62,699 bases of DNA, filler included, from Sphacelaria rigidula (GCA_964200075.2; 11 parts of 11 records of this genome joined end to end with filler, not necessarily neighbours in it); one strand, 5' to 3'; numbered from the whole stretch's first letter, positions 1 to 62,699 are shown. Numbers and translations are program-made. Notes: generated by a model not told the origin, from the sequence alone.

Positions 1-168
1 CTTTTGTATCTTCCCTACAAGGGAGAAATGAGACTTCAATCTCATTTTATGTTTCAATCCCAAAATTTAGGATCGGCTGTTAACTCGCGATACATCGTCA
101 GTTAGAACGGGCTGAAGGAAAGTGAGCTTCTTAGGCGGCCCAGCCTGTATATCTTCCCAGTTTCCAAG

Positions 169-428
169 CGAGTGATGCTGCGATAGGGTCAGCACTTTCA
201 CGGCCTGAGAGTATAATTGTTAGGAACCCTTTAACTCATCCAAAACACGACTTTCGAAATAGGTGAGAGCACGCCAGGGTTTTTCTTCCAATTTGCTAGG
301 GATATCCCGAATGAATTTGCAAACGGGGATATCCTGACCCATATTCTTGTTTAGTTCCTAATTGTAGGGACCCCTGAATCAGGCCGGTTTTGGCCCCAAA
401 AATGCAGACCCTATCGCAGCATCACTCG
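169..428. mobile_element. MITE-like element with 26-bp terminal inverted repeats
   Basis: CGAGTGATGCTGCGATAGGGTCAGCA (169-194) is the reverse complement of 403-428 with one mismatch; non-coding interior. Confidence 0.7.
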
Positions 429-569
429 AGCGCACCCGAGGCCCGCGCCGTATTGGTCGACCAGCAAACCCCGAATAGTTGTAACTATTCGGGCAGAACA
501 ATGCTCCGACCGTCATTCTGTTGAACTTCAGTATGAAATGCTGAAGCTCACTTTTTTATCCAGGCTATC

Positions 570-1020
570 AGATGGTGATACTCATCTTTTGATATGTATT
601 GCGACGGACAATGGATTTTGAATGAGTCGATCAAAAGTCCATGGCGACGGCAATGAATTCAGATTATCAGCCATGGATGGGCATCGTTTATCGGAATAGA
701 TTTTGGGATGTATTTATCGATAACCACCGCCACACTTGATAGATTCGGTGAGACATTTATCGATTGTCATTGTCATCATCAAGAGATTTGCTGAGCCCTC
801 CATCGATAGCGACTGCCGTTATCAAGAGATTTGCTGAGCCGTCTATCGGTAGCCTTTGGTGTCATTAATAGAGTTGATGAGCAATCTATCAATGGCCTCT
901 GCCACCAACAAAGGATTTTGGGGTATCTCCCAATAATCATTGTCGTCAACAATTAATTGATGTTGTAGAGAGTATCTATCGATAGCCAGTGACGCCAACG
1001 ACAGGTTTTGATGCATGTAT
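570..1020. repeat. Degenerate ~43-bp tandem repeat
   Basis: AAGAGATTTGCTGAGCC..ATCGRTAGC recurs at 781 and 824, with more diverged units on either side; boundaries approximate. Confidence 0.55.
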
Positions 1021-1941
1021 GGCTCACTGAAGTGGTCTTATGGCATCAACGGCAGTATTCCTCACACATGGATACGCAACTACCTCAGGCGGTAATTGGC
1101 CATAGCGTTTGTGGAAAAGGTAAAAACATTTACCGGCAATGCGCATACGAAGCACATGGCTAGGTATCGTCGCCATTCAGCTCCCGTTGTGGTCGGCAAA
1201 CAGTGGATCCTGGAAAGTGGGGTCCATCTCGAAAATGAGGTTTGAGTGACATTTCCTTTTTGCAGGGGTGACGCGAAACACTCGAGACCAAGCGCAGCCG
1301 TCTCCCCCCCCAAATGTCCGCAGCAGCTACGCAGCTGTGACTAGGTGCACGTAACGAATGCGGTGTACACGCGTGTCGATGATGATATCACCAGAGAGAC
1401 AAGCAACGACAGAGAGAGAGCTCCTTGCCCGTGTCCTTTGTGTGTCCTCGCTCGGCGATCACAAAACTCTCGAGAGTCTGGCATCATCGATCTTACCAGC
1501 TTGTGCCCAATTTTCCATGTGCCGAAAACTACCTGAGGTGAGATTTTCTCTCGTCTTACAATTGCCTATCGAGCTCACCAATGCGAAGATCGATTTCTCT
1601 CTGCCTCTGCTTTTGGACAGGACGCGCCTCTGTGCGCTGAAAAGCATGTCATTGAAAAATAGGGCAATGTTCCCGTCAGCGCTACTACTGTTCTCTATCA
1701 CACACATACCAGGAAGGGCGGTGGTGCGGCCAAAACAAATAATTCAGTTTGACCTTTGGGGGGTGTTATTCATCGTTGATTTCACCCACATTTGACCCTC
1801 TGGGTGCCCGGCGAGAACCGCGTGCCACACATCAGTTGAGGGGGATGTACGAGACATCAAACACTTTTAGAGACCTTCTTGACATGCGGAGTGAAAAAAG
1901 ATGCGTATGGTGGTAACCTGACTGTTGCTAGTGTGGCGCAG

Positions 1942-2515
1942 AAAGTGGTGATTTTCAAGGTCCTGCCCACAGGCCAACTGATTTATTTATCCACGGAGCC
2001 AGGGTATTTACCCAACAAAATGCATACCATTCGAAAGCTACGGATCAGGGCTTTGAATCAACCTACGTTTAGCTTTCACAGACATGTTGGTGACGAGTTA
2101 TGTCGAATATATCGTTTCGCCAAAAACGCGGGGGAACTAGTAAATCTCGATTTGCCAGGCCCCCACCACCTCTGTGAAAAAAAAAAAAATGGGATCCCCG
2201 CAAAACACTGGTTCTAGATCACCTGGTTCTGAACCCGGTTATGGCTAGCTCCAGCTCGAAATTAATCGAGAAGCAAAAGAAAAATCCGGAGTACGAAAAT
2301 TTATGGGGGGAAAGTTGCTCTTGGGCCAATTTCGTGGGTTCGAGACCCGCCGCGAGCATTTGTTCATTCCTATTTTTTTCCTTGTGTTTTTGGCGACTCG
2401 CTACTCTTTTGCGCCTTGCTGTGGGCGTTCCGAAGCTGTTTTTTTTTTTTAATTCGATCTCAGTCAAACGTTTTGGAGGGACAACCAAAATCGGGTCCTT
2501 GAAAATTACCACTTT
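1942..2515. mobile_element. Possible old MITE / DNA-transposon remnant
   Basis: AAAGTGGTGATTTTCAAGGTCC (1942-1963) is inverted at 2494-2515 with 2 mismatches. Confidence 0.45.
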
Positions 2516-4009
2516 AGGAGGCCGTCCATGCTGCAATCTGGAGCACACGCTGGTCGCGTGAACACCTCGGCACAGGACGAGTAGATTCCCAGATTTATTC
2601 CGATGTAAGGAGATCATGCATTACAAGCTGGGACGAGAGTGCTGTACGATCTACCACTTGTCGTTGCATTTGAGATCCACGCGATCAACCGCCGACAGCA
2701 AAGGTCTTGGGGCTTTCACGCAACGCTGTCGGTAGTACGGCAGGCAAACCCGATCATAGCTAGCTTTCGTTGCTACGGTACTTACTCAGAAGTTCGCAAC
2801 GGGTATGAAAGCTGAAAAGTTCGATTTTTTCAACTACATCGACACAATATGAACGACTCCTAAGACCTGAGGGAGGACGGTTTCCCTGTCCCCCCCCCGC
2901 CAGGTATTAATGAGGGACGGTAGAGTTTTAACAACAGCGTACAACACAAATGGGGGTACGGAGAGTTTCTTCTCCACGAAAATACGCGTTTTTAAACCTG
3001 CAAAGCGTTTCGTGCGCATTTTTTTCTAATACGAACGATTACTTGTCGATTTCTGTTCCGTTCTCCACGGACTGCCTGATGACAATCCCAGAAACGTTTG
3101 GTATTGCTGTTCGACGGTATCGCGTGTTCAGCCGGACCCGACGCGGCCACCTTCCCTTACGTAAGTATATACATTTCTCTCCATGAGTCATGTGGCATTT
3201 GATACACGAAAGATCTGAGCGTAGCGGGATCATCTGCGGTTTGTGGATTGGGTACGAATGTGAGGTCACAGAGGTTGAGATTTTAGCCTGGGGAAACGGG
3301 GAAAGTCGGCCCGGCAATTAGCTTGAAATGTTTCTTTTCTTTTTCCCACCCACGTACCCTGGGGATGTTTGGGCGTACTGTATGGGTATGCCTCATGCTT
3401 ATGCGTGGGTTTGTTCGGTTCATATGGTGTATTCATGACCGGGGTAAATAATACATCAATACCGTAGTCGGACCGTTAGAGGTAGGCTTCGGGTATTGCG
3501 TATGGCACGATTTCAGAGGAAATCAGAAGAGGCGTGTAATAGGGGATGACGTAGCAGCGAGGAATACATACATTCATTTACAAATATGCATGTTGAGGTC
3601 TGGCTTGGATTTGCGTCGCGCCACAGTCGATATTTATCATAAGGATGACAAATACTCCACATTCATGAGAGGAGCAAACGGTACAAGACTAGAAACACAA
3701 CACATGTAAAAAATGTCGCCGAGAAATATATGCGACATACGACATAGGCCAAAGAGATGTGCGGCAGGGTCGAATTTTTCAACATGACGGACCTGAAGAA
3801 ATTTAGAGTCCGGAAACAACTTGGGGGACCGAAAACAAATAGGCGCGGAAAAACAAAAAATGACGCAGAAAAGGGAACATAATGCAAGAAGGAAAAACTA
3901 AAGAGCGCAGAAAACGAGCAAAAAAAAAAGATGGAGTTATTGTCTATGGGAGGCTCAAAAATTGACCTCTCCGGAGTAATTTTGGGGGTAGCCGAGTGGC
4001 CGCGTGTGG

Positions 4010-4271
4010 ATGCAGGTAGATGGGTTTAGCTTGATTTACCAAGCATTACAGAGCATTGTGGTATTTGTTTGGTCTTGTTCTTGTCGTGGAAGTGTGATGT
4101 GCAGTGATTGCCGAAGCCCAAAAACACAACTTGGCCTTACTTAGCTTTGCAGTCGTCCGAAGAATTGAAGCTTCATTACCACATTTTTCTTTAAGTAACT
4201 TTTTACACACATATATATATATATATATATATATCATACTTTTTATTCATGTATGGAATTCAGTAACCCCC
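4010..4271. repeat. Dispersed repeat, second copy at ~16700-16940
   Basis: Shared TTTAGCTTGATT..AAGCATT.CAGAGCATTGTGGTAT..GGAAGTGTGATGTGCA; both copies end at AGTAACCCC. Confidence 0.7.
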
Positions 4272-4584
4272 TCCGCAAAATCCCAGGACTCAAGAAATGG
4301 GCATAGGGTCTGGGGTTTTCTTTGGGCACCCTCGGGTCAGCACAGCATTGGCTGTACCATACCCCGCGGGACCATACGCACGCACACAACGCTTCATTAC
4401 ACCTGCAGTACTTCAATCCATGTACGACTGCGATTGTTCGTGTAGTCTTCCTTCATCAACCCCGTGAAGGCTGTTCGAAGTTTTTGTGACCTGCCATCTA
4501 TATTTTGCCACTGTTGTAGTGACGCAGGTCCCACCACAGGGGTGATGATAATAACAAGGTCTTGTTCTGTCGAGTACTTTAAAC

Positions 4585-5085
4585 ACCCGGGGTTTCCCGG
4601 GTATTTACCGTATCCGACAGTTGTGTGAACTTTGTAAGATTTCCATACCGGTACCCGACAGTTCTGTAATAGCTGTAAGATCCCCATACCCTTGCCCGAT
4701 AGTTATGTGAGTTCTGTAAGCCTCCCGTACCGTTACCGGGGGGCACGGGTATCCTTTTGATAAGATACCCGGGTGCGGGTACGGTTTCCTGTGCAAATTC
4801 CATACCCTAACCGGCAGTTTCTGAGAGTTCTGTAGGCCTCCCATACCCTTACCCGACACGTTTGTGAGTGTTGCACAAAACCTTTACCCTAACCCGAGGG
4901 GCGGGTATGCCCTAGAAGAGTTACCCGATGGCTGGTACAAGTTTTCTATAAGCATCCTGTACCGTACCCGACAAGTTCTGTAATTCATGTAAGACTTTCG
5001 TACCGGTATCCGACAGTTCTGTAACTTCTGTAAAACTGCCATACCGGTATCCGACAGTTCTGCAAGTTCTGTAAGGAACCTCACA
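4585..5085. repeat. Dispersed ~500-bp element built from ~41-bp subrepeats (CCATACCGGTACCCGACAGTTCTGTGAGTTCTGTAAG)
   Basis: Many CCGACAGTTCTG units; collinear homolog at ~38628-39140. Confidence 0.8.
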
Positions 5086-5609
5086 CCCTACAGAACGTAA
5101 CCATACCTTACAGAACACAACCTTGGAATCATACGCCTCCAGAGGGTACGCGACCCTCCAGAGGGGTGGGATCAAACGCTTCCAGAGGCTTGTGTTGCGT
5201 CTGGAGGGCCGCGCCTCCTGCCACACATCCTCCGGAGGAATTTGGATGGTGCGCGGCCCTCCATAACACCATCGTTTTTGTTACCCTCGAGGGATTCAGA
5301 CCTCGAAGTCACTGGAGCATCAGATGCCCTCCACAGGATTCGTTCATGATCGCACCTGAGGATGAAATACTCTGTGGAGGGTACTTCACCCTCGAGAGGA
5401 CGAAAATCGCGATAGGTTATTTTATCGAGGTAGCCGGATGGCCGCGTGTTTGTGATCATGATGATGATGAAGGTGGGCGTTCTTCGTCGTTCCGCTATGA
5501 ACTATAAAGGGGCACAACGGTTTCCAGAGTGAAGAGGTAACAGTGTTTTCGTGAGATTGAGAGTGGATGATACGATTGAGAGTGGCTTTGATCATTCGCT
5601 TTAAGTGAG

Positions 5610-5709
5610 NNNNNNNNNNNNNNNNNNNNNNNNNNNNNNNNNNNNNNNNNNNNTTAATTAATTAANNNNNNNNNNNNNNNNNNNNNNNNNNNNNNNNNNN
5701 NNNNNNNNN
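5610..5709. other. Artificial contig spacer (N-run, TTAATTAATTAA, N-run); repeats every 5,709 bp at 11319, 17028, 22737, 28446, 34155, 39864, 45573, 51282, 56991
   Basis: Ten identical 100-bp spacers with an all-frame stop linker; 11x5609 + 10x100 = 62699. Confidence 0.98.
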
Positions 5710-5950
5710 ACCCTTGGACCGCGGTGCCCGTAGTCCATCTGGATCACGCGTGTACTTTTTCCAAGTGAATATTGATGCCGATTCAGCAGGTGACCTACTC
5801 TCGCGGTCTGACGGTCAAGTCCTCCTGGGGAGTTTGGGGGGGGGAGATACTTTCGCTCTGTGTTACTCTTCCGTATCTTCCCTGCAAGAGAGAAATGCGA
5901 CCCCAGCCCCATTTTAGTGTTGAGCCCCAACATTTAAAATCGGCTGTTAG
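5710..5950 (+). mobile_element. Short copy of a TTAA-bounded non-autonomous element
   Basis: Left end (TTA)ACCCTT.GACCGCGG..TAGTCCATCT also at 8909, 40290-40398 (rc) and 46921-47022 (rc). Right end ..CATTTT..GATCGGCTGTTA also at 1-84, 1198-1280 (rc) and 22880-22944. Confidence 0.7.
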
Positions 5951-6589
5951 CTCTTCTTCTGACTGGCGTCACAATAGCGATATTTGGCTGAAAGTTTACC
6001 AGAATGTCGTTGACGCGAGTGCTCTTATATGTGTTGGAGCATTGTCGTCGTTTTTATCATCTCTTGGAAGTTTTTTTTTCTGTTTTTGCTGAAACTTCAA
6101 CTCGCTCTGGCTTCCTGTCTTTTTTTCATTTCCTCTGCACCCCCAATAGGGTTGCGCGGGTTGATGATAAAAATATCATGTCAAAATTTCAGCGCCCAAC
6201 TCTTCGAATTACCAATGGCATCTCCACTCTTCGTTCAAAAACCGTTGTCAGCTGGTCCAGCTCGTACGAGTGTGCATCGTGACAGCTGTAGGATTATTCT
6301 TCATGTTTGTGTATGGTCATCGCACCTATTATTCTGGACGCCAGTCGACACTTTTCGGAACACAGTGGGCCCCTGCTGACAAGACAGGTAAATTATGGAT
6401 CGAGCCTCGATTTCAAAATTCGTCGCCACCGTCGAGCGTAAGATATTGTATAAGGTTTAGTGCTGAATCCACCATCGACCTGTATGTTTCTTTGCCCAAT
6501 TTTCTCATCTTTCGCGGAAATTTGAGCATTTTTTCATTTTGGGATTTTTTGTTGTCAACGGACGCCCACTGTACATATTATTATGGTGG

Positions 6590-6954
6590 ATATGGATGTG
6601 TATGTGTGGGCGCATAGACTGGGGTCACACAGGAGAAAGGTCAACACAGTAGTAGTTAATTTTTCTTTCGCGTGTTACTAATAATAGTTCTGCACCTTCC
6701 TTGTGCAATACTTGCCTTTTACTTTCACCACGAGAATGAGGGTCCGGCGGTCCTTACTTTCCCCCGTCGACCGTGACGTCGAATTTTGAACCGAGCTTTG
6801 TGTACGCACGACATGGTCGCTCTCCAAGTAGTGCTGCTGTTGCTGGGCATGGCTGAGAAAAACGCCCAGATCGTTTGACTTCACCGACATTCGAATCCAC
6901 GTCCGAATCGTCAGAACGTGTTGCGATTAGCAACTGAGCCACCGGTGCGACCGG
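6590..6954 (-). mobile_element. tRNA-derived SINE copy
   Basis: On the minus strand, an A-box (GGTGGCTCAGTTGCTA) and a B-box-like GGATTCGAAT, then a body homologous to 58510-58877. Confidence 0.75.
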
Positions 6955-7732
6955 CTCTGTGTAGTAGGTATCTATGTATATTGGACGCGTGTGCATCAAG
7001 AAGTGTTTAGATGCCCCCGGGATAAAACCTATGTGTTCCTTGGATGCCGTTAAAGCCGGAGAAATGAAGGTAGTAGTGTAGTGCAAGATGGCGTATCATG
7101 GGGTCGCACCGATCCGGCGGGAGGCCAATTTCCCATCTAAGAGATGTTTTCGAAAATGAGGTTGAACATTAAATAATCTCTCCTCTTCTCACGCCGTTTC
7201 TTCCGGTACGTCCCCCCCCCCCGGCCCCCCCGCCCCCCCCTCGTTTTTTGCAAATAACAAATAACGAGGGAAGAATACAAGATGGCTACGTCATGAGTAT
7301 AATATAACGATACTGTTAAGTCGAAGTGAAAGGATCGTGGGTATGCAGCGATTAGGCAAATGTCACAACTTAAAAAAATATACTCTCGATAGATATTTGA
7401 TATTTGAAACTGTCACATCGGCAACAGCACGGCAACAGCACAGTCTGAAGTACATACTCCGCGGCCAGCTCAGTATCTACGCTATATTTGAAGCACTTAG
7501 CCGCAGCACGGCTTTTGTCAATCCCGCATCGAAGGCGAAAAACGCACCGTAAATATCAGTAACAGTATATGTGTATCACGGGCGAGCCGTAGCGCCTCGG
7601 CTAGCGTTTTTGGGCTGGACTATCAACATGTCTCAACAGCCGCCGGAGGTCATGTCGAGGGATGGGTTCGGCGGGAGCTCACGTCCTAATGGGTGAGAGC
7701 ACCTCTCCAACTTGAGCACTCGTAGAAGTTCC

Positions 7733-7781
7733 GTAGTGTAGTGTAGTGTAGTGTAGTGGAGTGTAGTGGAGTGTAGTGGAG
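7733..7781. repeat. (GTGTA/GTGGA)n microsatellite
   Basis: Direct reading of pentamer repeats. Confidence 0.9.
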
Positions 7782-8347
7782 CCTTAACTGTAGGTCCCAG
7801 TCGACGTCCCTATTATCCACAGTCCTTCCGGAGCTGCTGTTGACGTTCGCTCTCGGCCCGGTCTACAGTATCTGGTCTCTGTCATACGAAACAACAACAG
7901 GGTTCGAGGCCTGGCTCCAGTTATCGTTGCATCCGCCTTACTCGTTATCTTGTAGTTAGAGGGTGCAAGTTGCTACCCTGCAAAAACTGCGCAACTGTTA
8001 CGTGGTGTTGCTCTATGCCGTAGGCTTCCCTCTTGACCGTTTGTGAGCATCGCCTCAGCAGTTTCCCCAAAGGACAGTCCCCGGACATCCAGCTAGTTCC
8101 CGGGGGGGGGGGGGGGGGGGGTGGTTTTCGACGGAAAGGGGGGCCTGTTCGTAGAATAGCCGCGGGGTGATCATTTTAAGAGCTGTGATTGATCGTAATG
8201 ATCAACCCAGATGAACTGAGATGAACTACCTCGCATTCTAGCTTTACTTGACCATTTTGCTCATGGTCATTCCGGGCGTTTTTATGATCGAATAAATGCG
8301 GCGGAAAAGAAAATTTCATCAAGAAAAAAACCGATTTGGTGAGGATA

Positions 8348-8575
8348 TGTGTGTGTGTGTGTGTGTGTGTGTGTAGTCGTCCCCTTTATTCTGAATGCCT
8401 GTCTACGGTACACCCCTTGGCGTATGTAGGCGCACCAGCCGGGTCACACAGGAGGAAGTCCAACACAGGACTTTTTTTTCCCCTTTTTCGTTCATTTTCA
8501 GTTCACCACCATCCTTCTGCGGTGGTTGCCTTTATCTTCCATCGCGCAAGCATCGCGAGAGGAGTTCAGGCCGTG
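8348..8575 (-). mobile_element. 3' part of tRNA-derived SINE with (CA)n tail
   Basis: GCCGGGTCACACAGGAGGAAG.TCAACACAGGA matches the SINE body; the (GT)n run at 8348-8374 is the tail. Confidence 0.75.
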
Positions 8576-8908
8576 TCTCATGAGTTTTTTTCCGGCTCGA
8601 ACGAGTTCGTGCGGCGGAATTGATTCAGTCCATTTTGCTGTATTTGCGTCCGAGCAAATTTGCACGCTTTGGATTGAAACGGCTGAACGAAATTCGTGAA
8701 GCGGTATTTGTTTACTTGTATTCAATACTGTACAGACAGCAGTACCTGCCTGTCCATAGTGTGTTTCGTACAGCATGCAGGCGCGATTTGGAAACAAGCG
8801 GGCAACGTGACATACAGATTATAGCCAGCAGAGCTGTCTGTACTCTTCACACAGGAGGGTATAAAGCATATTTCACACGGCGGACAACTCAATTCAGGTT
8901 GACACGAC

Positions 8909-9520
8909 TTAACCCTTAGTAGACCGCGGTGGGGGTAGTCCATCTAGATCATGCATCCTTTTTTCAAGTGAAAATTAATGCCGAATCAGTAGGTGACCTA
9001 CCCTGGCGGTAAAACGGTGAACTCTTTTTCGCATAACTCACGAGTGAGTTATAGCAGCATCACTCAGCGGTGCCAATTTTGGCCGGGTGAGTTATACAGC
9101 ATAACTCAGCAATGCAAAATCTGGCCACGTGAGTTATAAACTGTGACTCAGCAATGCACATTCCGGCCGGGTGATTTATAAACTGTACCTTAGCAATACA
9201 AAATCTGGCCAGGTGAGTTATAAAGTATAACTCCGCGATACACATTCTGGCCGGGTGAGTTGGTAACTACTACTCATCGATGCATATCTTGGTCAGGTGA
9301 GGTATGAACTAAAACCCAGCGGTGCATATTTTGGCCTGGTGAGATGTAAAACATAACTCATCGATGCATATTTTGGTCAGTCAGGTATCAAGTGCAAGTA
9401 CAAGTATTCCTCAGCGGTGCACGTTCTGGCCGGGTGAGCTAGAGAAGATAGCTCATCGATGCATATCTTGGCCAGGTGAGTTAAAGAAGATAAAACAGCG
9501 GTGCACATTCTGGCCGGGTA
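8909..9520 (+). mobile_element. TTAA-CCCTT element end followed by ~11 degenerate 41-42 bp tandem units
   Basis: TTAACCCTTAG at 8909; units of ATAACTCAGC.ATGCA.ATT.TGGCC.GGTGAGTTAT over 9032-9520. Confidence 0.75.
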
Positions 9521-9988
9521 AAATGTAGATAACAATCAAAGAATAAAAAGAAGCGATCTAGAGCTCAGCTATATGTTCTGAGTTCTAAAACAACTAATTA
9601 TGTACACAGATATGTACTTCTTTCTTTCGAGTTCTGAGTTCTGCAAAAGCTCACCTTTACCCCCGAACTCATGTAGCATAGCCATGCCACTTACTTTTGT
9701 GTCCGGAGTTCGGAGATCATTAATCTTGACCCCTTACCTCATAAGGCGGCCACGTCACTCGCTTTTGTGCTCTGAGTTCTGAGTTTTTTTGGATAGCTCG
9801 TCTTTACCCCTCAGTTTGTGTGACGCCACCCTTCCACATATACATCCACACACACACCCACACGCCTGGCGCGTGCACGACGATCATAGAGAGTTGCCTT
9901 GCATACGACACACGATACGATCGTCTACTATGGTATCCACCACGGACTCCAGCGGTGCTGCGGCACGTGTACCCCCCCCCCCCCCCCA

Positions 9989-10078
9989 TGCTCCGTCTCG
10001 AAAGGGATGCGTGGTAAATGGTCGAACGACTACGGCAAGCAACAAATGAGTACACCCTCCCCCCCTCCCCACCCCCTC
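9989..10078 (+). mobile_element. 5'-truncated LINE 3'-end copy flanked by C-runs (similar copies at 30274, 45673 rc, 58985, 59525)
   Basis: TGCTCCGTCTCGAAAGGGATGCGTGGT.AATGGTC..GACTA.GGCAAGCAACAAATGAGTAC matches the LINE terminus at 22634-22700. Confidence 0.85.
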
Positions 10079-10119
10079 AGAAGGCAAACCGTAAGAAACG
10101 GTTTTATTTTGGTATTTTA

Positions 10120-10941
10120 CAGGGCTCTATACGGTACACGTCACTCGTATGTTACACGTCACAAACGTCACGTCACAAGGATGTGACGTCACGTGACGTA
10201 TGTATTTTGAAGACGTCACAAATGTTGCGTGGCGTGACGTTTTTTCATAAACGTCACATCAAAGTATTTTGGAACGTTCATTGTAACGTGTAACGTATTT
10301 TATATGCCACTCTCCGTTTGCTTGTACGTTACACGTACTTGATGTCTGAATGAACGTCACAAGCGTTTATTGTGACGTCTGAATGTAAGTCACAAACGTC
10401 ACACGCTTAACATGTATCACAATGTGACGTGACGTATTGGAAAAAATTGTGACGTGACATGACGTATCATTTTTCAAGACATCACAAATGTGACGTGACG
10501 TTAATTTTTTTCGAAACGTCACATCAACGTATGTTGAAACGTTTGTTGTAACGTGTGACGTATAAAATACGTCACACGTTTTTGACGTCTGAATGAACGT
10601 CACAAACGTCACCGTGAACCTCCCGTACCAAGTTACGCTACATGAAACGTTACAATGTCGTACGTAGCGTTCATTTGCCCTTAACACATTTGCCCTCAAC
10701 ACGGTCGAAGTGTAACGCTTTTTTTACTTCACACGTCACATATGTAACATATACCATACGTTACAAGTTGCAATAAAGGTTCTAAATACATCACTACGAC
10801 GTGACGTGACGTGACGTATAAATTTTCAAGACTTCACAAGTGTGACGTGACGTCACGTACCCGTAAAAAATGTGACGTGATGTGACGTATTATTTTCAAG
10901 ACGTCACATTTGTGACGTAACGTGTAACGTGAAGAGCCCTG
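10120..10941. mobile_element. hAT-like MITE densely packed with TGACGT/ACGTCA motifs
   Basis: TIR CAGGGCTCT...AGAGCCCTG; the 8-bp flanks GTATTTTA and GCATTGTA match 6/8 (degenerate TSD); about 30 or more TGACGT/ACGTCA by eye. Confidence 0.75.
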
Positions 10942-12419
10942 GCATTGTATACTCGTATAATGCATATGTTTTCATATTACACCTGCGGCAGTATTGATAT
11001 ATGCGTATATACTCCGAGGCTTCTCACGCTACAGTACATGTACCAGCAGACGTGTCATGTGATCACGCGTTTTTTCTTACATGAATGACTAGTCAGGGGG
11101 CGTTCGGAGTGGACAACTTGCACTGCAAGGGGATATCAGGAAGCGTAGGAGTCTCAATGTACAGCGTGTCACTGGATGTGTGACGCGGTTCTCCTGTAGG
11201 GATAGAGATGGGGGAAACCGCTGATGACGAAGGGGTCATGACGGTGGTGGCACGCCGACAACAACGGAACAACATCAGACTTCACAGTGTGTCAAACCCG
11301 AAAGACAGCACGAAATCTNNNNNNNNNNNNNNNNNNNNNNNNNNNNNNNNNNNNNNNNNNNNTTAATTAATTAANNNNNNNNNNNNNNNNNNNNNNNNNN
11401 NNNNNNNNNNNNNNNNNNGTAAGCACACGCAAGTGATGGAGGTAAATAAAAGCACAGGTGGAACAAAAAAATGACTCACTTGAAACGAATGATCAAAAGC
11501 CACTCTCAATCGTATCATCTACTCCCAATTTCACGAAAACACTGTTTAGTGCAAGCCACATACTTCTGTACCCGCGGTCGAAAACCATATATGGTTTGCA
11601 CAGCTCATGTACCCGGAACAATAGACAAAGGTTCAGCAGGACTTCATGGGATGCAGTAACCTTTGAGTTGACGTTCGAAATATGTCAGCTATTGTGATTT
11701 GAGTAGTCCGATACTTGGATCATGTCTATTCATGTCCTTCTTTGTGGAGAGGGCGCGCCGGGGGGGGGGGGGGGGAAAGAAGGGGGGGGGGGGGGGGATA
11801 TTCGGGGCTTTGTTGCACGAAAATGCCACGCCATAATATCGTCGTTCAAAGCAGCAACTTTTGCTCGTAAGCACTAGGTAGCAATAAGACACAGTGTTTC
11901 ATACTCCTTGACACCGTGTTCACCCGAACAAGGCGCACCGCGAGCCTTGTAAGTCGTCTGACACAAGTAAATACCTGCGGGCCCCTGAATTTCGGGCAAG
12001 TTATCATCCCCCTGTTCGTAGGATTGCCTGTGGTGGTCAGTAAGATACACCTTGTCGGGATAAGGTACAATAGTCTAGTGATATACCTGTTTTGAGTTCC
12101 GGGTACTACGCAGGATGACTTTATATCGTGATGTTGGCGACTAGACATACGTGAGTGGTGCTTGTCACATCTTGAGACTTTGGCGCCTACTGAGCCCACT
12201 CCCTTTCCTTCCCTCTTCATCAACAAAGTTTTATGTACATTTCTACCTCATCTTGATCGGCAGTCAGTCGTGTCCATTGATCGACTATCGCAGTCGTGTC
12301 CATTGATCGACTATCTGAGTCGAGCCTGTGCCCCATCCTCTCACGGGATCACGAAGCTACAAACACTCAAACACTCTAGAGCCCCTACCCAACTTGGGAG
12401 CTTTGTGGCCAAGGGACCG

Positions 12420-13295
12420 ATGGCGGACTGGAGCACTGCGGAAAGACACTCGGCCGTGGTGGGAGACACATCGTCTCCAACAGAGATGCTGGAGGTGAAA
12501 GAGAATGTCGCCAGCTTGCAAGGATCGGTGACGGATGTCACCGAGCAGCTGGCAGAGCTGAAGACGATAATGGTGTCCCAGTTAGTGCGCGGGATATCGT
12601 CCACTGGCCCCGGAGCGGCAGCGGACGAGGAGGGGGAGGCAGGCGACGGGAGGCACACCGTCGCCGGTGCCGGAACAGGGAGGGTCCGGTCACCACGCGG
12701 TGTAGGGACTGTGTCAGGCCCTCTCCGAGGATCCACGGGCGATGGATCCGCCCAAGTAAGAATGAACGAGGAGTCCCCGGCTTTCTACCCTCATCTAGGC
12801 GTGAAGAGTTGTTTTCGTGTTGATGAAAGACTCGATGAGAAGTTTGGCAGTAAGGAGAAACATTGGCCGTTGTTCCGTGATGATGATTCCCTGACACAAG
12901 TTGGTGCAGCAGTTTTCATAAGCGCCTCACGTGACAGACGGGAAGTATTTCCGTATGACACAGGAAACTGGCCAGGACCCCCGTGAAGTGGCAAGGGAAG
13001 TCGGAAAAAATATAATTCACGAATTTACAAGGGACCTCGGGAGACACGAGGGATTCGAAACCTGATGGGCGTGAAATATGGTTCTGTAAAGGAGAGGCGG
13101 TGTTGGATTTGCCGGAAGCAAACAGCACACTTCGCGCGTGACTGTCCGGAACGACATTGTATGAGATGCGGAAAAAAGGGACACTCTTTTCAGGATTGTA
13201 ATACAGGAGAAAACGAAGATACAGCGATGGCAGTAGGGTGGACAGGTAGCAGCGATTCTTCAGTATGTTCGGAAGCGGACGCAGAAGCCTTTTGA
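12420..13295 (+). pseudogene. Disrupted gag with coiled-coil N-terminus and two CCHC zinc knuckles
   Basis: ORF 13065-13295 reads CWICRKQTAHFARDC...CMRCGKKGHSFQDC; the upstream ORF from ATG 12420 is in another frame and stops at 12986. Confidence 0.7.
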
Positions 13296-15763
13296 AAAAT
13301 GATGGCATGAGACCTGTGCATGACTCAAATACCCCTTGGTTTTTATGTTTTGAGTGTTCGTGACCGTCATGCAGATAGCGATTCATGTACCCAAGGAAAG
13401 GTTGTTGCTCAGGTGGATCGAGATGTTGACATCTCTGGACGATGCTGAGACCATACTTTTGATATGGACACCGAAACTCAGTGTTGATGCTTGACGAATA
13501 TTCTGTCTGGATGAGTGCAGACTTGCTTGCGTTCTTCTTTGACTCGATTGATGAATAGAAAATCGTCTGCCGTTTTTGCAAGTGTGAGGAGAGCGGGGCA
13601 CCGCGACTTGACTTGACTGTGGAACGGTGTCGGAAATATTGCACAGAGTGAAGTGCGTGAAGAGTTTTGAGAACATGTTTTGACATGGATGCCGAAACTC
13701 AACGCTTACGTGTAATATTGTTGCCACCCCGATGAGCGCAGGACTGTGGGGCACCACACCCTTACTCGATCGGTTGAGGTGGAACCTTGTTCGTCGCCTT
13801 GGTGAGTACAGACACGTGGGGCACCATGGTCTGACTAGACTAGAGGATATGCGGATGAATGATGGTCGAGACCACAACATTTGAGGTGGGATCCGAAATT
13901 CGACATCTAAGTGAAAAAGTTGCTATCATTCCGAGAGGTGTAGGATTCGCGAGGCATCGGCTTCTTGACTGGATTATTGATAAGACTTCGTTGTTACGGC
14001 AGGAGCAAGGACTGAGTATAGCGCAATACTAGTAGCTTGGCCTGATCATGATAANNNNNNNNNNTGACTGTGGGCACAAATGAAATTCCTGTGCTACAGG
14101 TCAGCAAAACGCATGTGACCCATATTTGATGGCTAATAGATAGAGCTGACGTTATGTGCGAGATGCGGTTCATCTGCACAGCATGATAAAAGAAGAGTGC
14201 ATTGTATCACCCATATGGGAGCTGGTCGTTGATCGGCTGGCTGGCCAGGCGAATTCGATACAGGTTTACACATGTTGCCACGGCATGTAAAAGGCAAAGT
14301 GTACTGTTTCATGCAACCAGGATGGTAGCGGCCGAACTGCCGTTTGATCCATGTGTGGTATGTGAACGAGAAGTGAAGAGTTGAAATAGTAGTGCTGGAT
14401 CCACGAAAAATATGTGGGTGTGCGCTCACGACTGCCGTAACGCGACACCACAGTACGGTACGTGGTGAGAGTATCTTCATCGGTTGGTGATTGACGCGCG
14501 TGAGTAACATGGATATTAATACTTTTCCTTTCAGTTGCCCTACTGCCCATTCCCCTCGGGTCTGCACGATATGTATGTGAGACGCTGAGCCTCCAAAAGC
14601 CATCTTTGTCCGACAAAGGTGCTGTCTGTACGGCTGAGCACGAGGTGACGGTTGGTTTTGGAGGGCGGTGACCGATCAGAATCAAGATCAACCCCTCGCT
14701 GCAAATCTCCCCGCTACGGGGGAAGGATAATGAATGCAGCACTCCTTTCCCGTGGCGTAGAAGCGGTGGGGGGAAGACTTTGATTAGCAAGAATTGGGGC
14801 GAGGCTAATGCTGATCGTGTGTTTTGTCTGGTGGCGTTGAGCTGCTTTGCTCCGTCGGTCACTGAGGGGGAATAAGGGATTAAGTAGATGTAGTGAGTGT
14901 CTAGTTGGGTTTGATGACGTGGGCACTACTGTAGTATGGATTGCTGAATTTGAATTTTTGAAACTTGGTTCTTGTACTGTAGGCAGCTGACTGACTGTGA
15001 AGTGAATTTTGCAACATGTGATCCGAGTTTCGAAAGTTGTCAACTGCACTGTGTTGTCTGGGTTCATATATGTTACCTAGGAGCTTGGTCTCGCGTGCGT
15101 AGTGCAGGTTACTCGAATGCTAAGTACGACCACCCACGCTATTGTAAGGGGCATGGGCCAGTACAGTTGAAGAATTTGACTTGCATTTTGCTTGGATTGA
15201 CCGTCAAGAGCTACAGTATGATGAAACACACGGCTCATCCATCCTTGTTTATTTTGTCTTGATGTGAAAAGAAATGTACCGATGTATTTGATTCTTGGCT
15301 GGTCCCATAGCCGTTGAAAGAAGTGACGAGTTGCGGGATTTACGGTGGTTTTACGGTTGCTGATGAAATTCATTTCTTGAGAGGATTCACCTGTTGAATG
15401 CGCCGTGAGCGGAAGAGTTCTCTACGGTTGCTGATGCAATTCTTTTCTTGACGGAATATACCTGTTGCAATCGCCGTGAGCGGAAGAGTTCTTTTTCCGG
15501 TGGGTAGTTCTGTTCACTGAGTATGATCTTTGAATCTTCCTGTTTGACACCCGGTCAATGGGGGGGTGTTCGTAGGATTGCCTGTGGTGGTCAGTAAGAT
15601 ACACCTTGTCGGGAAAAGGTACAATAGGCATACCTGTTTTGAGTTCCGGGTACTACGCGGGATGACTTTATATTGTGATGTTGGCGACTAGACATACGTG
15701 AGTGGTGCTTGTCAATTCTTGAGACTTTGGCGCCTACTGAGCCCACTCCCTTTCCTTCCCTCC

Positions 15764-15871
15764 ACGGGTGGCCACTGGGGTGCCTACAACGTCAAATTTG
15801 GACGTTACAGACCTTGTGCAAGATCTGTAACGTCCAAATTTGAGGTTGCAGGCACCCCAGTGGCCACCCGT
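15764..15871. mobile_element. 108-bp foldback (palindromic) MITE inserted in the 3' LTR
   Basis: 53-bp arms with 3 mismatches and a 2-nt loop; absent from the 5' LTR at the equivalent position. Confidence 0.9.
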
Positions 15872-16006
15872 ATCTTCATCAACAAAGCTTTATATACATT
15901 TCTACCTCATCTTGATCGGCAGTCAGTCGTGTCCATTGATCGACTATCTGAGTCGAGTCTGTACCCCATCCTCTCACGGGGTCACGAAGCTACAAACACT
16001 CAAACA

Positions 16007-16037
<31 letters not shown>

Positions 16038-17514
16038 AGCCTCATCCCCCCTATTTTCNNNNNNNNNNTTAACCTCCAGCCGAGTCGCTATCTCCCCCCC
16101 CCCCCCCCCCGGGTCCACAAACTAAAAACACTTAAACACCCCCCCCCCCCCCCCCCTCTTTCGTAGGATCACTTGTTCTTTCATTTGCTGCACTGTGCTG
16201 GAGATATATTTTGATAGTCGGGCGTTCGGCCACTACCCGCGATTTACACGACGAAGACCTTGTGCCGACATTCCAGGCCGTGATCCCTCGCAAAGTCAGC
16301 CGTGCACAGGCGGTGAAGGAAAATAACTGACTACGACCGGCTCGGCTAGCCGTCAACCCTGGTGACGCCCAGGATTCATCCGTACCCACGATCGCCGACC
16401 GACTACAAGACAGAAATGGAATGAATCGCCCGCTCTGAGGAAATCTACGCCAAACTTTGGCAAGGACACTTCACACGGTACCAATATCTTTTGTCAAGAG
16501 CAGGGGTGCCCCCGAAACAAAACCCGAGACCCTATGTATCCTTCCCCCCCCCCCTCCGGCGGTCGTAGGACATGTTTTTTTCACATGAAGAAACACTCAA
16601 TAAACAGCCATTTGGGGGCAACTTGGGTGAGGTAGCACCCATGATTATTGTCCCTATCTGCCACCACGAGATGCGACACACATTGGACGAAAATTGGCGG
16701 TGCAGATAGATACCTTTAGCTTGATTGAGCAAGCATTGCAGAGCATTGTGGTATCCGCGTGGTCTTGATCTAGTCCTGGAAGTGTGATGTGCAATGTCTT
16801 GCCGAAACTAAAAAATATTACTTGGCCTTGACTCCGAGGGTATGCAAAGAATTAAAGCTCCATTCATACAACAAATTATTTTCGATTTACTTTCGATTTG
16901 GAGCTTCTCTTTTTTTTCATGTTCGAGATTTAGTAACCCCCTTCCCCCCCACCTGACCGGCGAAAACCCGACGTGCTCCGTCCCGGCTTCGTAGGGATGC
17001 GAGGTCAATGGTCTGATGACTATGGCANNNNNNNNNNNNNNNNNNNNNNNNNNNNNNNNNNNNNNNNNNNNTTAATTAATTAANNNNNNNNNNNNNNNNN
17101 NNNNNNNNNNNNNNNNNNNNNNNNNNNCCCCCCCCCCCCCCGGCGCCCGCCGCCCAGAGGGGGCGGGTGCTTATTCTCCAACGCGAAGGGCAAAAAACAA
17201 AAAGCCCCCCCCCCCCCCCCCCCCCCCCCGGACATGGACATGGTATAACGAAGCTGACCATTTTGCCTTTGCAGTACTAGAACACAGGCCATATGTAGAC
17301 ATGACATGACGCAGCGAACCATTTTTCTTTACAGCACTAGTTAAAACACAGACACCCCGGTATGTCAAACCCACATGTAGGTTGGGTCCTGTAATGAGGT
17401 ACCCGGAAAACATTTCGACTTCCGTTGGGCGGTGGAACTCTGGCCAGACATTATTCTAAAATCCCCGAAATTAGGTGCACAGGCGTCACATGAAGGGAAG
17501 GGGTCGGTCGGATC

Positions 17515-17515
17515 G

Positions 17516-17576
<61 letters not shown>
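17515..17576. repeat. (GTT)n microsatellite
   Basis: About 20 GTT units. Confidence 0.95.
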
Positions 17577-18204
17577 CTTTACATTAAAAAACCGTTCCGA
17601 TATCTGCGCGGTACATTCGTACTGGGCATCTGATGCGGACGCCTTCCGTGGTCACAGGCCAGCAAAAACAAAATACAACAAAAATAAAAATAGACCCAGA
17701 TTAAAACTCGCAAAACGCGACAGAAGCAAAAACAGGGATAAATGATAGAACAAAAAGAAAGAGAATACATGTGGCTAACCTCAGAAGATCCGGTGATCAT
17801 GCATGACAAAAATGTCAAGACCCACTGCACTCATAAAACAAACACCTTGCCAATGACCGAGCACATGGCCGGTAAAAGAAGCACCAAGCGGTACGCACTA
17901 CAAATGTAGATATCTTGAGATCTTGAAGCATAGAAGCTAGAACAAATTGTGGGGGACTCGTTGGCCAAGCTTTCGGCAGTGAAGATCCACGCGGGAGCAT
18001 TCGAGGAGTAGCGATCCATGGTGAACCGTACATGGAAGAGAAGAGGAAGTACTGTACGGGATATTCTGATGTGTGAGTAAGATTTGTGTTATGCAAACTG
18101 TCCTTCAACCTTACACGGTGAAAATGATCTCCCTGGAGCGACGTAATCAGTGCAGAAGCGGGGGGAAAAGGTAAATAATACGAGCTTCGGACGCCTGGAT
18201 GGTT

Positions 18205-21200
18205 TACCATGCAGATTACCTGGCACAAACACGAGATACCTATGTCAAGGGTGTACTGAACTTGGCTTCAGGCGCTGAGCCCGTGTTTAGAGATATTATT
18301 TAGTGTCCGTGAGCCAGTAAAATAAGTAAAAGACACTAGACCCCCAACAAGTACTAGGCTTGGGATATCCCAGTACCTTCATTACGCCACACTTCACTAC
18401 AGTATTCAAATTACATGCGCTGGAGATACTCTCGAAAGAGCTCGAGCTCGAGAGAGACGGGAAGCAACAGTGGATGAAGAAACAAAGAGTGGACGGGCAA
18501 AGTACTGTTGTAGTAGTGCTGGGATTTGGAGTCCCTAGCGGTATGACGAGAAATAGAGGTCAAGAGGAAATGCGATGAAGTGGGACAACACGGTTTGGCT
18601 ACAGGGAAAGTAGAGAGGGAGAACACTTCTAAGGCACGCTGAAACAGAGACCGAGCAAGTAGTGGGTGAGGATAGAGACAAGAAAAGTATCGGCACGAGT
18701 TTAGAGGGTAGGATGGGGAGTATCTATAGCCATGGGAAATGCGAACCGGAATCGAAACCCTCGGGTAGATGGGGGTAAGGGACAGCGGGAGCAAGTAAAT
18801 GCCCTGACGGAGAAGGGGAGGGGAAATGGAGACCCAAAGCAAACGGAAAAGGACGAAATCAGAAGTGGAGAGAAAATTCAAGCAAAGGAGAATATAATTT
18901 AAAAAAAAAAAGGATGGAGAGAGAACAATACGCGACAGGAAAGTGGATGGTGATTCGAAAAGGAAGCTGAGGATAGGATCGTGGAGCGTGTGCGGATTCA
19001 CCACGGAAGAGCGCAAAATAATAGAGATAGACGAACAAGTGAGCACGCACGACCTAGATGTGGTGAGAATCCAAGAGCCAGGGGAGAAAGACGGGGCAGA
19101 AAATAGCATGCAAAATTGGAGAGCACGCATGGATAAGGAAAGGGAGGAGAGCGGCGAACGGAAGTGTTTTTTTGTACGAAAAAATTATATTCCCCCCGAG
19201 TCCAAGCGTACGGTAACGTATATTCAGAGAAACTTCGGAGAAATAGCAGCAGATGTACAAAAATATTCAAGGCAAGGATAAGTAATGCTAATACTAATAG
19301 GATATTTTAACGCAAGGATTAGAAAAGCAAGCTGACCGACTGATAACAGTGGGCAACACCAGGAAACGAAGAATACGAATGGGGTAGAGATGTTGGAGTT
19401 CCTTGAGAATAACGAGTCGAAGAGGTTGAGCAATACAGTAAAAACAAAACAGGTTCGCAATGGACTAGGCAATGCATACAAAAGACAGAAAGCGTGATTC
19501 TTGACCGTGTAGTGGTAGAATATGGAAGTAGTCGGAGATGAAAGTGCAAGAACGTGCAGCTGACGTGGGAACTACGGATTATTACCTAATTTGGACAGAC
19601 AGTCAACAGACGAGATATGTAAAGTATGAGCGAGGCAGGAAGCTATGTCAATGGAAAATAGATTAAGTATAATAGATATAAAAAAGATGGACAAAAATGC
19701 AGTAACACTTCCTGGGTTTGTTGGGTACAGCTGACACCGAAATATAAAGGGACCGGTCGGGAGTGAAGAGCGACTGGTCACAACCACAGGAAGTAAGGTC
19801 ACAGGGAACGAACTGATCGTGTACAACAGAGCAGTAAATTGGTGGGATGAGGAAATAAGAGGGGCCAACGCAAGATATGCACCGAGTAAAAAACTACAGT
19901 AGGGTGTACTCATAATCATGCATGCCGTAGTCATCAGACCATTGACCTCGTATCCCTACAAAGCCGGGACGGAGCACGCCGGGCAGGGAGGGAGGCGTAT
20001 GCTAAAGCGAGAAAAGAGGTGAAAAATAAAAATATGGTAGAGAGGGAAGATAAGGGAGTAGGAAAAGATGTACAAATAAAGACTTTGATGACGGGATGAA
20101 GCAAATGTGGGTAGGCCTGGGCAAGCAGGCAGCGAGAGGCTAGACAAGGGAATAGCCACCCTGTCGGCACAGAGCGGTAAAATGATCGACAGTGTGAGGG
20201 GGAAGAGAGAAGTACGACTAGAGCACTACCGAAAACTAGGAACACCAACAACTAACAAAAAGTTCAACGCAGAATTCGAAAAAGACACCAACGCGTGAGC
20301 AGAGGAAAATGTAGAGGCATAAAAACGGGAGGATAATGTGTGTTGTGTGTTGTCGTCCCATCCATTCTGGACGCCGGTCTACACCTTTCGGTATATGTGG
20401 GCGCATCAGCCGGGGTCACACACAGGAGGAAGGTCAACACAGGAGCTTTTTCTTTGATATTTGTTTCTAGTACCCCATTTTCCTTCTGCGGTGCTTGCCT
20501 TTATATTTTATCGCGAGAAGGGTTCAGCAGCCCCTTTCCCTCGTCGATCATTAAGCCGAATTTTGTGTACCCACGACATAGTCGCTCTCCCATATTGGCC
20601 CACAAGAATTGCAGACAGAGACAGAGACAGAGACAGACAGAGAGTTCACAAGAGAGGAAGAGAAGGAGTGTATGGCTAAAACCAAGAACAGAAACGCAGA
20701 AGGGGCAGACGAAATAGTGGATGAATTCACGAGAGACGGATGCGAGAGAGAGAGAGAGAAAATATTACCACGCCGGTGATGTTGAACAATTGGATCTGGA
20801 AAAACGAGTACACAGCCAAGAGGTGAAGAGAAGGGGGAGTAGGCAACCTCTACAAAAAAGAAAGCAAGGCTGCCCCAGGGCATTATAGAGGCATTATAGA
20901 GGGATAACGCTACTGAGCACGGTTGGGAAAACACTCTGCAAGATTCTGCCCGATAGAGTAGGAGCGATGCTGGAGAAGGAAGAAAAAACCGGCGAGGCGC
21001 AAGCAGGGTTTAGACCGAAGCGTAGCTGCATAGACTGTGTGTACGCATTGAGTAAGACTATTCAAGATTGCAAAGACGAGGGGTTAACAGCGTACTGTTT
21101 TTTTTTTTACGTACAGAAGGCCTATGACAGTATGGAGAAATGGGCTGTGGAAAAAGACGCGGGAAACTGGGATCAGAGGCAAGATGTGGAGAGAGAGTGG

Positions 21201-22712
21201 TGGAATACATGACAGAATATCGGAATATATATTTTTTTCGACAAGAGTGTACGTTTTCACCCTTTTTTAAAGGTATGTATTAATGGCACCATAACAATAG
21301 CAGCATAAGCAGCAAAGCAAGGAATTAAGGTGAGGAACGGCACGGTATCGGGAATGATGTTCGCGGATGATTTCGTGGGGATATCAGAAACACCAGATTC
21401 ATTGCAGAAACACCCGAAGGACTGCAGAAACAGATATAGAAGACGATACAATCAACTAGGAGACGGAGAGTGACAGCAAATGTAACTAAATTGCGGAGAT
21501 TAGGAGAAACCAATAGTGTTCGAATTGAAAGTGGCGAAAAGAGGAGTTTCTGATCGTAGACCAGTATACATACCTTGGCGTAGGGATGCACCCATAACCG
21601 AAGCAATGGGTACAGGTGGGCAGGGTGGACATGATCCCCAGAGACTTGCGCCTCGACTTTAGGATCAAGAGACGTATTATAATGAATGTGATTGCGCCCA
21701 AGCTAGAAAATGCAGGAGAAGCAAGAGAAGGGAACGCGGTGTTGAAGAAGCTGGAAACAGTACAGATGACAGTAGCTACGAAAATACTTCGGGTGCTCAA
21801 AAACGACGAGGATTCGAGTATTGAGAGCAGAATTAGAAACTTTCCCGGTTTAAGCGAATAGAAACGTGGTACAATCGAAATGAAATATATATATATATAT
21901 ATATGTATGATACAAGGAACATGTCAAGAAAGACTACCAGCCATAGTTGATGGCGCTGTATGGAAGAAATTAACGAACGGGCGGGCTGAAACAAGGTAAG
22001 ATAGCGCGGTCGAGAAAATGGAAGGACATAGCAGGAAACCAAGACGAAATAGTATCCATAAATGAATGTGGGGTGTACAAAACAAAAGTAAGAGACATTG
22101 TAGAAATAACGGGAATACAAGTAAGTGCTAAGACGGAAAGAGGACGAGGAAGAGCACCTGAAGATGTACGGGAGGTTGAGAGAAGGGATGAGGATGAAAA
22201 CATACCTACACGGCCCAATGAAATACGCGAAAAAGTTTGAAAGTGCGATTTCGGGTGGGGGACCTGGGCCTGCCGGGAAGAAGAAAGAGGCACACCACTA
22301 GTTAGGTGGAGGAGGAAGCAGGTGCACGAATTGCCTCTGTGGCAAAGTAATAGCGAGTGAACTTCATATAGTTAGGGAAAGTGGACTATATACAAGGAGG
22401 AACGGGACGTGTTAGAGGGGTAAATCTTGGAAGTAAAACGAAGGTGACATGAAATCACTTGGTACATCAGACAGCAGAGAGAAAACGCTCGCTGTACTAG
22501 AAGATATATGGTGGCCACACACGGCGAAACAGGAAGGAGGAAACGATATGCGAAATGTTTTTGTGTAATGTGTAGAATAAACGATATGAGCGCCCAAGTA
22601 AATGTTGGAGGTGCCTCTTTCACGAGTGGGAACGGTGCTCCGTCTCGAAAGGGATGCATGGTCAATGGTCAAATGACTAAGGCAAGCAGCAGATGAGTAC
22701 CCCCCCCCCCCC
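18205..22712 (+). mobile_element. Near full-length decayed non-LTR retrotransposon (APE endonuclease + RT) ending in poly(C)
   Basis: APE start LRIGSWSVCG..DVVRIQE (18943); RT motifs EAQAGFRPKRSCID..VQKAYDS (20967) and GMMFADDFVG (~21350); many stops and frameshifts; 3' end ATGAGTAC(C)n. 5' boundary approximate. Confidence 0.9.
20337..20590 (-). mobile_element. tRNA-SINE family 3' part nested inside the LINE
   Basis: Homologous to 34900-35274; CA-rich tail on the minus strand. Confidence 0.8.
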
Positions 22713-22944
22713 AACCACCGTCGTGTCGCGAAAGAGNNNNNNNNNNNNNNNNNNNNNNNNNNNNNNNNNNNNNNNNNNNNTTAATTAATTAANNNNNNNN
22801 NNNNNNNNNNNNNNNNNNNNNNNNNNNNNNNNNNNNGGGAAATACCTTCCGTTTGTGCTACTGTTTGTTATTTTCCCAACGGAAGCGATTTGCGGGTTGA
22901 ACCTCATTTTATAGTTCAACCCCAAAAATTAGGATCGGCTGTTA

Positions 22945-24142
22945 TGTAGCGTTGTCAATACACGCTGTCGGCATTTCATACACATTACGCCATGTCACAC
23001 ACATTGGTACCTTTGTGGAAAGTAATGTGAAACTCGCGGCAGTGCTACCCACGGCCCAACAGCTGCGCATGCTGTTTCCTTGGCTTCGCGTGCATATTCT
23101 TTACGCATATATTGCCCCGTTCATTTTTCTGTCTGTACTTGTTGTATGGAATCATGGATCCCTCTTCTTTGCCTCGTTAATGGGACAAATCTTATTCTCG
23201 AATTCAGTGCTCGACACGGAACGAGTCGATTCACGACAAGCGTGACAAGACCAGAGCATGCTCTTATTTTCATGTACTCAGTGCTTCCAACCTGTACGAA
23301 CCTCACCTTTCATAACGTTCACCCCACACCCTTGTCCTGGGTATGTATTTCATCGTCATGAGAGAAACGGCGCTAAATGCGATGGCGACTGTTCACCCCC
23401 CACCAGGCCACGCCGGAACGCGGACGCACGGTAGATCGATGACGGTGAGTCTCCGCGTTGAATACCAGATAGTAGTGCTTTCCTTGGTTCGATGATTCCT
23501 GTACGTCTTTTGCTCACATGACAAGACTAACGGTTGGGTGTGACTGAACATCGCGCATTTTTCTCATATTGGCCAGGGCGGTGATAATCGATTGTGTGTT
23601 CTACTATTCCCCAGTTAGGTATTTACATTTACTCTCTATCATATGCTCTTGCCTTGCCCTGACCTGTCAGGACATATGCGGGAGCCCGACCTATCAGTCA
23701 ACCTGTTTGTGCACTTGGCCCTTGACACCCAGCGTACCATACTGGTGCTTATACCTGATGATATGTTGCATTGTAGAGTGCTCTTGCGAGCCGTGCGTAT
23801 ATTTTGCTGGCAGTTCTTCCGCTGACATGTGTGCACCGCCCCGCCCTGTGGGGCGCTGCATTTTCCTACCCGTACAAGTTGATTCTTGGAGAACGTCTTT
23901 CGTACCTTGGCGTTCCTCCCTCACTAGGGTCTGGAGACTTCAAGACAGCTGTTATTCATAAACACACAGCCTTCGTTATCGGAAGTAACCACATACGTGA
24001 AGCATGTGATGTTCAAATCCACATAGTCTGCCGATTAGACCCGCAAGTCCGTCAACCAATAGAAAACGCCTACAGCAGATTGTTCCACTTGTAGATCATC
24101 ATGAACCTGCACGTACATGTACTGGAGGTGGACTACTCTACA
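22945..24142 (-). mobile_element. 3' LTR (~1.2 kb) of the Ty3/Gypsy element
   Basis: TGTAG...CTACA termini; preceded on the minus strand by a G-rich PPT-like tract; lies downstream of the pol stop. No second LTR is available for confirmation. Confidence 0.7.
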
Positions 24143-24427
24143 GCACCCCCCAAAACTCCGCACTACTCGAAGTAGAACGCGAGTTTGACAAAACAGTAGA
24201 CGCCGACTATTTGTCCCCCCGGTAGTGACACACGACCTTGTACTGTCATGTTCCACAAAAACAAACGTGCACAACCTTGAACATCGACACTCAACGACAG
24301 TGTCTCAAGCGAACTCAGAGAAGTCAACCATTCTCCAACGGTAATTTCCACGTAAGCAGTCTCACACAAAGCAAAGGTGTCAAGTATAGTACCATCTTAA
24401 CCAGTAGCATTCGATATCATCATATTT

Positions 24428-26011
24428 TCAAAGCTTCATACCATACTTTGCCTGCAAACGTGCTCGCACCTTTTTACTTAGTCCCAACTTACGCAGCTCA
24501 GATTTTACAAATTGCGGGGCTCCGTCCAAAATATTTTCCAGAGGCTCCCACGAGTTTTCATCTTTGCCAAATCCGACCCACTCCACTTGTACATAAAATC
24601 CGTCTCCTGCTTCGTCCTCAGATATACCGACAATAGCCGTCATCTCAAACTCGCCTTGAGCAAAAGCATACTGGAACACCTCCTTCACATCAGCCGTAAT
24701 CTTCAGCTCCTTGTCCGCATAAAATCGAAGGCGGGCAACATGCACATCCTGTACCTCGCCATTCACAATGTTCTGTACCCCATACACATGTTGTTGTTCC
24801 GCCGTCACAATCCGCCAAGGCCCCGTCCACGTACTCACAAGCTTCGTCGTAGTTCCGGAACGCCTCACCCTCGCCGCCAGCACGTAATCGCCCACCACAA
24901 AGTTAGGAAGCTTCCCCTTACTAGCCACACGTCTCTGTAGATCGCGGTTCTTGTCGGCACGCTGCGCCACCTTCTTGTGCAACTCTTGCTGAGCCTCAAC
25001 AATTGACGTCACCTGCCGTCTCAAAGCGTCTTCGTCAAGCACATCGACGCCCCATTCGCCCCCAGTTGACGATGCCAGAGTAGAGAAACTGGTGCGCGGT
25101 GCCCGGCCAAACAGAACATGGTATGGCGTGCTAGCATAACGCTCTCGGAGCGCAGCGTTCAATGCCCACTGCACTGCAGGTACCAAACTCACCCATTCGC
25201 GGACATCACGCATTTCCTCTTGCAACATTGCCTTCAAGGTACGAACAATCTCACGCATCATTCGCTCACAGGTACCATTAGACCATGGCGAGTTAGCCAC
25301 CGCGAATCGGCGATCCAGCTTCAGCGCTTTCTCAAGCGCTCGCATTACACGATTCTTGAAATGCGATGCCGTATCGCTGACCCATACCTCTGGCGACCCC
25401 AGTGTTTTGCACCATGTCAACAGATGCTTCACCGTCGTGGCCGCCGTACAAGACTCCGTGGGCTCCAACCACACGAAGTTGCACAAATCGTCCATCATGA
25501 TTAACATGTACTTGAACTCGCCTCCTTTGTCCAAGCCACTAGTTCCAAGGGGGCCACTCTCGCCAACGTAGAGAAAATCAAAATGAAGAACCTCCCCTGG
25601 GCGTGTACCATGCACCGTCTCCCCGAAGGGACGCAGGACCTTCTCCCCCGCCTTGGAATCCAAACAGTGCAGGCATTGCTTCACAAACTCAGTCACATGA
25701 GTCTCCATGCGGAACCAACAACAATACTCTTGTAAGTGCTGTAAAGTTGCCACAACTCCTCGGTGACCAGCCCCTTTCATGTGAGCGCATACCATCAAGC
25801 GTATTTGTAGTTCTCTCGCTTCCAGTGGGATCCACAGTATATCCCTTCCTGCAACATGCACGCGAAACAAACCCTCACCGTCTTTGAAGACACGCCCAAC
25901 AGCGGCAGTAAACGTCTCGGCCCCATCACCCACCTCGTAACCCCTCACGGGCTTGCTCTTGGGCTTCACGAACGGCCGCTTTCGACGGTAGCGTCTCATC
26001 AGGCTCTCCAT
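24428..26011 (-). CDS. Gypsy integrase (HHCC, DDE) with C-terminal chromodomain
   Basis: AHMKGAGHRG..CLHC zinc motif; LHFDF..WVSD..SNGTCER catalytic core; VQVEWVGFGKDENSWEPLENI chromodomain. The N-terminal residues of the ORF are out of frame with the upstream pol. Confidence 0.92.
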   Translation of the reverse strand: MESLMRRYRRKRPFVKPKSKPVRGYEVGDGAETFTAAVGRVFKDGEGLFRVHVAGRDILWIPLEARELQIRLMVCAHMKGAGHRGVVATLQHLQEYCCWFRMETHVTEFVKQCLHCLDSKAGEKVLRPFGETVHGTRPGEVLHFDFLYVGESGPLGTSGLDKGGEFKYMLIMMDDLCNFVWLEPTESCTAATTVKHLLTWCKTLGSPEVWVSDTASHFKNRVMRALEKALKLDRRFAVANSPWSNGTCERMMREIVRTLKAMLQEEMRDVREWVSLVPAVQWALNAALRERYASTPYHVLFGRAPRTSFSTLASSTGGEWGVDVLDEDALRRQVTSIVEAQQELHKKVAQRADKNRDLQRRVASKGKLPNFVVGDYVLAARVRRSGTTTKLVSTWTGPWRIVTAEQQHVYGVQNIVNGEVQDVHVARLRFYADKELKITADVKEVFQYAFAQGEFEMTAIVGISEDEAGDGFYVQVEWVGFGKDENSWEPLENILDGAPQFVKSELRKLGLSKKVRARLQAKYGMKL

Positions 26012-28285
26012 TTGAAAAAACAGCGATAGCTCTCACGGATACCGCTGGAACGTTCACCCACCGGGACAGTAGATCTTCCCAGCAGTTACGCTCCCCAGAA
26101 ATATGCCTGATTGAATAATCATACTGCCCGAGTACAATCTTCCATTGTTCAAGACGCTGGGCGGCAGTTTTCGCCAGTGTGGTCACACATGCTTCGGGAT
26201 CAAGAATATAAGCGAGATTACGATGGTCCGTAAATATGGTCACTCCTCCCCGCAAAAGGTACTCCAACCTACGAAACGTACTCACGATGGCATATCCTTC
26301 CCTGTCCACCGTAGCCCACCGCAACCGCGCTCCTCGAAACGTCCCACTAAGAAATCCCAGGGGCTCATGACTCATGTCCTCCACCGCTATATTACGGTCC
26401 AATTCAGCGCTCGGTACCTGGGTCACGAAACTACCCCAATGAAGATCCGACGCGTCTGGAAACATCATCACCTCATAGCCCTCCTTGGGATGTGACAGAG
26501 CAACAGCATGTGCCACCAAATCTTGCGCCGCTGTCCAAGCTTGCGCACGCTCAAACGTCCACGCCGCCTCCTTGATTGTCCTGTTTGAAGCAACCCGCTT
26601 TGTACGACGCACGGTGCCCACCATACGCTCCTCGAGCAAAAGACGAAGGGGCTCCACCACTTCAGCAAGGCGCGGAAGAGACATCCGCAGCCAATTCACC
26701 GCTTGCGAAAATTGCATCAACTCGCCCGCGGTTTGAGGACGCCTCATATTCGCCAAACCGCTCAGCCGCTCCCTGTCGTGAGCCACCTGCCCACCCGAGA
26801 GAACCTTTCCGCACCACGTAATTTGCGTATCATAAAACATACACTTGTGTGCAACCGCAAAAGACCACCATCCTCGAGGCGGCTTAAAACCGCATTCAGC
26901 GTGCACAGCAAGTCATCTTCATTTGCCCCTCACCACAAGATGTCATCTACCCACACCTTACATGGAAGTCCAGTCAATAGTTTCGTCATAATGCCCTGAT
27001 AATACCCCGTAGCGTTGAGTACTCCTTGAGGCACGCGCGTAGGCGTGAATAACCCGTCAGGGGTTGCAATAGTGAAGATTTCTTGGGCATCTGCCGCCAA
27101 CGGCATCTGCCAGTATCCCTGCAGCATGTCTAGCTTTCCAAAACAAACAGCCCCTAGCACATCCGCCATCTCCGCTTATTGGTTTGGCATCACAGTCGGC
27201 ACTTTCTCAATCTGCCTATTAACGGCACGATAATCACTCACCAGTCTGAAACCACCCTTTTTAGGCGCTGCAACAGCCGCGCTCGCCCATACTACCTGCA
27301 AACTGCGATACACGAGCCCGAGCGCCACCAACGTCGCCGTGCAACGTGCCAACCATGCCATCGTAACCGGAGAGTATGCCCGCGACCTAGCCTTAACCGC
27401 CGTAGCACCAGCTTTGAATGTCACCTTGAGAGTCTTGACACGAGCGGGCGGATCACCACGTAGCGCTCGCCGAAAAACATTCGCACGGCGGTTCACAAGC
27501 TCGCGAAGCTTGCCCACGCCGCTCTCGGACATGCCATTATTGGCAGCTGCTAGTACCGCCTCCTCCAGCGCAAACTTACGCTCAGCCAGCTCTTGTTCGG
27601 GGGCCATACTCATCTCCGGACCGCGTGACATCAACCGCTCGACTGAGGGATCCACGGGCTCCTCCCGATCACCTTGGTGCTGCAGAGCCTCAACCGCGAT
27701 GGTGATACGTCGACAAGCACGCACCGAAGTGTTTCTCGCCCGCGCACAGGCACCTAAACTTCTGTACATGTCGATGCCAAGCTACTCTAGCATACGGCTC
27801 CCCATGATAATGACATCATCGGTTCCCGGCATGACCGCATAGGAGCATGGGTCCAATACAACCGGACCCCAGCTGGTTTGCAAAGCGGTGCGAACAGGGC
27901 AAGTTTTCTGCTCCACGCGCTCAACATTGCCATTTGCCAATTTCACCAACTGTTCACCAGCCATCGGTCTCACCACTTTGACATCTGGAACCATGCCTTG
28001 CAATTTCGCCGCCGCACCCACTGACATGGTCGTATTTCCAGATGCTGAATCTAAAATAACCGTGACCAGACAAACACCCTTTGCCCCTGCACTCGGGACA
28101 GACAAGTCGGCAAGACACCATCTTTCCTTGTTATCTACTTGCAGACCCTCAGATTGAAAAGCTGACACCTCACCCGCTTTGAGCGATCTCCATGCTGGCA
28201 CCGCCTCTGATTTCGAACCCGGGAACGAGTGCGATGAGATGGTCTGCTGCACGCCACCAGTAGAAGCGACCGGTTCGCGTGGCAA
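25926..28285 (-). pseudogene. Gypsy pol: protease, RT, RNase H (frameshifted)
   Basis: VILDSASG (protease-like); GFRLVSDYRAVN, LDMLQGYWQ, PQGVLNA, VWVDD (RT); FPDASD..TDHRNL..DLLSR (RNase H). Split over four ORFs. Order PR-RT-RH-IN indicates Ty3/Gypsy. Confidence 0.92.
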
Positions 28286-28601
28286 CGTCGAGTCATCCTA
28301 CGATACGGGGGCGGGGTATTCGGTTGCACGAAAAAAGAGGCTCATAACTGTGTCAGACATCCTTCCACACTTGCGCTGCGCTTGTATTTGGTTCCAAACG
28401 GTGACAGGAAGGATGGATGAGCGTTATTGATCCACAACAAGCTTGNNNNNNNNNNNNNNNNNNNNNNNNNNNNNNNNNNNNNNNNNNNNTTAATTAATTA
28501 ANNNNNNNNNNNNNNNNNNNNNNNNNNNNNNNNNNNNNNNNNNNNCCCCGCCGAATGCCACCCCACCCCCCCCCCTCAACCCCCCCCCCCCTCCCCCCGT
28601 C

Positions 28602-29448
28602 CGAGAGCAGAGTTGGGAGTGTACCCACTTGAAACAGAGACATGGGAAGATGAGATGGTAATATAGCGTAAAAAACATGAAAAGAAAGAGAGCGCCAGTC
28701 ATAGTTGATGGGGCTGTATGGAAGAAAATGACGAAAGGGCAGTCTGGAATAAGGCGGGATAGAGAAACCGAGAAAGTGTGGAAGATGGGAGGAAACCAAC
28801 ACGAAATGCTGCCAGTAGGTGAAGATGCGGGGTACAAAACAAAAGTAAGAGACATGATAAACACAAGGGGGAAAGAAGCGCTAAGACGCAAAATAGACGA
28901 AGGAAAGCACCTGAAGATATACGCGGGGTTCAGAGAGGGGATAGGGATTGAAACATATCTGCATGGCCCCATGGACGCGGCGAACAAGATGAAACTGTAC
29001 TTTCGGGTGGGGGACCTACCTGAACCTGCCGGAAAGAAGAGATATATACCAGTAGTCGAGTGGAGGAGGAAGTAGATGCACAGAATTACCCCTGTGGCAA
29101 AGCAATGAAGAGCAGAACTCATATAGTGGCAGCATGTGAACTATACAAGGAGGAACGGGCCGTGCTAGAGGGAGAAATGCGGGGCGTGAACGAAAGTGGC
29201 ATGAAATCGTTGATGCACTAGCCAGTGGCGAGAAAACGATGGTTATACTAGGAGATAGATGGTGGCCACAGACGGCAAAACAAGACGGGGATAAGAGATG
29301 TAGAATGTTGTTGTGTAATGTATGGAAGAAACGCAATGGGCATCTAAATGTTGGAGGCGTCTCTATTAGAAGTAGGAACGGTGCTCCGTCTCGAAAAGGA
29401 TGCGTGGTCAATGTTCAAATGACTGACTGAGGCACGCAACAAATGAGT

Positions 29449-29505
<57 letters not shown>
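28602..29505 (+). mobile_element. 3' portion of a second copy of the poly(C)-ended LINE
   Basis: Collinear with 21820-22712; ..LLCNVWKKRN..NGAPSRKGCVVN; ends in AAATGAGTAC plus a C-run of about 55 nt. Confidence 0.88.
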
Positions 29506-29506
<1 letters not shown>

Positions 29507-30604
29507 CGGCCCGGCCCCGCCCCGAGGCCGGCCCCGGCACAAGACCAAAACACCNNNNNNNNNNACGTGTCCCCCCCCCCCCCCCCCTCCCCCCTCCGCC
29601 GCCGAACACATCACAGCGCTTCGTGCTTGGTGATTGATTGCGGTTCTGGTCCGGCGAAAGTGTGGCGTGCTCCGTCCCGACTTCGTAGGGATGCGAGGTC
29701 GATGGTTTATGAATACTGTACAATATGCAAGATTATGACTACACGCTCGCGCTTCAGAGAAATTTTGAGACAACTGGCAGAAAACCGTCATGGAAAGAGT
29801 ATGGGGGCGTTCATAACCAGCTGTATTAGATCTTTGTACTGTACAGTACACAGACACCTGACGAGGAGATGAACTATTCTCCCCCCCCCCCACCTCCCTT
29901 CCCTATAGGACGGGGCATAATCTCCCACGTGTCTTCAAAAATCAGCCACCTAACTGGTGTTTTTCAATTTACCACTACATCAGCCCAATCTTTCTGAGCC
30001 GCGGTCAGCCCGTACCGATCTCTCGGCAACAATGTACGATCCCCTACCCCGAGGTCAGAGATGTACTTTCAACACCCCCCTTCCACCCTTGCGCACAAGA
30101 TACGGGTCAAGCACGAGATAGAGGGTGCTGAAAAGAACCAGAATTCGAATGACGGACTTATGAGGGAGAAGGAGGGGTTAGTAATCCACCTCATGTTTAT
30201 GAGGGAAAGTGATGTGTGCCTTTGCGTAGAAGTAAATGTCAATGTCCCTCCCCCCCCCCCCCCCATGGTGAGCGACTAAGGCAAGCAACAAATGAGTACG
30301 CCCCCATGGTGAGCCTGATCCGGCGAAAACCCGGCGTTCTCCGTCCCGTCTTGGAAGGGATGCGAGGTCAATGTCTTTTACATGCAAGGCCATCAGTACC
30401 CCCGTCCCCCTCCCCGTCCCGTCAAATTTGTGCTCATGTATTAAATCAAATCGGGGTGTAGTGCGTGGACAAATATACCACCCCTTGAGTGAGCACTAGA
30501 ATTGTTATTATCCATCGAGTTGTTGCTTTCTTCTCGTTGTTTTTTACGCATTCTTCAGCTTCGACCACGCTGGGCGCGAAAGGAGTATTACAGGCGGCAC
30601 CCAA

Positions 30605-30869
30605 GACACTTTCTACGATAGCCCCTTCCCCCCCCCTCAAAAAAATAGTGTCTGGTTTGGGGAGACAAAATCTTCATGAAAATTGAAATAGAAAAAGCCG
30701 AGGACAACGAGCGGCTGGGAATTCCCACGCTTGGGTTCGTTCTCGCCAATGTCGCCCACATGAGGCGCTCCATGCAGCCTGAACCCAAACATGAAGCGCT
30801 GTGTGTCCATTTTTTTCGTGACACTTTTGGGCTGTTTTTTTCGGGGGGGGGGCTATCGTAGAAAGTGTC
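30605..30869. mobile_element. 265-bp MITE with 21-bp perfect TIR and 4-bp TSD (CCAA)
   Basis: GACACTTTCTACGATAGCCCC ... GGGGCTATCGTAGAAAGTGTC; CCAA at 30601-30604 and 30870-30873. Confidence 0.85.
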
Positions 30870-31181
30870 CCAACTGTGAATCGATCTGTAAGCCTGCACC
30901 GTTCGTCTTTCGGGGACTTGGGCTGGAGAGGGGGTGAAGTGCAGTTGTAAATATTCCACGGAATGAATGCTTCAGCATTTTGCGCACATTCGAGTGTCAG
31001 CTTCTCGCGTAAATTCTACTGGGACGAGCTCCATCAACTCCTCAACCCCACCAGGCTGCCATTTGAGCCCTGATCCGACTGATTTCTCTTCTACCTTCCC
31101 CCTTAGGCCTCGCCCTAACGAAAGAAGGAAGAAAAAATGAAGATGCGATTGTGAATGATGATGACAATGATGAAACGCCTA

Positions 31182-31385
31182 CACGTTGCAACCATCGTAC
31201 GTTCCGTTTCACAATCTCAATCTCGTTCTCGTTCTCATTTTCATCAAAATGAGTAACTTTTTATGATGGTCCATTTTTTTTCTTTTTCAATTAAAAACTA
31301 CTGCGAAATGTTCGCCACGCGTGGGATGAGAATGTGAAACGGAACGTAGAATGTGAAGCGGAACGTGAAATGGTTGCCACACGTG
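31182..31385. mobile_element. MITE-like element with imperfect long TIRs
   Basis: CACGTTGCAACCAT..ACGTTCCGTTTCACAATCTCA is inverted as TGAGAATGTGAAACGGAACGT..ATGGTTGCCACACGTG. Confidence 0.6.
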
Positions 31386-31496
31386 AGCTGTTCGTCATAC
31401 GCATTATTTCTCACAATTTCACTCTCAATCCCATTGTTGTATCCTAAGAAAACGGGACTTATATATTATGTACAGCTGGGCCTCTTTGTGTTGTAT

Positions 31497-31667
31497 CCAC
31501 ATCCTGGACAATATGTCGTCAATACTTGCAATACACAATAAACGTACTGCATAAGTATAGGCCTATTGCGACTATTGTCGGCCGGCAATACTTGCAATAG
31601 GCCTATACTTTATGCAGTACGTGTATTGTGTATTTCACGTATTGACCACATATTGTCCAGGGTGTGG
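31497..31667. mobile_element. 171-bp foldback element flanked by TTGTAT direct repeats
   Basis: Whole-length imperfect palindrome CCACATCCTGGACAATATG...CATATTGTCCAGGGTGTGG; TTGTAT at 31491 and 31668. Confidence 0.85.
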
Positions 31668-32214
31668 TTGTATCCAAGAACATGACAACAACAACAAAAA
31701 GTGGAAAATGATTATGTGTGAATAAGAACAAGTCGCTCCGCGGTGGAAGTGTTGCAAAAAAAAAAAAAATGTCACCATTTATTCTCTTGAGCGACGAGAA
31801 AAAAGAGCTGATCTCCCAGCGTGGCAGGAATGCCCCTATAAAACANNNNNNNNNNAAAATAATTATATGTAAAAAAAAAAAAATCGAAAAGTGATGAAAA
31901 TATTGAAAAAAAAAAAAAAAATGTCACCATTTATTCTCTTGTGCGACGAGATACTTGACCTGATATGTGAGTGCGGCAAGAATGCCCTTACAAGGGACGT
32001 GAAAAAAAGGAAAGGAAACACGAAAAAGAGGCGTGTTCCACCAGGCTTCGCTGCGTCTTGCGAATCAAACTCGTGTGTCCATGAGAACACATATTGAAGT
32101 ATGATCCCTGCACGCTGGAGTACGACACATTCAGATTGAAGTATGACTCATGAATACGAGAGTATGATACATACACTGGAGTATGACGCGCACGTACACA
32201 CCTACATAAGCCAG

Positions 32215-33870
32215 GTGCGCGAGAAGGCGTCTGGCAAGGAGCAGCCAAACGTGCCGCTAAACCTGGCTCTGGTGTACGAAGCTGGGACGGAGGTTCATTC
32301 CCAGGAGATCTTGCAGGTCCAGTCGGACACGCAACTCCTGACCAATGACAACGGCCGTGCCAACCTTAAGGTATGTTTTTTACGTCACTTTTTTGTTGAC
32401 ATTTTTAGGGGGGCTTCAGCTGGTCCTTTGTGTCAATGATGTTTTTTCTTTTTTCACTTTTATTCTTTTTGTGATCGTCATTGTTGTTTTTGTTATTGTT
32501 ATTATTATTGTCATACTCGCAACTCTTTTTTTCTTCTTGATCAATATATTTGATCACCGTCTTCATCAAATCGTAGCTTGCGCCCATTAAGTGTTCTCGG
32601 TCGGTCTTATGGGTCCTTTTTCGGCAGCGGCGAGTGCGCTTGCTGTTGCTGTTGCTGTTGCTTCTGTGGTTGTTAAGGAGAACACTGTGCTCCCATACAA
32701 CCCTCTTGCCGCTGTACCCATCAGGTGGACCGTAGATCGACACCTTCAATCCAGCAGCTTTACTCATATTGAATACGCCAGATTTCACGAGTTTAGAGGT
32801 CATCATCAAGAGTAAGTAAGTGTGACGTGATGATATGGAAGTACGTCCAAACCAAGATGATCGCGGGAAGATTTTAGTTTGCTGCTCGAATGGCTCAGAT
32901 GGATACACCGGCGGCAAAGGTCAAACCAAGCAAAAGGTTCATGACGTACGCCCGACATCATATTTGCCCAGCGCGGGCTCGTGTAAGAGTGCTCGATGGC
33001 AGCGCTGTGCAACTCAGGCGGAAGGAAGGAGATCAATTGCGGACAACTGTATTTTACGGTGTTCCAACCGTTCGATCATGACAACATGATCTGCACGTCT
33101 TCCGCAGAACTGTCCGACGAGAATATTGTACCGAAACAGGGTCCGGCGCTAAAAAGAGTTGACGGTAGCTTCCGCGGGTTCTGTAACGTCTGAGTTCCGT
33201 GGATGTACTGCAGTAGTGTGGGGCACACGCATACAGGCTGGATAGTTCTACCATACGAATAGTGAGTATATCTCTCTCGCTCGTTGGGTGACAAACAGCT
33301 AGCAAGATGCTTCATCATAATGAAATGATCTCTCGTGGTGTTATCTAGGGTATAGGACCTCCAGAAGCTCAGAAACGTCAGGAACGTTCTCCACATCATT
33401 GTGCATTCGTTTTCGTGGCTCTTGTGTACTTGTATTGTTGGAGCGGTCATGATGCTGCTTGATTGCCTGCTTGCCCGCTTGAGTTGTCGCTGATTCATGG
33501 ACACTTCTGTTGTTGCAAAGCAGTTTGTCCCTAGGGTCCCAACGCCAGTACATGTACAGCCCCCCGGATCATGGCGGCGGTATGTCTTTGTAGGTGTTTC
33601 GTAGGGCCATTTCTTGCTCTTTTATTTTATTGGTCATTTTCTGTCTCCCTATCCCCCCATATATATTTATGTATACATTTTTTTCGGCTGCTGCTGCCAT
33701 TACTTTTTTTTTTCACGTGATTGTCATTGATTTTCTTGCTACCTACCGATCGCTCTTTTTTTATTTTGGACAGTTCAAGATCACCGAGGTCAGCCAGCGG
33801 CATCAGAGCCAAAAGTTCCGCGTTAAGATATCTCCGGACTTGAGGACGAATCCACTGGCGACAGATGTTG
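32215..33870 (+). CDS. Two internal exons (32215-32370, 33774-33870) of a CudA-like DNA-binding-domain protein
   Basis: AG/GT boundaries and a phase-0 join give ..NVPLNLALVYEAGTEVHSQEILQV..NDNGRANLK|FKITEVSQRHQSQKFRVKISPD, resembling the CudA / plant STAT-like conserved domain from memory. Confidence 0.7.
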
Positions 33871-33881
33871 GTGAGAGTTTC

Positions 33882-34154
33882 CACCCATGAGGCAGTGTAT
33901 AAGCCGTGGCTGTCTCTGGAAGTGGCGATACCAGATAACAAAGCAACTCATTGGAGGCTGTCATCCAAATGCAAAATAGCCAATAGGCTTCGGGCCGAAC
34001 AACCTTGACAAGATGCAGCTCACCCTTCATCCGGCTCGCCGAGTACACCACGGCGCTTCGCGCTTGGTGGTTGAGTGCGAGCCTGGTCCGGCAAAAATCC
34101 GGTGTGCTCCGTCCCGGCTTCGTAGGGATGCGACGTCAATGGTCATATGACTAT
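33882..34154 (+). mobile_element. ~300-nt LINE-partner element (type B), truncated by the contig end
   Basis: Collinear with 59221-59515 (rc); 3' part also at 16955-17027, 19902-19982 (rc), 29605-29705, 30310-30400 and 45513-45572. Confidence 0.8.
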
Positions 34155-34899
34155 NNNNNNNNNNNNNNNNNNNNNNNNNNNNNNNNNNNNNNNNNNNNTT
34201 AATTAATTAANNNNNNNNNNNNNNNNNNNNNNNNNNNNNNNNNNNNNNNNNNNNGCAAAAATATCAAACGCCTCGTACTCTGGGAGTGTACGTCAATGAA
34301 CGTACGTCACCTCAAAAATATCGTGACCCCCCGATTTTTTTGGTCCCGACTTGGTCCAAATCCGTGTCCATAAAATGCGTTGCCCGATCTTTTGTCCCCC
34401 CGATTTTGAAAAAATCAAGATTCGTGCTTGCCATAAAAGTGGGTCTGAGTATACCGCCCTGGAAACGGTAAGCGAATTAGGAATGTGCAACGAAATGTGC
34501 AACGAAATAGAAATGCGAATTTCTCTGGACGCGGCACCCGTGTGTTGGCAGTCGCACCCTAGACGGCGATCCACTAACGCACTCTGAAGCATATGCTCGC
34601 CCGGTCGATTGACTAGTAATGCACGGTACAGTACCGCTACAACAGCCTGACACAAGCACACATCACCTTCACATCAGCTCTTTGTTCAGACCCGTCACCG
34701 AACGCCAAATTCGCGGGCAGCGAAATCGCCTCAGTTTTGTGGTGCTGACGCACAGACAGACCGTGAATGGCGAAGTCAGCGACCCATTGCGCGCAATGGC
34801 AGAGAAACGGGGGGGAAAAGGCGTCCTCAACGTATTTTCATCACTACCGACCGACCAAAAAAAAGATCCCGGTATAATTCAGTATCCTGGGATCCAAAA

Positions 34900-35274
34900 C
34901 AGTAGTTGGCACAAGGTTGGTAACCTCGTAATCTTCTGGTGGTTGACTTGTGGGGTTCGATTCTCGGAGCGATCTGAGATTTTTTCTTACACCATGCTCA
35001 ACAGTGGAGAGCGAATATGTCGTGGGTACACGAACACAACTTCACAGTCGACGAGGGAAAGGGACTGCTGAACCCCTCTCGCGATAAAAAAATAAAGGCA
35101 AGCACCGGTGAAGGAAGTTGGGGTAGTAAAAACGAATAAAAAATAAAAAAGCTCCTGTGTTGATCTTCCTCCTGTCTGTGTGACCCCGACTGATGCGCCC
35201 ACATATCCCGAAAGGGGTAGACTGGCGTCCAGAACATATGGGACGACACCACACAACACCCACACACCGCACAC
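34900..35274 (+). mobile_element. tRNA-derived SINE, full length
   Basis: TGGCACAAGGTTGGTAA A-box, GGTTCGATTCTC B-box, conserved body and CA-rich tail. Confidence 0.85.
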
Positions 35275-36222
35275 TCAGCAGGATTTTTTGTTTGAATCTG
35301 ACGGTTGCATAATAACCAGGAAGCATTTGCCCGCACGATCAAACTTGTGCAACCTGTGCCCGTCGAGCATTGGAAAATTTACCCAACACAACCAAGCGAA
35401 TGCTGATACCATGGCGGCTTCAGGGAGGTCTTCTGATTAACCATGCCAAGCTTTACTACTTCGTGAATGGCCCATTGTGATGAGTATGGCAGTTTTGATG
35501 GATGATGAATGTCCCACTTTGCTGGTTAGGGTGTGTTCACTTTGGACTGGACGTGATCATGGCGGTGAAGGTGGGCGTGGTTCTTCTTCATTCCGCCATG
35601 AGCTATGAAGAGGAACAACGGTTTTCAGAGTGAAGTGGTGCAAACGGCCCTTTGACTCTGAAAAAATCGCTCTGAAAAACACTTCATGGCGGAAAGGGCA
35701 CCGTTACCGGCTATTTTTCCTTCCACTCTGGCTCTAAGATTTCAAAAAACGTCTTCCGAAACTCTCTAATGATGAAACTTTATATGAATACAGGTACTGT
35801 AGTATGGTGTAAGTATTGTCTTTCCCACTCCCTCCCCCCACGGACCTCCCCTTACCCGTTACACAAGTCATCTGCACTCACTCTGTTCAAGGTTGGATAA
35901 TCGGTGAGCAGCCCGTTGCACGTGTAGCACCCCTGATGACCCTGGCTGGTCCCTCGCGAATATAGTGACTCTCTGCTACTGTTGTTTCATGTGAAGTCAT
36001 ATTGCAGAGGCCGGCCATTTCTGGTTTCTTTTTGTTCTTCATGAGAATTTTTCATTTGTTCGTTTTCAATTTTTCATATTTGCCTGCTCTGTCTTCGCGT
36101 ATTCTTCGTTTTCCTTCAGCGAATGTCCCCGTGTTTTTTTATCTTGGGTACGTCTATCCTTTGATCACGGCTGGGTCCCTCGGGGATCACTTAACGTTGT
36201 TCAGAAAGCGAATAGTTTACCC

Positions 36223-36815
36223 ATTTAACCACGAGTGAGCGCTCAATGGTTCAATGGGCAAACGGACTCTGATATTCGGGACCGACCTCCCACTATCACA
36301 GGGTTGACCCTGTGCTAGATTGATTGATTGATTGATTGATTATCTCACATTAGCTGGTTGCAACAATCCAGCCCGTGGTCAGGAGCAGCAACAATAGAAC
36401 AGAATAATAAGAGAAAAAAAAAGGAACAGAAAAACCACAGAAGCAACGGCCTTAGAAAGGAATTTAAGGGGGCAGCGATAACAACAAAATCCACCACCAC
36501 ACCTATTTAACCACGAGTGAGCGCTCAATGGTTCAATGAGCAAACTGACTCTGATATTTGGGACCGACCCCCCACTAACACAGGGAGGGTTGACCCTGTG
36601 CTAGATTGAATGATTGATTGATTGATTGGTTATCTCAAATTATCAGCTGGTTGCAACAATCCAGCCCGTGGTCAGGAGCAGCAACAAAAGAACAGAATCA
36701 TAATAATAATAAAAGGAACAGAAAAACGACAGAAGAAGCAACGGGCTTAGAAAGGAAAGAAAAAGGGGGCAGCGATAACAACAGAAACCACCACCACCAC
36801 CACCACCGCCGCCAC
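36223..36815 (+). repeat. Tandem duplication of a ~280-310 bp unit containing hairpin + CTAG + (ATTG)n
   Basis: ATTTAACCACGAGTGAGCGCTCAATGG starts at 36223 and 36505; the first unit has CACAGGG-TTGA-CCCTGTG CTAG ATTG repeats, the second a slightly longer loop. Confidence 0.9.
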
Positions 36816-38627
36816 CAGAGTAAACGTCCCAATTTCGGTACAGTACCAATTACCCGTTTTGGGACCGGGCCTCCAGAATGACGAATGAGGCTGGTTTTGA
36901 ATGCCGTGTCTGGCGTCTGCACGAAACAGTGGCGTGTCGCTGAAAATCCGCGTACGTGAGAGCACGAAGACCGAAAGTTTCATCTAGTCTATTTTCAGGT
37001 GCACAGGTGCAATGGTGTACATCTGATGTAGCAAGCAGTATGGGTCGCGGTAGAGAGCTTCCAACAGGATGCGGCGACCGGCGGGCCGCCCGCCACTTGT
37101 GGATATTGATAATACTTTGTCCCCATCACCTTGCCATACAGCTCTTTGTGGTCGGGGTGGGCCCCTATTTCCCCCTTTGTCGCATGCGGCAAATTATCTT
37201 CGAACGGTATCGGTCTTGTGGCACGCATGCATGCAACAGTTTAGTACAGTACAGCATACAGTACAGTACAATACAGTGTCGTACGCCTCTCTGACTGAAG
37301 CAGCAGCTGTCGCTGCATACTCCCTTTTTGAACGTTCTGGGCAATTCTCAGCTACCGAGATAAACTCTACATACCGCTTCTTCATCCCCACCCACTATAT
37401 ACATAGTAACTGCACCCTGCAAGTTATCGCCAGAGGGATAAGCAGAACTCATGACAAAAGATCCACTTGTCTTTCCACAGCAGTGTTACGCCCAATAAAA
37501 AAATAAGTATAGTCTTCTAGACGCCTCCTTGTAAAATGCTGGATGATGGCAAGTATCCCGATTTCGCGCGGAGGGTCTGCTTCTGCTGTGCATACAGCAG
37601 CGGACCAAACAGCATCGCTCTGGCGGAAGGCGGGAACACGAGGGCGATGGAGGTGTGTTGAAATATAGACAGGCAGCCCCTCTTGCAAGTTTTAACGGTA
37701 GCGGTAACGGAAGCAACGAGTAATCGCAGAATCCGCATGACCGAGGGTGAACACCCCCCCCCCCCCGTGAAACCTGCCCTCCGATGTTTAGGGGGAGCAC
37801 CGCGCTCGTGCTACACCATTGGCGGAGATATGGAGAGCTGTTTCCCCATCTGCAGAAAATAAGCTTTTTCATTGCAAAAAGATTTATTGAAATGCATCCG
37901 TGCTGTTATATAAAAGACTCGGCTAAAGTTTGAAAGTTTAAATTTTGCTCCGCACCCGTGCACGGCTGCTCTGGAGTGCCAGACATGGTGAAAACAGAAC
38001 ACCTAACTTCAGTACAGTACAGTACTGTACTGTACTGTACCTGGTACAGTGCAGTAGAGTCCAGTGCAGCACAGCACAGCACAGCACAGTAGAATATGGT
38101 GCTGCGTACTGCACTGCCACCAAGGGCATAGTGCAGTCCGCCAAATATAAGGGTAGTTGCTGAAGTGTATTTACGTAAGGGCGGTCGGGTCGAATCCTGC
38201 AAGAATCAAATCCTGCGCACTGTGTGCCTGGATAACGTGTATATCTTTGGGTTGCGTCGTCCATCACGCACATCGCTGACAGTGCCCCTGTTGGCTTCTG
38301 GAGCGCATGTTCGGAACCCCCGTCCGTATTCTAACGGCCGTAAACGTCGAGCAACACCTATGGAGTCGACGCCGACATACAAACGCACTGATTATCAACC
38401 CTCCACCCATTCACCCCCCGGTCCATTCCCTCCCTTTTGACAGTAGATGTGGAGGATACCCAAGACTCACTCACGGGGTGCAACGTCTGGATGCCTGCTT
38501 GGACGTCGGCGGGGGCAGTCCGAATGTTGCATACGATGCCAATGTCGATCCTGAGGTAACAGCTCCACGAGTCCCAGGTTGCTGCATGGTTCCAAGGTTG
38601 TGTTCTGCAGGATACGGTTCTCTGTAT

Positions 38628-39140
38628 ACCCGGAGTATTTTCCCGGGTATTTACCGTCCCCGACAGTTCTGTGACTTCTGTAAGGCGTTCATACCGGTAC
38701 CCGACAGTTGTGTAATCTCTCTAAGACTTTCATACCCTCACCATATAGTTCTGTGAGTTCTGTAAGCCTCGCGTACCGTCACCGGGGGGTACGGGTACGC
38801 CTTTGATAAGATACCCGATTGCGGGTACGGTTTTCTGTGCAACCTTCTTATCCTGCCCGACAGTTTCTGTGAGTTCTGTAAGCCTCCCATACCCTTGCCC
38901 GACAGTTCTGTGAGTTCTGTACATATTGTTTACCCGCACCCGGAGCGCGGGTATGCTCTTGAAGACCAACCCCACTGTCGGTACGGTTCTTCTGTACGTC
39001 TCCCATATCATACCCGACAAGTTCTGCAATTTCTGGGATACTTTTATCCAGTACAGGTACCCGACAGTTCTGTGAGCTCTGTAAGCCTCCCATACCCCTA
39101 CCCAGGGTTAGGGTATACCGTTGTAGATATACCCGATTGC
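38628..39140. repeat. Second copy of the CCGACAGTTCTG subrepeat element
   Basis: Collinear with 4585-5085. Confidence 0.8.
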
Positions 39141-39649
39141 AGGTACAGCACAGGTATATACATTGGAGAGGTATGAATATAGGCTCAATCCAAACACAAC
39201 CTCGTGACCTGAACATGTACCCCCCATCGAGCAACTCACCCTACTCCTTCATTCAACACTGGACACCAACAAAAAATCAATGTTGGAAAGTTCTTTAGTT
39301 TACAATTCGACGGGATACGAGGTACTGCTGAGTGGAAACACGAACCATGAGCAGCACTGCAGACCGTCTGAATGGATCACCCCCAGACTCGAGTGGGGCG
39401 ACTCACCTACGCCACCAGTGGAGCAAGTAGCAAGACACACGCCATCGACGTTGATGGTGGTCGTGCCGTGGTCATCGAACCCCAGGCCGTTATCGACATG
39501 CACAGCAGAGAATATTAGCTGCTACCGGAAGTCGTCAAGGCCGTCGACGATTCCGTTGTGCCGAGGGGCTTCCAGAGAGCGGGCAGCCGTGAATGCTTCT
39601 TCATGTACACCGTGGGGGTGTACGTGAAGCCGATGGATGTTGACGATCC

Positions 39650-39773
39650 CGCGCACATATACTGCTGCGTGTGCTCGTGTAGAATTTCTCTATCAGCCCC
39701 GTGAAGTTGTTCAGAGTTTTTGTTAACGGCCATCCGTAGTTCGCCACGGTAGTGACGCAGGTCCCACCACAGG
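39650..39773. repeat. Dispersed repeat end shared with 4420-4541
   Basis: Both end in TAGTGACGCAGGTCCCACCACAGGG with upstream similarity. Confidence 0.7.
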
Positions 39774-40420
39774 GAACAGTATTTTCGTGAGATTGAGAGT
39801 AGATGGTACGATTGAGAGTGGCTTTGATCATTCGCTTTAAATGAATCATTTTTTTATTCCACGNNNNNNNNNNNNNNNNNNNNNNNNNNNNNNNNNNNNN
39901 NNNNNNNTTAATTAATTAANNNNNNNNNNNNNNNNNNNNNNNNNNNNNNNNNNNNNNNNNNNNTAATCCTCCGGGTTCTCATCCTCAATCAAAAGCACCA
40001 TCCTCAACATAGATGATTGGCTGTTTGCAGCACCCCCGCGTGCCATGGTGAATGCTGCTGGAGGCCAGCCGTTAACTCTTTGAACACGAGGGTAGTTTAT
40101 TTGGTCATTATTCAGTAAAAAATTCCAAGTGAAACTGATGTTGATTGAGTCAACAGATAGGTGGCCTATGCTCGCGGTCAAAGGTTTAATGAGGACCCTA
40201 AATAGAAGATACATGCATTTTTTTTTTCTCAAGTATACTTCGTCGTTGAAACCATGCTTGAGGACGTGAGGAGCGAGAAAAGAAGAGTGTTGACCCTTTG
40301 ACCGCAATTGTAGTTCACCCGCTGAATCGGCATCAATATTCACTTGAAGAAGTATGCATGATGCATATGGACTATCCGCACCCCGGTCTAAGGGTTAAAC
40401 GGAGTCTGCTGCTCGACGAG

Positions 40421-40726
40421 AAACAGTGTGTTCGTGAAATTGAGAGTAGAGGATACGATTGATTGAGAGTGAAAAGCGGTCAATTAGTGAATAAGTCGTT
40501 TCAGTTCCGAAATGCCCTTCCACAAGGCTCAATATGCTTTCTGTAGTTGCCAGCCACGAAGGCTCTTGATATTCCTGAGTAGGATACCGACGTGTAGCTG
40601 TGAGCTCACGCAAGTGATAAAGGCAAAGAAAAGCACACACGGAATGAAAAATTGGCTAGGTTAAAGCGAGTGATCAAAGCCACTTTCAATAAGCGCTCTA
40701 CTCTCAATTTCACGAAAACGTTGGTT
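40421..40726. mobile_element. ~300-bp MITE with AACAGTGTTTTCGTGARATTGAGAGTAG-type TIRs; partial copies at 5539-5609, 11419-11547 and 39775-39863
   Basis: Inverted ends TTCGTGAAATTGAGAGTAGA / TCTACTCTCAATTTCACGAA; four copies in the window. Confidence 0.8.
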
Positions 40727-43700
40727 GGTGAGGGTCGACGCGCTGGGGCAGTGTTGGTCATGATCCAATCCGCGAGACCACCATGAATGCACAGTGAGTG
40801 TACGGGGGGGAGATGGTCGCCCCGAGGAAGGGGAGGGGCCTCGAAGGTGCGATACAATAAATGAATACGCGCACACAATTTTAGTATCATTCTTCCGTGT
40901 ATTGTGCATATACCACCCCCTTCCCCACAGACATTGTAATAATAAAAGCGGGTATACATCGTATGGAGGCGTACGTGTAGAAGGAAGAAAGTTCCAAAAG
41001 TTGCGATCTGGCCGTCTATACCACCGTTGTGTGTTCGCAGAAGGAAGCTCCTCCCGGCGTTTTGTTCTTCATACATGTATACGTTTCTGACGCCAGATGG
41101 AGGAGAGAGCCATTCTCTGTCTCCATCTGCGGCCCGCCGCAGCGACTGGATTGAACACACAATGCTTGCATGTCGTACAAGCTTACACAAACTAGCTGTC
41201 GGCTGCGGGCCGAAAACGAACATAGGTTGACAGGCACGGAGACTTATTATACGGTACAGTACCGTAGGAATCAGGTCCCGCGCGAACATGACGAAAGCAC
41301 TAGGAATGCCTTGGAAATCATCAACCGAACAGGGCTTGACCGCGGAAACAGCGGACGAGCCGATAGTGCGTGCCGGGGTGATCGCTTGCGATGATTTCTG
41401 ATGGTCCTCGCCGTTACAGAAACTGGTTTGGGGTCACATGCGACTGATGACACGTGAATGAAGGAACATCGACTTCTCATTTACATGGGTGTTGGGTGTA
41501 CTTGCTTTTTTCGCGAAAACTTGTACACGTGACATATGTACCTTGCACCGAACGCCACTCGTTGGACTGTAAGCCCCGAATGTCAAGCACCTCGAGGAAG
41601 AGGACTAGCACCCGCAGACATGTACACCGGCAGCCCCATGCTCGGGTGTAGGTGTCAGGTAGTAGCCTCGAAGTGGCCGGTTCAGCAAAGAAGCTTGGGT
41701 GCGGACAACCGCAGCTGTCGTTTATGCGACTACTTTTTTTGTTGTACACTGAAAGGTACAGATGGGGCTACTATACCGACCAAGGGGTCCAGGAGCTTAA
41801 CTACCCATACAGTACTGTAGTACGATGGGGAGCGTCTAACCCCGCGTGCCTAAACGCGTGATCATGTAAATGGTCAAATGAGACGGAAACTAAGAAGAAA
41901 AGAACATTGAACTCGTGCGAGTAGATCCTACTAGATGCTACTGTACTGCTGTGACGGGGGGATGGGTTTTTGACTCCATCATGGCATTGTGTGTGCGTGA
42001 TGACCGCTTCGATCTACAATGTGCTGCCGACCACACGCGTAAGACCATCACACTTAGTTCATATATACCTGTACATGTATCATGCGGCACGCACGCAAGT
42101 CAACTCGTATCTCTGTGACCATGTCACTTACAGCCTACCATATACATCGTCAGTTGGGAGAGAGAGTCAAGTGCCACAGTCCAGAAAAAGGTCGCCCACA
42201 GCGAAAGCCGTTGTTCCTCTTCAGCAGAGCCCATAGCGGAATGAAAGATAACCTGGAGCGCAATAAAAATGTCGACAGATATCACGCCATCGGCTACTGG
42301 TCCCTTCAGTTATACTTTGTAGCAGTACAGGCATATGCGTCACACCTTCACCGCTGACGTCACCTCGACATGCTGGACTTCTTCACCCCCGAAACGCGCA
42401 AGCGAACACATCTTCTCCGATTAAGAGTCCACGTAATCCTTTTGATTTCTGTAACATACACCAAGATCATATATAATACAAGGATTGTTGGACTTAAAAC
42501 CACGGGTCTGACCATGAACTCTGTAGGGTACTAAAACTAGATGTATAAAACTTCCATTTATGACGTATGCAGTGAACATGATTATAAAGTATAATTACAT
42601 CATGATGTATATCAAATAAGACTCTTATATTAATGATCATAGCCAGTTGCCCATGACGTAGCTCTCATTCACACAGCAATACGGAACCTGTTCGGCTGGG
42701 GGCATCAAATATCGACAAATTCGGAAGCGTTGATTGACTTCGGACATCGAGCAGGCGGGCATGGAACGATAGCTGCGCGACCACGGGCGGGATCAACAAT
42801 TATACACGCGACGTCCAAAAAGAAGAGACAAATCGAGACCTCTAACAGTGCGCGGCGAATAAAAATCGATTGGCGCGAAACACCGCGTGTCGGTACTGCA
42901 GCGGTGAGGCAAAGGGGTCCAGAGAGAGACAGAGTTGTTGAAGGTTGAGAGAGCTCCACTAGGGAGAAAGGAGGGGTTCGAGGTGATTGTGGTCGTTAAC
43001 TGCATAAGTCGTTTATGGCTACCGGAGTGTCGTTGCTGTATTGTAATCCTTTATGATGATGATGGCTTCCAAAATGGAAGCACGCGAACAACGGCAATTG
43101 GGAGTTCGGTCGACCCAGCGAACTACTGCACGGCGCAGCCGTAGTGGAGGTCAACATCAGGGTAAGTTATTTATGATACATGCCGGCCCTGCATACATAC
43201 AAGCATTCATGCATGGATTGATGGTGTTGTAAATTGAAACATGCTCATGAGCTGTCCTGCTTGCTGTATGTATTGTTGTACTGTCTGTGCCGTCCTCAAG
43301 ACCGACATACCAGGCAATCACCGTCAATCTCCTGTACAGCTGTACCGTATTTTGGACGCTTGTACTGAAATAGGAATCATCATGTCCACGTTTACACATT
43401 CACTTCATGTTTTGATGTCAAGAATGACTGCTTCGTTTTGTTAAGAACAAAGAGGACAAGGCTATTCAAGAGAAGCACGTGATGTTGTTCCGAAGTGCTA
43501 CATTATGTAACATTGTCTGCCGTAGTTGTTTTTCGGCTGGCGTGTGTTTGAGTTCATTCTTTTACGCCGTACGCGCCCGAATGCGTGCGTTCAGCCTACA
43601 GTAATGAGAGTACTGCCGTGGGTGTGAACGTTAATATGCGTTGATTCGCGACACGCCGTGCATATCTGTTACCAGCGGAGGGGGGTACTGTCTATGTTCC

Positions 43701-44560
43701 TCTCGATTTTGATTCTGCGGAACACACACACCACGCGCAGAAGGTGACAAACGAAACGCAGCATTGGATGTACTTATTGTCGATACTGCCATGTTGTCAT
43801 AACGTGTTATACAATATGCCGTTTACCGGTAACAACTGCTATTCGTTTGTACCCCCATTCATTTGCCTTTAGAAGCACAATATGGCGTCACACAGTTACG
43901 CAAGCAAGGCGTCACGCACTTGACTCAGCACCAGCTGCTGTATCGTACATGCGACATCAACAACCCAATGCGTGCTGCCTTGTGCGGTTGCGCTGTGGCG
44001 TCCTGTCGGCAGCAGCTGCGACAGAGTATACGTAGATGCGTGGGTGTACTTGCAGCTCATTGGCGACGGAGGCTGCCATTGGTGTCGCACCACTTTCGTG
44101 CGAGAGCTTGAATCGCCCAGACTATGGGCTCGATAAAATTCCGAACGCGCTCGGGCGCGTGTGTTTGCATCCCTAATGCAGAAATGGAACACCATAAACC
44201 CGATTTGTGCAGCGTACTAACATAGCAACGGCGTTTGTGTTCGGATTTTATCAAGACGCGCGCTCCCGCCGCTGCTTGCTGCTCGCTGCCGCATCACCAG
44301 ACGAGCAAACCTTTCGAAGCTTCCAGCTTACAACAACACACGTGCATGACCTTGACAACTGTCGGAAAAAACAGAACTTCGATTCTGAATAGCCGAGAGG
44401 GAGAAAGCACCCAAGCATCCCGTGCCCCGATGCTGGCCCTTTGCTTGCGCCCTGCTCCAGCTGCGGGCAAACCCATAAACACCTACGGCACGATCACCCC
44501 TCCCCAAGTCAGCTCGCCCCCCCCTCCCCACATGCACGAAATCACCCCTGGAAAACCTAG

Positions 44561-44742
44561 GCATGCGCCACGACGGGCAGCAGGATGCGGATGACCCCAG
44601 TTCGTCAGGTGCGGAGTCCGATTTAGGACAGGGGCAAAATGGCTCGGGAAGCCACGGAGGGAGAGGGTCCCAGCACGAGGGTGATGGGGGTGGCGGTGAT
44701 ATGGACAGTAAACGCAAGCGACGCTTGGAGCTGAACCGTAAG
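44561..44742 (+). CDS. Exon of a bZIP transcription factor (start of basic region)
   Basis: AG..GT bounded; G/S-rich linker then DMDSKRKRRLELNRK, the typical bZIP basic region cut by an intron before A-A-x-x-S-R. Confidence 0.75.
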
Positions 44743-46415
44743 GTGACGATGATGAGCAACGGTGTATTGGTGTCTGTGTGCCGAAACGAAAACTTCAATT
44801 CGGGGTAAGACAGGGGATCATTTTATTATCGTTAATGCCTGCTTTGTTGCCATGCTGACACGTGTCTGGTTTTTTCCCTCTGTTATAAGTATCGTTTTTG
44901 CACGACGTCGTGTAGACGCCAACAAGTACAAAGCCCATGAGTAGTTAATAAAGTTGGGGACCCCGTAGCGATGAACAACATTGAGGTATTTCGCAGCCGC
45001 TGGTCGATTGTGTGCCATTTGCAAAGGGTGCTTCATCCGGTGTGTAGATCATAAGCTGATCGTGAAATTGTTCGTCTCCATTTTGAACACGCCGCCATTT
45101 TGTATCAGCGGGTGGGAGAAGACCTGCACAATCACCTGGTGTTGACTATACTCTGGTTCTATAGTATACAGATACTCTGCGTTGGTTTTATACGGACGTA
45201 CAAGTTCAAAACGAGACAAGTCATGCTGAACCTGGAACGTAGTTCGCACAGATCACATTTTTTTTGCTGCACGCGACCGACTGACGAACGGCACGCCTGT
45301 TTCCAAGTGCTTGTCGGTGCTGATCACATGGTACGATTTGGCGTTCTGCGCCACGGTGTACCCTGTATGGCGTCGTCCTCAGTTCAAAAATGGGAATACA
45401 AAGTTCATGGGTGAGCCCGGCAAGCCTAGTGAATGGGCTGGTTCGGTGCGGCTAATCCCCCCCCCCCATCCCCTTACTATGGCATGCATGATCATGAGCA
45501 CACCCCCATCCCCTTCGCGCTTGGTGATTGAGTGCGAGCCTGGTCCGGCGAAAATCCGGCGTGCTCCGTCCCNNNNNNNNNNNNNNNNNNNNNNNNNNNN
45601 NNNNNNNNNNNNNNNNTTAATTAATTAANNNNNNNNNNNNNNNNNNNNNNNNNNNNNNNNNNNNNNNNNNNNCACGCATCCCTTTCGAGACGGAGCAGGG
45701 GGGGGGGGGGAGCGGTACCATCCCTATTGGGCGTGTGCGACAGAACTGAATGTTCTCCTTATGGTATAGTAATGTAGCAATACAACCGATCGATTGGTCG
45801 AAACCGTTCATTTTTTCTGTACAAGTTGCCGAACATGACCCATTTGGCGGTCGAGAGGGTGACTTTGACCATTCCTACAGCAACCATTCATACCCATCAA
45901 TAAAGGACACGGAAAAGAGTGTGAATATGTTCATTGATAGCTCGCTCTGACAAGTTGACCTGACTGATTATTGTTTGACAAATGCCGGTAAGAACTCTCA
46001 CAGGTGGTCCCTATGGTAATGTAGCAACATATTTGAACCGTACCTAGCAAAATTTGGAAGGCTATCATCATGCGCACCGCTGTTGTGAAGACCGATCCCT
46101 TCCCAATTGAGGGATTTTGCTGGTACTCGAAAAAAACAGCCTCAACGGCTAGCCTTGAGAAATGGATACCACGAGTATAAGTCATCCCTCACGTGCGTGT
46201 ACGTGGAATATGATGCGTCATCGAAAAAAACACGCCTCAAGATATACTGCTAACGGTGACATCATAAAACAGGCAAAAAAAAACTACTTTGCGGTTCATA
46301 TCAGCGTGTCATCCATTTCGGAGCACCTACTCTGGAACTCAGTAGCGTTGGCTTGAGAACGTTTCATCATGCAAATACTTCGGAACAGCAGTTCGCGCCC
46401 AAAGTTGTACAGTAC

Positions 46416-46511
46416 CTGCCAGTTGCGAGAGAAGTGACGCATGGGCACGCCTCCCGGGTACGAAACGTCGTCGTACACCTCCCAAAAGAAGAACATCGGA
46501 CAACAGCAAAC
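46416..46511 (-). CDS. 96-nt exon, probable CocE/NonD (peptidase S15) family hydrolase
   Basis: CTCAG| ... CAG|GTACT, phase 0-0; VCCCPMFFFWEVYDDVSYPGGVPMRHFSRNWQ resembles the D-x-Y-x-D-x-x-YPGG..W motif. Confidence 0.5.
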
Positions 46512-47029
46512 CTGAGATGCAGCGACGAATAGGCGTACATCATGTGTGGAGTGCAAAGGAGGCAGTGCGATCAAACCAGTTCCGAAGAAACGATGCCGGT
46601 CAGGGAATAAACATATCCAAACGTAGGGTCATACATTCATACTTCGAGGTATATCACAGGAATCACGATCACGTCACAATTTGGAATATGATCAGGCCTC
46701 GTCGGGTCAAACGTCATCGAACACATGTTTGCAAAGCTTGTGACCGACCACACCTCGATTCCTCGGGGATCAGTTGACCTACGACGATCAATCCTTCAAC
46801 CAGCCAATCAGCAACAAGAACAGAGGCACCCCTGCAACGTCTTACTGAGGATTGGCAGATAGACAGGTGCAAGCAACAAAGAAAAACGACTCGAAAAAAT
46901 GGATATGATATTAATTAGCTCTTTGACCGCGACGGTTTGGTCACATGCTGAGTCGGCATCATTTTTCACTTGAAAAAAGTATGCATGGTCCAGATGGACT
47001 ACCCTCGCGGTGTAGGGGTTTATCGGACT

Positions 47030-47830
47030 ACAAAGATGTTGTTTTGCAAGAGGGAATGAAACAAACGGTCATTCGTCACCCACCATTGCTTATACAACAG
47101 ATGCGTGTCTTAGGGTGGGTGGGTCCGCTGAAAGACATGATTGGGGCTTCGGTGCCATGTGGCTTCAGCGAAAGTGGGCCGATGACTTTGTGTCGTCTTG
47201 GCGCAGTATATCTTCCCATTCGGGAGCGTGAGTCGGTCAATGTTGATCTTGGTGTGAAGACCGAAATCCGGATCTTTCATGGGGGCTATGCTTTTATCAT
47301 TCTCCTAGCGTCCGAGAACGCGTCCTTGTCTAATTCGGCGCCTGGGGCGCCGATTCGAGGTCTGGCAACGCACCCTTCGCCTACGAAACACGTTGCACCC
47401 GCCTTGCCCGATGGTTCTCGGTATGCCTTCGTTAGAGCCAGTGTTATAATTTGTTCTCTCCGCTGCTGCGAGGTCGCGAAGATGATTCTTGCTTCTGGGA
47501 GCTCGGTCGAAGGTTCAAATTCTGCAACATTCCACATATCCGATGTATCAACTATCTGCACTATAGAGTCATTAGACAGGGGTGAAGTTTTCGTGTTTTG
47601 TGGAGACCGGCGAGGGTTGGAGGTGCGTCTTTGCGATCACAGCTCAATCTGTTTCAGAGAATACTCATCGCCACGGCCATCGATTGGGATGCGACTTTTT
47701 GCATCATCTGCGTCCAGACAACGGCTACAATTGTACGGGTTGAACTTTTTTTTCTTCATCAGGATGCGAGTTTTATAACGAATTGAGTGAAAAAAACATG
47801 GGTTTTTTGCAATTTTTCGATCACCGTAAC
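47030..47830 (-). pseudogene. Heavily decayed LTR-retrotransposon pol remnant (RNase H end to integrase zinc finger)
   Basis: Fragments HSIRYK..ADDAKSRIP (cf. ADALSR) and LPNGKIYC..LLYKQWWV across frames. Confidence 0.4.
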
Positions 47831-48684
47831 GTCTTAAATAAAAGCAACCAGTACAATTGTAGCTTGGACGCATACACGCCGGTGAGTAGCCGAGCCACGC
47901 CGTGGTTGGTCCTCTGGAACAAGAAAACTAATAAAGCGTGGAATGGAAACCCTGCTTCAAATCACAAGTACTTCGAGGGATTTTGCGGCGTGCATAGTCA
48001 GAGGATGATCGACATCTCCGGTCTGTTCGGGTCTGCTTGTGCTTTTGGTCGATGACACTTTTTGGGCTCATTTTAGGGGGTCAGGCGCGCCCATGACTGT
48101 AGCGCTCTAGTATGGTCCTTACAAGTGCGATCGAAGTCGCTGTGCACAACCCCGACCCTTCTTCTGTTCACTAGTTGCAAGCACATGCACTCTACCGCGC
48201 TCGGACGAGGTGTCAGTCACGTGTGATTCAAATATGGCGTACACGCCATCACCCGCATTCAATAAGTGGAAGCCTGACAGAAGAGTGACACTGCACGTTG
48301 CAGTGGGGCCAAGGTCATGCACAGAGATTCTCCTTTCAACTATGCCACTACGGCACGATCGTTTGCACCAGGACGTTCACAGTCCTTTCTTCGGCTTATG
48401 AGCCACGTAGAGTATGAGCTAAACTTAAAAGCCGCACATCGGTGAAACGAACTGCTTGAGTTCCAGGCTCGCAACTGATCTGCCCATTCCTCGGGGGCAA
48501 AGATAGATTAAGGAAGAACAGCCTGCGGGAGCTAGATGGGTCCTAGAAAGCTTTTACAAACCGTCGGAACATTTCAAGGGTAACGAGCAAGAGGGGCTGC
48601 CCCTCCACGGCATCATGACAACACGAGGCAGGTACCGAAGAATCTCCAGGAGGCCGGATCATCAGCTGTGAGACATATGGGATG

Positions 48685-51281
48685 AAACCCACTTGTCCCT
48701 CGCTGGTTTTTTCGTCCTTTTCTAGCATCGTTCTTACTTCATCATTCAGGATCTTACAGAACGTTTTTGCTTCCGTGCTCGGTAGCGTCATTCCTCTAAA
48801 GTTTCCTGGGTCAGCCTTGTCTCCCTGCTGGGAAGATTGACGACTACTCCTTCTCTCCACCTCTTGCGTGTGTACTCGTTTTCCCATATCCAGTTATACA
48901 GCATAGCCATCACGGTAATCATTTAATCCCCCCCATGCTTCGATATTTCTTTCACTATTCCGTCTGTCCCTACTGCCTTTTTGTTCTTGAGTCTAGCTAC
49001 GCACTCCTTTACTGTATCTCTCGTGTATTAACTCTGCAATGCTTTCGAGCCACTATCCTCCCATTTTGACGTCTCTACATTTGCCTCTGCCCGCTCGTTG
49101 ATCTCTTTCTCGAATTTCGTGTCGAATTTCGTGTTAGGTTTTGATGTTCCTAGTTTACGGTAATGCTCGACTAGCACTTCTCTCTTCCCCTTCGAACTGC
49201 TCACCATTTCACCATTGTGTGCCCGTAGTGTGCCTATCCCGTTGTCTATGTTCCTTGCCTGGTTTTTCGCGATCCCTTTTTTCCCTGCCCACATTTGTTT
49301 CATCCCGCCATCGAAATCTTCACTTTTTTTCTTCACCAAGTCTCCTCATACTTCCTCCTTTTTCTGCTGTACCATATTTTTTACTTCCTTTCGAGCTCTA
49401 GTATACTCCTCCCATCCTACCGTACTTTTGCTCGACCTCCATCTCATGTGGGCCTCTCTCCTTACTCCGATAGCCTCTTCTACTTCCTCACCCCACTAGT
49501 TTACTGCTGTGTTGCATACTATCAATTTTTCCCCCATGACTTTACTTGCTATGTTCTTGATCAGCTGCTCCTATCATTCTACAATCTTCGCTCCTGCCCG
49601 ATTTCTTTCCATTTCGGTATCAACTGTACCTACGCGTTCCCATAACTCGGAAACCTTCACTGCATTCTTGGCCATCTCTTCTTGAAACTCTCGCTGTTTC
49701 TTTTCCATATCTAGTTTATCGATTCTCCATTTGTACAACTTCCTACCTCGTGTATTTCTTTCGTCTCTCGTCTGTCGGCTTTCTGCCCATATTAGGCAAT
49801 GATCTGTGGTTTCCACGTCCTCCGCGCATACATGTACTGCCGTTCCTTCACTATTTCCATGCTCCACCGCTATAAAGTGAAGAACGGAATCTCCTCTCTT
49901 TTTCCGACTGCATTCCCTCGTCCATGTCCATTGCACCCCTGGCTTTTTTACTCTATCGTTCAGCGTCTTTATCTCGTTATGCTCAAAGGAACTTGGGCAT
50001 TTCTACCATATTCGTGTTATCATCATCTCCCCCGTATTGCCCAATGATTTCATCCGGTTGATCTGCTCTTCCTACCCTTGCATTCAAATCTCTCGATGAC
50101 ATTACTTATCCTTGCCTTTGATACTTACGTGCGTCTGCTGCTATCTCTCCGAACCTACGCTGAATATCGTCCACCCTACTCTTCGATTCTGGGGGCATAT
50201 AGATGTTCCCGACGAAGTCCTTCGTTACCTGCTCTCCTGGTACCCCTGTTCATATGCTCTCGTCGAATTTCGTGTCATCGATCACTTCAATAATGTCACA
50301 CAGGTATTCCTTGACTAAAAACCTTACTCCCCCCGCTCCCCTGCTCTTGGCCTTCTGTCCCTTCCGCTTCTTTTTTCCTATCCATGCGTACTTTTGAACT
50401 TTGCAACCTTTTCCCAACCCGCTCCTTCTCCCATGACTCTTGAATCCCTACTATCTCTAGGTCGTGCTTCCTTACTTGTTCGACTATCTCTGTTCTTTTG
50501 CTCTCGTCTGTGGCGAAGCCACATACGCTCCACAATCCTATTCTTGACTTCCTTTTCGAATCATTGGCTGCTCTCTTGTTGTCTTCTATCCTCTTCCCGT
50601 GTCTCTTACTTCTACTTTACCTCGCTTGATTGTTGTGCCCCTTGCCGGTTTGGACTTTGTCTATTTGCTTCAGGGCGTTGTGTCTCCTCTCCTTCCCCTT
50701 CCGGCCATTTACCTGTTCCTGCATCTCTTTCCCTCCGTTTACCCGTGCACCACGTCTTGGGTTTGTTATTCCGTTAGCAACGCATACTCTCTATCCTACC
50801 CTTCTAACTCATGCCGATAGCTCGCTTGTCCTTTCCCATTCCTTGCTCGCTCTTTGTTTCACTGTGACTCGGAAATGTTCTGCCTACCTTTCTACTTCTC
50901 CCCTTGCCAAACAAAATAATCCAACCTCATCGCATGTCCTTTTAAACTCTATTCTTGTCATGTCGCTACGGACTCCGAATACCAGCACTACTAGTACCTT
51001 ACCCGACCACTCTTTACTCCTCTATCCGCCCTTCCTTGTCCCCTCTATCTCGATCTCCTCCGAGAGAATCTCCAGCTTGTTCGTTTTATTCGTCGTGGTA
51101 AGATATCTTCGACGTACTGGGACATCCCAATCCTAGTACTCGTCGAGGGTCTGGTTCCTTTTAGTTATTTTGCTGGCTCGCCGACACTAAATAATGCCTC
51201 CAACATGGGCTCGTAGCCTGAAGCCAAGTTCAACACCTTCGATACAAGTACCTCACGTTTGTGCCAGGCGATCTTCATGGT
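48685..51281 (-). mobile_element. Third LINE copy (5' region, APE, start of RT)
   Basis: WSVCGFATD..DLEIVGIQESWEK; TTDHCLIW; GDKADPGNFRGMTL..EGQVGF; collinear with 18205-21010. Confidence 0.9.
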
Positions 51282-53484
51282 NNNNNNNNNNNNNNNNNNN
51301 NNNNNNNNNNNNNNNNNNNNNNNNNTTAATTAATTAANNNNNNNNNNNNNNNNNNNNNNNNNNNNNNNNNNNNNNNNNNNNATTTAGGGCTCGTGTAAAC
51401 ATAACGGACTTTACTTATGGGACAGAGGAAGTATTGACTGAAAAAAAAAACGCGAGAGAAAATACGCAGCACAGTAGAAGTCACGGCATCCGCTTCACAT
51501 TTTCATGAGCTTTCGTGCGACTCCTGTTCATAAGAGTAGTTCGTTTGACTTTCGCATGATGCTGTGCTGCTGTCGTCCCCAGACTCTCTTCCGACGAACT
51601 ACCGGTCTTATCAAAGCCGTTTTCTTGGTGCATTTGATGTCAGCGACTCTTTTTTTTGCGATTCGGTGTTACATGTACGAATTCAGGTTTTCTGCAACGA
51701 AGATACCACAACATTTACCATTAGGGATGATAGAGAAAAGTGACCGTAACGTTCATAAGGGTATACGTTGGTGTCTTGAGAACAACGTCGAGCACATACG
51801 TACAGTCTCTCGGTGCGTGCATGCACACTCTGCACCGAATTTCGCCATCCGATTGGCTAGCACAGCACGGGTATTATCGACAATATCGGCGGAAAACGCA
51901 GGTAAACCTGGACGTGCGTTTTTGCCCGCGGCCAAAACACCAGCGCCCTGGACATTTCTTGAAGATGGTGAACATGTTGACGGTACGCACACTACCTAGA
52001 TGGCGGAAAGCCGCGAACAAAAACCGGCTACGATGGTCGTACCTGGAGGGTACACAGGCAATATTCCATTCTGTGTAGCATCTGACATTGAGTGCCCTTC
52101 TCACGATTTTTTCGAGTTCGGCTGCTTTTCATTGGCATTCGGGCCATCTGTGAAAATGTTCTGCATTCAAATTCGAACGCGATCCTGATTCCAACCGATA
52201 TGGACTGTGTGCGAGTCGGCCGGGCGCATATCTGCCCGAGACCGTAACGGCACAGCTTGAATTTCACGTCGGCTAATTTTGCATTTTGCATTTTAGGACG
52301 ACCCGAGACTACTCAAAAATAGCGCCAACACAGCCAGGCGCAAGCTAAAACGGGCCTTTATGCTGCACCACTGCGCACACAGGAGTACGGCACAGCAGGA
52401 GGCAACCCCATGCACGAGACATGATCGCATGATCGACGTCGATCATGTATGCCGAGATATGTGAGTACCTGATTATATGGGTTTCACTGCTCACACGACA
52501 CTTTTTATGCACAACATGTTACTTTTGCGTAGGGAGAGGGACAGAAACAAGACAAGAGACCCGGGTACCCAGGCACAGAGTTCCGCTGCGATGACGGCGC
52601 CCATCACCCCCCCCCCCCCCCCAAGCAACATCTGGACGGAACTCTTTTTCAAATGACAGAACAATGAGCTGCACGGCCGACCCAGATTGCGAAGAGAATG
52701 ACGCGGAGAGAGGTCGTTACAATGGGCTCTTCACCGACGGCAACCGCCTCATCGAAAGATCAGGGTTCTACGCACATCGCACGCGGACGGAGGGGGGGGG
52801 GGGGGGTGCAGCATAGACGCCCAATGCAGCCAGTCAGGCTGCTGATGTAGTTGGGCCACCCTCGAGGTAGTCCCCCTGTGTTGGTGATACGGGCGCTGAG
52901 TGTCTACCGCACAGCGCATACTGCCTTGTGAACGTCTGTTGACAAGATCATGCCGGTGCAGCACCGTCGAACAGCATGTGCAGTCAGTACTATTATACAA
53001 TTGAAACATGTACCACACGGTCACCACGTGAGGTGAGCCGGACGGTGGAGGAGAAAACCAGCACGTCCAGCAGGGTGACACGTCCAGCTCAGTACACGGT
53101 ACAGAATGTATGAGACGGGATCATGCTTTTGGGATTTTTCATCTCCGAGTCAGAGCTGGATTACGTTCCCAACAAGCGAAGATAAAACATACACAATAAC
53201 GTCGGCAAAGTTCTTGTTACTACGTGTGTGACAAAAGTCGGCAAAGACATACAGACGGTGCACCGTACCTGTTAGTTCGGCGGTCTGCAGCCCGCACATG
53301 AAAACGACGGAGCGAAAATTAGGGGGGAAACATGAAAACATGCGACGAGGTCGAGTTCTGTAATACTCGCTGTACTGTACTGTTGTAGTACACATCACTT
53401 TACTCTACTCTTTCGTAAATGTACTGTATACATCGTGAGAACGAGGAAAGCCTTCCTTCCGCATGATCGGTTCACTTCACGAAC

Positions 53485-54973
53485 CTGATCAGCCAGCCCT
53501 CGCAAGACCGCCTGCTTGATCCACCAGGTTGCGTACGTGGAAAACTTGAAGCCTCTCTCGGGGTCAAACCTCTCGGATGCCTTGACCAACCCAAATGTGC
53601 CCTCCTGGATCAAGTCCTGGAACGTCAAACCTCGATACCGATAGCGCTTGGCGACGTGCACCACCAACCTCAGGTTCGAGTTGATCATGTTCATTTTCGC
53701 CTGGTGCGACCTCCGCAGCTGCCTGATCAAGTCAGGTTTGCTCAACCCCACGGACGTAGCCCAATCCTCGTCCGAGATGGTCCTCTTGTGTGCAGCCTCC
53801 AGATGGCTCCGTATCTTATCATACAATACCCCCTTTTGAATATGTCGACCCAAGACCACCTCTTCGTCTGCGGTAAGCAGCTTCAGCCTGGACATTTCCC
53901 TGAGGTACACCCGAAGAGGGTTATCCATGCTACTCCGACCGGCCCTCTGTCCTTTCCTGTTCATGGTACGCTGGGCAGCCTTGAGCGCCAAGTACTGACT
54001 TGTCCCCTTCAAGCGCTCCTTCTGTTTGGCCTCCCAAGTGGCTCGCTTGTCCCTCTGGAGCTCCTCCTGGGGACGGTGCGGCATGCGCAAGGACGCGTGC
54101 GAGGACTGTCCATATTTCACCCCCTGCCCGTTCAACACCCCCTCTAATTGCTTGATCTCTGACGGGGAAGCATGCGAAATTTGCCCTCGACGCGGAGGTG
54201 CGGCTAGGGAATCGATATCTACAGGTGGGGCGGCGGACGCCATGAGGGCTTGGCGAGCCTTGCGCGCTTTCCATCTTTCCCCGGCCCCCAAAGCATGAGC
54301 TGGCGGAGCAATGAGCCCTCGCATACGTCTTGAAACGCGGGTAATGGTGGCGGTGCTGTTTTCGCCGCTGTCAGGTGGTGGTGATGGTGGTGGTGGTGGT
54401 GGTGTGGTGGGTGGGGCAGATATTGTGGGGGCGGATGTGGCAGACATAGCGACGGCTGATCGACGTTCCGACGCGTAGAATGCATTCCCCGCTCCCCACA
54501 CGCGCGCTGTTTGTGAAGCGGGAGGTTGGGAAAAAGACGAGAAATAACCGCATGGGATGCCGCAAATAACATGTTGCACGACATCAGGGTGGGTGGGCGG
54601 CAACTAGACCGCGATACAAACAGTGGGTTACCAGAGAGTCCAACGACCGACTCAGTGTACCGATGTAATGAGGTCAGCTGGTGAAGTTCATTACACGAGT
54701 CAGCGGAATAAAACACAGTGAATTACAGTACAGTTTGGCAGTACAGCACCCCAGAGCCCAACATCGCCCAATCTAAAGCAACAACATCGAGCACAACACG
54801 AACAAGCAGAGTTCATCACAAATGCTTCAGCTTATTCTTACCCTGTGACAATGGACACTCTATTCTGATTTACTCTCACCTAGACACCCTGGTGGGGTGA
54901 AGCCCTCTGCAGGAGGGGCAGACGCGCACATGGCACCCACCACGCACACCCGAAATCGCCGTGTGGTGACCAT
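53485..54973 (-). CDS. SIG: Nuclear-encoded plastid RNA polymerase sigma-70 factor, exons 1-2 (54973-54880, 54506-53485); 3' exons lie outside the contig
   Basis: Region 1.2 (NPLRVYLREMSRLKLLTADEE) and region 2 (NLRLVVHVAKRY..DLIQEG..FDPERGFKFSTYATWWIKQA). Exon 1 MVTTRR..PAEG-FTP gives an ASAFAP-like leader; the phase-1 GT-AG join is in frame. Confidence 0.93.
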
Positions 54974-55710
54974 GCCAAAGTATGTTGCACTTGGCCAGGC
55001 CCAACCAAACAGCGGGCACCGGACGTTAAATCACGGCAGCTATGTCTCTCTCCCTAGCTCTCAACAAACTCCACCCCCACCCCCCGCCTGCAATGTCTCC
55101 TTGTTCCACCAATTGTATTTCGTTCGTTGTCGTGGTTGCTGCTGCTCTCTCACAGGGCTGTAGGGCTTGTGCCCTCGCAACGCGTGTAAGTTGTTACTCA
55201 ATCCTGCAAATTGTGTACATGTGTGGCTTTGCTGCCTGGTCGTTCTCTTGTACAGCTGAAAAGAGTATGTCTTCGATTTGACTTCGCTTTTGCCTCCTGT
55301 CTCCAAAGCAAAGCACCGACTGCCTGTTTAGGTGTTGTCGTTATCGTTGGTAATGGTGGCGTTGGTACGGATATCTACCTAAAACCTATTGCTACAGCGG
55401 TATGGTTCCCACTCTCATGTAAGAGGCGCCCGGGAGCCCTTTCGCGAATTGCACTTGAGCACCAAGCGGCAACCCACGGACCTAACTAACATGAACCGCA
55501 CTATAGGGGGCGCACTGCGTTAGAGCCAAGTTGCACTGACGGAATAATTTTGGCCAATGACATGCCTCCGTTCGAATCTCGCTGTGTTTCCCCGTGCCGC
55601 CGCTTCGGCCTGTCATCGGTTTCCCTTCTGCGTGTTTCGGATAACGTCAGTGATTGAACAGTACAGCAAACAGTAGTAGTAGAGCGGGAAAAAAGACTTT
55701 GCAGAGTCTT
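54974..55710. promoter_or_regulatory. Putative bidirectional promoter/5'UTR region
   Basis: 737 bp between divergent ATGs; CCAAT near 55554 and ACGTCA at 55644-55649. Confidence 0.4.
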
Positions 55711-55862
55711 ATGGACATGAGCGTCTTACGAAGATGCTTGGCTCTGGCCATAGGCCTTCTTGCGTATGCTTCAGGATCTCATGCCTTCGTTCAATCGCGA
55801 TTATGCGTTCGAGAAAGCTTGTTGCGGTCTTCAAAGACGCGGATCGTATCTCCCACAGCGAG
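55711..55862 (+). CDS. First exon of an unidentified, probably plastid-targeted protein
   Basis: MDMSVLRRCLALAIGLLAYASGSHA-FVQSR.. hydrophobic signal peptide, A-F cleavage motif, S/R-rich transit-like stretch; ends at AG|GTATGG. Confidence 0.7.
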
Positions 55863-58509
55863 GTATGGCTTAAGTGTGCGGTGTTGAGGGGTGTTTACAA
55901 GGTCGATATCTTGAACATAGCGGCGACCGCATCGGCTCTGGCCATACCCCCTCCACCCAGCGTACTGTTGAATACTCTACTCTCGGAGCAGGTCCCACGA
56001 ATGTGTTCCCAGGATCTTTCAGAAGTTCAAGAGTTTGGTTTCTCTATCTAGGGTGTTATTCGCCGTACAGTACAGTACAATAGTACAGTAGTGGCAAGCA
56101 GTGGTGGTTTGTAGGTGAGATGTGATATGCCTCAGGGCACCGCAATGTGGTTTCTGGTGGGGGCACCTGAACGGCACGTGTTTAAGTAGGCGGTACTTTG
56201 TGAGTAAGTGAGTATGTGCCCACAAGTAGTCATTGTGTGTGTTGAAATATTTCGTGGCGGAAACAATCGTCGCTTTATCCCCTTCCGAAGATACACTCGT
56301 CGTCATGTGCAACTTGTTCACCATGTACGATACGCGACGCACGGCACGTGACGCGTATGTAAGGACCATCTTTCTCTCAAGTACCATATTTCCACCCCGA
56401 GGTCGTGCATACGTAAGTGCTGAAAGATCTCGGCTGAGTTGTCCATATCGGTGGTGCTGCAGCGCAGTATCATTGGCAACAGCACAGTTAGTTATCTGAT
56501 TAGTCTTGGCACCCGTTGTGTTCAGACTTTGCGTTGCGGATCATGACCCTGCATAGACGGTTGGACACTCACCACGGATAAAACCCTCCCCAAAAGAGCG
56601 GGACGACCGATGGTTTGTTTTTCGGATCTTCGAAACACGGGGTTGCCTCAACAACTCGCCACTGACTGGAGTTGTATAACGGACTACGCAACCATGTTCG
56701 ATTATCGTTAACGAGCACCGCTTGTAGACCATCCCTGAGGGCGTGTCTTCGCACTTTTTTTTCGATCGAAAAAGTGCGATCGATTTTTTTCGCCCATCTG
56801 ATACGTCCACCGAATTTATGTTCGTCGAAGGCTTCAACTCAAAATTATAATTAGCGGCGCGCGGTGAAGAATGCAACGAGTGAAAAAACATTGTACTCGA
56901 TCGAAAACATGCAGTCGAAAGGCACCTAGCGGCACTTGACTCTTATCTTACAGAACACCACGCCGAATAACACCCGTTCACAGGACCATGNNNNNNNNNN
57001 NNNNNNNNNNNNNNNNNNNNNNNNNNNNNNNNNNTTAATTAATTAANNNNNNNNNNNNNNNNNNNNNNNNNNNNNNNNNNNNNNNNNNNNCCCCGCCAGC
57101 GGTGCCTGGCAAGGCAACCCGGTGGAGCCGCGGAAACCCCCCCCCCGCCCCCCCCCCCCCAGCTGGTGGGGGGACTTCGTCGGAGGCAAGAAAATTACGC
57201 CATTTGGCTTCACATCTCTTCAAGAACGCGGTAAATTCTAGCCGCCTAGTGCCAGCAATTCGAGCACATAATCGGTTCACAAGAATATTTATGTACGGGG
57301 GAAAAGGGAATATCACAGAGCTTACGTGAATTCAAGAAACGAAGCGGTGAGACAGTAGTGCAGCATTCATATCATAGCGTTCCGTGTGTACCACCCAAGC
57401 GCCAGGAACTACTAGCAGCACGACAACTTGGTAACGTTATTGAGAGTGACTTCATCAGCCAGGAAAATATAACAGAAATCTCTACTCTTCCTCATGCTTC
57501 GGTATCACATTGACCAGTCACCACTAAATGCTTCACGCTTACTGCCGACAAAATACAGCAAATCACACACAACAATACCATTAAACGCTGTCTTGCCTCT
57601 CGTTTCAGAGCGGGCCAATCAACAACTGTCCGTGCCCATTTTGTTCTTCATGATATCAGAAATGATTATCTACGATATTGGTGTCGACGTCTAGGGGTGT
57701 ACGCTGTGCGGTCATGTACTCGCCTCTGTATCAGCGTCCCCACGGTTATTGTAGCACGGCAATACTTCAGAAATGTCGATTCGAGTATGACACATGGGTA
57801 CACAGAACACTTTGGAGTATGACACATACGTCGTGTGAAACGACTGATTCACGTGGTTACAAAACGGATCAGTTAAACAGTTGTACCAGTTAACTGTAAC
57901 TGGTCAATTGAACGGGCAGCCAGTTCACAACGTTTTCTTCTGATGCTTCGGGTGACATACCCCGCGCCAACTACTGTCGAGATGCTTGGTATCGTGGGCG
58001 CGCGCATCAAGCCGAAGTATATGATGACGAATCAAAATGAACGGCCCTACTGCCTAACTCCCCTTGTTGCGGGTATTGTCGCCAGTGCTATTGTCACCAG
58101 TGCTAATACCCTATGAAAGGTAACGTTTTGAGGAGCCTGAAGCATCTGCCTTGTTTCTAATCCTCCTCATCCATCGCGGGCTGATTGCTGGTGCACTCTT
58201 GTTCACGTGTACGGCATGCAATGCAGTACACAAGGCACCGAAGGCAAGGGTTCGTCGTGCGCGTGGCCTGGGTCGTATACCTACTGAGCTTGCCATGAAA
58301 CAAAATCCATGTGCGTGTGTGTGAGAGATAATTCTCGCGTACTACCTCCACTTCAGCCAGTGAAAAATCCCACGCTACGAATATGGGGCATTGGTTCGGC
58401 CCGAAATTGGTTCCCTCAGCAACTGTGCGGTGTTAAGGTGCTGAAGAAACACACGGGCGCTGTAGGGTAGGATAGCTCTTCACCCGTTCTCGCGATTTTC
58501 ACTCTTGAA

Positions 58510-58877
58510 CCGGTCGCCCCCTGGCTAAATTGGTAACCTCGAATGCTTCTCTGACGGTTGGGTCGTGGGTTCGAATCTCGGTGAAGTCACTCGATCTGGG
58601 ATGTTTCTCACGCCATGCCCAACAGTGGAGAACGACAATGTCGTGGGTACATAAAATTGGAGTTCACGGTCGACAAGGGAAAGGAACCGCTGAACCCCTC
58701 TTGCGAAAAAAGTGAAGGCAAGCCCCGCAAAATGAAGGTGGAATACTCAAGAGGAAGATAAAATTGAAAAACTCCCGTGTTGGCCTCCTTCGTGTGTCAC
58801 CCCGGCTGATACACCCATGTACACCGAAAGGTGTAGACTAGCGTCCAGGACAGATGGGATGACAACACACAACACAG
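58510..58877 (+). mobile_element. tRNA-derived SINE, full length
   Basis: TGGCTAAATTGGTAA A-box, GGTTCGAATCTC B-box, 3' hairpin TACACC-GAAA-GGTGTA and a CA-rich tail. Confidence 0.88.
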
Positions 58878-59220
58878 ACGGACAACGAAAACCTGCTACG
58901 AACTTGCTGTCTACTCAAAGCCAATGTTCAGAGCGGCTCCTTTGTTCGCCAAATGATTTGACTAATGACTCCTCCCCCCTCTTCGCAAGGGATGCGTGGT
59001 CAATGATCAAACGAGTAAGGCAAGCAACGAATGATTACGCCTTCCCCCCCCCCCCCCCCCCCCCCCCCCCCACGCCCCCCCCCCCACCCCCCCCCGCTCA
59101 CACTCNNNNNNNNNNCTCCCCCTCCGCCCAAAGGAGGTGCGGGCAATGAAAAAACACAAAAGGACAAGAACCAAAGGTTCTCCCCTCCCCCCCCCCCCCC
59201 CCCCTCCCCTCCTTGGAAAA

Positions 59221-59515
59221 TGTACTCATGATCATGCATGCCATAGTCATTTGACCATTGACCTCGTACCCCTACGAAGCCGGGATGGAGCACGCCGGGT
59301 TTTCACCGGACCAGGCTCGCCCTCAATCACCAAGAGCGAAGCGACGTGCTGTGTTGAGCGAGTCGAATGAAGGGTGACGTGCATCCCGCTAAGATTGTTC
59401 GGCCCGAAGCCTATTGATTATCTTGCATTTGGATGACAGCTGACAATGAGTTGCTTTTTTTTTGGTGTCACCACTTTCTGAGACAGCCACGGCTAATGCA
59501 CTGCCTCATGGGTGC
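59221..59515 (-). mobile_element. Complete type-B LINE-partner element
   Basis: Reverse complement runs from CACCCATGAGGCAGTG to GCATGATCATGAGTACA, collinear with 33882-34154. Confidence 0.82.
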
Positions 59516-59721
59516 CTCAGCATGAAGGGGATGCGTGGTCAATGGTCGAACGACTAAGGCAAGCAACAAATGAGTACGCCCCCCCCTCCCTCCTTCCCCC
59601 CCGTAGCGTGGAATAGCTTCAATCTCAACCGTGGTTCTATCCCTGACGATTCCTAGAATCTTGATGCCGCTGCGGTCCTTACTTGGTCGATATGCTGTAT
59701 ATCGGGACCCGACGGACACAG

Positions 59722-61393
59722 GCGGTCGCTGAGGAGTTGGCAGGCCTAGATGAGAGCTCAACCGGTGATACGAAAAGCGGTGATGGACCGGAGGGGGGGC
59801 GTGAAGCGAAAACGGGGGTGTTCGATGGAAAGGTGAGTGATTACCACGAGTGGCCTTTTCGAGAGTCGTCCTGAAGTTTTCATAAGCAGAACGATTTGTT
59901 GGAAGCTCATGTAAAGGTTTCTGCTCTGTTGTGCTTGCTGTCCCTCATTGAACCTTCTCCCTTGTTTCCCTCGTTCCCCCTCGCATGGACCTTTCGCAAC
60001 AAAGATGAAAAGAGTGGGAAGACTGAGTACCATGTCTTGTTCTCGCACATATTTATCATTTCGTTTTCTCGTGCTGAGCCGTTTTCCTGTGGAATTCTTC
60101 GAGCGCTGTTTTATATTTCTGCACGGATCATTGCACGGTGATTTGTTTTCGTGTAGTATCCGAACTTGAGCATTGTTTCACGCTCTGTAAAGTCAATAAC
60201 TTCGCTTTTTCCCCGTATCTAGAGAAGAATTCCCAATCCAGACGCAGATTACCATCCTTACGTGGGCTGTCTTCTGTTGCGTCAATCTTGGAGCTCGTTC
60301 CTGCGTACTCGCACCTTGCGAAGAGATTTTAATCGAGAAAGAAAGAAACAAAGTGTCCCTCCTGTGAGCGTTGTCTTCTGTTCTGTTCCTTTTTCACTGC
60401 TTTGTTTGAAGTCCCTCATCCGGAAACAATCTGTCACTTTTTTGTGCTAAGTTTTTTTTTTCCTCCTCCAGTTTCAATTTTCATGCTGTGTTTGGTCTAC
60501 TCTCGGGTTTCTCTGCTCAACAGGTATTTGATTATTGGCATCGGTGTCTGGTGTACTTACCCTTACATTGTCGAACCATTTCCCACTTGTGTTTTTCCAC
60601 ACAAGGACATCGCTGCAACGAACCTAAACGTACAGGAGATGCTGTTGCTTGAAGAATAATCTTGACCCTAGCTTGTGTTTTCGTTTTCAAGTCAGGACTG
60701 CTGACATTGACGCTCCTGCTGCTGCATGGTAGTCTCTCTTCTCCGCGTGCACGTAACGTCCCACCAAAATTTGCGTTTATCCCACTGTATGGTCACGATA
60801 GAGCCTATGCCAATACTTACACAAAACACAAAATATCATTTGAAGTAGAGGCCAAAATCACGTACCGCGTCATTTTTCTCTTTCCCTGAGCTTACAACTG
60901 TTGTGAATTTCTTGCACCATTGCATGTGTCATTTTGTGTCATTCTTCCACACCCACGTGTTTGCCTCGCCCCTTAGTTTACTCTTTTGTTCTGTTATGTT
61001 GTACTTGTTCTGTTTCTTCTTTTCCTTCAGCGAGCGTTTCAGTTTGTTTTTTTTCTTCTCGGGTACGCACGTCTATCATGTGGATCATGACCACGGCTGG
61101 ATCATGACTCCTGGGGTGTCACTTAAAGTGCGATAATCCATCAATCAATCAACGACATCGACCTCAAACACTTGACACAGGGTCCCGACACCAGTACGGA
61201 GAAGGATGCCGAGGAAGAGGAGTGGACCTTCAGTCCAGAAAAGGGAGACGTGGTGTTTTGCTCTGCGTTAGACGGCTGGGGCTTTGGTTTGGGCGACTTC
61301 GCGAGGCTGTGGGCTAAGAAGCTGCAGTGCAAACCAAAGGAGTTGAGAAAAATGCTGTGGGGAAGCTTCGTCTTCAACGCCAAGTCCAAGAAG
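59722..61393 (+). CDS. EFL1: Two internal exons (59722-59832, 61181-61393) of elongation factor-like GTPase 1 (EFL1/Ria1, EF-2 family)
   Basis: EEEEWTFSPEKGDVVFCSALDGWGFGL..FARLWAKKL..LRKMLWG matches the EF-2/EFL1 G-domain segment; the preceding acidic insertion and SAxDGW favour EFL1; both exons are phase 0. Confidence 0.8.
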
Positions 61394-62627
61394 GCGAGTG
61401 GCGAGTGCCCCTGCACTTGTGCATGAAGAGATGGAAAATCTGCGTCGAAAACAATGCTGTACAAACCTCACCACAATCCATTTCAAAAGCGCACCGATGC
61501 TGATCGACCTCCAGGGCGTGTTTTTGTTGGCGGTGGTGGGTTGTCCTCGGGGCGTGTGTACAGTGCTTGTACAGTGCTCTCCGAGAAAAGGTGCCTATTG
61601 CTTTAATTTGGATTATTTGTTCATATATGTTCTGCAGCTCGCTAGCTTACTTCTCCGGACCCCAATAGCCATGTCTCTGTACAACCAGCGTCTCCTACCA
61701 CGAAGTCGAAAGATATAATTTGTCGTGGTGAGATACATTCGTGTGGTCATGGGCGTAGCGGGATCCGCAACTCGGGGCTGAGAGCTATCTCCCCGGAAGA
61801 TATCGGAGCAATCTCAACTACAATCTTGATAAAGATGTATATTTACATCCTTCTGCCCAAAAACACTAAAGTGTATTGAGGTGAAGCATTGTAAAATGTG
61901 GCTGCAGCCGGGTGCCTCTTACAGGTACGGAGTGAAGAACTTTCTTTCTGTATTTTGCGAGTTGGTCTGAAAATGACCCGCAAAATACGTGAGAGTAGAT
62001 TTTGCAGCGAGTTCTGTTGTCGAGGCGAAGTAGGCTTGCTGATACGGTTCGAGCTGCTACTTTTTTCTACTGCTTTCGATGCATCCTCGTCCTCTGTGTC
62101 GTCCCCTCCTCGAGACGAGTGCACAATCGCATCGAATCAAACCCTGTCTTCTTCGGCATCTGCATTGCAATGTAGTATCAGTCGTTGAATCAGCAATCCC
62201 GCAGCCCTCTGACTTTGTTCGACTTTTTTCACCTGCTGTGTGGTGGTATTTCTGTTCCCCATGGTTTAGCTACCGTATCACACAACAACCTAAACAGTTT
62301 CCGCGTGATTTTTTGGACGTTGTGCCTGGTATTGGTATGTGTTTCGTATATTTGCTGTGTTTCGTTGCTTTTGTGTGCGTGTGTGCGTGCTTTCCATCCG
62401 AGTCGGAAGCGCCTCCCAAGAGGCACATGTTTCCGCCCGAAAGGGTGGTGTTTCTCTCGTGCGATCCGGCCTCGGAATTTTTATCTCCGGACCGCGGGTC
62501 TCGGCGACGGAGCTAATGTGAAGATTAAAACCCCGGCACATTTCAACCGTGGGTTCGTAATGAACGAGCTCATGTGGTTTCGAGCTAGTATGTCTGTACC
62601 TTGAAGACCAATCACCACTGCCCCCAG

Positions 62628-62659
<32 letters not shown>

Positions 62660-62699
62660 GCCCACACCCCCCCCCCCCTCGCCACCCCACCCCCCCCCA

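Follow-up and report, generated by a model that had tools for sequence, protein, structure and literature searches.

Introduction

Among described systems the element reported here is closest in kind to the RTE-X families of the brown alga Ectocarpus. In the available part of the curated table of transposable elements of the Ectocarpus v5 assembly (PMC12477816 supplementary file 1), RTEX-1a_Ec32 (5867 bp) is entered with a 'single EN-RT ORF; (C)n 3'' and RTEX-2_Ec32 (5582 bp) with '(C)n termini/TSD', and the TSD of both is given as 'C-rich'. The same part of the table lists two non-autonomous families: RTEX-N1 (607 bp), whose 3' 60 bp are common to RTEX-1/2 and which 'can be present in tandem', and RTEX-N2 (188 bp), which has its 3' end in common with RTEX. 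RTEX-N1_Ec32 and RTEX-N2_Ec32 are described as possible SINEs (PMC12477816). According to the main text of that study, RTE-X is the most abundant LINE group in Ectocarpus and RTEX-N1 the most abundant family; the term 'C-rich' has no occurrence in the available portion of that text. Within the first part of the table RTE-X is the only LINE group recorded with (C)n, and RTE-1_Ec32, RTE-2_Ec32 and CRE-1_Ec32 are given microsatellite 3' ends, (CAA)n and (CA)n (PMC12477816 supplementary file 1). Repbase recognises RTEX as a clade of the RTE group (PMC5753468, PMC11203168); the sections of these two papers that treat RTEX consist of clade lists and phylogeny and hold nothing on 3' ends. Among the accessible portions of the literature on RTEX, on RTE-X in brown algae and on poly-C together with LINE terms, we found no paper analysing the C-end feature or its mechanism. 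The poly-C mentions in PMC5381506, in the sections available, refer to internal L1 3' UTR tracts.

Here we analyse a stretch of 62,699 bases from Sphacelaria rigidula, referred to below as the window. It is made of 11 contigs, each exactly 5609 bp long, chained by N44-TTAATTAATTAA-N44 spacers (for example at 5610-5709 and 11319-11418), and holds five N10 gaps elsewhere. The pieces are separate contigs, so adjoining pieces in the window are not neighbours in the genome, and the two LINE copies named in a first-pass annotation of this DNA lie on different contigs (contig 4, 17128-22736; contig 6, 28546-34154), since the window is not one locus. That annotation, made from the sequence, proposed a LINE family that ends in poly(C) and knew of no described family of this kind. 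The latter point does not stand, as RTEX-1_Ec32, RTEX-2_Ec32, RTEX-N1 and RTEX-N2 are already so recorded in the available part of the Ectocarpus table (PMC12477816). The kind of element is thus on record in Ectocarpus, and the window adds no new kind.

Results

LINE copies and coding capacity

The copies and their parts are collected in Table 1. The first-pass annotation had treated the element as a LINE with an APE, and the domain matches bear this out. Read through its 22 stops, the contig-4 copy matches RVT_1 with 34.5 bits against a Pfam cut-off of 29.6, and an open piece of 107 aa at 20889-21209 matches RVT_1 by itself (E 1.9e-6). The APE endonuclease was not detected in the window copy by Pfam alone; the segment 18937-19095 aligns to residues 44-97 of the Ectocarpus protein P0022 with 61% identity over 54 aa (E 2e-15), and in P0022 itself Exo_endo_phos is recognised by Pfam (residues 57-138). 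The 31 codons that precede the stop at 22694-22696 are 74% identical to the C-terminus of P0002, the best database match. What had been taken for a conserved 3' tail is coding sequence for this C-terminal peptide (...NGAPSRKGCVVNGQMTKASNK), related forms of which are present in Ectocarpus and in many further relatives. Given the position of the TGA stop, only GTAC lies between the ORF and the C-run. The reverse transcriptase, APE and C-terminal matches are all on the plus strand; the element therefore lies on this strand, and the C-run is its 3' end. A placement of the LINE on the minus strand of contig 4, where the longest open frames are found, was rejected, as those frames have no family matches and all three matches above are on the other strand. 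Stop-free antisense frames, again with no family match, reach 257 codons in contig 4 (e.g. 18411-19184) and 430 codons in an intact copy of the element (L123 1851-3143, minus strand); they are probably a composition effect.

The intact copy, L125, came from a search of prokaryote genome contigs for P0002, in which one contig, placed in a bacterial bin, encodes that protein at 98% identity. Its 5259 bases hold one 1382-codon frame, stop to stop, that covers both the APE and the reverse transcriptase domain, with Exo_endo_phos at residues 193-415 (E 8e-11; Exo_endo_phos_2, E 1.4e-7) and RVT_1 at residues 763-1012 (111 bits, E 7e-32). The best solved-structure matches of the reverse transcriptase domain are L1 ORF2p (E 2e-21) and R2 proteins. 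L125 ends ...AAATGAGTAC-G-C13, that is TGA-GTAC-G-C13, followed by 94 bases of other sequence, and contig 4 is 71-73% identical to it from 17334 to 22712. No other match to the LINE tail was found in the bacterial bin, so the L125 contig is a stray there; this public bin of a bacterial metagenome is contaminated by the LINE contig (L123 / L125), which is eukaryotic and 5.3 kb long. A metagenome scan with a degenerate tail pattern returned 122 stretches, all of them chance hits with no similarity beyond the pattern, which was too loose. On the reverse strand of L125, the 5' untranslated part (bases 1-140) opens with about two tandem units of ~65 bases; in contig 4 the sequence from 17230, right after the C25 run, is similar to this unit by eye.

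Comparison with L125 by blastn shows contigs 6 and 9 to hold further partial copies. The nearest named relatives of the LINE are Ectocarpus proteins, with P0077 reaching 68% identity over the reverse transcriptase; the matched proteins carry no TE family label. The family thus presents a LINE-type reverse transcriptase, an N-terminal APE-type endonuclease and 5'-truncated copies with TSDs (five truncated copies of 27-66 bases in the window), and it has no terminal repeats, in that no self-matches were found within contig 4. Nested in the contig-4 copy at 20334-20639 is another dispersed repeat, a few hundred bases long, which is also present at 35006-35262, 8360-8546 and 58530-58876.

Table 1. 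LINE copies, their parts and related insertions in the window, in order of position
Feature	Position	Strand	Basis or remark
66-base 5'-truncated LINE copy; C16 upstream (9972-9987), 25-base C-rich tract downstream	9988..10053	+	
F3 copy with no C-run after it	12013-12373		
F3 copy, ending ...AAACACTCAAACAT then C30 (contig 3)	15567..16007	+	
F3 28-base copy between C17 and C18	16111-16138		
C25 run, directly upstream of presumed 5' end of contig-4 LINE copy	17205..17229	+	L125 homology starts 17334
Near-full-length LINE copy, old, degraded, with many stops and two nested insertions	17334..22699	+	71-73% identical to L125 (blastn); three-frame translation
APE endonuclease domain, N-terminal part (KLRIGSWSVCGF...DVVRIQE)	18937..19095	+	alignment to P0022
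Nested 3' fragment of non-autonomous sister family F2 inside contig-4 LINE	19901..19983	-	
Reverse transcriptase domain	20886..21440	+	RVT_1, residues 18-202 of read-through P0001
Last 31 ORF codons (NVGGASFTSGNGAPSRKGCMVNGQMTKASSR) and stop TGA at 22694-22696	22601..22696	+	match to P0002 C-terminus; frame 2
GTAC then C-run (13 C incl. C of GTAC), element 3' terminus	22697..22712	+	
Second LINE copy, 3' 850 bp (contig 6)	28603..29449	+	76% identity to L125 over 872 bases; 75.5% to contig 4
C56 run after ...ATGAGTA, then GC-rich sequence, N10 gap, C17 run	29450..29505	+	
27-base 5'-truncated LINE copy, exact 14-bp TSD CCCCCATGGTGAGC	30274..30300	+	TSD at 30260-30273 and 30301-30314
F2 copy cut by contig end; in other genomic copies C-run and AAATGGTGAGA before this point	33882..34154	+	
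27-base 3' fragment of F2, exact 13-bp TSD CCCCCATCCCCTT	45476..45502	+	TSD at 45463-45475 and 45503-45515
Start of truncated LINE copy cut by contig end; C13 (45698-45710) ahead on own strand	45673..45697	-	
Third LINE copy, 5' UTR through mid-RT, broken off at 48692	48692..51281	-	74% identity to L125 over 2618 bases
56-base truncated LINE copy, then GCCTT, C28, C11, C9 up to N10 gap	58983..59038	+	
F2 copy, ~290 bases seen; then ATTTTCC..., then G-run, not C	59222..59514	-	
54-base truncated LINE copy, then 25-base C-rich tract; no C-run upstream	59524..59577	+	

The 3' end and its C-run

Both LINE copies with an intact 3' end run into C, as had been noted in the first pass. The segment 22634-22712 reads ...GGCAAGCAGCAGATGAGTAC and then 13 C at 22700-22712 (a count that takes in the last C of GTAC), and in the second copy ...ATGAGTAC gives way to 56 C at 29450-29505, a length read in the window, as runs of more than 31 bases are beyond sizing by k=31 contigs. 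The three short 3'-end copies that had been reported to adjoin C-rich tracts were all recovered with these tracts, and we found two more, at 30274-30299 and, cut by a contig end, on the minus strand at 45673-45697. With at most 3 mismatches the 20-mer GGCAAGCAACAAATGAGTAC occurs six times, always on the plus strand (ends at 10053, 22700, 29450, 30299, 59038 and 59577), against a mean of 0.00 in 100 shuffles.

A looser motif search that took in the LINE family and the sister family F2 gave nine 3' ends in the window. In six of the nine the following 12 bases include 8 C or more, as compared to 1.1% of all window positions (binomial p ~1.5e-10). One of the other three has C5 and then the TSD, and two are without a C-run (59222, minus strand, ATTTTCC...; 19906, minus strand, ACCCTAC...). 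Two more F2 ends, seen by eye and outside the count of nine, lie at 30400, with a C-rich flank, and at ~29745, with none. No A-run follows the element at any of the nine ends. The base between GTAC and the C-run varies among copies (none, G or A), and so does the length of the run, from 5 to 56. RNAalifold predicted no pairs in the nine 3' tails, a weak test given that the F1/F2 alignment is poor upstream of the conserved core. These observations confirm that the poly(C)-ending 3' terminus of the LINE family is real.

Junctions in contigs of sequencing runs

Contigs (k=31) of four sequencing runs from two studies were placed on contig 6. The public runs in which contig 2 is found bear one organism label and 'algae metagenome'. 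Beyond ...ATGAGTACGCCCCC (place 30305) the consensus is 15-25 C, with 447-690 contigs in each run reading on from there; as this place lies after GCCCCC, the contigs counted had been pre-selected for five C. A C-run at the 3' end is thereby seen genome-wide, within that selection. Ahead of the F2 start (place 33882), loose ends in 576-688 contigs per run carry a C-rich stretch and then AAATGGTGAGA; the C-run before AAATGGTGAGA is clear in three runs, and the consensus of the fourth differs. Joints from 30305 to 29382, 30273 or 33882, which lead into the start of another truncated copy or of F2, are present in 4-55 contigs per run. The arrangement of copies indicated by these joints is head-to-tail. 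Many run contigs stop at the C15 run (30250-30264), and one contig of run X2 spans 29677-30299, this run included, with 0 differences.

Several truncated copies, such as those at 9988 and 45697 (minus strand), share a start base (TGCTCCGTCTCG...), and the tail of the previous copy is joined directly to the start point 29382 in 12-34 contigs per run. The unit of ~66 bases that starts TGCTCCGTCTCG may be a discrete mini-element rather than the product of random truncation.

Targets and TSDs

Two insertions have exact TSDs, of 13 bp (CCCCCATCCCCTT) and 14 bp (CCCCCATGGTGAGC), and both TSDs start with C5 inside longer C-runs (11 and 15 C): the upstream copy of CCCCCATCCCCTT is the end of the C11 run, and that of CCCCCATGGTGAGC the end of the C15 run at 30250-30264. 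The suggestion that the family targets C/G tracts gains support from these two cases. Both landed beside an older F2 copy, in the C-rich sequence that flanks it on the upstream side. The remaining copies allowed no exact TSD to be defined, and none was found at 59524-59577. The C-runs at 9972, 30250, 45457 and 45710 each end immediately upstream of a 5'-truncated copy.

Where the TSD is exact, the target accounts for the whole of the downstream C5, and these two cases show no C tail on the RNA. At 59524-59577 the C-rich bases, 25 in number, are all on the downstream side of the copy, and runs of 28 and 56 C are longer than the TSDs; these point to a tail or to slippage. We read the data as showing both features, a C-rich target and a C-run that would be carried or generated at the element end. 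A nick in the G-rich strand, with priming by a C-rich RNA end, would be consistent with the geometry of the TSDs.

Sister families

F2 aligns to the LINE over the last ~75 bases only. Its flanks are C-rich in the window and in the run contigs, with exceptions at the ends already given (59222 and 19906, both minus strand, and ~29745). A search of the F2 5' part against Rfam gave nothing at gathering score, and one sub-threshold lncRNA match was taken as chance. The 3' end of the third family, F3 (...AAACACTCAAACA), differs from the LINE/F2 end, and C30 and C18 follow in two of its three copies.

Homopolymer runs and assembly breaks

The window contains 31 C/G runs of at least 10 bases, as compared to 12 A/T runs, and many of the C/G runs have no recognised element end beside them. 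The first-pass observation that contigs break at C/G runs was reproduced: 12/32 contig or gap edges are within 100 bp of a C/G run of at least 10 bases, against 7.4% of positions (the two sides of one gap are not independent), and three of the five N10 gaps touch C-runs.

Two other coding regions were seen in the window. Contig 5 carries, at 24428-26912 (minus strand), the pol of a Ty3/Gypsy-type LTR retrotransposon, which encodes RNase H, the zinc-binding and core domains of the integrase and, at its C-terminus, a chromodomain. In contig 10 an open frame of 402 codons (53395-54603, minus strand) contains sigma-70 regions 1.2 and 2; it may be a nuclear gene that encodes a sigma factor of the plastid, or the contig may be a bacterial contaminant.

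Discussion

The element is very probably a non-LTR retrotransposon of a brown alga or close relative, of the same kind as RTEX-1/2_Ec32, with a C-run at its 3' end and priming in C tracts. One long ORF, ending 4 bases short of the element end, encodes an endonuclease of apurinic type, a reverse transcriptase and a Cys/His motif. We propose that within a C:G tract the endonuclease would nick the strand that carries the G. About five G, freed by the nick, could then pair with the C-rich 3' end of the element RNA and prime reverse transcription, with slippage of the register giving runs of variable length. Each insertion would leave a new C-run open to further hits, from which tandem and nested copies could arise, and the many C:G homopolymers produced by insertions may be where short-read assemblies break.

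The alternatives differ in where they place the origin of the run. If the target supplied every C, the RNA would end in ...GTAC(N) and all downstream C would be a pre-existing tract duplicated as TSD, with no poly(C) tail of the element's own. We consider this unlikely. The five C that belong to the duplicated target in both exact-TSD cases and the C-runs directly upstream of truncated copies are what it predicts, but it does not account for the C-rich bases on one side only of the copy at 59524-59577, for runs of 28-56 C after the element where TSDs measure 13-14 bp, or for the 15-25 C of the genome-wide consensus after the tail; for the Ectocarpus curators, too, '(C)n 3'' is part of the consensus in the table as available (PMC12477816). 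The run might instead be untemplated, a by-product of initiation in which the reverse transcriptase or a host enzyme adds or slips G/C at the nick. Run lengths from 5 to 56 between copies and the variable base after GTAC would fit such a process and nothing direct speaks against it, the data being equally compatible with a templated tail subject to slippage, but the exact-TSD cases need no added bases, and we regard it as improbable.

Two further readings would make the association spurious. That the homopolymers stem from no-signal G calls on Illumina instruments or from assembler behaviour at contig ends is suggested by the edges and gaps that lie near or touch such runs (12/32 and 3/5) and by the many contigs that stop at C15. 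Runs are nevertheless found inside contigs with unique sequence on both sides, the X2 contig crosses C15 without a difference, L125 carries the tail, C13 and 94 further bases in an unrelated assembly, the runs are found at one particular end of the element and on its own strand, and (C)n ends are reported by curators of the Ectocarpus v5 assembly in the available part of their table (PMC12477816). An artefact is accordingly very improbable, and this reading is largely refuted. Chance adjacency in a genome full of C tracts can hardly be credited at all: the excess of C/G over A/T runs (31 against 12), many of them away from recognised element ends, lends it some basis, but it is refuted at the level of the window by the six of nine ends against 1.1% of positions (p ~1.5e-10), and hundreds of independent contigs show the junction.

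The retrotransposon with C-tract priming that we favour resembles RTEX-1/2_Ec32, as described in the available part of the table, in its single EN-RT ORF, (C)n 3' end, C-rich TSDs and length of ~5.5-5.9 kb, as well as in its abundant non-autonomous partners with a common 3' end and its tandem occurrence. Of the features of brown-algal RTE-X, the single EN-RT ORF is present in L125, the (C)n 3' end in the family, and the C-rich TSD in two exact cases; the 60-100 shared 3' bases of the partners have their counterpart in the ~75 bases of F2. The host alga differs, identity to the best Ectocarpus protein is 68% over the reverse transcriptase, and the families are likened by description and protein match. 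Membership of the RTE-X clade thus has indirect support, from shared features and matches to Ectocarpus proteins. F2 recalls RTEX-N1/N2_Ec32, so far as these are described in the table, in sharing only its last ~75 bases with the LINE and in its C-rich flanks, whereas in F3 another sequence precedes the C-run. RTE-1_Ec32, RTE-2_Ec32 and CRE-1_Ec32 belong to the same algal group and, on the table entries available, likewise have a short repeat and no poly(A) at the 3' end; here the repeat unit is a single base and the TSD is of the same base.

Mammalian L1 elements carry a poly(A) tail, insert at a nick at TTTT/AA and have TSDs that start with A. By analogy, the algal TSD opens with the homopolymer base of the tail, and the primer strand could pair with the RNA end. 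In both, 5' truncation is frequent, and the algal reverse transcriptase domain can be aligned to L1 ORF2p structures (E 2e-21). The algal LINE differs in having C and not A, one ORF and not two, and a 3' UTR of 4 bases as compared to hundreds. The hallmarks of the L1 type, a poly(A) tail and two ORFs, are absent from the material studied, with no A-run at the nine ends and one ORF in L125.

We hold evenly balanced the wider proposal that the endonuclease of brown-algal RTE-X evolved a true preference for C:G homopolymers together with a templated C tail, a GC mirror of the poly(A)/TTTT arrangement of L1 by which the family would have seeded its own targets. In the available parts of PMC12477816, the tail and the C-rich TSDs are in print as table notes only. 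To these the window adds a second host, an intact copy, an ORF whose stop lies 4 bases ahead of the terminus and two clean TSDs that begin with C. LINEs that end in poly(C) are unusual among described non-LTR elements, and they offer a natural test of how far the pairing of primer and tail sets target choice in target-primed reverse transcription. For short-read assemblies of brown algae they mark places of breakage, with 12/32 edges near a C/G run here. If the proposal is true, the RTE-X family makes landing sites for itself and returns to them, forms tandem arrays, and would account for much of the excess of C:G homopolymers and of the places where short-read assemblies break.
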